A stretch of DNA of 63,846 nucleotides, the filler included, from Aduncisulcus paluster (lineage: Eukaryota), in the NCBI GenBank assembly GCA_024181965.1. It is 9 parts of 9 records of this genome, joined end to end, with 100 filler letters (N's around TTAATTAATTAA, not from the genome) between each part and the next. Parts side by side here need not be neighbours in the genome. Positions count along the whole stretch, not along the records: positions 36,145 to 58,601 come from BQXS01011399.1; 8 more parts are not named here. One strand, written 5' to 3'. Positions 1 through 63,846 of the stretch are shown here, piece by piece (within the stretch, counting starts at the first letter, position 1; every line of letters begins with the position of its first letter). Below the pieces are notes generated by a model. That model was not told the origin of the DNA, made no database searches, and worked only from the letters and a program-made list of their open reading frames with translations. The translations under genes were made by a program, and so were the position numbers.

Positions 1-1
1 T

Positions 2-727
2 GATGATCATCAAAGAGTTCATCTTATATCTGATCCAGCTACAGCCACAGATAGAGTTATTTCAATTGCTTCAACAGTCACAGACTCTGCCACAGTCACA
101 AGGCACGATCAATCATCTGAGGATTATGATCATACTCACACTGATATTCATCACACTGATATTCATGATGCTGATATTCATGACACTGATATTCATCACA
201 CTGATATTCATGATGGTGGTCATAATGCCATATTGTCTCTTGCAAAAGACAATTTTACAATATCTCAAGTATCTTTAAATCCATTATCTCAGCTTTTGAC
301 ACAAGATAGCACAGGGATTTCTGCTACTTCTTATCGTTGTTGTTCTTCGTCTTCTTCGAGTGACAACGACTCACTCAAACTCGGGGATATTCCTCTCCCC
401 GAAGATTATCCTTTCCTCTCCTCTTCTTTCCCATCGTTATTGCATACCCCAATGAAATACAGGGATAAAATGCTCCAAGATGCCATTGAAGGCACACAAC
501 GACAGAGAGATAGAGAAAGACGTGAACAAGTGCGTCAAGAAAGGAGAAGAATATCCATCTCTAGTGACACTAGTGTCAATGGTCCATTGGGTGCCAATGG
601 TGCACTGGGTGGAAATGGTGGTAGCTTGGTACTTTCAAGCACATTCCAGCTTACAGGCCCTCCATCAACTTCTTCTGATTCTTCTTTCGCTTCAATGACC
701 TCAATGATGCCTCCTTTTCATCATCAA

Positions 728-768
<41 letters not shown>

Positions 769-1894
769 TTTTGGAATGTTTCCTGGTACATTTCAGAGCT
801 TTAGAGCGATACAGAGCCATCAACAGCGGCAAAGGGCAGAATATGAGCGTGAGGAACTTGCTAGAACTCAAAGACAAAAGACCCAAGTCGTCATTCCACC
901 TTCTTCAGGGTCTCACCGAGATATTTATCAATATATATCAGCCAAAACACAGGGGAAGACTGGCGTGTGGATGGGCAAAGATTTATCTGCATCCGCACGG
1001 CACCATCAACCAAATATATTTCGATCTCAGAAAAAATTATTAGTTAAATTTAAAAATCCTAATGCCACAAGAGTTATTGGTGCTCGTCATAAGCCAAAGT
1101 CTTCAACAACAAAAAAGAAGCCTCATAGAGTGACAACGACTCAATCAAACTCAGGGTCAACATCAAAGAGATCAGCATCCAAAAGATCTAGACCTTCATT
1201 TGGTTCTACTTCTAAATATCACACAACATCAGGTAATGGCTATAATGCTTGTAATAACAATAGTAACAATAATAGTAGCAATAATAGATTACTGTCCCGT
1301 CCAACGTTACCGTCTTCATCTTCTGATGTTACTGAACAAGGTGGTACAGTATACAGAAAGATCCTCCAGAGCAAGAGGAATAATTATCATGAGAGGAAAA
1401 GAGAAAAGGAGTTCTGGGGGAAAGATGAAGAAGAAGGAGAAGAAGAAGGAGAAGATGATGAAGGTGAAAGAAGAGGAGAAGAAACAACAACTACAGCTCT
1501 GGGAAGTACAGTAGTGGGTATCATCAAGAAAACATCATCTAAAACACCTAATGCAATCCATACACAATCTGACGGTACCTGTAGTATTGATAGTTCAACA
1601 CATACTAAACACGATAGCAATAGCAGTAATAATAGCAATAGCAATAGCAATAGCAATAGCAATGGCAATAACAATAGCAGTAGCAGTAGCAGTAATAATG
1701 AAACTGGAGATGATGATGGTAAATCATCTACTGAAGAAATATCTGAAGAAATGATATCATTCCCGAACTTAACTTCTTTCGCTTCTTTTCTTCCTTTCCA
1801 TTTATCTTCTAATCCCATTGATTTCCTCTCCCAGCAATCATCACAACCTACATCTCAACCTACATCACAGCCTTTACAGATACTCCCATCTTCC

Positions 1895-1927
<33 letters not shown>

Positions 1928-3018
1928 TCCTCTGAGAGTGAGAGAGTTGAGAGTGAGAGAGTTGAGAGTGAGAGAGTTGAGAGTGAGAGAGTTGAGAGTA
2001 GTGATGGTGGAGACAACGATAATTCTACTTCTCTTCCTCATCATTCTCGATTCAGACTTATTCCTATGATTGGACAGTCACAGTCTCCATTACTGTTAGA
2101 ATCAGATAGACAGAGTAGAAGGAGAAGGAGGAAAACAACAGACGGGAACGACAATGATGAAGCACTAAGAAGAGAAGGAGGAGAAGCAGGAGGAAGTGAT
2201 ATGGGAACAGCTGAAGATGAAGGTGAAGACGGGTTTTATATCCCTCAACAACACTCTCCCCCTTTGTTAACATCCACATCCAATGCAATGAAGATTATGG
2301 AACGGTTTTTATGTTCTTCTTCATCTCAAAGTTCTTTAGATTTCCCCATTGACATTGACATTGACAATAGTCATAATAATAATCTCCATGAGCTAAAAAT
2401 AGATATTGAGAAGAAAGAAGAAGAAGATAAAGAAGAAGAAGGAGAAGGAGATAAAGAAGAAGGATATATCGGAGCTTCTATTGTTCCAAAGAGGTTAGAC
2501 ATGAGAGAAGAGTTGATCGATATGGATGCGGAGGAAGAGAGAGATGTTCATGATGGATATCATAATACTTCTACTGAGCAACATGAAACAACTGAAGAAA
2601 AGAAGAAACAAGGAGTTTTTATTGGCAGTCATATTGGCAGAACTAAAACTAAAATGTTTACTGAAGTTGATGGAAATGATGAAGAGATAGAGAGTGATTC
2701 TAATAATGATGATGAGTCAGCCAAAGAAGGAAGACAACAATCCCCCGTTCTCTCTCAACTCACTCATTTCTCTCAGAATCCTTCTCAGTCCATTATTGTT
2801 GACATTGATGCACCTCTACCTGAAAATATGCTGCTTCGATCACCCTCATCTTCATTTTGGTGTTCAAAAAAAGGAATTGGGCAAATACAACATTCTTCTC
2901 GTTCGCTATCTTCATCTCCTTCTTTCCATTCTCCTTCTTCACCTTCTTCACCTTCTTCACCGTCTTCACCTTCTTCACCTTCTTCACCCTCTTCACCCTC
3001 TTCACCGTCTTCTGGTCA
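2..3018 (+). CDS. Large low-complexity, probably disordered protein (S/E/Q/N-rich), open at both ends
   Basis: The frame of the 233..3070 ORF stays open from base 2 to the linker at 3019. It has poly-Q, poly-N/S, poly-E, HTDIH, ESERV and SPS repeats and no recognisable domain. Confidence 0.75.
139..213 (+). repeat. 15-nt coding tandem repeat (HTDIH/HDADI-type)
   Basis: About 5 copies of (c/g)a(c/t)actgatattcat-like units. Confidence 0.8.
1934..1998 (+). repeat. 15-nt coding tandem repeat (ESERV)x4
   Basis: gagagtgagagagtt repeated 4 times. Confidence 0.9.
2931..3012 (+). repeat. 9-nt coding tandem repeat (SPS)n running almost to the contig end
   Basis: ccttcttca-type units; a plausible cause of the contig break. 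Confidence 0.85.
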
Positions 3019-3118
3019 NNNNNNNNNNNNNNNNNNNNNNNNNNNNNNNNNNNNNNNNNNNNTTAATTAATTAANNNNNNNNNNNNNNNNNNNNNNNNNN
3101 NNNNNNNNNNNNNNNNNN
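3019..3118. other. Artificial contig-joining linker; others at 11935-12034, 15362-15461, 18855-18954, 25455-25554, 36045-36144, 58602-58701, 61804-61903
   Basis: Identical N44-TTAATTAATTAA-N44 blocks with stops in all six frames. Confidence 0.98.
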
Positions 3119-3121
3119 GGA

Positions 3122-6100
3122 ATGTTAGTATCTCTCGTTGATACTTATCCTGCCACCCTCTGTGCGTTTGTTCTTGGAGTTGGTGTGATGAAGGTCGTAA
3201 ATTATCTTATGCATCTCCCATATTCGTCCACTCTAATTAATTACCTCCATGTGACATTCTCATTGGTCTCAGTTCTGTATGCGACATACTATCTTGCCAC
3301 TAGATCCACTGAATTTGATTCAATGGGAGTGCTATCTATGGCCAGTTCTCTTATTGTTGGTGCTATTACCTTCTTGGTTTCTGGTCTGCAGAAACGAAAG
3401 GTTCGAAAGGCCTTGAAACCGTGGATCACTGCTGCCCTGACTGATGATATCACATCTCTCGAGGACAATGAAGCCACCCGTATGTTCAGTCCCAGGCAGA
3501 GTAATGCCATGCACACTCATGCTGATGCTCAGGCAGCCGTTGCAGCCGTGTCTTCCAAACGTTCTCGTTCAAGAGGGAAGGGTTCAGAAAGAACTCGTTC
3601 GCCTCCTGCCTCTACTGGAAGTTACAAACTCTCCTCTCCTCCTCCTAACCCTCCAAGCTCTCTTCCCACCTTCCCAGTGGGCACCCCTGTCGTCCAACTT
3701 GATGAGATTGGTGAGAATGATGAAGAACTCTCCTTGGAGGGCGATGGAGCTAGTTTTGATGAAGGTTCCAGTGGAGGAGATTCTGGCTCTGATTCTGATG
3801 GAACCAGACCCCACGGACCCACTGGAGATGACATCACTGATACATCCACATTCCGTGACACTCGGACAGACACCCAGACAGGGACTCACATTAGTGGCGG
3901 CGATCTTACAACCCACACTCACATTGAGAGTTTCGATGAAGATTCCAATTCTGGACAGTCGGGCGAATCATTCCAAGAGAGTGATAGTTTTGATCACAAG
4001 AAGGGTAGCTCGGATTCTGAGTCTGCAAAGGTTGCCAGTCCAAAGTTTGGAAAGCTCGATAGCACCAAGGTTGATGGAAAGATGATCCGCAAAGATATGA
4101 AGAAAAAGCCATCTTCCCCTACCAAATCTCCCGTCTTCACATCTCCTCATGTGAAACCCTTTGGCACTACTTCCATGATGGCACCCAGCACTCAACCCAT
4201 CACTGGAATTCCCTCAACTAGCATTCCAACCATTGTTTCTATGCCCTCATCTGCTCCCATCCCGAGTCATCCTGCCCTTGGTGTGCTTCACAGCAGTCAT
4301 AGCAGTCACATGTCCGTTGAGGCCCACCAATCATTCTCTACCGACTTCATGAAGGATATGAACCCCGGAATCACCGGGGGAATGGGTGGAGGTCTCCTTG
4401 GCTCGAGTATGTCCGCCACCATTAATGGTATGACCAATGCTGACATGGAGAAGGATCTTGGAATGATCGGAAGTCCCAGAGACGATGGACAAGACTGCAA
4501 GGCTTTGGAAAGGTTGAAACACAACATTGGAGGCAGTTCCAATAAGAATTCGTCAGATTCTCATGGTCGCAGGAGTGATTCCAATGGAGGTCGCTCAAAC
4601 GACATCAAGAAGGTCGTCAGTGAACTGTGGGGTTCTCACAGAGTTGTCATCTTTACCTTACGTGTCCTCTTGGAGGTTCTTGCTGATCTAGAGAAGAAAT
4701 GCACCTGTGATGAAAACCAGAAGGATACTTGTGAGCATTCAATGAAGAAGAGACAGTTCATTCTGCTTGTTCAGACTGTCATGGAAGTTGCTGGTGAGAA
4801 CTTCCCTTCATCTCCATCCACCGTTGAGATTCGTGCCAGTGTACATCTTGCATTCAGACCCCAAGCCCTCATGTATATTCTTCGCAAGGCCGAACAACAA
4901 GGTATTCACCTCCCTTACAGTACCAGGGTGACCCTGTTCCGTATGCAGAATTCTCTTCGTACACGCCAACATGAGGCCGCTGCTGGTGCTCTGGCAGGCT
5001 CTCTCTTCGTGACTCAAGACCTCAGAAAAGCTAGGAGTCTGACCACACGTGGTTCAGGACAACTCGGTGCATTCTGGGATCTTGTTAAGCGGAAGTGTTT
5101 CCCCACGGAAGCTGATGCTGCTAATGCCCTCGCTTTGTTGAAATCCGCCGAGACTGATCCCAAGAATGCAAAGAATGCCAAGAATGCAAAGAATGCCAAG
5201 AATGCCAAGAATGCCAAGAAGGACTCTCGAAAGGAGGCTATGAACACGATGCCCTCGAAGAACTCCAAGGTGGGTTCCATTATGCATAATGATCTTGGCC
5301 GTGAGATTGATCAGAATACCCTGAACAATAATGTGAGTCGTCGTGAAGTTGAACGTCTTCTTCGATTGGCGAGAGATCTTACAGCGACCATGACCAAGGC
5401 ACAGGACATATTTAGACAACTCCTCCAAAGGGCTACCGTCGTAACTGTGAAGACTTACGCCCAGTACATCCGTTGTGTCCTTGGTGACAATATAACAAGC
5501 AAGGAGTACGAGACTATTGCTTCTGAAATGGAAGATTATAGCGACAAGACCAGATACGTAGATGTTTGTAACGGTAGTGATGAGCTCTGGCGTTCCATGC
5601 TTCATGGAGCTGATGAATTAGTCGATGATAAAGTCGTCGAAAGCTTGTCAAAAGAACCCACCAACAAACACTTTAGTCCTGGAGAAGGTCTCCGTTACCT
5701 TAAGAAGAAGTTTGATACCAGCAATATCTTGATTATCCTTCGGGTTGCTGTTATTATTATCCTTATTCTTGTTGGCATTGGATTGGCCGTTCAGATGATT
5801 GTCGTGAATAATCAGAAGTTGCTTATTTCTCTTGCCGATTCTGGATACCAGGCCATAACAACCGGTTTTGATCTCTCCTTATTCATGGGATCTCTTCCGG
5901 TCACTGCCAATCCTGACTTTGCTGAGAACATTGCTGCCGTATTCCTTGATCTGAGTGTGTTGCAGATCCTGGACCTCGACCCAAGCACGACTTCCCTTGA
6001 CCAAGAGGTTGAGAAGATTGCCAGAACTGTTGCTGACCTCCCTGTTGCTGCCTGGGCTGGAGAACACCTTACTGCCTCCACCGATGAAGTTGGTCTCCGT

Positions 6101-8287
6101 CTTGGTACCATGGGTTATCCCAAAGAAGCTTCACAGTTCTACAAGTCTAATGCTCTTCAACCCCGTTTCTTCCGTGACTCGACTGTGGATGATCTCCCTC
6201 CTGCCTCATATCGTATTGGAGATCNNNNNNNNNNNNNNNNNNNNGCCGTATTCCTTGATCTGAGTGTGTTGCAGATCCTGGACCTCGACCCAAGCACGAC
6301 TTCCCTTGACCAAGAGGTTGAGAAGATTGCCAGAACTGTTGCTGACCTCCCTGTTGCTGCCTGGGCTGGAGAACACCTTACTGACTCCACCGATGAAGTT
6401 GGTCTCCGTCTTGGTACCATGGGTTATCCCAAAGAAGCTTCACAGTTCTACAAGTCTAATGCTCTTCAACTCCGTTTCTTCCGTGACTCGACTGTGGATG
6501 ATCTCCCTCCTGCCTCATATCGTATTGGAGATCCTCTCTCGGAGTCTCTAGCTCCTTTGAGTGTCCAGAGTATGTCTCTTCGTATGGCCGTCGAGACATG
6601 TGTCCATGCTGCCAATTCCATCCTTGAGGACTACGATTCCGATATCGTCTTCCCCTCTTCCTCTTCCGGCACTGTCTCTATCCCGTCGACGACTGCTACT
6701 GTCTCTCTAACTCAGGAACTTGTTACCCAGGGTTCTTGGAGACTCTTTGTTGAGAATTTTGAGCCGTATGTCCTCCCTGCTGTGAACTCCCTTCGTGAGG
6801 TGATTGTTGACCAGATCCATCACCGTTGGTTCTTCTACTTTGCCATGACCATTGGGACCATTCTTGTCATGCTTTTCCTCACATTCATTGTGTTTGTCAC
6901 GATGATTGTGATTCCCGTCGCCAAGACGAGTGAAAGTCAGAAGATGTACACGAAGCTTTTCTTCTCTCTCAAGGTCCAGAATGTTATAGATATTATCAAG
7001 GGACTCTCAGTTGATGATGACAAGACAAAGGAACCTTCCGGTTTGCCTTCCATTGATGATGGAAAGGATAAGCGTGGAGACAGTGAAGATGAGGATGCTG
7101 ACGAAGAGATCAATGAAATTTCCGAGTCTGAAAAGGATGATTCAGGGAGTGAAAAGGGCAAGACCGATGAAATCCGTGAGTTGATTGGAGAGTCTAACCA
7201 GCTTGGTATCTCCTCTAAGAATGGAGCCATGTCTGTTCCCCCTATTGTTCCCCAATACCCCCTTGACGACTTCCCCACAGCGCCCATGGCCTCCACTACC
7301 CTTGCCTCTCTCAGTGGAGCCAAGAACAAACATAAAGGAGCTGCCACGATTGCTACTGATGATTCTGCGTTCGATGATGATATGGCTCACACATCTTTCA
7401 AGGCTCTCCTCATTAACAAGATCTTTGGGGATTTGCTCATTGTTACATTGCTCATCCTTGCCCTCTTTGTGGTTTGGCTGAGTGCTTTCATTGGAACTCA
7501 GTCAGGTCTTCCCCGTCTTGAGAAGGCAAGATCCCTTTCCCATGACCTCGCCATTGAAGCCAAGAAGGCCCACATGTATGTTCAAGATCTTGTACTCGCT
7601 GAGGTTGGAGCTCTTAGTGCGGCTCATGCCTCTTTGAAGAGGACTGAACTCGTCACTACGATCAAGACTGTTCGTGAAAACTATATGAAACTTCTTGGTG
7701 CTTTGATCGAAGGTACCGATGGAACTAGTGTTGAAGGCGTTGCTGAGGATGTTGGTGTGACTGTTCGTTACCCTTCAACTCAGACAACTCTTGAAGTAGC
7801 CGCCTGCCCCAGAACCATTAGTGAGGCTTGTACGGCTGGAACCGAGAGCACCTATTTGAATGAACTCCTTGTTAAGTATGGACATTGGATCGCCAATATT
7901 ATTTCCGCTGAGGAGAAGAGCAGTGGTCAGCTTGCTAGCAATGATGATTACATCAATGTGAATGACACTGCCTACCTCGATGTCGTTGGTGGTATCGACA
8001 AGATCCGTATGAACCTTGACACGATCGAGGAGAGTACCTTTGGACGTGCTAACACTGTCTTTTACTGCATGATGGGTGGATTCATTATTCTCTCTGGTTA
8101 CATGCTCATTGTTGGGTCTCAGAAACAAGTTAAGGCCTTGGATGAGGAGCGTGGAATGTTTTTGACCGTTTGGATGATGGTCCCACAAAAGGATATTCCC
8201 ATTCAATTCCCTGGAGGAGAAGAACTCTATGTTTGTCTCGCCTATTTCCATGAACTTCAAGAATATGCTAGAAAGGATGAAGAGTAA
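3122..8287 (+). CDS. TmcB/TmcC (tiny macrocysts)-like multi-pass membrane protein, probably 5'-partial; about 1618 aa after removing the gap duplication
   Basis: N-terminal TM cluster; TmcB-type helical motif AQDIFRQLLQ..VKTYAQYIRCVLGD; two TM-extracellular-TM modules ending in KLFFSL/FLTVWMMVP. Segment 5936-6224 is repeated at 6245-6533 across a 20-N gap. Confidence 0.6.
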   Translation: MLVSLVDTYPATLCAFVLGVGVMKVVNYLMHLPYSSTLINYLHVTFSLVSVLYATYYLATRSTEFDSMGVLSMASSLIVGAITFLVSGLQKRKVRKALKPWITAALTDDITSLEDNEATRMFSPRQSNAMHTHADAQAAVAAVSSKRSRSRGKGSERTRSPPASTGSYKLSSPPPNPPSSLPTFPVGTPVVQLDEIGENDEELSLEGDGASFDEGSSGGDSGSDSDGTRPHGPTGDDITDTSTFRDTRTDTQTGTHISGGDLTTHTHIESFDEDSNSGQSGESFQESDSFDHKKGSSDSESAKVASPKFGKLDSTKVDGKMIRKDMKKKPSSPTKSPVFTSPHVKPFGTTSMMAPSTQPITGIPSTSIPTIVSMPSSAPIPSHPALGVLHSSHSSHMSVEAHQSFSTDFMKDMNPGITGGMGGGLLGSSMSATINGMTNADMEKDLGMIGSPRDDGQDCKALERLKHNIGGSSNKNSSDSHGRRSDSNGGRSNDIKKVVSELWGSHRVVIFTLRVLLEVLADLEKKCTCDENQKDTCEHSMKKRQFILLVQTVMEVAGENFPSSPSTVEIRASVHLAFRPQALMYILRKAEQQGIHLPYSTRVTLFRMQNSLRTRQHEAAAGALAGSLFVTQDLRKARSLTTRGSGQLGAFWDLVKRKCFPTEADAANALALLKSAETDPKNAKNAKNAKNAKNAKNAKKDSRKEAMNTMPSKNSKVGSIMHNDLGREIDQNTLNNNVSRREVERLLRLARDLTATMTKAQDIFRQLLQRATVVTVKTYAQYIRCVLGDNITSKEYETIASEMEDYSDKTRYVDVCNGSDELWRSMLHGADELVDDKVVESLSKEPTNKHFSPGEGLRYLKKKFDTSNILIILRVAVIIILILVGIGLAVQMIVVNNQKLLISLADSGYQAITTGFDLSLFMGSLPVTANPDFAENIAAVFLDLSVLQILDLDPSTTSLDQEVEKIARTVADLPVAAWAGEHLTASTDEVGLRLGTMGYPKEASQFYKSNALQPRFFRDSTVDDLPPASYRIGDXXXXXXXAVFLDLSVLQILDLDPSTTSLDQEVEKIARTVADLPVAAWAGEHLTDSTDEVGLRLGTMGYPKEASQFYKSNALQLRFFRDSTVDDLPPASYRIGDPLSESLAPLSVQSMSLRMAVETCVHAANSILEDYDSDIVFPSSSSGTVSIPSTTATVSLTQELVTQGSWRLFVENFEPYVLPAVNSLREVIVDQIHHRWFFYFAMTIGTILVMLFLTFIVFVTMIVIPVAKTSESQKMYTKLFFSLKVQNVIDIIKGLSVDDDKTKEPSGLPSIDDGKDKRGDSEDEDADEEINEISESEKDDSGSEKGKTDEIRELIGESNQLGISSKNGAMSVPPIVPQYPLDDFPTAPMASTTLASLSGAKNKHKGAATIATDDSAFDDDMAHTSFKALLINKIFGDLLIVTLLILALFVVWLSAFIGTQSGLPRLEKARSLSHDLAIEAKKAHMYVQDLVLAEVGALSAAHASLKRTELVTTIKTVRENYMKLLGALIEGTDGTSVEGVAEDVGVTVRYPSTQTTLEVAACPRTISEACTAGTESTYLNELLVKYGHWIANIISAEEKSSGQLASNDDYINVNDTAYLDVVGGIDKIRMNLDTIEESTFGRANTVFYCMMGGFIILSGYMLIVGSQKQVKALDEERGMFLTVWMMVPQKDIPIQFPGGEELYVCLAYFHELQEYARKDEE

Positions 8288-8827
8288 GAGCAGTGATAAT
8301 AGTTCCATACTTTCTCAAACTCGACTATATCAACATTTATGTTGATCCACTGGATCAACATATGGCATATGAAGAATTTTGAAAAATGCAAATCCATTAC
8401 GGTTATTAGTCTTTGAAGCATTTGTCTTTAAAATTTTGTGCAATATTATATTTAGAATCAGTAAAATTTCAAGTATCATTCCAATTTTGACCAAAATTGA
8501 CGATTTTCGTATCTAGTGATTCAATTGTATAACAATATTGTAATGTGCAAATTTGTAATATAATTCATCTGTTCTTTTAATAATTTATTATTATAATGGA
8601 ATATTTTTATTATCTATGACGATACATATGGAATTTCTTTTCTCGGTCATATGAGATATATTCACTAAAAAAATTGTTGTAATTTTTTATAACAATCTCA
8701 ATTATGATTGTGAAATCCTATATTTTCATTTTCTAATTTCTACTGTGCGGATTAGCCTCAACTCGCAATGTTTCCGTTCGAATATCCAAGTTTCGTTTTG
8801 TCATATCATTAATTCTTAGATTTTCGA

Positions 8828-10126
8828 ATGAGTGAGCATAGTTTTGATGTCGAAAAATTGAGTCAAGATGAGCGGGATGATGTTCCCCTTCTTCCCCCAT
8901 CTACCACAAAGGAAGTACCAGTTGGAACGACCACACCAGCTGCTATTTTTAATTTAACGAATACTGTTATTGGAGCCGGTGTTCTTACACTTCCATATGC
9001 TATGAAAGTTGCTGGTTTGGGTATTGGATTACTTTTGCTCGTTATCATTGCCTTAGCCTCTTTTGCTGCCTTTCATTTCCTCGTTGCTGCTGGAAATGAG
9101 GTTGGAGAGTCCTCATACAAAATGATTGCCAAAAAATTATGGGGTAAAGGATGGGATTATGTTTGTGAGATTTTTGTCGCTCTGTATACACTTGGAACCT
9201 GTTGTTCCTACACCATTATTCTCTCAGATTATGCTAATTTGGTCATTGGTGCTTTTGATGAGCATGCTGCGGAACAATGGTATGGATCCAGACAGTTCTG
9301 TCTCGCTATTATTGCCATTCTTATCCTTTTTCCATTATCCATGCTTCAACGTATTGATTTCCTCAAATATACCTCATTTGCCTCCCTTGTTTGTGTTATT
9401 TTCGTGATTGTTGTCGTGCTTGTGTACTGGTTAATGGCTATGGCTGGGTCTGTTGAGTCATCGATTAGCACAGAACCTGTTGTGTGGGCCAAAGGAGGAA
9501 TTGATGTTTTCCTTGCTGCCCCCTTGCTTGGAGTTTCATATACTGCCCATTACAATGTTCTGAATATCTATAATGAGATGTCTAATAGGTCCCACAAGAA
9601 GTTCAGTCCTGTGATCAGTTCCTCTGTTATTATTGTGAGTATTACATATTTATTGATGAGTATTCCTGGTTATTTGACATGGAGAGATGATACCCCTTCC
9701 AACATCCTCGATATTTATCCCAATTCCTTTATTCCGGCAACCTTGGCAAGACTGGCACTTGCTATCACAATTTCATTCTCTTATCCTCTCGTTCAATTCG
9801 CTTTAAAGCTTGTCATTCTCAGAATTGTCGGTTTCAACAATGCTTCTTCTGCCAAAAGGCCATATCACATTATGATTTCCATTTTTGTGTTGATTATTGC
9901 TGTCACTTTGGCCATGTTTGTTGATGATATCTCAATTGTTACTTCTTTCTCAGGATCTTTATTTGGAACAAACATTGTTTTCACCATTCCTGCTCTCTTC
10001 TTCTTCACGATCAGAAAGGACACTAAGAGCCGTGTAATTGCCGTAATTGTTGCCGTCGTTGGTGTGTTCTTCTGTGTTGTTGGTTTCTGGAATGCCATCA
10101 GAAAAGCAATGGGTCTTTCTGATTAG
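8828..10126 (+). CDS. Amino acid transporter, AAAP/SLC38 (Aa_trans) family
   Basis: AIFNLTNTVIGAGVLTLPYAMKVAG, SYTAHYNVLNIYNEM and ISFSYPL motifs; about 11 TM helices; acidic dileucine-like N-terminus (ERDDVPLL). Confidence 0.92.
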   Translation: MSEHSFDVEKLSQDERDDVPLLPPSTTKEVPVGTTTPAAIFNLTNTVIGAGVLTLPYAMKVAGLGIGLLLLVIIALASFAAFHFLVAAGNEVGESSYKMIAKKLWGKGWDYVCEIFVALYTLGTCCSYTIILSDYANLVIGAFDEHAAEQWYGSRQFCLAIIAILILFPLSMLQRIDFLKYTSFASLVCVIFVIVVVLVYWLMAMAGSVESSISTEPVVWAKGGIDVFLAAPLLGVSYTAHYNVLNIYNEMSNRSHKKFSPVISSSVIIVSITYLLMSIPGYLTWRDDTPSNILDIYPNSFIPATLARLALAITISFSYPLVQFALKLVILRIVGFNNASSAKRPYHIMISIFVLIIAVTLAMFVDDISIVTSFSGSLFGTNIVFTIPALFFFTIRKDTKSRVIAVIVAVVGVFFCVVGFWNAIRKAMGLSD

Positions 10127-10569
10127 ATTCTCTTGCGGCTTAGAAATACAATGACGAGGTGGAAAGGTATCTTGATGGCAGAGGATATCTTTGGAGTTTT
10201 TTTGTTTTCTTGCGAAAATGATTTGATATTTTTTTAATTTATTGTTTGTTTTTCCCAGTTAATATTGATATTCTATCATTATCTATAAGAATTCTTCTGG
10301 AAACATACAAATTCGATTTTAATTGTTTTGAATTGTTCAAAATGACGATTAATATTCGTCTTATTTTGAATTTGGATCCTATTTTTCTGGATAATAAGGG
10401 AACGTTTCCGTAAGCAACCCGAATAAAATAGGTTTCAAACCTTGGACATCATTCTATTAAATATTTTATTTGTGAATTGGGCCCTTATTTATCCATGTCT
10501 TAACTATCCATGGTATGATACTTATACTAAACAAAGACAAAGGTTGGATTCCTTCTTTTCGAATGTAAT

Positions 10570-11127
10570 ATGAATAATATAAACTTATTTCTATGTTATT
10601 CCAAGAGTAATATATTAATGGTCATATTTTTGTTTTTTATAACCATGGTTTATTGTCAAGATCATGCTGTACTCAAGATTTTTCAAAATAGGGCGTATTT
10701 GAAAGATTCATTTAATCAAGCTGTTGATCTTGGTGTTAAATCAAATAGAAATTTGACAAGAATACTTGATAAGGGAGTAACTTGCTCAAATGAGATAGAT
10801 ATCATCGATGTTTCGTCTTCGAACCAATCCAGTGCAAATTGGCAATGTTCCTCTGATAATCCTTCAAATATTTATGAATTGCGAGATACCATTATCACAA
10901 TTTCCAATGATAAAGTGATTATTGTTGGATGGGTGCACATTAAAGAGAGTTTTATTTTTTCAATTTTAATCGGCGTATTCTGTATTCTTTCTGTAATTGG
11001 CCTAGCAATTTATTTCGATCAAAAGAGTAAGAAAACTAAAATACTCGAAAAGATCATAAAGAATCAAAAAAAACGATCTAAAGAACTCCAAGAATCGACT
11101 CCATCTGTTGACGATGAAATAATCTAA
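10570..11127 (+). CDS. Small type I membrane protein of unknown function (start possibly ATG 10618)
   Basis: Signal-like segment ending VYC-QD, two Cys, a TM helix FIFSILIGVFCILSVIGLAIYF and a basic cytoplasmic tail. Confidence 0.65.
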   Translation: MNNINLFLCYSKSNILMVIFLFFITMVYCQDHAVLKIFQNRAYLKDSFNQAVDLGVKSNRNLTRILDKGVTCSNEIDIIDVSSSNQSSANWQCSSDNPSNIYELRDTIITISNDKVIIVGWVHIKESFIFSILIGVFCILSVIGLAIYFDQKSKKTKILEKIIKNQKKRSKELQESTPSVDDEII

Positions 11128-11327
11128 TTCGCATCATATAATGAGTGATTTGTAAGGAGATTTTTAAAAATTAGTTAAAAAATGAAATATTTTATTTAAA
11201 ATAATCTAAACTTTTCACAACAAATTTCAAAATGGAAAGTTCGATAACACGATAATAGCAATGCAGAAATTTGGTCAAATAATATCATAAATTGGGTAAA
11301 ATAAATATTCAAAATCAAAAAATCAAA

Positions 11328-11933
11328 TTATTTATGAGATTTTCTCTTTTCTTTCTTTCCCCTTTTCTTATTTGCTGACATTTCCCCACTTGGTGCGACT
11401 ATTCTTTGTTCAATGCTATCGATTATGCTTGACATTCGTTTCAACTCTTGTTTCTTCAATGTATCTTGCTCAGATATTCTTCTTTTCCCCTGTGTGTGTG
11501 CACCTTTGGAACGTTTCCTTCCTTTCTTTTCTTGACTAACGATCGTCTCAACTGAACCAGCAAGAGCCTTGTCAAATGCCATTTCTTCTCTCTCTTTCAC
11601 CTTTTTGAACTGTTCTTCCTCTCTTTTCCCTTCAACTTCACTATCTTCCTCATCTTCCTCTTCTTTCCTCACAACGTTCTTCTCTCTCTTCTTCTTCTTC
11701 TCTCCTTTCTTTTTCTCGAGAAAAATAGGGGATTCTTTCTTCTCTTTTTGCTCAGATTGTTGGGAATCATCCTTCTTACTCTTTCCCACTCCTTGCTTCT
11801 CTTCCTTCTTCTTACTCTGTTTCGATTGTTTCTGAGTTTTCTCTTTCTCTTTCTCCTTGAGTTGTTGTTTTCTTCTAACATCTTCACAGATGTGAGCATG
11901 CTTTCTCAGAGAGGCGATAGATTCAACGGAAAA
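11328..11933 (-). CDS. C-terminal part of a K/E-rich protein, 5'-truncated at the contig end
   Basis: The frame is open from 11933 (FSVESIASLRKHAHICEDV..., possibly the end of a C2HC finger) to TAA at 11328. Confidence 0.6.
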   Translation of the reverse strand, partial: FSVESIASLRKHAHICEDVRRKQQLKEKEKEKTQKQSKQSKKKEEKQGVGKSKKDDSQQSEQKEKKESPIFLEKKKGEKKKKREKNVVRKEEEDEEDSEVEGKREEEQFKKVKEREEMAFDKALAGSVETIVSQEKKGRKRSKGAHTQGKRRISEQDTLKKQELKRMSSIIDSIEQRIVAPSGEMSANKKRGKKEKRKSHK

Positions 11934-12034
11934 CNNNNNNNNNNNNNNNNNNNNNNNNNNNNNNNNNNNNNNNNNNNNTTAATTAATTAANNNNNNNNNN
12001 NNNNNNNNNNNNNNNNNNNNNNNNNNNNNNNNNN

Positions 12035-12265
12035 CTCACTGATAAAGGCGAAGAAAAGAAAAGGCAGAAAGAAATCAAGTTGATTCATTCTAAAATCGAG
12101 ACTATTGCGGCAACTTTCTTTGATGAGAAGAAGTTTGATATTATTAGAGGAGTTTGTTTGAAGGTATTGAGTGTCCCATGTTCAGGTGCTGATGTTGAGA
12201 GATTTTTCTCACGTTTTAGTTTTATTTACTCTCCTGGCGATTGTGCTGCAGAATGCAGTACCTGA
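12035..12265 (+). mobile_element. hAT transposase C-terminal dimerisation-domain fragment
   Basis: VCLKVLSVPCSGADVERFFSRFSFIYSP matches the hATC consensus (L.S.P.S.A..ER.FS); it breaks off before the usual R.RL. Confidence 0.75.
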
Positions 12266-12477
12266 TGTCTACCGGGACAATGATACATGATACTGAGCAC
12301 AGGCTGAGCAGCAGTGAGGCTGCAGGTGCAGGAGAAGGAGGTGCAGTAACAGTCACGCACCACCCTACCTCTAAGGGTGACCACGGTCATCCTTGAAGAG
12401 AGTTGAGGAGGGTGTTGGCGGCGGCTGGGCACAGGCGGTACCGGTTGATTACCGCCCGATCAGATATTTAATAAATT

Positions 12478-14484
12478 GTGGAACCGTTTAGATCCGTTAT
12501 AAAGATTTTTAGATTTATTTGTTTAGTACTACCACAGTGGGCCCATTACGATATAAACGCCATATCCGACTCGGATGATACATATATAGATATCGATGAT
12601 CTTCACCATGATATCGATGATTTTCATCATGACGATGGCGACTTTGGTTTTGACGATGGCGACTTTGGTGTTGATGATGGTGACTTTGGTGTTGATGATG
12701 GTGACTTTGGTGTTGATGATGGTAGTACGGATTTTTCTTTCCCTATCACTACGTTCTTTGATGATTATTTGGTTCACCTTAATTCATTATCTCCTTTTGC
12801 ACGCAATATGGCGTTGAAATGTCTGAAGAGGGAAATATCAGAAGGTCTGTACAGATCCATATATACAGATTTAAGAACTTCCGGCTATACTACAGATATG
12901 CTATCGTTTCCCGACCTGGTTACAATGCGAGATGATATTGCTTCAACACACTCAAAAATTTACACTGAAACAGCTCAATTAAGACGGCCATCAGAAAGAC
13001 TAGTTTTGGAACGAACTCAAAAATTTAGATGGTACAATATTACTTCTTTTGCTGTTCCCCACTTGATAATATCACATTTCGAGCATCTAACCCATATTAG
13101 TCCCTATCAATTTATTGACAAAGAAAAATATTGTGATGAGCCTGTCTCTTTTAAACGGCATTATACAATGATTGATATGATTCGGGATAAAATGGGAATC
13201 ACATCACGAGAAGAATTCCCTAACTTCGATTCCATCAATGAATATGTAGCCTACTGTTCAGCAAATCACATTGAACCTATTATTGTTGCACCCATCATTA
13301 TATATATGGATGGTATAGCGACAGCTAAAATAGGTCACACTGTCCTTTCTATTAAAATTACATTAGGTAATCTTCCTATTGATATCCGATTCAGGAATGA
13401 AGCTTGGGAGGAAATCACACTTATTGATGAATCCCATGCCTTAACAACCACAATCTTAGCTCTCAATAGACTCATGGATGATATGAAAACCCTGCAATCT
13501 GGTATTATATTAAGAGTCCGTGGAGTATCTGTTAAACTTACTGGATACCCCCTCTGTATTATTGCTGATGGAAAACAGAAAGCATTGAATCTAGGAATTC
13601 ATACAAATTACTTCCCATGCCCTTGGTGTTACGCTTCAGGAATGGAGTTGCTAATACCGACTGGAAACCAATTGGTTTTGCGAGACGCATCAACTGTCGA
13701 AACGATATCGTTAAGTTCAGGCGCCATTTTAAGACCATCTACGAATGTGATGCCATTGTTTTTCCACTCAATTTATTCGCCTAAGAGGGTCATACTGAAC
13801 CCATATAAATTGCACGTTGGAGATATTCTCCATGATTTTTTCCTTGGTGTGTGTACCGACATGCTTGCTCTGGAAAGAATTTTGAATGATACTCAATTAA
13901 ATATATTTAACCACCGGCTTGAAAAATGTGGGTGTCGTTTAAGATTAAAAAAGAAATTGAGAGATGGGAATGATGCTAGATGGTTTCTCCATTATTTTCC
14001 TATTTGCATTTTTCAGCTTGATTCATATCCCCCAAATTCTCAACATCTATTTCATTTTCTTTATCAAACAGATATGGATGGTTCTCCTTCAGCATTCCAA
14101 ATTCCTTTTTCAATGCCATCCATATCCACAAAAGATGATGTTTCTTCAATCACGTTCAAATGTGTATTATATATGGCGGCAATCATGAATATTTACATGA
14201 TCGAATTTGGCCAAGCATCGGATGAAGTGTCATGTAAAAGATGTGTGGAACTCTTCAATACACACATGAAGATAATGACACCACTATGTATAATGGGAGG
14301 AATCATAAGCAGCACAGAACCGATTCACAAGGTAAAATGCCATACTATGAGACACCTTTGGGATTGGGTTCGTGAACTTGGGCCAATTGGTCAGTATTCT
14401 GCCGAAGTTGGAGAACGCCTAAATCAAAAGGTCTATAGATGCTATCGTAGTAGTACTATTGGCTTGCGGTATGCAAGTGGCTAG
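12478..14484 (+). mobile_element. Plavaka/CMC(CACTA)-like DDE transposase ORF
   Basis: IIIYMDG..GH..SIKITLGNLP..R; IIADGKQ..PCPWC; DILHDFFLGV; KCHTMRHL..WVRELGP..YSAEVGERLN. The acidic N-terminus carries 21-nt DDGDFGV repeats. Confidence 0.75.
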
Positions 14485-14590
14485 CAAATTTATTAATAAA
14501 AGAATAATCGGCCGCATACCGGTAATGCCGGTTAGTACCGGTAGCCATCACAATATCCCATTGCATATCCTTCCTGTTCTATAGTGCTCC

Positions 14591-14785
14591 ATAAGATTCA
14601 TATCTGATCACAAAGCTTACGTCCTTAAGGGCGGACAGAAACCCATTGAAGGATGTATCTCTGCCAAAGTGTGTCGTCTGTTGGTATTCTATGCATCAGC
14701 AGATGATCGAAAGAAACCCATGATGCATCTGTTAAGGAAGCACCTTGCCCCAAAGACTCATGAAGAATATATATCTCGTCTATGA
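14591..14785 (+). pseudogene. Retrotransposon gag fragment (absent from the ORF track)
   Basis: Translates to IRFISDHKAYVLKGGQKPIEGCISAKV...KHLAPKTHEEYISRL*, matching QKFLSDFKAYVARGGSKPIEHCLS (58702-59266) and SFGAHSTQEFYDRL (61164-61803). Confidence 0.75.
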
Positions 14786-14839
14786 GATTGTTAACAAGTG
14801 CATTATAATTGAAAATTTATTTTTTAAATTTAATTTAAT

Positions 14840-15361
14840 ATGGGAAAGAAAAGAAGAGCAATGGCGGGGCGCAATTTGGGCGGTTCTGGGATGTCTATGA
14901 TAGATTCAGCGCTCACTGGAGCCCAGACGCCGATTAGCAAAAGACTGTGAGAGTTAGAACTAGAACAGAGTACCCCTGTTATGGATGAGGTCGAAAAAAG
15001 TGAACGAGAGGAAGATCAGAGTGTTAAAAAAATGATGGAAGAAACGTTAGGAACAATTATGACGAAATTAAGCAGGATGGAAGAGGAAAACGAGAGAAGA
15101 TTTGCGGATTTAGAAATGAGATTGGAAAGTGCCGGAAATAAGCCTGCGAGGTCTTTTGACGTGGATGAAGAGGAAGAAGAGGAAGAAAAGAGCAACGATG
15201 AAGAGTCTAAGGAGGAAAAGGAAGTATCAAAATTATCGTTAGGATATTTGAAGTCAGATCATTTTGGGCGATGGAAACCCGATTGTTCAGTCTCAATCAG
15301 GAGATTCTGAGGTGTTGACCCAACTATTACCAGTAGAGAGCCATCCAGTCCTGGAACTATT
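14840..15361 (+). pseudogene. Degenerate coiled-coil/acidic ORF, possibly a gag N-terminus, with in-frame TGA codons
   Basis: ATG 14840 is in frame with ORF 14981..15310; TGA at 14948 (KRL*ELE) and 15308. Layout resembles the N-terminus of the 59266 gag. Confidence 0.4.
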
Positions 15362-15461
15362 NNNNNNNNNNNNNNNNNNNNNNNNNNNNNNNNNNNNNNN
15401 NNNNNTTAATTAATTAANNNNNNNNNNNNNNNNNNNNNNNNNNNNNNNNNNNNNNNNNNNN

Positions 15462-17963
15462 CCTCCGTTCGTACTTGCTTCGAAGGAAAGGTCTCCGAAT
15501 CTTCATGGAAGGCGTGACACATTTGTTGTCAACAGTCCATTCTTCCCATTCCAATATCACAGCTCGAGGGATTTCGAATGATCTGAGTTTGGCCTCCTTA
15601 CAGCACATAACGATGTTCTTGTGCACAAATCCAATGACTTTCTTACAATGGCATAATGCTTCCTTATCTTCGAGTGCATCAACTTCTTCTTTTGTCATGA
15701 TCTCCTCAGATACCAAACTCTCCCTCACTTCAGCTTCATCCACTTGAACAACAGCAAGCACAAAGCTCTCGTACCTGTTCCCATACATGAAGGATAGTTC
15801 GACCATTGGAGAGGAAGAATAGGCACGTTCAAGAGCCTCAGCACTCACAAACTCTCCTTGACTCAACTTGTACACACACTTCTTCCTGTCGATGATCTGG
15901 ATGACTCCATCAGTAAAACGAGCAATGTCCCCCGTGTGGAAGTATCCTTCGTCATCAAATACTTCTTTTGTCTTGTCTGGGAGTTTCCAATATCCGGAGA
16001 AGATATTACCCCCTTTGATGCACAGTTCACCACGGGGATAGGGTTTGTCAGTACTGAGATATTCAAGCTCAGGAACATCGACCAGTTTGACACTGATTGA
16101 TCCAAGAGGACGTCCACAATTAGCATATGATCTGCATGGACACTTCTGCACGATTCCTGCAGCACACGTCTCCGTCATTCCCCATCCTTCGACCAACTCA
16201 CAGCCCATCACACAGCCGACAAACTCAGCAACACTGGGGGACAATGGAGCACTGCCACTGATGATCTCCTTGCAACGATTTCCAAGAAGACGTTGGATGT
16301 CCTTGAACACAAAGTTATAGCGAGAGGGGATCTTCAGTCGTTTGGCCTCATACTTCCACTTGATGTTCTGATTCAAGGCACGAAGGAATAGGAATCGAAG
16401 AATAGCGGGTTTGTGTTTGAGTTTTTTCATGACAGTATCAAAGATTTTCTGGAACACTCTTGGAACCCCAATAAATACCGTAGGACGGCAGAAGAATAGG
16501 TCATCCATCAATGTCTTTGTAGATCCCCCAAAGAAAGACATAACCCCTCCCCTTGCGAAAACAACCATACTCACAGCACGTTGGAAGATATGAGAAGAAG
16601 GGAGGAAAGAGAGGATACAGAGCTGACTGATATTCTTCTTCTTGCGCTTAATGTGACTCACAACATCAAGATACTTGATCATACGATCGATGATATTCAC
16701 AGCAGTCATCTTCTTACCGGCCAAGAGTTTGGAACGGTACTTCTCAGAGAGATTGTTCTCGAATTCTTCTTCCTTCGTCTGGGTAATGACAGGAATGAAC
16801 TGGTACACGGCATAAAGAAGGTTACTATGTGTTAAAACACATCCCTTGGGGTCTCCAGTAGTCCCACTTGAGTAGACAAGACTGAAAATATCATCAGGCT
16901 TGAGGGTATCGATGATGGGTGGTAATGTGAGGATAGCACGCTCTTCCATGGTCAAAGGAAGTGACACATCAGTCGGTGGAAGGTCGCTTACAAGAGTTAC
17001 ATGCATTGAAGGATCAAACAGAAGATCAAGATCATCAGAGGATTCGTCACGAATAACTTCCTCAGATGTTGTTTCTTCCTTCGAAATTGAACGCATTCCA
17101 ACAATGTCTTTCACGAGTAAGGCACGTCCCCTTGCAATAAGCTGAGAGTAACCGTGATCAACATTATGACAAAGTGCAGCTCCATCACTATCGGCCAGGG
17201 CGAGAGTGGGAGCGATATGAGGGAATGGAACATACGACCATCTGCCATTTCCAAGCTTCTCTGTTGTTGAGGGAGAAGGAGCAGCGATAGTATCTTCAAG
17301 GGCAGCATAGAAACTCTTATCAGGAGGAACATAGCAATTAAGATCCTTGTTTCGTTCGTTAATCTCTTCCTCAGTGTAGGGAACATTGAGAATATAGGGG
17401 GCGGTTAGATGTTTTGCATGTTTGAGGAGAAAAGCACGATCATCGGGACGATTATCGAATACGACAACTTTTGATAAGGATTCTGGCCAGGAACCGGCAA
17501 GCATATGGAACTTTGGAAGAATTTCCATGGTGATGAACATCATCTTAATGCCAGAATCATGCGCAACATACTTAACAGAATCAAGGCCTTGGCTGTCGTA
17601 AAGAGGAACGAGAATAAGACCAAGACAATTCGAAGCATAGTCAAGAACATGCCACTCATATCTGTTGTAACTCCAAACTCCGATCCGGTCACCAATTTTA
17701 AGGCCGAACGAAGCTAAGGCGCGAGCCAAAGCGGCAACATCCTCACCAAATTGTTGATAAGTAAAATACTCGAATGGTCCTCGCTTATTACCATGGCAAT
17801 ACGAACGATAAGCACCGAAAGCTGCCTTTTTAGCATTAAACACGATAGATTCAACAATCAATTCCGATAGAATGTTAAAGCGCTCTGGAGGGTCTTCCAT
17901 GTGGCTTTGAATAGGGAAAAGACATTGTCCAGGTTGAAAAATGGGATCAACAGGAGGAGGCAT
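15462..17963 (-). CDS. Long-chain fatty acyl-CoA synthetase (AMP-binding), 3'-truncated by the contig end
   Basis: YSSGTTGDPKG, SFLPSSHIFQR, EGWGMTET, GELCIKGGNIFSGY, FHTGDI, IIDRKK..KLSQGEFV and TPSMKIRR motifs. Confidence 0.95.
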
Positions 17964-18153
17964 CCAATCAGGTGTGACAAAGCGTTCCGTTTTTGAATTC
18001 TATCCACTGGATAGAATCATTGGCAATGGTTTTCTAAAAATATATAATTCAACCAAAAATAATTAATTTAATTTCAATGATTTATTAGCGTTGAGCATTT
18101 TTCTACTCTTTTCCCGCCGGGAAATTCCCGGGATAATAGGGGAATTTCCGAAT

Positions 18154-18270
18154 AGGGGGGGTATTTCGAAATTATTTTTAATAAAGAAATTACTCCATCA
18201 ATAAACTTTATTGGTCAGCAATTTCGAAATTAGTCGGCAATTTCGAAATTGGTTCGAATTTTGAAATTGG
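18154..18270. repeat. Palindromic (A)ATTTCGAAATT repeats; probable subterminal region or end of the Harbinger element
   Basis: ATTTCGAAATT at about 18163, 18221 and 18240, plus a variant at about 18258, next to a G-run (taggggggg). Confidence 0.5.
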
Positions 18271-18423
18271 TCCGCCAGATGTGAAATTTCATTGATTTTT
18301 CCGTAATTGATTAATATCGTAATTGTATTATCGTAAAATATGATATTTTCTTAATTAAATACAGAAACAATGAATATTTATTGTTTAATATCTCGTAATT
18401 ATGTTACAATGCTTGAACTCGAT

Positions 18424-18854
18424 CTAATCATCTTCTTCTTCGGTTGGACGTGAATCACTGGTTAAAACGGCACTTTGAGAGAGCAAAGATAAGTTTGGTG
18501 AGTGTTCAGCTGGTGCATCTTGACCTTCCTCGTCTTCTTCCTCGTCTTCTTCTACCCTCCTATTAGGAAGGGAATACCAATGCTTTCTCATCAAATGTCG
18601 ATACGTCGCTGCTTCATCTCGTCTTAACGGGGATCTTGTCACTAACAAATTGGTCAGGGCAACGCATACAAGAAATATGTCGGCATATGATTCACCCCCC
18701 AAAGAGAAGCGACCCCCCATAACCCTCCAAGTGTTTTTTAAACGGCCAAAGAATTGCTCCACAATGAGTCTGTCTGCGCTCATGTTGTGATTCCTTATTC
18801 TCTCCTCCTCTGAAATATGCTCATGTTTGCATATATATGCCTTTACCGGATTCG
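18424..18854 (-). mobile_element. PIF/Harbinger (DDE_Tnp_4) transposase C-terminal part
   Basis: RNHNMSADRLIVEQFFGRLKNTWRVM...CVALTN matches N..S..R..VE..FG.LK..W; 5'-truncated by the linker. Confidence 0.85.
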
Positions 18855-18954
18855 NNNNNNNNNNNNNNNNNNNNNNNNNNNNNNNNNNNNNNNNNNNNTT
18901 AATTAATTAANNNNNNNNNNNNNNNNNNNNNNNNNNNNNNNNNNNNNNNNNNNN

Positions 18955-21055
18955 ACACTGAATTATACACAGCAACACCTCCACCAGCAAGAGCACCTAC
19001 TCCAACCACACCAATAACTCCTATCAGAAGTGCATTTGAGCTTTTATCCTCACATTTCTCACTGTTTTCATTCCAATCACATTCCTGATGAAACTGTGAA
19101 CTATAATTAGAACATCCCTCAGAACTTGAGAATTGGCTACATTTTGTGATATTATCGTAATACCAACCTGCACCATCACATTGGTCTGAATATGGACAAA
19201 AAATATCACCATACAAACATTTTCCATTCGAATCCTTGCTGGTAACTGAAGAACTGGCACACCAACCGCAGAGATTTTCCTTTGCGCAATCATTAGCATT
19301 TTTAATCTGAGCACAATTGGTATTATTTTCATATTCCCATCCTTCCGAACACTTTTCAGAAGGCGTTTGCCAGTTTTTCCCACCTTCGATACACATGTTA
19401 TTATTCTTGATATTGACTGGGATATATGAAGAATAATTATTGCTAGTATCACCAAGATAATATGAATTATCCTCCCTGTTCTGCTGATTAAAGCTATCAA
19501 AATGACAAGAATCAGTGTCACGAACACTATTCCCCCAACACCATCCACACATTGAGTTAGACTGTGAAATACATGAATCATGGTTATTTTCATAGCTATC
19601 ACAAGAAGAACACTCATCAAATCTCCAAGCGTCCAGAGATATGCAAAAATTTTGAGAATAAGAACCCACAGAATCACCAACAAGACACTCACCTGATGAA
19701 GCACACCATCCACAGTTCTCATCCTCGATACAATCTGAACAAGATGAATGACCAGAACAATTTGGACAATTTGCAGAGTCACCAGTAAAAAGACCTGCAT
19801 CACAACTGGATGCTTCCGATGCACACGTTGCTGATTGACTGCACCAAGAACAAGAATCAATAGTAACATCATTTAGAGGTCTGTTCGAGTCAAAATCATA
19901 GTTTGAGGAAAGATCAAGACAGTTGGAACACCCTGTGAAGGCAGAACAATCATCAATCCTATATACAAGCAAATCTGAAGTGACAGGCTTACTAGAATCG
20001 GCTGAATCCGACCCTCCATGCAAGATGAGAACTCCATGTTCCCTTGTTGCATCGTCCAATATTCCCACATAGCTTGTGGACGCAGCATATTCACGGGGAA
20101 TGGTACAATCACAATCACTGTTAGGATCCCAAGTTCCAAGTCTATTGTCTCCAGAGTGGAAAGAATAAACGGCTTTGGTCTGCCCTCCAAAGATATACGC
20201 ATTAGTATGGTCTGGGACAAGAGATATCGTTGAACTGACCTCATAATAGGCGGCGAAGTCAAGATCATCATTCTCGACCTCCCATTCATCAATCTCAATG
20301 ATATACTTATAAATATCAGTACAAACCTCTACATCTTGTTCACCAGATTTACAAGAACCAAAAATGATAAATAAACATTCATCATACGTGTCTGAGGGCA
20401 TTATAACAGCGCTATGGTTATATCTAGCCCTGGGAGGGATTCCAATTGAAATTATTTCACTTCCCCATTGTCGATTTGTTATATCGAAGACATATAATTC
20501 ATTGTTCATGGTAAGAGAACCAGCATCAGTACGTCCTCCAAACAAATAAGCACTTTCAAAGGTACCATTTGGAGTGAAAGAAGCACCATACCGTTCAGAA
20601 GGAGCATTGGAAGTTGCAACCTCAACAATTTCATTTGGATTATCATATGAAATGTAGAATAAATCGTTTAATAACACATTGCTGTCAGACATACCCCCAA
20701 AGAAATACATTTGGGTGTCAGTGCAGAAAACACTGGCATAAGCACGTGCTTTGGGCATATTGTTGACTGAAGTTGTCACAGATATCTGTGACCATGTGAT
20801 AGACCTTGTGGAAAAGTCAAGAGTTCCAACAAAAACATCATTATGCATACGATTGTCATATTCACCTCCATAAACTAATAATTTGACAGCGGCTTCCTCA
20901 GTAAATGAGCACATAATGTGACCCTTACGGGCAGCCATATAATCACCATAGGAAGAAAAAAGATTCCATGAATCAGCAGCCATATCTGTAGCATGAGCTA
21001 TAGAGCTAAAACAAAATAGAATTATTAATAATATCGCTAATTTTGACATTTTCAT
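18955..21055 (-). CDS. Attractin/MEGF8-like type I membrane protein (kelch propeller plus PSI repeats), 3'-truncated
   Basis: Signal peptide MKMSKLAILLIILFCFSSIAHA; kelch repeats (YGG, FFGG, LFGG, IFGG, LHGG); several C.WC PSI repeats; TM LLIGVIGVVGVGALAGGGVAVY. Confidence 0.85.
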
Positions 21056-21338
21056 CTTTGTATAAATTTGGAATGATGTGGAAATGGAGACAAATTGAGA
21101 GAAATGTGGAAATGCTTCAAAAATAAATGAAAAATGTAAACTTTCGTATTGACCATTAATAAAATATTTTATTTCATTACAACTTAAATTTTCTACGAGG
21201 CACAAGTAACGAGATCCGCAATAAAGAATCCATCCGCTCAACTACATTAAATAAGCCAAAAATAATACAATAACAAGTTTCCCTGTCTTATTTGAAGCCT
21301 TATAATTTAATAATAATTTACAGAATTGAACATGTATT

Positions 21339-22919
21339 ATGTTTTCAATGATTGAGTATGGATGTTCTGGCTTTGGTCGAATTAGCGTTTCCAAGTCACC
21401 AAAAATAATGTGGAGCTTATTAAATATACCGCCTCAAAATCCGGGTTATATTGCAGCCACGCTGAAACAACCACCAATATGTTCAACAAAATTATCTCTT
21501 GATCATTTTCCATCTTCCCGAAAATCATTATATAATACTGCCTTTGTTAGGACCGATGTACTTGGCANNNNNNNNNNNNNNNNNNNNGGTCGAATTAGCG
21601 TTTCCAAGTCACCAAAAATAATGTGGAGCTTATTAAATATACCGCCTCAAAATCCGGGTTATATTGCAGCCACGCTGAAACAACCACCAATATGTTCAAC
21701 AAAATTATCTCTTGATCATTTTCCATCTTCCCGAAAATCATTATATAATACTGCCTTTGTTAGGACCGATGTACTTGGCAGAGCAGAATTAAACAAATCC
21801 TCTCGTATTATTGTCAATATCGATTCTGAATCTTCCAAAGCCTACATTTCACAATTATTTTCCTTACTTCGATCTTTTCAACATATAATGACTATCCTTG
21901 CTGTATTCATTCTAAAACAAACCCCTATTTCTTCGGAGTCAAGCTCTATTGAGTCTTCTTCAGAAATAACTTTAATTAATATATTTTGCACCAGAACAGA
22001 CTCTGAATCCTCTGTAATCAAGTCTCTTATCGATCTTATCTACCACGAATCCCTTATTCCAATCCTTATGGCCTCTTCAACTGCTCCTCATCCTCCTTCT
22101 GAAGATCCTTTCGATTTTAAATCTATAATAACCCATCGAATCCTGTTTCCTCGCCAAAGATCATTTTCCAAGGGGTGTTCTGTATCATGGCACTCCAGGA
22201 CACAGTCGAAACAACCTTCTCGAACCCACTCCAGAACCCACTCCAGAACACAATCAAGACAGCAATCAAGACAGCAATCAAGACAGCACTCAAGACAGCA
22301 CTCAAGACAGCACTCAAGACAGCATTCTAAGGCCCAGTTTGTTTCGGCTACAGCGCAGTTACTTCAGGATTCTTCCTCTCACCCTTCGTCCCATGCTTCA
22401 ACATCCTCTCATGGCAGTGTACAATCACATATCCAATTTGACAAGAAGGTCATTGATATTGGTTCTGTTTCCCATCAGTATCGTGATCATTTGGACCCCT
22501 CAGATGAAACACATCATTCAGATAATCTGATTCATGATGACAGTCAACGTGTTCTTGCTGGACTCGAAGGTGCTATTGCCAAACTCTCGATTCCTTCCGG
22601 AGGCGGTGAGGATGAAATAAGATGTTGCAGAAGCTCATTTTCACAGAAAGAAGAACACGAAGAATCTCCAAAAATAGAATGCGGGACAAAGAAATCTGAG
22701 GATGGTGTGACTGAGAACATTGATTTGAAGACGACAGAAGAGAAAAAGAAGGAAAAGAGCGAATATATGGAAGACAAATGTAAAGATAATCCTGAATGTT
22801 CGAAATTATCTCTGAAAAGATCCAAAAATGAACCAAATTATGCACTGCTTCCAATGACAATATTCGCCCTTCTAATTGTTTTAATATCTCTTGGAATCGT
22901 TTTTATTATGGGAAAATAA
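21339..22919 (+). CDS. Tail-anchored membrane protein of unknown function (about 455 aa after removing the gap duplication)
   Basis: A single C-terminal TM; 12-nt SRTH/SRQQ/SRQH repeats at about 22195-22327; 21375-21567 duplicated across a 20-N gap. Confidence 0.65.
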   Translation: MFSMIEYGCSGFGRISVSKSPKIMWSLLNIPPQNPGYIAATLKQPPICSTKLSLDHFPSSRKSLYNTAFVRTDVLGXXXXXXXGRISVSKSPKIMWSLLNIPPQNPGYIAATLKQPPICSTKLSLDHFPSSRKSLYNTAFVRTDVLGRAELNKSSRIIVNIDSESSKAYISQLFSLLRSFQHIMTILAVFILKQTPISSESSSIESSSEITLINIFCTRTDSESSVIKSLIDLIYHESLIPILMASSTAPHPPSEDPFDFKSIITHRILFPRQRSFSKGCSVSWHSRTQSKQPSRTHSRTHSRTQSRQQSRQQSRQHSRQHSRQHSRQHSKAQFVSATAQLLQDSSSHPSSHASTSSHGSVQSHIQFDKKVIDIGSVSHQYRDHLDPSDETHHSDNLIHDDSQRVLAGLEGAIAKLSIPSGGGEDEIRCCRSSFSQKEEHEESPKIECGTKKSEDGVTENIDLKTTEEKKKEKSEYMEDKCKDNPECSKLSLKRSKNEPNYALLPMTIFALLIVLISLGIVFIMGK

Positions 22920-23188
22920 ACCCGATCGAGGACGTTTCTGTTGCACTTTCGGCCGGTCCGGTTGGGACCGGTAATGCTCAGCTTAACATGTATTTGATGG
23001 GTTAACCAAACAAATAAAATAATTTTTTGAATAAAAAAAGTATTTATATAATAAATAATACATTAGAATTTTGTATAAATAAATAAATTAATGGCCTCAA
23101 TTAATCTACGGTTTTCTCTTTTGTTGAGAATATTATTCAATTTTTTTTTGTAATATTTACATTTACAAGCAATTATAATTCTTCTTTC

Positions 23189-25454
23189 ATGAAAACAAAA
23201 TCATTTCAAGACTTTCCTAAGTGGGATATTTTTCATCTCCCCGTATTGAACCATTCTGAAGGTATTTTGAGAATCCTGTTGAATTATTTCATTTTACCGT
23301 TCTTGGTATTGGCATTGTCCTCCTTATTATTTTTCGGCAACTCCAATCCCACCCTTTATGCCCAGCATCCTTCTGAATCCCTTGGTTATGCTGTTGACAG
23401 AAATGTTGGAGATGCCTTTGGACATGTCTCGGATATTACTATCTCCATGAATTGCAGTGATTGTTTCATTTCGTCCTATTCCATGATGTTGCCATCTTTC
23501 TCTTCTGACAGTTCGGGTCTGATCATTTCATTGTCTGAGTCCACGAGTAATAGTCTTTCACCTCACAATGCCCATCAATCCCCGTGTTCTTCTTGTTGTT
23601 GTCTTTGTTCTACCTGTTCCTCTACTTTTGTTCGTGGATATGATATGGCAGGCCATCCGAACAGTTATAACCTTGCCCGTGAGATCGCCAATGATCTTTC
23701 CCATAGCATCGACATTCTTTCTTGTCCCACCATGCCACTCTCAGAGGACCATTCTTTTTTGCAGCCACATCCCCTTGGTCTTCTCCTCATTGCTGCTCTC
23801 TCCATCACTCTTCTTGTTGTTTCTATTATTTCTACTATGCTTACTACTGGGAATAGAATGAACTCTATTCCTTCCATGCTCATATTCTTGGCTGTTCTGT
23901 GTGTTTCCTTCCAGTCTGTCCTTGGCTATGGTTTCTCTGAAGAATGTTCCATGTATCTCTCTGAGGAGGATCACTTGGTCTGCAATGAGGTATATCCTGG
24001 TCGTTATGCAGCCGAGTGTGAGGAAGGGTATTATTACAATGAGGCCACTTATTCTTGTGACATTGAAGATACTTCATCTCTTTGTCCAACCATTAGTGAT
24101 GAGTATCACATGTGCATCCTTGCTGATGGAGATTCATCCCTTTCCCTGGGCTGTCGATCTGCCTGGTATGGTGATGATTGTGACCAGTTATATTCCGTTC
24201 ATATCCCTGATAAGTTGTTCAGAGGTAAAGTGTGTGATGCTATAAGTAATAGTGATCCTCTTTGTGATGTCACAGAGTTTGAAATGGCTGGTATAAATGG
24301 GGAGTTTTACTCAAATAATTCCCATATTACGTCCTTTGAAGGTGCTCAGTATTTGATAAACATTTATTATTTCTCTGGACAAAATACTGATGTAACATCA
24401 GTTTATCCTATTCCTTTCCTTGAACAACTATCATACTTATATTTTCATCAGTATTTAACTACCTATAATGTCAATATTTATGATTTCAATTCCTTGTTCA
24501 CATTGAATAGATTGTATGGATTGCCTATTTGTGGGAATGAACAAATCTATGATATATCTTTCTCATTTAGGAATGTTGGATTGTATCAGATGCTTATTGC
24601 GAATACAAATTATTCTGCATTCATACCTCTCTGTAGATCAGAAAATGATAACGATTATTGGACATTTATAACGACTGTCTTTCCAATTCATAACTCTGCC
24701 TCATACTATAAGGATAAATTCTATATTCCCAATAGTTGTGCTTTGAACAATGAGGATGATTATGTATGTGACTCAGAAACATATCCAACGCAATGCCCTT
24801 CAATAGTTCTGAATGAGGTGTACAACAGTATGGATGGTGTGAATGAGAAACAATGTGCATTCATTGCGAAGGAAGGTGACAATGGTGAGTGTTACACTGT
24901 TCATGATGATTCAATTCGACAATATCTGAAGGATCAGTGTCTTTCCACTAGTGATGTTGAATCAAATGGTGTCATCAGTGTTGCCACGATGAGGAGTGTT
25001 TTGACATGTACTTCATTGTCGATTCCTTCCATTGCCACAGATAGGGGGATATCCCTGAATTCCATCACGACCCTGCAAGGTCTTGAGTATGCCACTTCAT
25101 TGACCTCTCTGACCCTTGATGAGTATGACTTGAGTGGAGATATTAATTCCAACGCTGAGTATGATAAGTTGGTTGTTCAGATCTTGGCAAAGGCTGTGAC
25201 ATATTCGAATGATTATGGTTCCATTGATTCTGGTCTCACATCTCTCTCTGCGAGTGGGTGTGGATTGAGTGCTGTCAGTGATGTGCTTGACTTGACTCCC
25301 ATTGCTTCTGGAGACTCAACCACAGACCAATTCAAACTGACATCCCTAGATCTCTCAAACAACTCCATCTCTGATGTATCTGTTCTCATCACATCATCTA
25401 TCTTCCCTGGCGATTCTTTGACTTCTCTGAATATCAGTGGCAACTCCATCTGTG
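23189..25454 (+). CDS. Cys-rich/LRR (internalin-like) surface protein, 3'-truncated
   Basis: ITSFEGAQYL, ITTLQGLEYATSLTSLTL, LTSLDLSNNSISDVSVL and LTSLNISGNSIC LRRs; EGF-like CRSAWYGDDC; several N-terminal hydrophobic segments. Confidence 0.8.
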
Positions 25455-27129
25455 NNNNNNNNNNNNNNNNNNNNNNNNNNNNNNNNNNNNNNNNNNNNTT
25501 AATTAATTAANNNNNNNNNNNNNNNNNNNNNNNNNNNNNNNNNNNNNNNNNNNNAAATTTCAAATTATTCCATCATCGAGTAATAATTTATTAGAGAATA
25601 TAAATTCATTCTTCATACATATTCTCAAATTCCGATATAGACAGCCATTTTCGCTATCTCCAAGTTAGAACATGATTTTATCAACTGAAAAATCGAAAAT
25701 GATTATTGTATAAATTATTATGATCCCGATTAACGATTCCATGCACCAGCTTCACTTCATTGGTCAAAGCCATCTTCCAAAGTCCAATTTGAGGCAAATA
25801 TTAGCGACAAGATCCTGTCATGTTCCATGAAACATTCATTAGGCATGCCATGAAACAAAGAACTGCGATGAAAATAATCTTTATCTTGCTGGAATGCACC
25901 TTTGTTATGATGAGATCGTAACCCACTTTTAGATGCTCTCTATTCCACGATTATGCTTGTCACAATATTTTCTAATAATATATTCGATGATATATATCCT
26001 TTTAATTTATATTCTATATTCTTCAACGGTATTGGTTCTCTAAAACCGATTACAAACCGATTATCGCTGAAATTTATTCCATACAATTCACATTCGATTA
26101 TATATCAACACATCTACATATCAATTCATCACTTGAAAGTGAAACAACAAGGAAAAAATGTGGTGAAGTGAAGTGAGATGATAAGCGAAGACTCGAGAAG
26201 CAGAAGAGATAACTCTGTTTTATTTCCATGTCCAATCATCTTGGTCAGCTATAGTAGGCATCTAACACCTGGGCCATATGCACCAATGAACGAGATAAAT
26301 GTGTCAATCCAGCACTTGAAACATTCATAATATTGTCGAGGTGGATATTTTTAACTATTTTTTCGCACCGGTACTGATAACTACTTGTAGGTAGTCGGAC
26401 CATGGTTTTGGCAATCTTTTGCCATAACATTCATAATATTTATTCATTAGGTTAGATCTTTGTGAAAAAACTCGTTCATTGGCCTGTTTCTCTGAGAATC
26501 TCAGGCTGAGATAAAGAGAAAGAGTTGATCAGGATTCCAACTCCCAGTGAAGTGTAGTTCATGAAAGAACAATCCACATTCATATTGTTATCCTATTTTT
26601 TGACTGAAAGAACGAAAAGAAGAAGTAAAGGAAACCGAAATTCAAAAGAAAGAGAACTTAAAAATGACGGAGGGGAAAAAATCAATAAAAAGGGATTACA
26701 CGGCAGCAGGAAAAAAAAAAATAAAAAAGGGAAAAAAATAAAAAAATAATAAAAATAGAGTCTTGAAAGATGATAATATGAAATTTCGACACTTCTCCGA
26801 GGAACCAAAGGGAATGTTAAGTATCCAAGCAAGAATATATATATTGTTTTTGATAATAGAATAATAGAAAATAATAAAAAGACATCCAAAAAAAAAAAAA
26901 AATTCAAGAAAACGGCACACAAACATCCAAAATATGATTAAAATCATTTAATAATGATTATTAATAACGATTACTGTTTTAAATGTAATTTTAGAAGGAA
27001 AAACAAACAACAAAAGTTTAATAAAGAATACAAATTATATAAAAAACTAATAAAGATAGAAAAAACCACAAATCAATATATTAATATATTTTATAATAAT
27101 TTTATAACAATTTTGAAATTATTTTTGTC

Positions 27130-29532
27130 TTAGCGCTTGCTGTTAATCTTATATGAACCAGAGTACAAATCAGCACTTCTCGCACTAGAGCTTGAATAAG
27201 TTGGAGATGAATACTTATCAACTCGTTTTGTATCCAATTTCTGCCATTCAGACCCAGATAAGGGATCATCAGATTTTCCACACTTACAGCAGGCAACCAC
27301 ACAAATGATACCGATAACGACCAAACAACTAAGCACAATCACAGCTATTGTTGATGCAGACACCTTCTTGGCGTCACACAACGTTCCCTTGTATCCCTTG
27401 TCGCATACACACATCTGGGTGTTGTCCTCATTGGAAGAACACACTCCATGCACACAGTCTCCAAGAGACACACAGGTTGGATAGGAGCAGTCATCTCCAC
27501 TCCAGTCGGTACTTGAACATTGACACGTATCGGGGGCATCACACGTCCCGTTAATACAGCCTTCAGAACAGATGGCTTCTTGGCAATGATCACCAGTCCA
27601 CCCATCAACGCATTCACAATGTCCTGCTGCCTGTGATGGATCCCCAACGCATTGGCCATTGCCTCCCATGCAGTCACAATGGTAACAAGTCTCAGCTCCA
27701 ATCATGTAACTATAGCATGTGGGTTCACTGCAATAAGAACCAATCCAATTGTTGGGATCATCGCACTCACATTCACTCGTCTCATGGTTGCATGTCCCGT
27801 TGTAACTACATATCTCATCGTCTTCATTGACAATCGTCCTCAGAGCACCAGTAAAAGGGATATCATAGAATGGGGTGAAAGCAACAGGATCATCCTTCAT
27901 ACAATTGCCATATGAACAGTTATCGGTCTCCCAGCCCGTGAAGCATGAGCAATACTGGACATTGTCGGTGGATGTCGATGAAGGATCAACCCCGTAGATG
28001 CATGAACCATGAAGAGTACCATCAACAGTGCTGCATGAATCGAGATCAAGACATAATGGGTTCGTACAACATGTTCCATCCCCAAGGTTATCCCAAGAGT
28101 AGTCACACTGGCATTCGTTAGTCCCATCTCTGTCCATGTGGGGACTTCCATGTGAGGATGGGTCAGTAGCTTGGCCACATCCAGGGACATTAGTCACTGA
28201 ACACGACCCAGTGGCATCAGTAACCCACGTGGCATTGTCGCATTGGCATTCAGCACTCCCTGTTTCGGCCACAATGGTACAATAACCATGGGAACAATCA
28301 ACACATTTGGGCAAGGAACATGAACCAATAGAATCGTACTGGTATCCTTCGTCACAGGAACAGAATATCCCAACAGTATCAAGGGTACCATTCACACAGT
28401 ACGTGGCATCGTCGACTTGGTGTGAAAACTTCATGACGTTCACTTGGGGCAAGTATTCAATAGAGTCAAGGGGATCACCAGAGACAATGGGAACATACAA
28501 GAAAATACCGTCACAAACATGACCAAGGGAAACACTAGAAATAAGGAAATCGGAGTCAAAGCCAGTGTCAGAAGGAGCATATGATTCTTGGTCACCCACA
28601 GCATCATTCGTATCAATATCTGAGAATATCTTGCTTAGGACGTTGGAAGAGGTCACAGTGAGGAGAAAACCATCTGAAGAAGAAGAAACTATCGAGCTTC
28701 CAATGTCAAGGCCTTCTCCGGACCAAAAAGTGGCGGCACCAGACGAAATAAAAAACTCACCGAAGACTGTCTTTCCGGGAATGTCACACATAAAGAACAC
28801 GGAATTTGAGTTCTCTGGTGTTGGAATGATGTATAAATTATCTGAACAAGCATGAGGATTATCCGAACTATCGACCACAGCATAGGGACCTTCAACCGAA
28901 ACAGTGTCCATACGAATCAGATAAAAGGATGTGTTATCAGAACTTGGAATAATTATTACGGCACTGGAAGGATCACTTCCACCATTGTAGAACGAAAAGG
29001 AAGAGTAATTAACTGATATTTCGGCACTCCCATCATCAATCAAAGAATATGAGTCCCATGTTATCGAAGAATCCATTAGGCTTGAGATTTCTTTCCGGTA
29101 AAATAGATTGTGACCTTCTGAAGCTTCATCGACGGGAGGATTATACCAAAACAAATACAAACTTCCATGATGGGGTATCGCAAGAATAGAATCAATGGCA
29201 GCCAATTCATCGGGAATTACAATGTTGTTGATGGTAATGGCAGTAGAGTTAATGGTCATAAGTGCAAATAAATTCATATTTTGAATTAAAACAGTATCAG
29301 AGCCAGAAATTGGAGTGATTCGGGTATTTTCACCCGTTAATTCGGCTGCAATTTCACTAGTTATTGAAAAATTGGCAGAATGTTCATAATATCCCTTTTT
29401 TCCATCAACAATGGGTCCACCAGTCCAATCTGTGAAGTTACGAAAATATTCGCAAGCCGAATTTGCCTTTACCGACAGAAAATATGATAAAATACAAAAG
29501 ATAAAGGATAAAAATAAGCTCAATTTCTTCAT
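27130..29532 (-). CDS. Tenascin/teneurin-like EGF-repeat type I membrane protein
   Basis: Signal peptide; multiple EGF repeats (CINGTCDAPDTCQC, CECVDGWTGDHC, CVCDKGYKGTLC); a TM followed by CCKC; short tail. Confidence 0.88.
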   Translation of the reverse strand: MKKLSLFLSFIFCILSYFLSVKANSACEYFRNFTDWTGGPIVDGKKGYYEHSANFSITSEIAAELTGENTRITPISGSDTVLIQNMNLFALMTINSTAITINNIVIPDELAAIDSILAIPHHGSLYLFWYNPPVDEASEGHNLFYRKEISSLMDSSITWDSYSLIDDGSAEISVNYSSFSFYNGGSDPSSAVIIIPSSDNTSFYLIRMDTVSVEGPYAVVDSSDNPHACSDNLYIIPTPENSNSVFFMCDIPGKTVFGEFFISSGAATFWSGEGLDIGSSIVSSSSDGFLLTVTSSNVLSKIFSDIDTNDAVGDQESYAPSDTGFDSDFLISSVSLGHVCDGIFLYVPIVSGDPLDSIEYLPQVNVMKFSHQVDDATYCVNGTLDTVGIFCSCDEGYQYDSIGSCSLPKCVDCSHGYCTIVAETGSAECQCDNATWVTDATGSCSVTNVPGCGQATDPSSHGSPHMDRDGTNECQCDYSWDNLGDGTCCTNPLCLDLDSCSTVDGTLHGSCIYGVDPSSTSTDNVQYCSCFTGWETDNCSYGNCMKDDPVAFTPFYDIPFTGALRTIVNEDDEICSYNGTCNHETSECECDDPNNWIGSYCSEPTCYSYMIGAETCYHCDCMGGNGQCVGDPSQAAGHCECVDGWTGDHCQEAICSEGCINGTCDAPDTCQCSSTDWSGDDCSYPTCVSLGDCVHGVCSSNEDNTQMCVCDKGYKGTLCDAKKVSASTIAVIVLSCLVVIGIICVVACCKCGKSDDPLSGSEWQKLDTKRVDKYSSPTYSSSSARSADLYSGSYKINSKR

Positions 29533-29777
29533 TTTGAAAATGTTTCAGACAAAATGATAAGGTTCTAAAATATATGAACTTAGTCAAAGAGTTATTGAAG
29601 GAAATCAATCAAAATTTTTAATAACTATTCCCAAAAATTAGCAAAATCCATTTTAAATCTATTTTTATTGATTATTTAAGTGGACTATTCATAGCCAAGC
29701 TCATTTAGTGATGATGTTGAGGAAAAATCAAAGATAATGATAAATTTGAATGATAGATATTGTTATTTTTACAAAAA

Positions 29778-30275
29778 TTACCCAATTAAATCAAGTAATT
29801 CGTCAAATAGAGCAGACTCACGACATTTGGGACGAGGTTTGAGTTGAAGGATATCTTTGGACAATATATCAGTATCTCCAAATATCTTCCTCAATGCAGA
29901 TGCACTAGCAACACCAATACAATGCCCACGCGAATGCATGGCCTCCATCAACTCAATCTGATGGTTGTCCATTAACAAAGGATTGCCAACAATGATGTGA
30001 TGTTTTTGAAGTCGCGAAACCTCAAGCACAGTTCCAGCACCGGCATGGGAAATAATCAAATCGGCGGAAAGGTAACGTTTGCTGATGTTAGGTTCAAAAT
30101 TGAATATCTCAATGGATAAAGACCTAATAGGGATAAATGAAGGTTTTTCCATCGCTCCATATTGAATGATTAACTTGGATATCCCTAATGCTTGAAGAGC
30201 CTTTTGAGAAGAAGGGGAGAGAATTTCATGAATTAAAGCTTCAAATTAGAGTTGTATAGAAACAAAACAAACTAC
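29778..30275 (-). CDS. ALG13: ALG13-like UDP-GlcNAc transferase catalytic subunit with an apparently disrupted 5' end
   Basis: ADLIISHAGAGTVLE..IIVGNPLLMDNHQIEL. The upstream in-frame FEALI..LQALGISKLIIQYG is preceded by TAA at 30246-30248 and VVCFVSI. Confidence 0.8.
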
Positions 30276-30520
30276 ATGATCATAAAATATTTGTTTATAA
30301 CCAAGAAATATGAAAAATTGGTTATGCTTGCTCTACAAATCGTTTCTTCTCTGGAATAGCATGTTCCACAAGTAAATATGGAGTATTTTTTTAGTATATA
30401 GAATCATTATTAATATTTAGAAAAAAATGACATTATTTTTAGAGTTTTTGCGGATAAATTTCGGAAATAGACTCAAGTTACTTCTACAGCCTTTTTGTAA
30501 CATAGTATATTTTAAAAATT

Positions 30521-31363
30521 ATGGGAGATGACAAATTATTTGATTTTATGTTGAGTAAGAATGAAAATCTTATCGATTCTGTTGATAGTTTCATTGATAC
30601 TAAAATATTCGTTGAGAAGGAGCGTCAAAGTATAAAACCAAGCGAAGATTCAATTATTGACTTATTTACTCGAATATATATGAGCTCACCTGCTCATCAA
30701 GTATCACAAGCGGCTTCAAAATTATCTACTATTATTGGAAGGCCATCACAGTCTCATATTCCTCCTATTGACTTCTCTTCTGAAATACCACATCCAATAC
30801 ATTGTCAACCATTCGTATCTCTTCAACCTGAATCACCAAAAGAATCTCATACTCCTCTTTTAAAACCTGTATTCCAATCAACCTTTGAACCTTCTCAAAA
30901 GGACATTTCGAGAGAAGCTATTCCGCCTTATGGACAAGGATTAGAGCCAAATCAAGATTTAGTTCTAGATAATGGAGAATTTGGCAATGTTTCATTTGAT
31001 GGAGGTTCTCTTGATGCTACTTCTGTAAAAAACCCATTTGAAATCGACAAAGAATATATCTCTCCTGAAAACCCAATTCAAAAATCTACAAAAGATAACG
31101 ATATTAAAGAAATTGAAACTGAAGCTTTCGGAACAACTGATGACGCATTTGGAACAACTGATGACGCATTCGGAACAACTGATGACGCATTCGGAACAAC
31201 TGATGACGCATTCGGAACAACTGATGACGCATTCGGAACAACTGATGACGCATTTGGAACAACTGATGACGCATTCGGAACAACTGATGACGCATTTGGA
31301 ACAACTGATGATGCATTTGGAACAACTGATGACGCATTTGGAACAACGGAAGAATTTTCTTAA
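30521..31363 (+). CDS. Protein with a DDAFGTT repeat tail; possibly a clathrin-adaptor accessory protein
   Basis: 280-aa ORF with an NPF motif, an EFG motif and repeated DAF motifs. Confidence 0.6.
   Translation: MGDDKLFDFMLSKNENLIDSVDSFIDTKIFVEKERQSIKPSEDSIIDLFTRIYMSSPAHQVSQAASKLSTIIGRPSQSHIPPIDFSSEIPHPIHCQPFVSLQPESPKESHTPLLKPVFQSTFEPSQKDISREAIPPYGQGLEPNQDLVLDNGEFGNVSFDGGSLDATSVKNPFEIDKEYISPENPIQKSTKDNDIKEIETEAFGTTDDAFGTTDDAFGTTDDAFGTTDDAFGTTDDAFGTTDDAFGTTDDAFGTTDDAFGTTDDAFGTTDDAFGTTEEFS
31124..31348 (+). repeat. 21-nt coding minisatellite (AFGTTDD)x10 plus a partial unit
   Basis: gcatt(c/t)ggaacaactgatgac units. Confidence 0.95.
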
Positions 31364-31896
31364 TTAATCGGTTGTAATTCTTAGTCTTTTGGATTTGATT
31401 AGTAATTTTGTTCTCTCCATCAGTGGAGACATCGCAATTGATGTTGAATATATATAGCCCGTGTTTGGTGGAAGTGGAAATATTCAAAATAATTCATTTA
31501 AACGTGTGATCGTTGATGTTAATGGTGTAATTAACTCAAACTCAAGGGTCAGAGATCCCAAATCGATATTTTGGGATTAAGTATGTTGGAGGTTCGGAAG
31601 CCTATGGTGGGTAACGGCAGTGAAAATGGCCACCCTGTTTTATCCTCCTCCAGAACACTATTTGTGGATCACTTTAAAAATTTCCTTGTTGTTAAAACCT
31701 TCATCGTATTGGATATCGAAATAAAAATGTTTATTTTGCTTGAGGTGGTATAATATTTTCAGAACTTCTGAATCATTACCAACGATCTCTCAGTGAGATA
31801 ATGATTATCTGATAATCTCGTCGTGGTGTCTTTATTTTTTTGAAACACATTATCTGATAATCTGCATCTTTTGTTGACACCGAATATTCAACAATA

Positions 31897-33837
31897 ATGA
31901 AATCAAGTTTATATTTCGAGCTTTTAATGATCTTTAGCCTTTATTGTTTCCAATATATTCATTCGGAGGTTGTAACAATTCCTGATTCTGCTCTACAGCA
32001 ATATCTATGTAGTTTGTTTGATGAACCATCGAATTGTATTTTGCAACAAGAAGATTTAGAAAATTTAACAATCAAATATATTGATATTGAAGGTTTGGGA
32101 ATTTCAAATCTGGAAGGGATTCAATATCTTGCGCAATCGACAAGTCTTATTGCTACTGGAAATCCAATTAGCAATTTAGATGCTCTTATAACAATGGATA
32201 ATCTCATTAGACTCTCATTTGGACCTACGGACGAGTCCTTCGATCTTTTTCCTATTTCTCAGCTGTATATACCCAATTTTAATATTTATGGTCCTATTCC
32301 TTATGTAAATCTTAGTCTTATACGCGAATTCCCCGATATTTGTAACTATTGTTTCACGATTCACAATGTAGAAAATTTCGATTTTTCTTCGTTGGTTGGA
32401 ATATCTCCAACTCAAATTGCCCTTTTCGATATGTATATTAGCGATTCGAATACTGAGTTGATTTCACAATATGTTTGTCAAGATAATTTCAACATGCAAA
32501 ACGTATCTTTTGAATCTACTCTTCCTTTGCCCTTTCAAGCTGAATCCGTCAATTTGATCGACATTAATGTGTCTGATTTGTCTTGTTTGATAAGTGTATC
32601 CTCCCTTAATACTGTTTCTATCACTTCTACTGGGTCATCTCCACTCTATTATGGTAAATTAAGCTCCTTGCCACCTTCCATCACCTCGTTCTCTGCCGAA
32701 TATGTGGATTATCCTTCATTTATTGAGGATATTTCGGCCGCTTTGCCACATTTAGAGACTCTTGTTATGATGGATATGGATTGTGACTTATCAAATCTCA
32801 ATCAAGAATATTTCAGTGATCTTGTAAGTCTTTCTATTATGCAAGAAAAGCTTAATATATTTCAATTTGATACTTATTTGCCGCCATATTTTAAGAATTT
32901 AGAAGCACTTACTCTTAAGAATCTTGGAATTCATAGGTTTTCATTTGGTGACTCCAAACATCTTGAAGAGCTTACTATCTCTAATAATCCGCTTGAGTTC
33001 GATTCAATAAGCTTTCTTCAAGACATTCCTGAATCGCTTCGGACATTGAGATTAGTATCTGTTGGTTTGTCCGCATTCCCTTTGGATTCCTTTCTTCCCT
33101 CGGGTCATACATTCACTCTTATCGATCTTTCTGAGAATATTATGTCAGATTTGAATACACTTGGGCTGGAATACGATGGGATTGTTCGGTTTGTTATATT
33201 ATTCGGAAATTATTTTAATTATTCTGAAGATATCGATTCCATTATCGAATACTTGAAATCTAATCGATTCCCTCACACAAACTTCAAGGGATTGTCTGAT
33301 AAGGAATATTATGAGCATGATGGTCATAATAATGGTCAACAACATTCAAACCAATGTGATCGTCTTCCAAGCTTCTTTGCAAATGAATCATGCAGACTTG
33401 TAACAAAGAAGAACAATCACAAACATCAATGGGTTATTGATTGTGCTTATGGCTGTTACCATGAACAGCATGACAAAACTACATGTTCTTGTGATGATAC
33501 TCATCGAAATGAATGTATTGAATGTTGGAACGATGGGAAAGGGTGCAAGAAAACTTCAGCCAGCAGCAGCAGTGTGAAATGCATCCATATCGGTAATGAA
33601 TCGGTTGGGTGGATTTGGGTAATTGTGATAATTGGAACTATTTTGGTACTGTTAACACTGTTAATTGTTTTAAAGTATTGCTGTAAAATGCAAAAACAGA
33701 ATCACATGGAAGTTGGAAAAGATGAAACACAAAGCCAAGAAAATCATGAAAAAAGTTTTCAAATAAGCGAATCAAAGAGAAAGGAAGATGAAAAAGAACC
33801 TTTGATCCCATCTTTCCTTCCCTTTTACATCACCTAG
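31897..33837 (+). CDS. LRR type I membrane (internalin-like) protein
   Basis: Signal peptide; VTIPDSAL cap; ISNLEGIQYL, LEELTISNNPL and LIDLSENIM LRRs; Cys-rich stalk; TM WIWVIVIIGTILVLLTLLIVL. Confidence 0.85.
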   Translation: MKSSLYFELLMIFSLYCFQYIHSEVVTIPDSALQQYLCSLFDEPSNCILQQEDLENLTIKYIDIEGLGISNLEGIQYLAQSTSLIATGNPISNLDALITMDNLIRLSFGPTDESFDLFPISQLYIPNFNIYGPIPYVNLSLIREFPDICNYCFTIHNVENFDFSSLVGISPTQIALFDMYISDSNTELISQYVCQDNFNMQNVSFESTLPLPFQAESVNLIDINVSDLSCLISVSSLNTVSITSTGSSPLYYGKLSSLPPSITSFSAEYVDYPSFIEDISAALPHLETLVMMDMDCDLSNLNQEYFSDLVSLSIMQEKLNIFQFDTYLPPYFKNLEALTLKNLGIHRFSFGDSKHLEELTISNNPLEFDSISFLQDIPESLRTLRLVSVGLSAFPLDSFLPSGHTFTLIDLSENIMSDLNTLGLEYDGIVRFVILFGNYFNYSEDIDSIIEYLKSNRFPHTNFKGLSDKEYYEHDGHNNGQQHSNQCDRLPSFFANESCRLVTKKNNHKHQWVIDCAYGCYHEQHDKTTCSCDDTHRNECIECWNDGKGCKKTSASSSSVKCIHIGNESVGWIWVIVIIGTILVLLTLLIVLKYCCKMQKQNHMEVGKDETQSQENHEKSFQISESKRKEDEKEPLIPSFLPFYIT

Positions 33838-34138
33838 TCCAATGAAAGGTGCTTATATCTATGTGAATGATGATTACAGTTCCCCATTTCTTCTCTTCAC
33901 TTTCACTGATTGTGATGGTAAGAAGACATTCAAGAAGTATGAATTTACAGAACCGAAACATGACTACGAATGGCACTTCCTTCCTATTGATTTGGATAAT
34001 GTTGTGTTGTGTGAGATTGAAGGGAAAGGAAGGTGGGATAAAAAGAATTGTCGAGATTTCTATATCTACTCCCTTGTATTTACAATCCCCGAAGAAAGTG
34101 AAATAATTGAACAAATTTCTCTCCTTCCATGGAAATAA
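33809..34138 (+). pseudogene. 5'-truncated copy of the lineage-specific 'MKGAYI' domain family
   Basis: HLSFPFTSPSPMKGAYIYV..LLFTFTDCDGKK..EWHFLPIDLDNVVLCEIEGKG, homologous to both domains of 51351..52430. Confidence 0.75.
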
Positions 34139-34866
34139 TCCAAGGATAATGATATTGTGTGTCAAAAGATATGGAACTTTTGTTCCATTCATCAGAAACT
34201 GCCAGTTAGAGTTTATTTATAGGACATAACAGGTTCTCGCTAAATTTTTAAACACTAGGATTTTACGATAACCAGTTTATGTGGCCCACATAATCATTAT
34301 GTCATAATATGGGTTGCTTTTCTTTCTTCTCAAGCTTGGAGGAACTCTTGAAGAAGACTATGTGTAGTTTTTTAAGATTGTATTCCGTCCCATGAATAAA
34401 TTTCTTGATTTCTAACAAGCCAGGCCGAAGTTTTTTGAATTTGTCGATTTTTGATCTGCATTGAAATACACGTCTTTATAATATATGGGTTTAAAACCAT
34501 CCATAAATGTTTTTAATGCGTGAAGATGAACAACATACAATCCTTGAAGTGTCACAGTCGATTTTTGATAATTTCGTTCATTTTTGGTTGCTGTTAGGTG
34601 TTATTCGATCACAGACCTGGCATTCTACACCTCTTTCTGCACATTATATTCGATATAGTTTCAATAATCTTTTCGTCGTATGTATTATTATCCTATTCTA
34701 TTGTTCCATGATTTGTTTGTGTCTGTTGAAGCTTACTGGTGTTGGATGAATATTTATATTTATTTTATTCGTTACATTTATTATATTTGTACCATTTATT
34801 CCACCAAATCTTGGTCATATTCTTGTAGTTTCTATCCGACAATCAAACAAAAATCGTAGGGAGCCA

Positions 34867-35113
34867 ATGAGTTCATCTGGAAGGGTTCATCTCGTGAAAC
34901 CTGAGTTTATTTATAAAGTAAGTTTGGATCGTGCCAGTGACACCTGGCCAATTCCTCTAGATGCCCCCAATATCAGGAGTGTTATGTGAGATTGAAGGGA
35001 AAGGAACCTGGGATAAAAAGAATTGTCGATATTTCTGTATCGACTCCCTTGTATTTACTATGCCAGAAGAAAGTGAAATAATTGAACGATTATCGCTCCT
35101 TCCATGGGAATAA
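34867..35113 (+). pseudogene. Internally deleted copy of the same family
   Basis: MSSSGRVHLVKPEFIY..WPIPLDAPNI (the family N-terminus) is fused out of frame to VLCEIEGKGTWDKKNC..LLPWE*; the 3' part closely resembles about 34010-34148. Confidence 0.7.
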
Positions 35114-35707
35114 TCCAAGGATGTTGTGGCTTTTCTCCCTTGTTTTTTCCTCTGCCAATAGAAATTATTGGCTGCTGAACGAATCTCTCTTCTGCCATTG
35201 AAACATTCTGATGATGGTCACTGCCTTCACGACTTTTCGAATGAGTATCTCTTTTTTTTGACCATTCTTTGGCCCTATTCACAACAATAAAAGCATCTTA
35301 ATTCATGTTCAACATGATGTTGAATCACTGATTGAAGGGATCTTTCTGAAGCTGAGGAGACTACTTTAGAACCAGAATACCTCTCCAGTGGAGAGTCTTC
35401 AGAAATGAGGATAGTTTGGGATTCTCTCCTTGATTCTTGGATTTATTGAGAAGAATGGTCAATTATTTCGATCTTTTCCATCAGAACAACAGAAATCTTC
35501 TCCATCTATTTTATACAAGAGATGTTCTATTGTAATAAAGGGACAATACCAAACATTACAGCAGTTTAGACACCAATTTACCCGTTATAGATGGATTTTT
35601 GAAAATACAATTCTATTTTTAGAATTTCTATTTTTAGAAATGAATGAAACGAAAGTGAAATATTCTTCGATTTTAGCATTATTTTTTGACACTTCTATCT
35701 CGATATT

Positions 35708-36044
35708 CTATACAATTTCGCATTGATCATTTTGTGTTTTGTGTTGGGGTGATTTTGGTTCAAAAAAGGAATCCTCAAACAATAATTCAACACCAGCACT
35801 GGTTCGTTCAATAAAATCATATATATGTTGTTGTAAAGATCTTTCCTCAGCGACTGGCATTATAACAAGAAGGTGTTTGGAAGGCAAACATTTTGCAATA
35901 GAAGAATGTCTTTTATATCTTTTGTCTTTTTTTCTTTCCTTTTCATCATCGCTAAATTCATAACAATATTCACCGGATTGAATTACTTTACATATTGAAT
36001 AATTCATTCTCTTTCCAGAGATAAGATCAAAATATGTAACATCT
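35708..36044 (-). CDS. C-terminal end of a paralogue of the 41775..45722 protein, 5'-truncated
   Basis: HSSIAKCLPSKHLLVIMPVAEERSLQQHIYDFIERTSAGVELLF aligns with HSSIIQYTPPQHLLVKMPFDEERSLRQSVYDFVENTGGGVESLF. Confidence 0.75.
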
Positions 36045-36145
36045 NNNNNNNNNNNNNNNNNNNNNNNNNNNNNNNNNNNNNNNNNNNNTTAATTAATTAA
36101 NNNNNNNNNNNNNNNNNNNNNNNNNNNNNNNNNNNNNNNNNNNNT

Positions 36146-37435
36146 AGTGGGAATGCCAAGGACGAGAGTGATATTGAGGTAATTCCAATAATGCATTATT
36201 CTGCCGCGGACTTTGAGAAGACTTCAACTATAAATAGCCAGGATCAACTTTCTCAAAAGAAGAGTGTGCTTAATCCCAAACAAAAATGGAAAGCTATGGG
36301 TTCTGTTTCCTTATCATCTGCATCTGAAGCCCCCTCTGAGGAGAATTCCAAGAGTGATGAAGATATTATCCAAAGCACAAGTATGGTGGAACTGAAGCCT
36401 CGTCCGAAGAAGAAAGACCATCCTCTCTCTTCATCCGTCCTTCCTGATGTTGGCAGGGAAGCTCTGGATACTTCCAAGGTGGATGGGAGTGTTGTTGAAG
36501 CTCGTCCTCCTCCTTTGATGCCATCTAGAGAGGTTTCCATCTCTGAGCATGATCTGAAGGAGAGTGTTGAACATGGCTCTGTCATTGAGTTGGAAGAAGA
36601 GTCAGCTGACGATGAGAATGATGCCGAACATGCCGCTGGCATTGTGCGTCCACTTGTGACTCGCCCGTCTATTCCAAATAATTATGCATATGTAGGAGAA
36701 AATAGGGTTACTTTCAAAACTGTATATGACAAGATTCCCAATGAATTGGGTATCAATATCGAGATTAAATATCCTTCGTGGGAAGCAGGACTCTATTCTA
36801 AATTTAGAATTGACTATTTCTCAAGAGATTACGTCCTTACAAAGCTTATATCGTTTGTGCAGGAAAGGAGTTTGCATGGCCAGTCCAATGACATTGTATT
36901 TTCTTCCTTTGATCCTCGAATTATCTTCCTTTTAAAGTTAAAGCAAGGTCTTTTCCATCCAATCATGCACTTAACACTGGCTGAGAGTGTCAAATGGAAG
37001 AAATTCATTGGTAATACACACATGCTCTCCACGTGTGCTGATGTTCCCCTGTTGGACACAAGGTGTGCAATCTTGTCCAATGTAATTGATTATTCGATTG
37101 CTCTCGATTTGGATGGTGTGGTGTGCAATGTCAATACTTGCTTGAGAAACAAGTGGATGGTTAAGCGATGCCATGGATTTGGTCTTCGCGTGATCTGCTA
37201 TAATGTGAATCGCATGCATGGGGCTGTGCAACGTGAACTGAAGAAAATCAATGTAGACGGCGTTATTGCCGATGCTTTGACGGTTAAGCCGACCACAACC
37301 GAAGAAAGACCGTTTAGTAGCCGGGTGAATCTCGATGTGGAGGTTGAAGATAAACCTCTGGGAATTGTGGATGAAGACGAGGAATATTCCTCAAAAGAAT
37401 ATTTGGACGGTGATGCTTTTGAAAAGAAAGAATGA
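36146..37435 (+). CDS. Glycerophosphodiester phosphodiesterase (Gde1/GPCPD1-like), C-terminal half, 5'-truncated
   Basis: GINIEIKYP, IVFSSFDP, LKLKQ, LDGVV, GLRVICY and VDGVIAD motifs; the frame is open from the contig start. Confidence 0.85.
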   Translation, partial: SGNAKDESDIEVIPIMHYSAADFEKTSTINSQDQLSQKKSVLNPKQKWKAMGSVSLSSASEAPSEENSKSDEDIIQSTSMVELKPRPKKKDHPLSSSVLPDVGREALDTSKVDGSVVEARPPPLMPSREVSISEHDLKESVEHGSVIELEEESADDENDAEHAAGIVRPLVTRPSIPNNYAYVGENRVTFKTVYDKIPNELGINIEIKYPSWEAGLYSKFRIDYFSRDYVLTKLISFVQERSLHGQSNDIVFSSFDPRIIFLLKLKQGLFHPIMHLTLAESVKWKKFIGNTHMLSTCADVPLLDTRCAILSNVIDYSIALDLDGVVCNVNTCLRNKWMVKRCHGFGLRVICYNVNRMHGAVQRELKKINVDGVIADALTVKPTTTEERPFSSRVNLDVEVEDKPLGIVDEDEEYSSKEYLDGDAFEKKE

Positions 37436-37773
37436 GAAAAACAACAAAAAAGGGTCAATTATGAAATAACCTGTCCAATACGCAACTTTCTCATGAGAAT
37501 TTGCATTTTATTCCTATAATCCTGACATAATCTTACATATTTCTGTTGATTTCATCTTTAAAGTGTCATTAAATATCTTATATTGCGAATGTCATGCTCT
37601 TCCTTAGATATCATATCAAGAGTTTCCAAATATACTTTCCTTGATATAATACATTTTATTTATTAGTTGGTAACTAATTAAAAAATGAAATAAATTCCAC
37701 CATGATAGGTTTTCAAGTTTTTTTTTATATTATTTAAATTTGCTTTTATTTCTCTGAATATACAATATCTTGA

Positions 37774-40700
37774 ATGGAAGAATTCTCAAAAATTATCCGA
37801 GAACTATATTTTACTCAAAATACCCGACACTCTTCATATTTAATCTTGGATTCATTCCTAACAAATAGTTTTTCGTCTCAGACTCTAGATTTATCCCATA
37901 TTTCATTTTCAGAATTTAATGTTATCCACTATATTTATCCCCTTCTTAAAAATAGTTATTTTCGGTCGACAGTTGAACTTGTACTACTTCCTGAAGATAT
38001 TCACCAAAAACAACTCGCCATGCCTGAGACTTCTGCATTTGATTATCACGGAAATAGAATTCCGTCTGCTTTTCCAAGTCAATATCATTCCCCTCCGTTG
38101 TGTGTGATCCTTACAATCATTATTGAACTGTTAGTCATTCAACTACGTCGTTCTCTGGATATTTCCGGGAAACCATTTCAATTCACCCGTTCAAATCGTG
38201 TATTTGGTATAACTATGCTTCCTTTTGATGATAAATATTCTCTTCAAAAGAGAATAATATTAAATATAAATTTCTTGAATCTTGCAAGAAACAACTTATT
38301 AAACAGTGATATTCAAGCATATATTGACTCTCAATATTTTTTCATTTTGGATTCTGATTTTATTGTTCCAAATTTTTCTCTGATCAATGAATTATTTTCT
38401 GGAGATGATGGAGGACAACCTGGAACATTTTCTGGTCCAGATGGATATTGGTATTTCCCTCTACTCTTAATCATCTTTAGTACAGCTTATTCCGATAAAG
38501 AAGAGTTTGTGAACGTTCAAAATGGAATTCACTCTAATATTATGCAGAGGAATGTCAAGAGTGATGATCGCAAATTAGTTCTCCAAGCTCCCCAGAATAG
38601 AACATTAATTGTTCCTCAAAACCTTGATTTTCACTTATACGAAGCCGTATTTTCTTCGGTTGTATCTTTTTCTCGTATGTATGATACTCAACCTATTCAT
38701 CCGATAACTGGATCAAATTGGTTTGAAATGCTTCTCCTTGANNNNNNNNNNNNNNNNNNNNGATAAAGAAGAGTTTGTGAACGTTCAAAATGGAATTCAC
38801 TCTAATATTATGCAGAGGAATGTCAAGAGTGATGATCGCAAATTAGTTCTCCAAGCTCCCCAGAATAGAACATTAATTGTTCCTCAAAACCTTGATTTTC
38901 ACTTATACGAAGCCGTATTTTCTTCGGTTGTATCTTTTTCTCGTATGTATGATACTCAACCTATTCATCCGATAACTGGATCAAATTGGTTTGAAATGCT
39001 TCTCCTTGAAAAGACCAGGAGAACCAAAACAAAACGTAATTATATTCTGCATTCCACTTCAACAGAAATTGATGGTATTTCCAGAAGCTCACTTCCTTCC
39101 CTTGTCGCTGCTGACAAGATGAGACATGAATCCTTGAAATTCTTTGAAAGTTGTTCGATGACAAAACATTTCCAGGAATACGCATTCTCTTATCCATGCG
39201 ATGATTCTCCGTTGAAATTCACTTTATTTACGTCTTTTGATGATCGAAAAAGAGCCTCGTGTGAAGAATTTTTCGATTCTATTCTCACTTTCGCTTATGT
39301 TCAAACTCCGATAACCCAATCAAAAGAGAGCTTATTTAAGAGGAAAATACCAAACAAAAAAACTCCCGTGGAGTTCAGTGAGGATGATTGTAGGAGTGTG
39401 AAGCTTGCGAGATGTTCGTATATGTTTAAGTATGAATGTCTGTTCTCCTGTGAGGTATCAACCCTCCAAACGTTGCGAGGATGGTATCTTCTTGAAGCTG
39501 ATCGATATTCAAACTTTATAAAATCCTTACACTCCTCTTTTAATCCAGACATCAGTAGTAATTATTGTGATGAATTCTTTAGTTATGTCTCGACACATTA
39601 TCAGCCTTTTAGTTTCGTTAATGACATGTCATTATTCCTTTTATTTAATCAACATATTTCCTTAGATCCTAAAAATAGAATATATTCCTCCATTCTGGGT
39701 ATTTTGGAGCAGGTTAAATATAATGATTATTCTTGGAATTCAACCCTCATTCCCACTGACATGACCTGGTTAATCGAACCAATGGGAATCCTTTCTCTTG
39801 TGTTGCCTATCATTCTCTCCAAGATATCAAGTTGTAATGTTAATATTCCTCATGAATTATGGCAAATGGTTGGATGTTGTCCGGAGTATGTTTTAAGGGG
39901 AATTCTTTGTTCCGGCATTCAATTATCATCGTTGTATTGGAATAGAACACTCTCGGATGAAACAAGTGGGCTCAATCAGTTGTTGTCCAGTGTGTTGAAG
40001 CGGACAGATGGCAAAACTCTCTGCGATATTTCAATTCGTGAGTGTGATGCTTCCTATTTTATCATGCTTCTTGCCAGAACACTGCCGAAAACAAAGACTT
40101 ACAATGTTGAATTGACTAAATGTTCTATTTGCGTTGATTCACTAATTGGATTTATTTTGAATGGAAACCAACTTTCTGAGCTCTCATTTAATGATGTTGT
40201 ATTTATTGGAAATCCTTCTTATTCCGGCAAACTTGTCTCATCAATGGCCTCAGATCTTGACTGCATAGAGGGAGAACCTTCAAGATTTGACAAATTAAAC
40301 AATGTGATTCTCCGACAGTTATGTTCTATGGATGACATATTCCATGGATCCTCGAATCATTCCAAAAATGCTCAGGAGATTTCTAAAACTTATTTATTTT
40401 TGAACATTCAAGCGCATTATAATAGGAATGTTGCTCCAATATTGAATTTTGATCATTGTGAAACCATTGATCGAGAAATAAGAGAAGATGAATCTGTGTC
40501 ACGATTTGTGAGCCTCTTGAGCCCTAAAAAAGATATCCCTCGATCTTTTGTTCTTCATAATCTTCAGATTTTCGGGTGTTCATTTTCATGTTGCAACGCT
40601 TTCTTAGATTTTATTGATTTTCTCAATTGGATTGTTCTCAGGAGTTGTAATCTCAATAGCTTTGGTCTTAGAGACATATTTATGTGGGACATTCTCCCTA

Positions 40701-41524
40701 TTTCAGATATTATAACAATTATGACTCCCTTGATGATTCAGAAAGTTATCAGAGCTTTTCCTGACATGCTTTCAAAACGATTCTACCACCTTTCTCTTTG
40801 TGGCTTGTATCCCACTGATGAGTTTTGTGATGCTCTTCTTGAGTGGGCAGATAGTCCAAACATCCATCTTGTTGAGATTGAAATGAATGATCTATATCGA
40901 TTGAACTATACCTCGAATATTCTCCTCCCACAATCGACACTCGATCATAAACGTTGTATGGAGGTTATCTTGGGGACAAAGTCCATTTGTGTCAAACCTG
41001 ACAAGGATCAAGTTGCTTTTTATAAGGAAAAAATATGTCTTGTGGAGAAGGATATGATCAAAACAATTGAGAAACTTTTTTCATTTTTTTCAAAAAGCTT
41101 TAAACGCGATGATACTGCGCTTGAAGAAGACGAAGCATCTTATTTCATGTTCTTCTTTGAATATAATCCTGGTTTTGATTGTGTGTCGAGGAATTGCAGT
41201 CTTTTGAGAAAGTTTGATGAAATTATGCATCATATTTGTTCACAAATGACATATATATCTTTGTGGGAGTCAGTTCAAATATCTGTCAATGCTTTATATG
41301 TTCTCACTAACAATATTATTCATGCAAGAAATCTAGAACTCTGTAATATTGGATTTATGCCAAACCTACCTTCAAAATCGTGTTATGATATACTTCGAAT
41401 GTTTTATCATGCTTTTGAATCATGTCCAATGTTAAATATCGCTTCTCTTCCTTTCTTGATTGATGATGATTTGAGAGCAAAGTTAATCGATGAATTTCCC
41501 TCATCACCATTCATTCAAGAGTGA
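37774..41524 (+). CDS. Large protein with degenerate RNI-like LRRs (about 1160 aa after removing the 268-nt gap duplication)
   Basis: LDLSH, INFLNLARNNL and LSELSFN motifs. The two ORFs join in frame once the copy of 38494-38741 and the 20 N are removed. Confidence 0.65.
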
Positions 41525-41774
41525 GTTTCTTTGGGAATGAAGGAAGGAGATGTTTCAATAATGTTATATTACAAAAATATCAGAACTTAAATGCTTAAAA
41601 CTTGTGTTTTAGACAATAATATGCGAAAAATATTTATCATTTTCTATTTTTAGAAATTCTATTTTTAGATTTCAAAAAAATAGTTATCCCTCTATATCGA
41701 CAAATGTAGGAATATCGTCGTAAATTTGATGTTTTGAACAATTATTTGCTTGATTTCCGATGAATTCGAAAATT

Positions 41775-44700
41775 TTACAATTGAAAAGGTCGGAATCCAC
41801 AGCTATTCTCTTCTCTTTCTTCCTCGTTTCCCTCGATTATTTCCATCCCTTCCTTCCATGATTCCTGATCATACCCTTCAAATGAAACCTGACAAGTTTC
41901 ATGATCAAATAAAGATTCCACACCTCCACCTGTGTTTTCAACAAAATCATACACAGATTGTCTCAAAGATCTTTCCTCATCAAATGGCATCTTAACGAGT
42001 AAATGTTGAGGAGGAGTGTATTGGATGATAGATGAGTGTTTGATGCGATAGTTGTGTCCAAAAGAAAAAATACAATTCTTTTTTTCTTCATCTTCTAGCT
42101 CTTTATCCATTAATGTTGATTGTTTCCTTTGAGATGAAGTCATATCTAACATTTTATCGGGTATATGCGAATTAATACTTTCCTTCTCCATTATACCCAT
42201 TGTTGCTGATAAAGTATGAGATGGGTCTTCAATGCCAGGGGAAAAAAACCGCCGCTTACCAACAATATCATCGGTATGTTCATCTTTTGTTCCAAAACAC
42301 AATCTGCCACGTTGTATTGTTTGTTGGTCTTTTTTCATTTCCTTTTTTGTGATTATATTGACAACAAAAGTTATGATGGTATCAACATCAGCTTCTACAC
42401 TCATTCGACAACACACGTGTGAAGCATATGAATATCCATCTTTCTCAGGGCATAAAGATGTTTCAATTGAAGGGATTAATGACACTGGAGGAATAGAGTG
42501 GAGGAGTTTAGCAAGAAAAGGTGAAGATAGATAGGAAGATATATTAGAAAGATATCGATCAAAATGCATAAATTGCTTCATTTTATCGTCATATTTTGGA
42601 GATATCAGAGAAACAAGAGATGAAACAGTGGAGAACATGAAAATGAGATTGGACCAGACAATGATTCCCCATATATGGTTTCTCTTAATCATTATAGTTT
42701 CACACCATTCATCGAGAATATCTTTAATATTATCAAAGATTTCAACTGCATGTGCCGGATCACAACACAAATTTGAGAAGAATGATAAAACACATTCATG
42801 ATTATTCTCAACAATCTTATCCCCAACAAACTCTCTCTTAACAACATCAAGAACAGGGTGGAACAGAGGCCAAGCTTCAGAACAGAGGGATTTGTTGGGG
42901 GAGGTATTATCACTTGAGAGGGTGATGAATGATAGAATAAACATCCACTCTCCATAACACTTGCTATCATTGTATATCTTCAACCAATCTTTGATATATG
43001 GTTTGATGAGGGTGAGAATGGCGGATCGAGTGGAAGAAGCAGGAGAATTAGAGATGTTTCTGAGAGTTTTTAATAAATTTTGAGCAATTCTACCTCTCAA
43101 CTTTTTCTTACTTCCTCTCTCTAAAATACATTGGAACGTGGGAGATATTTCTGGTTGGAATAAGTCTTCCATATCTTCAACTCTGGCTTTGAAAGAATAA
43201 CACATACAAATTGAACAATACTCTTCATCAACATCTCCAGCCAACACCTGCCCAACTCTGGATAAATGACCAATGAAAGTGTCAATGAGATCATTTATAT
43301 CGGATGGAGGAAGATATGTTTTATCTCTAGAGATATCATATCGCATAAAACAACTTAAACACTTAATACATAAAGTAATTTCTCTCTGATGTTCCTTAAT
43401 ATCACAATTTGATTCGTGTGAAAGGAATTCAGATAAGAGTTGTTTATGTTCATGATATAGTTTTGATGGGGATGTAGAACCACGACAATGTTTGATAAGA
43501 TTGAGTAATTCAATTAACTTGTGGCAACAAGGTGAAGAATTGGAAAGATATCTTGTGTAATCTCCCCATAGGGCTCCATTATTTTTACACCATTCCATAT
43601 TGGCATCAAATTTTGGACAAATTTGGGGAATAATAGCCGGAAGAGTGGAGAATATAGAAATGAGTCTAGACCAGAATATGATACCCGATCTGTATTCTTT
43701 CTTCTTTATAGCTTCAAACCACCCATCAAGAATATCTTTTACATTGCCAAAGACTCCAACTGCATGTGATGGATCACAACACAAATTTGAGAAGAAGAGT
43801 AAAACCCATTCATGATCATCCTCAACAATTGTATCCCCAAGAAATTCTCTCGTAACCACATCAAGAACAGGGTGGAAGAGAGGCCAAGCTTCAGAACAGA
43901 GGGATTTGTTGGGCGTTTCATCACTAAATAGGGTGATATTTGATAGAATATACATCCATTCTCCATAACACTTGCTATCATTGTATATCCTCAACCAATC
44001 TTTGATATATGGTTTGATGAGGGTTAGAATGGAGGATCGAGTGGAAGAAGCAGGAGAATTAGAGATGTTTCTAAGAGTTTTTAATAAATTTATAGCAACA
44101 TTGCCTCCAAACTTCTCCTTGCTTCCTCTCTCTAGAATACGTTGGAACGTGGGAGATATTTTAGGCAGGAAGGAATCCTTTTTATCTTTAACTTTGAAAG
44201 AATAATATCCACAAATCTCACAATACTCTTCATCAACATCTTCTCCCAACACTTCCCCACATCTTGATAGGTGAGCAATGAAAGTGTCAGTGAGATCATT
44301 CAAATCGAGAATAGGGAGATAGATCATATTTCCAGAAATATCATGTCTGACAAACAATCCCAAACACAGAACACAAAGTACAATCTCCTTTTTGTGTTCC
44401 TCAATCTCACTCTTTGATTGGTACTCAAGGAAGACAGAATGAATCTCATCTCGATGTTCATGGTAAAGTTTAGAAGTTGACTCATAATCAGGGCATTTCT
44501 TTACGGAATCAATGAATTCCTTCCATTTCTTGAGAGAAGCATAACAATTACTGAGATACATTAAATAATCGTCATAGCTCCATCCTCCATTTTTCATACA
44601 CCAATACATCTCGTCATCGAATTTAGGTGAGAGTTGAGGAACAAGAGATGGAACGGAGGAGAGCATGGAAATCAGATTGGACCAGTATTTGATTCCAAAC

Positions 44701-45722
44701 ATATCACTTTTTTCTTCCTTCTTCTTCTTTACCAACTCAAACCAACTATCAAGAAGATCATCTACTTTGATGCATTGATGAACTTCAATGGCATGGCAAG
44801 GAATGCAACACAGATGAGCAAATAACAATAAACAACGAATGATACTTTCATCATCAAATAAAATACCCTTGGAATCAGTATCCGTAATCACATCCAAAAT
44901 AGGATGGAAGACAAACCAAAGTTGTGAAGAACGACCTTTGTGAACGTTTTCATTATCCTTATCACGAATAACATTCTTCAGAATATTTGTCCAATGCAAA
45001 AAGAACTTCTTATCAGGATACTTCTTCATCCAAGGTAAGATGTGAGGGAGAAGAAGGGACAAAAGGGAGTCTTTGGTGTAGTTATTTTCGGCAAAGGCGA
45101 AATTTCTACATGTTATGAGGATATCTTCGATGAACGAATTCTCAAGTTTTTGGGATATACCAAGAGCTAATATCTTGGAGAGAATAGAAGAGATTTGGGG
45201 AAATATTTTGATTCGAATGGATTCAACTTTGCCAAGAGAGACATTTAGAATCCTAAACAATATCATTGTGATTGAGCTCACGCCAGTTTCTTTTGTTCCA
45301 CTATCTTCTTCTTCTTCGTTAATGCCTTCTTCATTCATCCTCAAAATGGCTTCAACTTTGATCATTTGAGGCAAGAAAGAGTCAATGAGGTTTATAATGG
45401 AAGATTTATCAAGGATAATCTCAATATTTTCTTTATCTCTATCTTCAGGAGTTTCATCTTTTCTTTCTTTTCCATCTGTAGCTTCTTCTTTCGGAATTTT
45501 ATGCTTCACAAACAGGAATAAACATTCAAAACATAGAGTGAAGAGATCTCGATTGGATGTGATAGTAGAAGGTGTCGAGTATTCGTCAAAGATGGCCTGA
45601 AGACGTGATTGAGATTTTTCATAAAGTGATGTTAATTCAATGGTGGTCCTTTTAATAGAAACTCTCAATTTTTCAAGATATGTTTTGCTGAAAGGCTTTG
45701 TTGTTGGTTTAGAAACAAACAT
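41775..45722 (-). CDS. Lineage-specific helical (ARM/HEAT-like) repeat protein with about three units of roughly 337 aa
   Basis: 1315-aa ORF; highly similar DNA repeats offset by 1011 nt (e.g. 43023 vs 44034) plus a more diverged N-terminal unit. Confidence 0.8.
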   Translation of the reverse strand: MFVSKPTTKPFSKTYLEKLRVSIKRTTIELTSLYEKSQSRLQAIFDEYSTPSTITSNRDLFTLCFECLFLFVKHKIPKEEATDGKERKDETPEDRDKENIEIILDKSSIINLIDSFLPQMIKVEAILRMNEEGINEEEEDSGTKETGVSSITMILFRILNVSLGKVESIRIKIFPQISSILSKILALGISQKLENSFIEDILITCRNFAFAENNYTKDSLLSLLLPHILPWMKKYPDKKFFLHWTNILKNVIRDKDNENVHKGRSSQLWFVFHPILDVITDTDSKGILFDDESIIRCLLLFAHLCCIPCHAIEVHQCIKVDDLLDSWFELVKKKKEEKSDMFGIKYWSNLISMLSSVPSLVPQLSPKFDDEMYWCMKNGGWSYDDYLMYLSNCYASLKKWKEFIDSVKKCPDYESTSKLYHEHRDEIHSVFLEYQSKSEIEEHKKEIVLCVLCLGLFVRHDISGNMIYLPILDLNDLTDTFIAHLSRCGEVLGEDVDEEYCEICGYYSFKVKDKKDSFLPKISPTFQRILERGSKEKFGGNVAINLLKTLRNISNSPASSTRSSILTLIKPYIKDWLRIYNDSKCYGEWMYILSNITLFSDETPNKSLCSEAWPLFHPVLDVVTREFLGDTIVEDDHEWVLLFFSNLCCDPSHAVGVFGNVKDILDGWFEAIKKKEYRSGIIFWSRLISIFSTLPAIIPQICPKFDANMEWCKNNGALWGDYTRYLSNSSPCCHKLIELLNLIKHCRGSTSPSKLYHEHKQLLSEFLSHESNCDIKEHQREITLCIKCLSCFMRYDISRDKTYLPPSDINDLIDTFIGHLSRVGQVLAGDVDEEYCSICMCYSFKARVEDMEDLFQPEISPTFQCILERGSKKKLRGRIAQNLLKTLRNISNSPASSTRSAILTLIKPYIKDWLKIYNDSKCYGEWMFILSFITLSSDNTSPNKSLCSEAWPLFHPVLDVVKREFVGDKIVENNHECVLSFFSNLCCDPAHAVEIFDNIKDILDEWCETIMIKRNHIWGIIVWSNLIFMFSTVSSLVSLISPKYDDKMKQFMHFDRYLSNISSYLSSPFLAKLLHSIPPVSLIPSIETSLCPEKDGYSYASHVCCRMSVEADVDTIITFVVNIITKKEMKKDQQTIQRGRLCFGTKDEHTDDIVGKRRFFSPGIEDPSHTLSATMGIMEKESINSHIPDKMLDMTSSQRKQSTLMDKELEDEEKKNCIFSFGHNYRIKHSSIIQYTPPQHLLVKMPFDEERSLRQSVYDFVENTGGGVESLFDHETCQVSFEGYDQESWKEGMEIIEGNEEEREENSCGFRPFQL

Positions 45723-46242
45723 TATTGCTATACTGGTAGGTGTTAGTCGTTGGTGTTATTAATTTCAATATGGACTTAGAGTAACCTGGATTTTGTTTGG
45801 ATTTCTTACGAATAGAGCGACAATCGAGAGAAAAAAGAGAAGGTTACGAAAATCAATGAGATTAAGAAAAAATGACAATATTATAGGCCATAATGGATAA
45901 TAAAACAAAATAGAATACAATAAAAAATGGTAAATATTCACAAAATATCAGCAATATTCAGAAATTGAGAATGGAAAAGAGCCTCTTTTAAAGAGGATAA
46001 TATGTCCAAAAATACATACTTTTCTAATGAGATTGTGCAATATTTATAACGATAATTGGCACTCTAATGGATACTTAATAATGCCTTGAACGAAAACAAA
46101 GACAGTTTCGTTTTTGTCAACAGTATTGTTTTGAATGAATCATTTCCGAGTTATGAAATGTTTTTAACTGTTTATAGCACCATTTCAAAACAATATATTT
46201 GTGAATTCGGCCCCTTTATGTATTTTTTGAAACATCGCTGAT

Positions 46243-46345
46243 ATTAATCCCTTTTCCATACTATTGCGTCGTGTCATGAAAGGTGCATATATCTGTGTGA
46301 ATAGGAATTGCAGTTTACCATCTCTTCTCTTCACTCTCACCAGTT
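46243..46345 (+). pseudogene. Short remnant of the 'MKGAYI' family
   Basis: atgaaaggtgcatatatctgtgtg... translates to MKGAYICVNRNCSLPSLLFTLTS. Confidence 0.65.
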
Positions 46346-46466
46346 TTTATGTAAAGAATTCCCGGAATTCTATTGAGTATGACGTACTCGAGTATGTCAT
46401 CCAACAACTTTATTTAGTATAGTAGTTTGTAACAACCTAACAAGTAAATATATTTATGGCATAACC

Positions 46467-48388
46467 TTAAGGGTGTCCAATCATCCGGGAATAATATTCA
46501 CGCAGGCTTGATGAATATTCATGGACTCTCTTGGTGATCAGTTCCTTACTATTTTTAAATAATTCAATCTTTCTATCCACTTCCACGCTGTATAATTCGG
46601 CTTCTCTCATGGAAGACTTCTTATCCTCTTCATGTTTATGTCTAATTTCATCGAGTTCCTTTTCAAGTGCATCATTTTCCCTTTTCAGCTTATTATAGTT
46701 TTTCTTCAATACAACTATACTCGACATCTCTTCATGACTCGTATAAGACTTCTTTAACGACCGTGGGGACTCTTCATCACTCGATTCAGATGGTGAGTGT
46801 GATTCAAAAATCTTCTTTTCAAGCTCATGTTGTTGTATTTTAAGTGATTGTAATGTTTGTTTCTTTTCTGAAAGAGATTCTCCACAAATACTCGCGAATG
46901 TTTTGAGACGACTCAGAAGTAACTCAATATTTCCGAGCGGAGATAAAGAATCAGAGCACCTTAATTGGATTGAAGATTCTGTCAATGTCATGTCTTCTTG
47001 ATCATCTTTAACTTCAATACCGATAGTTGGGATATCCTCATTGCACTCATCCGCTTGAAAGTTAAATGATGACAATTGTTCCTTAATTTCCTTCATTTTA
47101 TGGTGCTTAATTTCCTCATAGTATTTGGACAACTTCTCTTCAATTTCAGAAATAGAGGCTTCTTTCTTTGCAATCAAGGACTCAAGGGAGGCATTCCGTG
47201 CCTTGAAAGCACGTATATCGAGTGGTTGGAGAGGTTGAGAATCACGACGGGCCTTCAGGGAGTCTTGATATTTCTTTCGTTCGTCTATTGTTTGTAGCAG
47301 ATTCGAATATACTTTTCTGTCATCTTCTAGACTATTTGTAGCCTCAGTTTTCTTGTGAATGATTTCTTTACGTTCGGTTTCCAATTGNNNNNNNNNNNNN
47401 NNNNNNNAGCACGTATATCGAGTGGTTGGAGGGGTTGAGAATCACGACGGGCCTTCAGGGAGTCTTGATATTTCTTTCGTTCGTCTATTGTTTGTAGCAG
47501 ATTCGAATATACTTTTCTGTCATCTTCTAGACTATTTGTAGCCTCAGTTTTCTTGTGAATGATTTCTTTACGTTCGGTTTCCAATTGATCTAAACTTTTC
47601 TCTAACTTCTCAAGTTCACTCCTTTTTACATCAAGCTGAGACCCACGGGATCGACTCTCGAGTTCCTTCTTGAGATCTGCCAACTCAGCCTCAAGCGCGG
47701 CCTTTTTACGATGAGACCTTAAAAGTTTTTCTTCAAATAATTTTGGGATTGGGTCGAGTTCATCCTCTCCTGTTTCGCCTTTGACATTAAATGCATGATA
47801 ACTTTCGAGAAGACATCGATTGATCAGAAGATGTTCTGGTTCTGTTATAAGGCTCTCATCTTTCCCTTCTTCTCCCTCTTTTTCTTCTTCCTCCTCTTCC
47901 TCTCCTCTTTCTCCCTCTTTTTCTTCTTTATCTCTTGACTCATTATAGAGTGGAAGCCAATCATCGTCAAACGGATCGAAGAGAATATTCTCCACGATCC
48001 ATCCGAAAAATTTCAAAACCGAAAGATATTTATACGACCGTGGAAGTTGAACAAAATCTTTCAGATATTTCTGCAGGTCAATAATTTGCTTTGGACAATG
48101 CAAGACCGAGAGATATGTTTCAAGTTTTAGTGGAGGAGACTCAGAGGTAAAATGAATAAAAAATAATTTTTTAGACCGATTCACAGACTTGAGTTCAATA
48201 TCGGAAATTGTTGGGTCAAATTGTTCAAGAAGAAATGCTAAAATTTTGCGCATAGTCTCAGGCATTAAATTATTTCCTTGATCTCCCTTCTTAAGAGCTG
48301 ATGCGAGAGATGTTTCGTAATTCCAGTCAAGAACTGTAGTAATTATACGCAGAGATTCAGTCGAAGGGTCAGAAGTTGTTAAATCCAT
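46467..48388 (-). CDS. NDC80: Kinetochore protein Ndc80/Hec1-like (573 aa after removing the 200-nt gap artefact)
   Basis: CH-like N-terminus (ILAFLLEQFDP..LSVLHCP..LSVLKFFGWIV), then LLESYHAF..G..EL, then a long coiled coil broken by a non-helical loop. 47208-47387 is duplicated at 47408-47587. Confidence 0.65.
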
Positions 48389-48721
48389 CACTTCATGCTA
48401 GCAAATCAATATATTTTTATGTTTTTTCTTAATTCTATTAATTGAGCATAATTTTTAGAAATATCAGTATAAAATTATAATAATATGATTTAAAGTATTT
48501 GAATCTCCCACTTTCTAGCATTCTTTCAATCTATATAATGCCCAATGCAATTTTTTTCGTTATCGAAAATGGAAAAATAAATAATAACATATTTATTGAA
48601 TATTTATCATAAACATGATTAATAAGTATTGCATTGGGCGTAAAAATCCATCGCAGAATGTCAAAGATTTTACTTTCAAATTATTGAAATCCATTTGGGT
48701 GCATTGTCCAATAACTTGTCA
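48389..48721. promoter_or_regulatory. Putative bidirectional promoter with mirror-image motifs
   Basis: GCCCAATGCAAT (48540-48551) and ATTGCATTGGGC (48628-48639) form a perfect inverted pair; ATTTGAA (48497-48503) and TTCAAAT (48675-48681) sit about the same axis. Confidence 0.6.
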
Positions 48722-50543
48722 ATGAAAACCCAAGACAAGAAACTTAAAAAGGAAATTGACGAGCTTACCCAAGCTATTTCCGATCTTAAAAGAACATATC
48801 CCGATGAAATTAAATTTTCGGAAAATCTCCGATCTAATATCGAAGGATTAGAACATACTATACATAAGGATGCTCATAGGCGTCGAATCCATGAGGAAAA
48901 AGCCATGGCGATATTCACCGAGTTGTTTATGACTCATGTGGGTAGTTCTCCAGATGAAATGGCTTCTCGCTTCAGGCTTTATCAAAAAGATACATCAGAA
49001 GAATCAACTTCCAAAGCAAATTGTGTTTTATGGAGGGAGATCAGTAAGATTATGAAGGCCTTGGATGTTCCCCTTACATTTCACACATTTCATTTCCCAT
49101 CACCGAGAAAGATGTGCTCAATTCTATTTAAATATTGTAGCTTTTTTGAATATGGAAAAACGATAACAAAGGATCTTGTTGCGACAAGGGAAACCTTGGA
49201 AAAAGACGCGCAGCTCTCCAAAAAAACAAAATTAGAAATTATAAAAACAAAAGCAGCGATTGAAAAGTTTAGGGAGAAAGAGGAAGAAGAACAAGAAGAA
49301 ATAGCTGAAATTGATGATAGAATATTTTCATGTACAAAAGAGATTCAGAGACGTCAACAGGACATTGAACTTGATACAAAAGAGTATTCGAAGGTCCAAA
49401 TGTTAGTACAGCTAATTCAAAATTCAAAACGGGAACCTCAATCAATTTTGGATGCCCTTGAAGAGTCGATCAAAGTTATCGAATCTGAGATTGTCTCTGG
49501 TGGCGAATCATTGATAAAAAGGGGTGATGAACTTGAAAAAGACTGTGTACAATTGTCAAAGAAAGAAGCAGATTTAAGATACCGCCTGAAAACATATGAG
49601 AGTATTGATGCGGAATTATCAACCGTAAGCTCGGAACTTGCAAAGACGGACGAAATGTTCCATCGTATTAAGGAAGGCAAGAAAGTAGAAGAGCTGATTC
49701 TTGATACCGAAATTGAAATAGAAGGAAGAAGAACAAGAAGAAATAGCTGAAATTGATGATAGAATATTTTCATGTACAAAAGAGATTCAGAGACGTCAAC
49801 AGGACATTGAACTTGATACAAAAGAGTATTCGAAGGTCCAAATGTTAGTACAGCTAATTCAAAATTCAAAACGGGAACCTCAATCAATTTTGGATGCCCT
49901 TGAAGAGTCGATCAAAGTTATCGAATCTGAGATTGTCTCTGGTGGCGAATCATTGATAAAAAGGGGTGATGAACTTGAAAAAGACTGTGTACAATTGTCA
50001 AAGAAAGAAGCAGATTTAAGATACCGCCTGAAAACATATGAGAGTATTGATGCGGAATTATCAACCGTAAGCTCGGAACTTGCAAAGACGGACGAAATGT
50101 TCCATCGTATTAAGGAAGGCAAGAAAGTAGAAGAGCTGATTCTTGATACCGAAATTGAAATAGAGAGGCTGGACTGTGAGGTTTCTTTGCGTGATACTAA
50201 ATATATCCCTCAGATCGATCATGGAGAAATCGATCAGCTTATTCGGGGATTTGAAACCAATACCAGGGAGTTTGATGAGAAAACTCAGTGTGATGATGAA
50301 ATTGCCCACCAAAAACTGGATCTTGAGGATAAGATAAGTGTTTTTGAAGATTCGATTAAATCCCGTAAAACTCAAATTGAAAAGTATAAGAGAGCTAACG
50401 AGACATCGAAGGAGGAAGCCAAAGAAAACAAAAAACGACTAAGAGCAAGACTTGACAAGGAGGAAAAAGATTATGATCGATTTATTGCAAATCTTAAGAG
50501 TGCCCTCGATCCTGAAAGTTTTCCAAAAGAAGAAGAAGAATAA
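48722..50543 (+). CDS. NUF2: Kinetochore protein Nuf2-like (459 aa after collapsing a 442-nt tandem duplication)
   Basis: AMAIFTELFMTHVG..LWREISKIMKALDVPLTFHTFHFPSPRKMCSILFKYCSFFEY resembles the end of the Nuf2 CH domain (L..M....V.DF...DL..P...R....LS..INF..F), followed by coiled coil. 49281-49722 is repeated at 49723-50164. Confidence 0.65.
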
Positions 50544-50573
50544 CGATAAGGAACGAATTTTCATTCCGAAACG

Positions 50574-50921
50574 ATGCAAGATCTTGTTCTGAAGCGTAAA
50601 GAGGTTGATGCCGACTATCAACAAGCTCTGAAGGAAAACACTGATGCCGTCAAATATTTATCCCATCTTGAAGAGCAGAAGTTGCGTCTTGGCCAGAAGC
50701 TTGAGAGCTATGTCCAATCCACTCTCTCCACGGCTGGGCCTGATCGTGAAACTGGTGCTCATCGTGAAGAATTGATTGAGCTTGATAAGATGCAAAAGAT
50801 GTCGAGAGAGCTTCGTGATGAATGTGACACCCTCCGTGCGACTGTTATGTTGCTAAGATGTAAAAGTGGAAGCATTCGAGAGGCCGGAGAAGATGAATTT
50901 GTTCCGGAAGGTCCCATGTAG
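50574..50921 (+). CDS. Short coiled-coil ORF resembling the extreme C-terminus of CFAP44/WDR52
   Basis: ALKENTDAVKYLSHLEEQKLRLGQKL...LRATVMLLRCKSGSI resembles the CFAP44 tail (L..NT..L..L..L...K..L...L ... LRRKGG.I), from recall. Confidence 0.45.
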   Translation: MQDLVLKRKEVDADYQQALKENTDAVKYLSHLEEQKLRLGQKLESYVQSTLSTAGPDRETGAHREELIELDKMQKMSRELRDECDTLRATVMLLRCKSGSIREAGEDEFVPEGPM

Positions 50922-51350
50922 GTGAAGTTTTATTGAATAAATCTGTTATAAGTATGTTTCTTACATGTTCGGAATAAATTATTTGCATAAAGACATTCTG
51001 TTGGTTGTTCTACAGAATTAATGCTTGGAGCAAATTTACTATTCCGAAATAAAATATTAATTCCAGTTTTTGGATTCCCATCCAAACCAGCCTGGCCAAA
51101 AAATAAGTTTCTTGATTTTTGTCTCAAGTAATCTGTACTCTTCCCAATCAAAAGGCGAGATTTTATTTTATTTTTGTTTAACATTGTCAAAAGTATTCCC
51201 ATAATCCTTGTTGTATGTCAAATTCTCCATGAACAGATTAAATGGAATCGGACACATTGATCTGAACATGGTATCAGAACGTTTTTATCTCCTTTGAACC
51301 ACTTACTTTTCTTGTTTAACATTTTCATTAGATACGATATCAAATTATCA

Positions 51351-52430
51351 ATGAGTTCATCCACAGATATTGAAACCATAAAGTGTGAGGTTTATGTTGC
51401 TAGAGGAGGCTTTGATTGCAATCCAATTCCCAGAGATGGCCCTAACGTTAAGAATCCAGAGTTTACGAGTATTGTGGCTAGCAATGAAACCGAGGAAGAA
51501 GGATCACCTGGCTTCGATCAAAGTTCTGGTGCACAAAAGATGATGCGTGGAGAGGAGAATTATGATTCTATCTTTACTTTTATCTCGCTTCCTTTTTCTT
51601 CTCCTACCCCAATGAAAGGCGCTTATATCTGTTTGGATTGTAGTTTTTTACCAGAACATCTTCTCTTCACGTTCACTTCTTCAAAGAGTGAAAAGATATC
51701 CAAGAAATACGATATTATAAAATTTCAAGGTTGGCTTTGGTTTTTCTTGCCCATTGATCTCTCTGACGTTGTTTTATGTGAGATCACGGGGAAAGGAAGA
51801 GAAAAAGAATGGTTTGTAATCAGATCTCTTGTTTTCTTTCAAGAAGACACCCCCGATGAAATCATGGCCCGTGAAGCCAAAGAGAAACTCTGGTCTGAAG
51901 CTCCAGTTCTGGAACCCTATATTGCTTGGTCTATAACTTGTCCGGATGATTTCATTTCCATTCGATCCGATGATCCTAGGCGTGTCAACCCTTTGTACTC
52001 GATGGTCAAGTGCAAGAATAATGTGTTTTGTGAGGAATCTGTGTATTATGATCAGAGTTCTCAAGCTCAAAAAATGTTGAAATGGGAAAGTGGTGAATGT
52101 GGGCAAGACGCTGTTCTATTGTCCCATATTTCCATCCCTTTTCCATCCCCTAGCCCCCTGAAATGTGTGTATTCCTATGTGACTGAGTGTTGTTCACCCT
52201 CTCTGCTCTTCACTTTCACAGATTGTACCGGTAAGAAGACATCGATAAGGTATGACTTTTCAAGGCCTATTGATGAATGGTACTACCTTTACATTAACTT
52301 GCCGAATGTTGTGTTATGCGAGATTGAAGGAAAAGGAATGTGGGATAGGCGACAAAGTAGCCAGTTCTGCATCGACTCTCTCGTTTTTATTAAGTCGGAG
52401 GAACTCGAAGCTGCATCTGAATGCAAATAG
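51351..52430 (+). CDS. Intact two-domain member of the lineage-specific 'MKGAYI' beta-rich family
   Basis: Two tandem units: AQKM..G..ISLPFSSP.PMKGAY..LLFTFT..K..KY..W..L.I.L..VVLCEI.GKG..F.I.SLVF. Confidence 0.8.
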   Translation: MSSSTDIETIKCEVYVARGGFDCNPIPRDGPNVKNPEFTSIVASNETEEEGSPGFDQSSGAQKMMRGEENYDSIFTFISLPFSSPTPMKGAYICLDCSFLPEHLLFTFTSSKSEKISKKYDIIKFQGWLWFFLPIDLSDVVLCEITGKGREKEWFVIRSLVFFQEDTPDEIMAREAKEKLWSEAPVLEPYIAWSITCPDDFISIRSDDPRRVNPLYSMVKCKNNVFCEESVYYDQSSQAQKMLKWESGECGQDAVLLSHISIPFPSPSPLKCVYSYVTECCSPSLLFTFTDCTGKKTSIRYDFSRPIDEWYYLYINLPNVVLCEIEGKGMWDRRQSSQFCIDSLVFIKSEELEAASECK

Positions 52431-52925
52431 ATATGTTTCTCTCTTTGATCACAGTAGGAACAACTCATGAGTTATTCCTCCCAAAAAACAATGCAGCGTG
52501 ATAGGTTGTTAATTATAATTTATTCAAGCTATTAATGATCCGGTCTGAATCAGAGTGAACAAAGACGATGGATTTGAGTGAGCATACAGAAGTAATTCAC
52601 GAGGATATCGGCATGAGCATGCCATGCTGGCTTGTTAGCTGAGGATGAATTTTTCACATCACATCATAGGATCAAAACAAATCAATAAATCTTTCACGAT
52701 TTGAACATTATTATGAACCAATAAAACAATAAAAAAAATAGTTAATTTATAAAAAAATTAATATTCTCAAAAAGTTAAAAAAAAAAAAAAAAAATGAAAT
52801 TGAAAAAAATATACCAGGGTAAAATTATAAAAATGAGAACAAATATAGAATGTATAAAAATAATCGACTTTATACAAGCAAGTTTAAAAACAGTGTCACG
52901 ACAACTTGAAATGTCGTATTCTCTT

Positions 52926-55900
52926 TCACTTCCTTACTCCCATTCTTCGATTTAACTTCGAATTTAATTTCTTGTTTTCCTTCATAACCTTATTGTACGC
53001 AGCCTTAAGCTTTTCAATGACAGCAGCGGCCGTTCTAGCATTTCCACGGAGCCGTTGCAATGTTTCCACTCGAGAATGTTTCTCTTCTTCTATCCGCTCG
53101 AGTTCTTCGAGACTGCGTTTAAGCTGATCACACTTCACTTCATAGAGTTTTTCTTGTTCTTGATATTCATTCGATTCCCGTTGAGACCAGATATCACATT
53201 GAGAGAGAACTCCAGTGGCACACCGTGAGAATTTGCATGATCGCCACTGTTCCTCAAGGGAAAGGTTCTGAATAATGGATTGACATTGAGAAAGAAGGCA
53301 TAAAACCGATGAGAAGGATTTTGAGGAAGGTGAAAGGATCAGAGCAGATGACTTAACTCCACGAGGGAGGCTTGGAGAGACGGATGAAGATGGCCGATGA
53401 TCTTGATCTTTCCTTATACCATTGTCTATTGAAGTAACAGTGCCACGAGATAAAGACGTGGAATCATAAGCAGACGTAGATATACCTCCAAGATCCCCCA
53501 GACACTCCATCAAACTCTCCATGAGTCCATGAAGCTGAGCACCTGCACTTGTCAATGGACGAACAAATCGTTCAAGTGATGCAAATCCAACCATTTTCTC
53601 CTTTTTACGTCGCAATTGGCTTATACTCAGTCCAACGCCACTTGATTTCTTTGTGAGTTTATCTGACTGATGCCCATCTTGTTTGGTGGAATAACCAGCG
53701 GTTGGAGGTGGAGTCGAAGCTGAGCGAGCAGATCGGTTTAAGCGAGCACTGGGAGAACTCTCACCAATAAATGAAGCCTTTGATGGATTCGAGGATTCTA
53801 TATTCTTGGGTGCCACTTCAGTCTCATCACATTCGAGCCAATCGTCCCGTCCTTTTCTCTCCCATTCCTTTGCTACCATCATAACAACATCTTCACATAC
53901 TTTGGCACCTTCTCCAAGTATTCCTGCACTGAGCGAGGCAAAACGTCGAAGTCTTGTCTCGGAAGTGGCCAAGGTACTCCTCAGGGAGGACAAGAATGAG
54001 GTGATGAGAGACAGCATGAAGCTAAGGGAGTGGACAGAAGGAGGAAGGGAGTTTGAAGAAATAGGGTGGATGAGAGAAGAAAGTGAACCACAGTTGTGTG
54101 AATTGAATCCTCTTTTGATTGAAGCTGCCCTTCCTTTCCTCGTAACAGAACTGCTTCGCATGCTGTTGGTAATCCCAAGAGTGTCACGTTCGTGTACATT
54201 TCCAAGGGCTTCCTCCTCGGAGGGAATATTATCATCGGAATAGATAACCTCTTGCGAACATGAGCGCGAGTTCTTGGAGGNNNNNNNNNNNNNNNNNNNN
54301 AGAAGAAAGTGAACCACAGTTGTGTGAATTGAATCCTCTTTTGATTGAAGCTGCCCTTCCTTTCCTCGTAACAGAACTGCTTCGCATGCTGTTGGTAATC
54401 CCAAGAGTGTCACGTTCGTGTACATTTCCAAGTGCTTCCTCCTCGGAGGGAATATTATCATCGGAATAGATAACCTCTTGCGAACATGAGCGCGAGTTCT
54501 TGGAGGAAGATAGTGTAGAGGACAGGGAAGGAGATGAGGCAGCTGGAAGAGATGTGGTGGTGACATTGGGAAGCATCCATGAAGATGGTTTGTATGGATT
54601 CTTCGTTGTTCGAGAGCTAGGCACACCTCGAGCACTGACACTTCTTCTCCTTCCTTGAGAATCATAATGAGTGGCTGATGTCTGAGACAACTTCTTTCGA
54701 TAATTCTGAAGCTTTATAAACGCAGCATACTCTTCTGCATCACGTACAAGGTCTTCTCCGGGTAATATGGCAATACCACGATCACGGATAATTTGACCAC
54801 GGGGACCCTTATGAACACATGTAATTTGTAACACCCTCGCGAACTCCTTCAGTTCTGAAACGATCATATCTTTTTCCGATGGTTTCATATTTGCTGAATG
54901 TCTTGATTTTGGAATGTCGAGTTTCTCGTTTGATACTCGGCCAGAACCGGCATTAATAGAATCATCACTCTCCTCGATCGTCTTTGTATCATCATCATCT
55001 TCACCATCTAAATGAAGATCATATGAAGTACAAGTAGTACTTGACTTAACCATTGGATCCATCGAATGTCCATTCCGTGCATCATGTTTTCCTCGTGATT
55101 CTGTTGATTCTCCTTTCTTTCCTTCCTTTCCTGTGTGTCTATAACGATCCTCTAACTTATGTGCTGGAGCAGATCCATCATCGATAGGGGACTTACTTCC
55201 ATCTTTTGCTTCACTATTAGTGTCGTAATTTGAACTCTTTCGACTGGTTTGATGATGGGAAATAATATCGCGTAAACGATCAATCTCTGAATCTCGGTAG
55301 GCCAATTGATCCTTTAATTCGGCCAATTGTTTATCCTTCTCTGCACATCTGGCAATCTCAGCATTCTTTTCCTCTCTTTCTCTCTCCTTTCCTCTTTCAC
55401 TGAGTTGCCACTTCTTCCGAAGCTCACACAACTCCCTTTCCATTTCGTGCACCACACGAATCCATACTTTCCTCTCGTCTTCTTTTTCCTTCGCAAATTT
55501 TGATCGTTCTTGCTTCNNNNNNNNNNNNNNNNNNNNATCTCTGAATCTCGGTAGGCCAATTGATCCTTTAATTCGGCCAATTGTTTATCCTTCTCTGCAC
55601 ATCTGGCAATCTCAGCATTCTTTTCCTCTCTTTCTCTCTCCTTTCCTCTTTCACTGAGTTGCCACTTCTTCCGAAGCTCACACAAATCCCTTTCCATTTC
55701 GTGCACCACACGAATCCATACTTTCCTCTCGTCTTCTTTTTCCTTCGCAAATTTTGATCGTTCTTGCTTCATACGTTCATTCCTCTGCCGTTCCTGCAAG
55801 AATCTCCCGGAAAGTGTTGAGATCGACCACAAGGAAGAGAGAGGATTGTGGGGTTGAACGATATGTTTACGACCTTCTGTGGTACTCGATAATACTGATG

Positions 55901-58601
55901 AAGAAGAAGGAGAACTCGACGAAGGAGCTCCGGGAGAGCTTGGAGGAGGAAGAGCTGCAAGAGAGGAGAGAGATGCTGAGGAGAGAGACGATGGGCGGAA
56001 AAGAGACGATGGAGATGGAACAGATGGTGGCTGTGCGATATGATGATCATAATCAGACCCTGCACCAACTCCATGATGGGAGCTAAGAACTTTCTTACGA
56101 ATAGATGAAGAAGAATCTCCTTGTAAACCACGGTCAGATGATGAGAGAGAGAATGTTGTGCTGCTTGGTGATAATGGAATCTGATCCAATAATCTATTTT
56201 TGGGCACTTCTGAGAAGGTATGCTTATTATTATTCGTAATATTGGAAGTGGATAAATCTTTAGTATCGGTTTGTTGCATTTGTGTTGATTCCATTTCGTC
56301 TCCATTTGGATGATTAACACTTGGAGTTTGGGTGTTTGAAGATATAGGATCACGTCTTGCATCGTTCATCCACTGTTCCATCTCCTTCTCTCTCTCTTCC
56401 CTCTTTTTTTCTGCATGTAAATGTGCCATCCACGTCATTACGAGGGACGTGAGAGACGATATCAGGGAGAGAAGGGAGTGACCCTCAATCTCAGGAATGT
56501 CAAATGATTGTTCATNNNNNNNNNNNNNNNNNNNNATATTGGAAGTGGATAAATCTTTAGTATCGGTTTGTTGCATTTGTGTTGATTCCATTTCGTCTCC
56601 ATTTGGATGATTAACACTTGGAGTTTGGGTGTTTGAAGATATAGGATCACGTCTTGCATCGATCATCCACTGTTCCATCTCCTTCTCTCTCTCTTCCCTC
56701 TTTTTTTCTGCATGTAAATGTGCCATCCACGTCATTACGAGGGACGTGAGAGACGATATCAGGGAGAGAAGGGAGTGACCCTCAATCTCAGGAATGTCAA
56801 ATGATTGTTCATTATCTTCACATGGCATGGATGATTCGTTTAGTTGGGATCTAGACTGAGATTGCCGTTTAGAAGAGAAATAAGAGGAAGAAGAGGCCTT
56901 GTTGGAAGAAGAATGAGGTGAATGTGTGGCATGGAGAGAGGATACGGCTGGAGTATCATCAGGCAAGAAAGGATTAACAAACATTTGGGGGTCTTCTTTC
57001 TCCTCATCGCCATTACCATGCTCCTCAAGTTCCTCAGTGATCATGGCTCTTTCCCTCAGTGGAATATGACCGATTGTATAATGTCTCCCCTGGGGATTCG
57101 CCTGTAGTTCTGAGAGTGGAGCAAGCGAAGAAGACCCATCGGTGTGTGGACTAGTAGAACCTTTAGAAGGACGTGGCACTCCAATATGGGATGTCGAGGA
57201 AGACACATCGACTCCAGAACGATGAGTGGAAGAGGAAGCAAATTTCTTTGTTCTGCTTTGCAACACACGCTCTCTCTCGCGTTGCAACTCTTCGATCTGT
57301 TTAGCTCTCGTGGCTTTGATCTTTTCCTGTTCTTGTTGAGCTCTTTCAGACTCAGTCATAGCAACTCGATCTGCAACATGTAAAAGGGAACTAAGCTCAG
57401 ATCCAGAGGGACACGAGGAGCGAGCATCGAAGGAACTGCCTCGACTTGAGGATGCACGCAGGAGAGTCTTGGTGTCAGGAGTGGAAGAGCCAGAGAGAAG
57501 GCCAGGTTTTCTTGGGATAATGTTTCCTTCTTCCTGCATCCGTCGAACGTATTCTATCGTCTGTTTTGATAGTTTAGGGACATCTCTTTGTGAGGGATGA
57601 ACTGGTGGCTCGACAGATGTGGATTTATACCGAGTGTTATTACAAACAGAGCCACTTTCTTCAGTAAATCTGGTTTGTGAACTTGACCCCGAGACTCTTG
57701 GTCTTGACTCATCCTTTTCTCTCTCTTGCAGCCTGGCAATCTCTTTTTTCCTTTGGCTCCATCTCAGCTTGCGCTGTATCTCCATTTCCTTGATTTCTCT
57801 CTGAACCTCATGAGCCAATGTTCTTATTGTCTTCTCACAGAGTGAGTTGGTATGCAATAGAGTGTCATATGAGTGTTCAAGCGACGATATGTTCTCAGCA
57901 AAGGGTAGACCAATCATCTGAGAGTCAGTGAAATGTCCAGGTGGGCCTGCTCCAAGTGTGGGAGGCAAAGGAGGAGAAGTTGAAGAGGAAGGGAAAGGAA
58001 TTGTTACACTGCCAGCATCTTGATCTGTGATAGTCCCAGTTCTGCGTCTAATTGGACTTGCGTTGTGTGTTGACGGAGTTGAAGAGGTTGAGTCCATACT
58101 CCTTGTTCTAGAAAGAAGATGTTCGCCGACAATACCCTCATTATCATACAAATCTTTATCATCATTCTCAATGACTTCATTTCTATATTTAGAATCATAC
58201 GAATAAGCAGGACTTTGATACTGATCCCCACTCCTCGGTTCGGATGTTCCTTCGATTCTTCCTTGGGTATATGTGTCAGTACCAGCCTCCAAGAAGGACA
58301 TTCGAGAAGATGAAAGGTATTTCGAGTTATCAGTCCTCGGATCTGCGTATCTCTCTACTTTCTGGGTTGATGAGGCTCCAAATTTGGTCACGCCATCATC
58401 TTCTTTATGATAATTATGTGTTCCAATGGACTCATTGAGAGCTGGAGGAACGATAGGCTTTGCAAAGGAAGCGCCAAGCTCAGCGGGGACTGCTTGAGGT
58501 GTGGTAATGGCAGTATTACCGTGGAAAGATGGGGGAGGGGAAGAGGAACCAGAAGGAGAAGAGGAGGAGGAGTGTGTGGGGGTAAATGTGGTTCGTAGAA
58601 G
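52926..58601 (-). CDS. Single large Ser-rich/coiled-coil protein, 5'-truncated (about 1632 aa after removing three gap duplications)
   Basis: Removing offsets of 226, 254 and 297 nt at gaps 54281, 55517 and 56516 gives one continuous frame from the contig edge to TGA at 52926. Confidence 0.75.
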
Positions 58602-58701
58602 NNNNNNNNNNNNNNNNNNNNNNNNNNNNNNNNNNNNNNNNNNNNTTAATTAATTAANNNNNNNNNNNNNNNNNNNNNNNNNNNNNNNNNNNNNNNNNNN
58701 N

Positions 58702-59266
58702 ACACGGTAGAGGAGAGACAATGTTCAATAGGCTTCGATCCCCCCCTGGCTACATAGGCTTTGAAGTCTGATAAGAACTTTTGATACTTCGCCACATTAA
58801 TCTCCTTCAGTACTGGAGGATCAAGAGCAACTGGCATATGTACACATGAGACAGAGCTTTTCGGAGGGACAGCTACAGGGTGGAAAAGAGAAGGTTCTAA
58901 TTCATCTTTTGTGAGAGGATGTCGTCGAGCTTGCGTTAACTCAGGAAATTTCTCATCTTCTTCTGTTTTATCAAGCTTTTCAGACTCATGAGATTCAGAG
59001 AGAATATCTAATCGAATTCTTCTTTGCTCTTCTTTTAAATGATGATTTTGATCAACCATGGATTTAAACATATCGATTAATCGATTCATGCCAGCATTTA
59101 AGGTCTCAATTTGCTGCTGCTGCTTAGCCAGCATAAGATCAATCTTTGATGGACTACTAACGATGTCCGGGTTCTGGGTATCTAAAGTCGTCACCTCAGA
59201 GCGTCCCAGATGGCTTGAAGGCAGGGCTGCTGCCTTTTTAATAGGGGTTCTTTCTAATATTGGCAT
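58702..59266 (-). mobile_element. Ty3/gypsy-type gag, N-terminal part (truncated by the contig end)
   Basis: PPVLKEINVAKYQKFLSDFKAYVARGGSKPIEHCLS aligns with VPLLAKYGEAAFRSFLEKFRRYRALNGKAALFVCIT of the zinc-knuckle gag at 61965..62885. Confidence 0.65.
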
Positions 59267-59350
59267 AATATATAAATATGAAATAATTAAAATTAAAAGG
59301 TATTTTAACAATAATTATTGTTAATTTAAAATAAAATTCTTTAGGGCTAG

Positions 59351-60830
59351 CAAGTTTATTAAATAATTGATTCGAGATCAATCCTATCAATACTACAATA
59401 TGACAAGTCTGGCCGTGAGGATGAAAAAATGATACTAGTTGAAGATAAAGAGCTTTCATACAAGGAAATATGTAGTTTGTATGAGGAAGCCGCTTCATCT
59501 AAAGAGAGTTCTTCCCATGAAAAAGAAAGCGAAGAAGAATTTATAGAATTAGAAGATGATTTTGGTATGCATGATCTGTACTTCAGAATCAAGTGATCTG
59601 CAATTTACACTCCTTCCTACGCTCAATTCTAATTCTGCTCTCATGTCATCGACTTCACTAATCAACCCTGATGTATCTGCCATTGAAGAATATATTGATA
59701 CTCGTTCTCTTATTCCTATCGAGGCACAAATCGTGAAAATCCGAGGACAATTGACACATGCCGAGACAACTCTCTTCCATAATGTTCTCGTTAGACAGAT
59801 ATCCGATACATTTTACCGTTCTCTGAGGAGTGAAATGTTGCGTGATAAGATTGAGTATGGAATTCCATGTGTTATTCCCTCGATTAAGACTGTACATCGC
59901 CTTCGAAAAACCGTGTTGGAATCCAATAGAAAGTGTCATTTTAAGCTTCATGATGAAACTGTTGAATTTAGATGGAGATCTCCAATATCAATTCTGCCAT
60001 CATTTATTTTTTATAATTTTGAACACTTTGTTCACTTTTCCCCTTATCTTTCCCTTCCAATATTTGAAGAAAGTAATCCTCATTGCTGTTCTTATTTGAA
60101 ATATTATCAACTCTATGAAAATACTGTGAAAGAAATGGGTTTGAAACCACTACCATCGTTAGATCGAGAATGGAGCACCATTAAACACCCAACATATGAT
60201 GAATATGTTGCTCTTTGTCAGCTGAATCATCTGACTCCAGTCTTTATTGTGCCAATTCTGGTCTTCATGGATGGTGTTATGACATGCAGGGCTGGCCATA
60301 CAGCATTGACGATCCGCTGGACACTAGCTAATGTTAAGGACGACTTTAAAACTAAGAATTGTGCATGGAAAGAAATATCAATCCTGCCTGAAATAGGCCA
60401 AATTGCAACATCTGCTTTCCTACACCAACTTGTTAAGGATGCCACTGCACTTCAAAAGGGCATTGAGGTTGTCATCAACTCAGTGACAATACGTCTTTAT
60501 GGAACACTATTCCACATTATTGCAGACGGGAAACAAGTCACAGATAACATTGGAACAAAGCACTCATCGAATGATCCCTGTCCATGGTGCGATCTCACAG
60601 GAATTGAACTTCTATCAGCAGATGGAATAGGAGGTAAGAGGCGTTTCAGCTCAATAGCAACGTCAAGACAAACGCTAACCACCATCAATTCACAGTTGCC
60701 CCTATGGTGGGGCTATAGAACTGGAGGGCTTCTCTTCACCCCGTTTCGCTTACATTCCGCTGATATGTTGCACGTTGAAGATCTTGGTAATAGTCATGAT
60801 CTAGCCAGACTGCTAATCAGACAGGGCTAG
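59351..60830 (+). mobile_element. Second Plavaka/CMC-like transposase, frameshifted near the 5' end and 3'-truncated
   Basis: VPILVFMDG..GHTALTIRWTLAN..AWKEI; IIADGKQ..PCPWC; DMLHVEDLG. Collinear with 12478..14484 but stops before the KxH/ERxN region; the acidic N-terminus is in another frame upstream of about 59590. Confidence 0.75.
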
Positions 60831-60905
60831 AACAACACCAGGGCGTGAGACCAAAAATCAAAGTAGATTTTTTTCACAAAAAAAAAAAAAAAAAAAAAAA
60901 AAAAA

Positions 60906-61190
60906 CTGAAGCGAAAGTGAGTAAATCTCCGGATGAGTATATGACACTGGGAAATAATGCAGGAGATAAGCAGAAAGTGTTTATTACACTGGATGTTCAA
61001 TGTCCATCATTAACCGGGGAATAATAGCTAATTCCTTCGTAATTTCAGGAGAAGTACTTCCGGGATATCAACTAGAATTGGCTGATGGAAGCTGTATGGA
61101 AGTATCGGAGAAATGGAAGATATTGGTTAAAGCAAACGGAGCTTTTGGTAAAGACTTATATTTTCATGAATGGGAAAGGCCGATTACAAT
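60906..61190 (+). pseudogene. Degenerate retropepsin (aspartic protease) fragment
   Basis: gtg ttt att -ac act gga tgt tca atg reads VFI(D)TGCSMSII with a 1-nt loss in the catalytic Asp codon; LELADGS flap motif follows. Confidence 0.6.
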
Positions 61191-61803
61191 GAATTTACTG
61201 GACTCTTTGTTCAGCGCCACTCTTGCTTTCATGGATTTCTTGTCTTGTGACTTAGGGTTGGCCTTCCGAAAGGGGCATTCAGAAGCTTTGTGGCCGACCT
61301 TACCACAATTAAAGCACCGTATAGGTTTCCTTTCTGTTTGACTTCTATGTCCTGCCGGTGAGGGTTGACCTGGTTGCTTTTCTCCAGAAAAACGTCTTTT
61401 CCTCCCAGTCGGCTTAAGTTCTCGAATGTCCAGACCGAATGCAGCAGCATGTCTCATGACTTCAGTCTTCATGAGTAACATCTCTCTCAGTTCTTCGAAA
61501 GCCTGCTTCATAGCATATTTCAGGTCCTTATGCTTTCCAGCAGTATCAACCTCCGATCGGACTCTATCACTGAGGCGGTCACTTCCCAAATTGTCAACAA
61601 AAATCTCAACAATCGTTTTATCGTCACCATACTCAGTATTCGTCGTGACTAGCTCCCGGAATCGTGCCACATAAGTGACCAGTTGTGTCTGGGAGAGTTT
61701 CGTCAGTTTCACCCGTTTTAAACGGTCGTAGAATTCCTGGGTGGAGTGGGCCCCGAACGAAGCTGTCACCGCAGCTTTCAATGCATCTTCTGGGGTTTCC
61801 TCG
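61164..61803 (-). mobile_element. Retrotransposon gag C-terminal part with CCHC zinc knuckle
   Basis: CFNCGKVGHKASEC; capsid-like YVARFRELV..IVEIFVDNL. Confidence 0.85.
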
Positions 61804-61964
61804 NNNNNNNNNNNNNNNNNNNNNNNNNNNNNNNNNNNNNNNNNNNNTTAATTAATTAANNNNNNNNNNNNNNNNNNNNNNNNNNNNNNNNNNNNNNNNN
61901 NNNCATAAGAATCAGATAAACTAAATAATAAAGTTTCATCAAAGAAAATAATAAGATGTTTCAA

Positions 61965-62885
61965 CTATCTATATAGGGACAAAATGTGGATATTTCGTTT
62001 CGGGAACAATGACGAGTAAAACAACAGCGACAGATAAGGAATATCATCTTTACTCTCATCGACAATTGATGCAGCCTTAACAGAACGTGCATCTTTTGTT
62101 TTCTTGGGACAATCGCGGGCGAAATGACCCAATTCATGACAGTAAAAACATTCCTTCGTTTCAGCATATTGTGGGCGGCTGGAGTGATGCGTATGAGGTT
62201 TTTGGCCTCTTTTAAAACCTGAGTCTCGTGCTGGACGGGAAGATTTCTCTGAATAACGTCGTTTGTTTTTGTTTCTCTCAAACGATTGTCTGGGTGGTTC
62301 TGTCTCACCGTAACCAGCAGCATCCTCCTGCGCTTCACTGACGATCTGACATTGTTCAAGAATTACCCTCGTAAAATCAGATAGTGACTTATCTTCACTT
62401 TGAAGTGCAACGTCAAGTCGGGTACGAAAACGAGATAATAGAACATTATCTAGGAGTGTCTTCACAATAATATCCTCATTTAGGGGATCTTCCGGGTCCA
62501 CGGTATCAAGTAGCTGATGCAGACGCTGTACAAAAAAACTGACAGAACGTTCGTCCGCTTTGCGGAGTTTTAAACGTTGTAGTTCATACAATACATCCAA
62601 CGCAGATTTCTTGCCATAAAAATCCGATATTTTCTTCAGGAAAACCTTCTCAGTAGCGACAGGAAGTCCATCATCAGCAGGATTTGGAATAGCTGGGTTT
62701 ACAAGTTGACATTTCCCGATACTCTCGTAGATCTTACGGATTGGTGCTGTAATACACACAAATAGAGCAGCTTTTCCATTCAGAGCTCGGTATCTACGAA
62801 ATTTTTCAAGAAATGACCGGAAGGCTGCTTCTCCGTATTTTGCCAATAAAGGCACTCGAAAAAGATCAGTTTCAGGGCTTATCAT
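61965..62885 (-). mobile_element. Retrotransposon gag ORF with CCHC zinc knuckle, directly downstream of an LTR
   Basis: CFYCHELGHFARDC; homologous to the other gag pieces in the window. Confidence 0.88.
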
Positions 62886-62908
62886 CTACCTTTGTTTTTG
62901 ATCAAAAA

Positions 62909-63411
62909 TGTTGCGGTAGCAAATTTACTAATAAAGAAATCTTCTATGGGTATTCTATTTTTAGAACTGGGCCATAACAGCTTCCCTAAAGGTTATTGAA
63001 AAAGATGGACGGTTAATTTTAAGTGACCAAGCCCATGAGCTTGAAGATAAGATCACAAAAGATCTCGAATTAACTGCTAAGCCAGTTGAACAAGTCCCAG
63101 ACAAGGGCGAGGTCCCAGGTGATCTCTCAGGAGCTTCTCACGGTGTGACAGGCTTAGTAAAGCGTGAAACGGCCGGGGATCGTCGTAGTAATAAAAACTT
63201 ACACCTTTTGGTGACCCAAATTTACTTTCATCGGGGATTTAAACCCGGTATCGGATCAGGGCAATTATTCGTTTGCCTGATGTTTATAACGACGAAATAA
63301 AAGATATAACAAAATATAAAATAGATAATACTATTATAAAAATCATTAGAAAAATAAAATAAATGTTCGTGAGAGAGATTCACAAGATTGATCTCTTTTG
63401 CTCACGCTACA
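62909..63411 (-). mobile_element. 503-bp LTR
   Basis: The minus strand begins TGTAGCGTGAGC right after a PPT and ends GCTACCGCAACA (imperfect terminal inverted repeat, TG...CA). Confidence 0.7.
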
Positions 63412-63424
63412 CTGCCTCTCTTTC
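63412..63424 (-). other. Polypurine tract
   Basis: GAAAGAGAGGCAG between the pol stop (63440) and the LTR TG. Confidence 0.7.
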
Positions 63425-63439
63425 ATGAGAGTGGACTTT

Positions 63440-63844
63440 TCAGAGGCGGTTTTGTTCTTTGTAGTTTGCCAAAACCACGCTCTTTCCCAGGTTTGATTCC
63501 TTTTCCCAGGAGTTCTTGCTGGCAGGAAGGTCTAACCATTTGATGAGATATTGACGGCTGTTTTTTCTTCCTTTGTGTGCTAGCACGGCTTGTATGATTC
63601 TGGTGTCGAAGTCTGAGGCGGCAAGAGTCTGAAGTTTCTGGATGTCAGTGTCATCGTTGATGACCAACTTATACATGTCGTCTGGATGCACTTCTTTTAC
63701 GATGTCTCTCATCGCCATGTTCCTGACTTCGTACAGTTTTGTTCCCAACCTCTTCGTGACTTCATATGGCCCGAGGTTCTTTGGGAATAATTTCCCCGTG
63801 TGGTCGAGGGCTTTTAGAAGTACTACATCTCCTGGGGAGATGTG
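63440..63844 (-). mobile_element. Chromovirus (Ty3/gypsy) integrase C-terminus with GPY/F motif and chromodomain
   Basis: PGDVVLL..KLFPKNLGPYEV; IQAVLAHKG..RQYLIKWLDLPASKNSWEKESNL. Confidence 0.9.
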
Positions 63845-63846
63845 AG

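Follow-up and report, generated by a model that had tools for sequence, protein, structure and literature searches.

A head-to-head pair of coiled-coil protein genes in Aduncisulcus paluster, a possible Ndc80/Nuf2 pair

Gene organisation and assembly artefacts

The window (the whole stretch of 63,846 nucleotides of Aduncisulcus paluster DNA that was analysed) consists of nine assembly pieces with eight artificial N44-TTAATTAATTAA-N44 linkers between them. One of these pieces (36145-58601) contains two real, intronless genes, A and B, which in the assembly are arranged head to head 333 bp apart. As assembled, both are interrupted, and under the standard code four open reading frames are seen: 46467-47096 (209 aa) and 47327-48388 (353 aa, running into N) on the minus strand, and 48722-49750 (342 aa) and 49842-50543 (233 aa) on the plus strand. 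The original prediction held that these collapse into two divergent genes encoding 573 and 459 aa, and they do so: the repaired frames are open and re-assembled contigs agree with them. Gene A (46467-48388, minus strand), the candidate Ndc80, encodes 573 aa after removal of 200 nt and is defined by its ORFs, repaired frame, contigs and a deposited model; gene B (48722-50543, plus strand), the candidate Nuf2, encodes 459 aa after removal of one copy of a 442-nt sequence and is defined by its ORFs, repaired frame, contigs and a language-model match. Each repaired gene has a single terminal TAA. The start codons, predicted at 48388 (minus) and 48722 (plus) with a spacer of 333 nt, are found in the sequence at just those positions, and both lie in the gap-free stretch 47408-54280. 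An alternative code, with TAA readthrough from gene B into the in-frame ORF 50574-50921, was considered and rejected because the standard code leaves long ORFs open across the whole window and both genes end in TAA. The contigs also reveal a two-copy stretch that begins at 50560, just past gene B.

The interruption in gene A coincides with a gap of 20 N (47388-47407). The 180 nt to the left of the gap (47208-47387) are repeated on its right (47408-47587) with 179 of 180 positions identical, the sole mismatch being an A at 47232 and a G at 47432. Since the flank is present twice and is accompanied by the 20 N, 200 nt are surplus, and the segment 47208-47407 is identified by self-comparison and by contig joints as a scaffolding artefact. 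The predicted 200-nt gap artefact is therefore correct as to the surplus, but the gap itself is only 20 N and the rest is the 180-nt copy. The same arrangement recurs throughout the window: at all seven 20-N gaps the right flank is also present to the left of the gap (at offsets of 200-309), and removal of the duplicated flank gives a single open frame across each of them. Flank duplication at 20-N gaps is a systematic artefact of this assembly, and as every such gap seen here repeats its flank, gene models are likely to be affected genome-wide. Gene A itself is a case in point. An A. paluster "hypothetical protein" of 612 aa has been deposited that corresponds to gene A plus 39 duplicated residues and is otherwise identical; this model carries the gap artefact, and the practical consequence is that 39 of its residues are artefactual. 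Its deposition under A. paluster bears out the fornicate setting of the pair, and the expectation that automated annotation would miss these genes applies to gene B, for which no model of 183-583 aa was found, but not to gene A.

Gene B is frameshifted by the second copy (49723-50164) of a 442-bp perfect tandem duplicate (49281-49722 and 49723-50164), the only such duplicate in the window. This duplication had been predicted, and it is an assembly artefact, as indicated by self-comparison and by a contig joint from 49280 to 49723. The contig comparisons were made with Logan contigs of two public runs, X1 (possibly DNA) and X2 (RNA, by guess). For each run a single contig joins 47232 to 47433, omitting 200 nt, and a single contig joins 49280 to 49723, omitting 442 nt; these contigs have no other joints. 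The two runs come from one sample, perhaps the source of the assembly, and represent a separate assembly and not separate data.

The AT-rich spacer (48389-48721) is presumed to be a shared divergent promoter region. It contains a perfect 12-nt inverted repeat, GCCCAATGCAAT, at 48540-48551 and 48628-48639, both arms of which include CCAAT, and a weaker third copy at 48700-48713. The repeat has two matches in the whole window when up to one mismatch is permitted, although two or more were obtained in 7 of 100 shuffles. The two genes may be co-regulated through this common spacer. Both genes had been predicted to lie on one contig, and they do lie in one assembly piece, but no single re-assembled contig spans the spacer, and it is the assembly alone that links gene A to gene B. 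Two X1 contigs overlap here by just 30 nt (48596-48625) with none crossing, and a third X1 record of 148 nt, with like word depth, shares 48596-48629 (with one other letter) and then diverges from the window. Run X2 has no contig over 48362-48803 and carries no evidential weight at this point, and the two loose-end sequences from the contigs have no second occurrence in the window.

The layouts of the two proteins, as judged by a heuristic coiled-coil scan, are alike in outline. Gene A has a head at residues 1-140 (47969-48388, minus strand; a putative NN-CH domain, delimited by the scan and considered with its pI), an acidic insert of 40 residues (141-180), a short helical part (181-205), and then a long coiled coil with two breaks. 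The head has a pI of 6.1 and starts within the first ~15 residues, leaving the protein without a basic N-terminal tail. A non-coiled, loop-like break of ~45 residues (approximately residues 375-420; 46929-47066, minus strand) lies about two-thirds of the way along the protein according to the heptad heuristic, and the Pfam NDC80_loop model does not match it. Gene B has a head at residues 1-150 with a pI of 8.9, and the coiled coil that comes next is interrupted by two short breaks. Its first ~60 residues resemble one long helix, both in the heuristic scan and in a low-confidence model (pLDDT 48.3), which leaves only ~90 residues for a globular part, fewer than is usual in a CH domain. Between the beginning of the coiled coil and the C-terminus the heuristic scan gives ~358 residues for A and ~309 for B; the two lengths differ by roughly the ~45-residue break in A, as expected for two chains paired lengthwise.

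Searches for relatives and for a partner

Matches of the two proteins to the Ndc80_HEC and Nuf2 profiles had been anticipated and did not appear. The pieces compared with Pfam included an N-terminal piece of 327 aa and the 145-aa head for gene A, and pieces of 333, 160 and 101 aa for gene B; Ndc80_HEC (PF03801) matched neither of these pieces of gene A, Nuf2 (PF03800) matched none of these three pieces of gene B, and Ndc80_HEC, Nuf2, NDC80_loop and Nuf2_DHR10-like were all without a match at E≤10 (20 rows for four pieces, 24 rows for five). The outcome that would have pointed elsewhere, a best profile from the IFT, HAUS or CCDC22/93 families, did not arise either, as IFT81_CH, IFT57, CCDC22_N, CCDC93_N and HAUS (HAUS6_N) were all without a match at E≤10 for either protein. 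Rows for Spc29 (0.072), CENP-Q (0.11) and Mis14 (0.15) on the N-terminal helix of gene B are far below cut-offs and were rejected as coiled-coil noise. A Pfam Nuf2 search of 14 control genomes gave no match, the Pfam scan of window ORFs turned up neither Spc24 nor Spc25, and 12 of the 20 ORFs scanned had no Pfam family at all.

Sequence searches were equally negative. Comparison of the proteins with PDB sequences using phmmer returned 5, 4, 5 and 1 rows, with no Ndc80 or Nuf2 chain among them. Residues 1-235 of gene A, searched with phmmer against 1,835,955,588 proteins, a collection in which the proteomes of further fornicates are represented (it has rows from Carpediemonas and Hexamita), retrieved only gene A's own model. 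A word-indexed search gave 4453 candidates for gene A, none at E≤0.01 (lengths 179-573), and 3482 for gene B, none at E≤1 (lengths 183-583), and no relative was confirmed by tblastn among metagenome contigs with 582 pattern matches for gene B and 581 for gene A. The two proteins also show no detectable similarity to each other (best BLASTP E of 2.6). On this basis an origin of the pair by recent inverted duplication of a single gene is rejected, and the suggestion that the pair is a relic of an ancient paralogous duplication finds no support.

Protein-language-model neighbours for A and B together count as one source of evidence. For gene B a Nuf2 cluster comes first, at 0.91 and sharing 180 of 256 features, and for gene A the values are 0.88 for Nuf2, 0.87 for Ndc80, 0.87 for IFT81_CH and 0.84 for the CCDC22, CCDC93 and IFT57 clusters, the best match being below 0.9 with 162 features in common; recognition is 1805 for A and 1922 for B, however, and below a mark of 2300 a high score is weak evidence. 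In calibration, at least 170 common features were seen for 9 of 10 same-family first matches and for 1-2 of 10 chance or distant ones. For gene B each of the three best rows is a set of clusters that bear Nuf2 (14, 7 and 7 of the 30 listed matches), and IFT81 appears only at rank 22 (0.83) among those 30 listed neighbours. All of the named neighbours of both proteins are families with CH heads, and none is from the many other coiled-coil families.

AlphaFold2 models computed without alignments have pLDDT values of 38.9 (A, residues 1-235) and 48.3 (B, residues 1-193) and are unusable; Foldseek comparison of these low-pLDDT models with the PDB produced no match at E≤0.001, and the rows that were listed are meaningless. 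The A+B pair, modelled with ESMFold2 without alignments, has an ipSAE of 0.42 (0.42, 0.43 and 0.37 in separate runs) against 0.00 for the best of three controls, which are unrelated proteins, probably without coiled coils. Agreement between the runs extends to at least 72% of contacts, and partner pLDDT is at least 72. Among solved complexes 51 of 78 reach the ipSAE mark, and among mismatched pairs 2 of 108 do; with a score of 0.60 or below, however, only 5 of those 78 reach it, as do all 4 of the mismatches that pass (of 180), and 0.42 falls within a band that is more often wrong than right unless the pairing is likely beforehand. Because Ndc80:Nuf2 complexes have already been solved, a pass may mirror likeness to known structures and not binding. 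The predicted heterodimer passes the mark within the weak band, and this modelling gives weak support to the proposal that A and B form a heterodimer.

Identity of the gene pair

We put the probability that A and B are this organism's Ndc80/Nuf2 pair at about one in two. No alignment or fold supports this identity, but it is the best available reading and is partly supported: the language-model neighbours, the architecture and sizes of the proteins, and the weak heterodimer pass are as the original prediction of NDC80-like and NUF2-like genes would have them, whereas all of the profile and sequence tests are negative. Ndc80 proteins are typically ~570-690 aa long and Nuf2 proteins ~450-470 aa, and kinetochore proteins evolve fast. 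Most likely the plus-strand gene (459 aa) would be Nuf2, and the minus-strand gene (573 aa) an Ndc80 that has drifted past the reach of profile HMMs. Both proteins have a helical N-terminal head of ~140-150 residues, of putative CH fold, followed by the long coiled coil; the two chains would pair through a parallel coiled coil, the paired heads would contact spindle microtubules in a kinetochore role, the break at ~375-420 of gene A may correspond to the Ndc80 loop, and the C-termini would attach to Spc24/Spc25. There are also short motifs in the A head and at the end of the B head in an order that we take to be that of human Hec1 and Nuf2. A canonical Ndc80/Nuf2 may be present elsewhere in the A. 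paluster genome, since the search covered the window and the draft is 40.4% BUSCO-complete (PMC9933649).

These observations can be accommodated in other ways. Both genes could encode lineage-specific coiled-coil proteins with heads that are not CH domains, their language-model matches reflecting a general build of small head plus coiled coil and their adjacency being coincidental. In its favour are the lack of any match by profile, sequence or fold, recognition under the mark with A below 0.9, a heterodimer score within the weak band, and the absence of a Pfam family from 12 of the 20 scanned window ORFs as well; against this, the named neighbours are all CH-head families and not the many other families of coiled-coil proteins, the first match of B is at 0.91 with 180 common features, and the protein sizes and coiled-coil lengths suit a pair. 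We consider this explanation somewhat unlikely, though one to be taken seriously. Another candidate is a different CH-head heterodimer (IFT81/IFT74, IFT57/IFT38, CCDC22/CCDC93 or HAUS6/HAUS7-like) with a role in flagella, in trafficking or in the branching of spindle microtubules and none at kinetochores. Pairing, a CH head and a coiled coil are general properties of those families too; the organism is a flagellate, and the neighbours of A include IFT81_CH at 0.87 and CCDC22/CCDC93/IFT57 at 0.84. IFT proteins, however, are usually well conserved and easy to detect, yet none of the corresponding Pfam models matches at E≤10; the 30 listed neighbours of B are led by Nuf2 with IFT81 at rank 22 (0.83), the sizes suit Ndc80/Nuf2 better, and a pair of this kind is clearly unlikely.

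It is more doubtful still that gene B is a Nuf2 whose true Ndc80 partner lies elsewhere, with gene A encoding a coiled-coil protein of no relation. The language-model signal is specific for B alone, and the A head is acidic, tail-less and ambiguous among its neighbours, but A and B together passed the heterodimer mark, albeit weakly (0.42 against 0.00 for the best control), and A has a loop-like break, the right excess length, and neighbours that are still all CH-head families. Equally improbable is that the genes are real but not adjacent, the spacer being a short-read misjoin. The absence of an X1 contig crossing 48596-48629, the 30-nt overlap and the 148-nt branch of like word depth would fit such an error, as would two further assembly errors within 3 kb, the two-copy stretch from 50560, and a species draft that is Illumina-only with an N50 of 4.6 kb (PMC9933649). 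Nonetheless, both start codons are within the gap-free 47408-54280, a 30-nt overlap is normal for adjoining contigs of one graph, and the alternative branch is similar to the spacer sequence seen here and so may be a variant copy of it.

The Ndc80/Nuf2 reading is of most consequence in the context of the fornicates. Carpediemonas is reported to be the only eukaryote besides kinetoplastids without any Ndc80 complex subunit (10.1101/2021.03.14.435266, PMC8516963). Aduncisulcus is another free-living fornicate, with a genome published later than the Carpediemonas study (PMC9933649), and a literature search found no paper treating both Aduncisulcus and the kinetochore. If the pair is Ndc80/Nuf2 it would show the extent to which the complex can drift within fornicates, and would provide intermediate sequences for re-testing the reported loss. 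Obligate partners encoded head to head would be an uncommon eukaryotic case of linked subunit genes. A fuller version, in which a Carpediemonas-like, deep-branching fornicate keeps an HMM-invisible Ndc80-Nuf2 pair, tail-less and with an acidic insert in the Ndc80 head, encoded by divergent genes around a CCAAT-bearing palindrome, is unlikely in all of its parts together. Were it true, the published absence of the complex from Carpediemonas may partly be a detection limit, and the A and B sequences could serve as stepping-stone queries for the missing complex.

Comparison with known systems

The closest comparison is with Ndc80 (Hec1):Nuf2. A and B each consist of a head and a long coiled coil, the longer chain contains a break, the lengths of 573 and 459 aa are near the usual sizes, and in the language-model search Nuf2 and Ndc80 clusters lie closest. 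There are also clear differences. The family HMMs do not match A or B. Ndc80 typically has a basic disordered N-terminal tail before the head, perhaps not universally, whereas A lacks a basic tail, its head is near neutral (pI 6.1), and it carries an acidic insert of 40 residues. The A and B genes are head to head and 333 bp apart, whereas the Ndc80 and Nuf2 genes are unlinked in human and yeast, and among the titles and abstracts retrieved on Ndc80/Nuf2 linkage (head-to-head, bidirectional promoter, metamonad kinetochore) none concerns such an arrangement. The IFT81/IFT74, IFT57/IFT38, CCDC22/CCDC93 and HAUS6/HAUS7 pairs share the same general build and heterodimer logic, and some of them neighbour A at 0.84-0.87, but their Pfam models are unmatched, they rank below Nuf2 for B, and their sizes fit less well.

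A further parallel is KKIP1, reported to be an Ndc80/Nuf2-like outer-kinetochore protein of trypanosomes (PMC5294786, 10.1101/764829). KKIP1 belongs to another supergroup, and profile comparison together with localisation tied it to the family. It nonetheless offers a reported precedent for relatives of Ndc80 and Nuf2 that have diverged too far for ordinary searches.

Repair of the divergent gene pair

Four broken open reading frames (ORFs) of the standard code collapse into two divergent genes once surplus sequence is removed, as the original prediction had claimed, and we regard this observation as confirmed. The minus-strand gene A (46467–48388), the candidate Ndc80, is read as ORFs of 209 aa (46467–47096) and 353 aa (47327–48388), and the plus-strand gene B (48722–50543), the candidate Nuf2, as ORFs of 342 aa (48722–49750) and 233 aa (49842–50543). 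The gene A ORFs are separated by a 20-N gap (47388–47407) whose left-hand 180 nt are repeated on the right with 179/180 identity, and therefore 200 nt are surplus; the artefact has the predicted size, but it combines 20 N with a 180-nt duplicate and is not a run of 200 N. The gene B ORFs are separated by the duplication that had been proposed, a perfect 442-bp tandem copy (49281–49722 and 49723–50164) with no second one of its kind within the window. The repaired genes encode 573 aa and 459 aa respectively, each frame ending in one terminal TAA.

Contigs re-assembled by Logan from two public sequencing runs, X1 and X2, bear directly on these repairs. One contig from each run skips from 47232 to 47433 in gene A and one from each skips from 49280 to 49723 in gene B, with no further joints, other letters or indels over either repair. 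A second assembler, working on data that are identical or related, thus yields the repaired forms, and its contigs show no intron. The run types are guesses (DNA for X1, RNA for X2), and both represent a single sample, possibly the source of the deposited assembly. The deposited product of gene A, P0005 ('hypothetical protein ADUPG1_009991 [Aduncisulcus paluster]', 612 aa), differs from the repaired 573-aa protein only by 39 extra residues, duplicated at the gap; the two share a prefix of 313 residues and a suffix of 298.

Assembly artefacts and other features of the window

The right flank is duplicated on the left at all seven 20-N gaps in the window, at offsets of 200–309: 6225 (offset 309), 21568 (213), 38742 (268), 47388 (200), 54281 (226), 55517 (254) and 56516 (297). 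Removal of the surplus leaves one open frame across each of the seven and fuses the broken ORFs, including a 1160-aa frame at 37774–41524(+) and a 1532-aa frame spanning three gaps at 52926–58301(−). Duplicated residues or false introns are probable in gene models of this assembly that bridge such gaps, as in P0005. The draft is Illumina-only, assembled with MaSuRCA into 29.4 Mb in 25,863 contigs (N50 4.6 kb), with a GC content of 39.1% and a BUSCO score of 40.4%; the genome announcement also gives 57.1% GC for C. membranifera (PMC9933649). GC content in the window is 38.7%.

Eight artificial 100-nt linkers (44 N, TTAATTAATTAA, 44 N) string the nine assembly pieces together, at 3019–3118, 11935–12034, 15362–15461, 18855–18954, 25455–25554, 36045–36144, 58602–58701 and 61804–61903, and gene order across them is meaningless. 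On a different piece from genes A and B lies a long-chain acyl-CoA synthetase (15462–17963(−); Pfam AMP-binding, E 4.8e-67), whose best named relatives are in A. paluster (72% identity to a second copy, and 40%), followed by Carpediemonas membranifera (37%) and Hexamita inflata (35%). Two ORFs match no Pfam family, one of 1315 aa at 41775–45722(−) with long internal repeats in translation, and one of 359 aa at 51351–52430(+) with two similar halves. In-frame short tandem repeats lie inside ORFs at 31127–31311 (period 21 nt), 1933–1999 (15 nt) and 12661–12723 (21 nt).

The spacer and the flank of gene B

Genes A and B both lie within the piece 36145–58601, and their start codons, separated by 333 nt as predicted, fall in a gap-free stretch (47408–54280). 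No re-assembled contig crosses this spacer, so the linkage of the two genes depends on the deposited assembly: the overlap between two X1 contigs is just 30 nt (48596–48625), and a 148-nt record with comparable word depth matches 48596–48629, apart from one other letter, before continuing into similar but different sequence. A misjoin at this branch would leave the genes unlinked, which we consider improbable given the single gap-free stretch.

The spacer holds a perfect 12-nt inverted repeat, GCCCAATGCAAT, at 48540–48551 and 48628–48639, and a weaker third copy at 48700–48713. Each copy has a CCAAT core, and there are no further copies within the window. The repeat may be a regulatory element shared by the two genes; its right arm is also where the contig branch begins. 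A two-copy stretch begins at 50560, 17 nt past the gene B stop, and runs to 50921 and beyond: from this point on, the word depth of the X1 contig is roughly doubled and the contig joins two distinct neighbours on its left, and the X2 contig here carries the other left neighbour. A 115-aa ORF in frame with gene B (50574–50921), which matches no Pfam family, is therefore unsafe to interpret.

Identity of the two proteins

The original prediction took the pair to be Ndc80 and Nuf2, and this interpretation is partly supported. In the ESM Atlas, a protein-language-model search, the nearest clusters to gene B are those of Nuf2 (0.91, 180 of 256 features common), and its best three rows are Nuf2-bearing sets (14, 7 and 7 of 30 matches). 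For gene A the clusters are Nuf2 (0.88), Ndc80 (0.87), IFT81_CH (0.87) and CCDC22/IFT57 (0.84), of the CH-head plus coiled-coil class throughout. Recognition values of 1922 (B) and 1805 (A) are both below the 2300 mark, and we take the result as moderate support for the Nuf2 likeness of B; for A it is no more than a lead. By a heptad heuristic, gene A has a head (1–140), an acidic insert (141–180), helices (181–205) and a coiled coil from about 216 with breaks at about 375–420 and 466–483; gene B has a head (1–150), and its coiled coil, which starts at about 150, is interrupted at 239–262 and 349–352. The coiled coil of A exceeds that of B by roughly the length of the larger break in A.

Predicted pairing of the two proteins (ESMFold2 without alignments, ipSAE score) passes the mark, with 0.42 against 0.00 for the best of the controls, which are unrelated proteins and probably not coiled coils; at least 72% of contacts agree among runs and partner pLDDT is at least 72. 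This is a weak pass, however. The mark is reached by 51 of 78 solved complexes, against 2 of 108 mismatches, but scores of 0.60 or less include only 5 of those complexes and all four passing mismatches (of 180), a band more often wrong than right unless pairing is likely beforehand. Because Ndc80:Nuf2 structures exist, the score may also stem from resemblance to them and not from binding.

Against these leads stands the lack of any profile or sequence match. Pfam searches at E≤10 with nine pieces of A and B (four large, 20 rows; five heads and tails, 24 rows) list no Ndc80_HEC, Nuf2 or NDC80_loop model. Phmmer against PDB sequences returns no Ndc80 or Nuf2 chain, residues 1–235 of A match P0005 alone among 1.84 billion proteins, and word-indexed protein searches and metagenome contigs yield no relatives of either protein. 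AlphaFold2 single-sequence models were unusable and gave no fold matches. The lack of matches would suit lineage-specific coiled-coil proteins, a reading that we regard as unlikely, with the atlas neighbours and the layout set against it. That the two form another CH-head pair is a still weaker candidate: IFT81_CH stands level with Ndc80 among the atlas clusters of A, and the same Pfam searches list no IFT81_CH, IFT57, CCDC22/93 or HAUS model, the families named beforehand as competitors. The unequal atlas support would suit a Nuf2 identity for B alone, which we judge slightly less probable again, the weak pairing result pointing the other way. We put the chance that A and B are Ndc80 and Nuf2 orthologues, diverged past the reach of HMMs, at about one half. 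The proteins are not similar to each other (best E 2.6), and nothing here favors the proposal that their arrangement survives from the ancient duplication that gave rise to Ndc80 and Nuf2.

Carpediemonas is indeed reported to be without any of the four Ndc80 complex subunits (10.1101/2021.03.14.435266, PMC8516963), and the text of neither version of that study mentions Aduncisulcus. We found no literature joining Aduncisulcus with the kinetochore and, among titles and abstract openings, no account of linked NDC80 and NUF2 genes. Compared with textbook Ndc80, gene A is without the basic N-terminal tail and its head is near-neutral (pI 6.1) with a 40-residue acidic insert, and gene B differs from textbook Nuf2 in that its initial ~60 residues resemble a single long helix.
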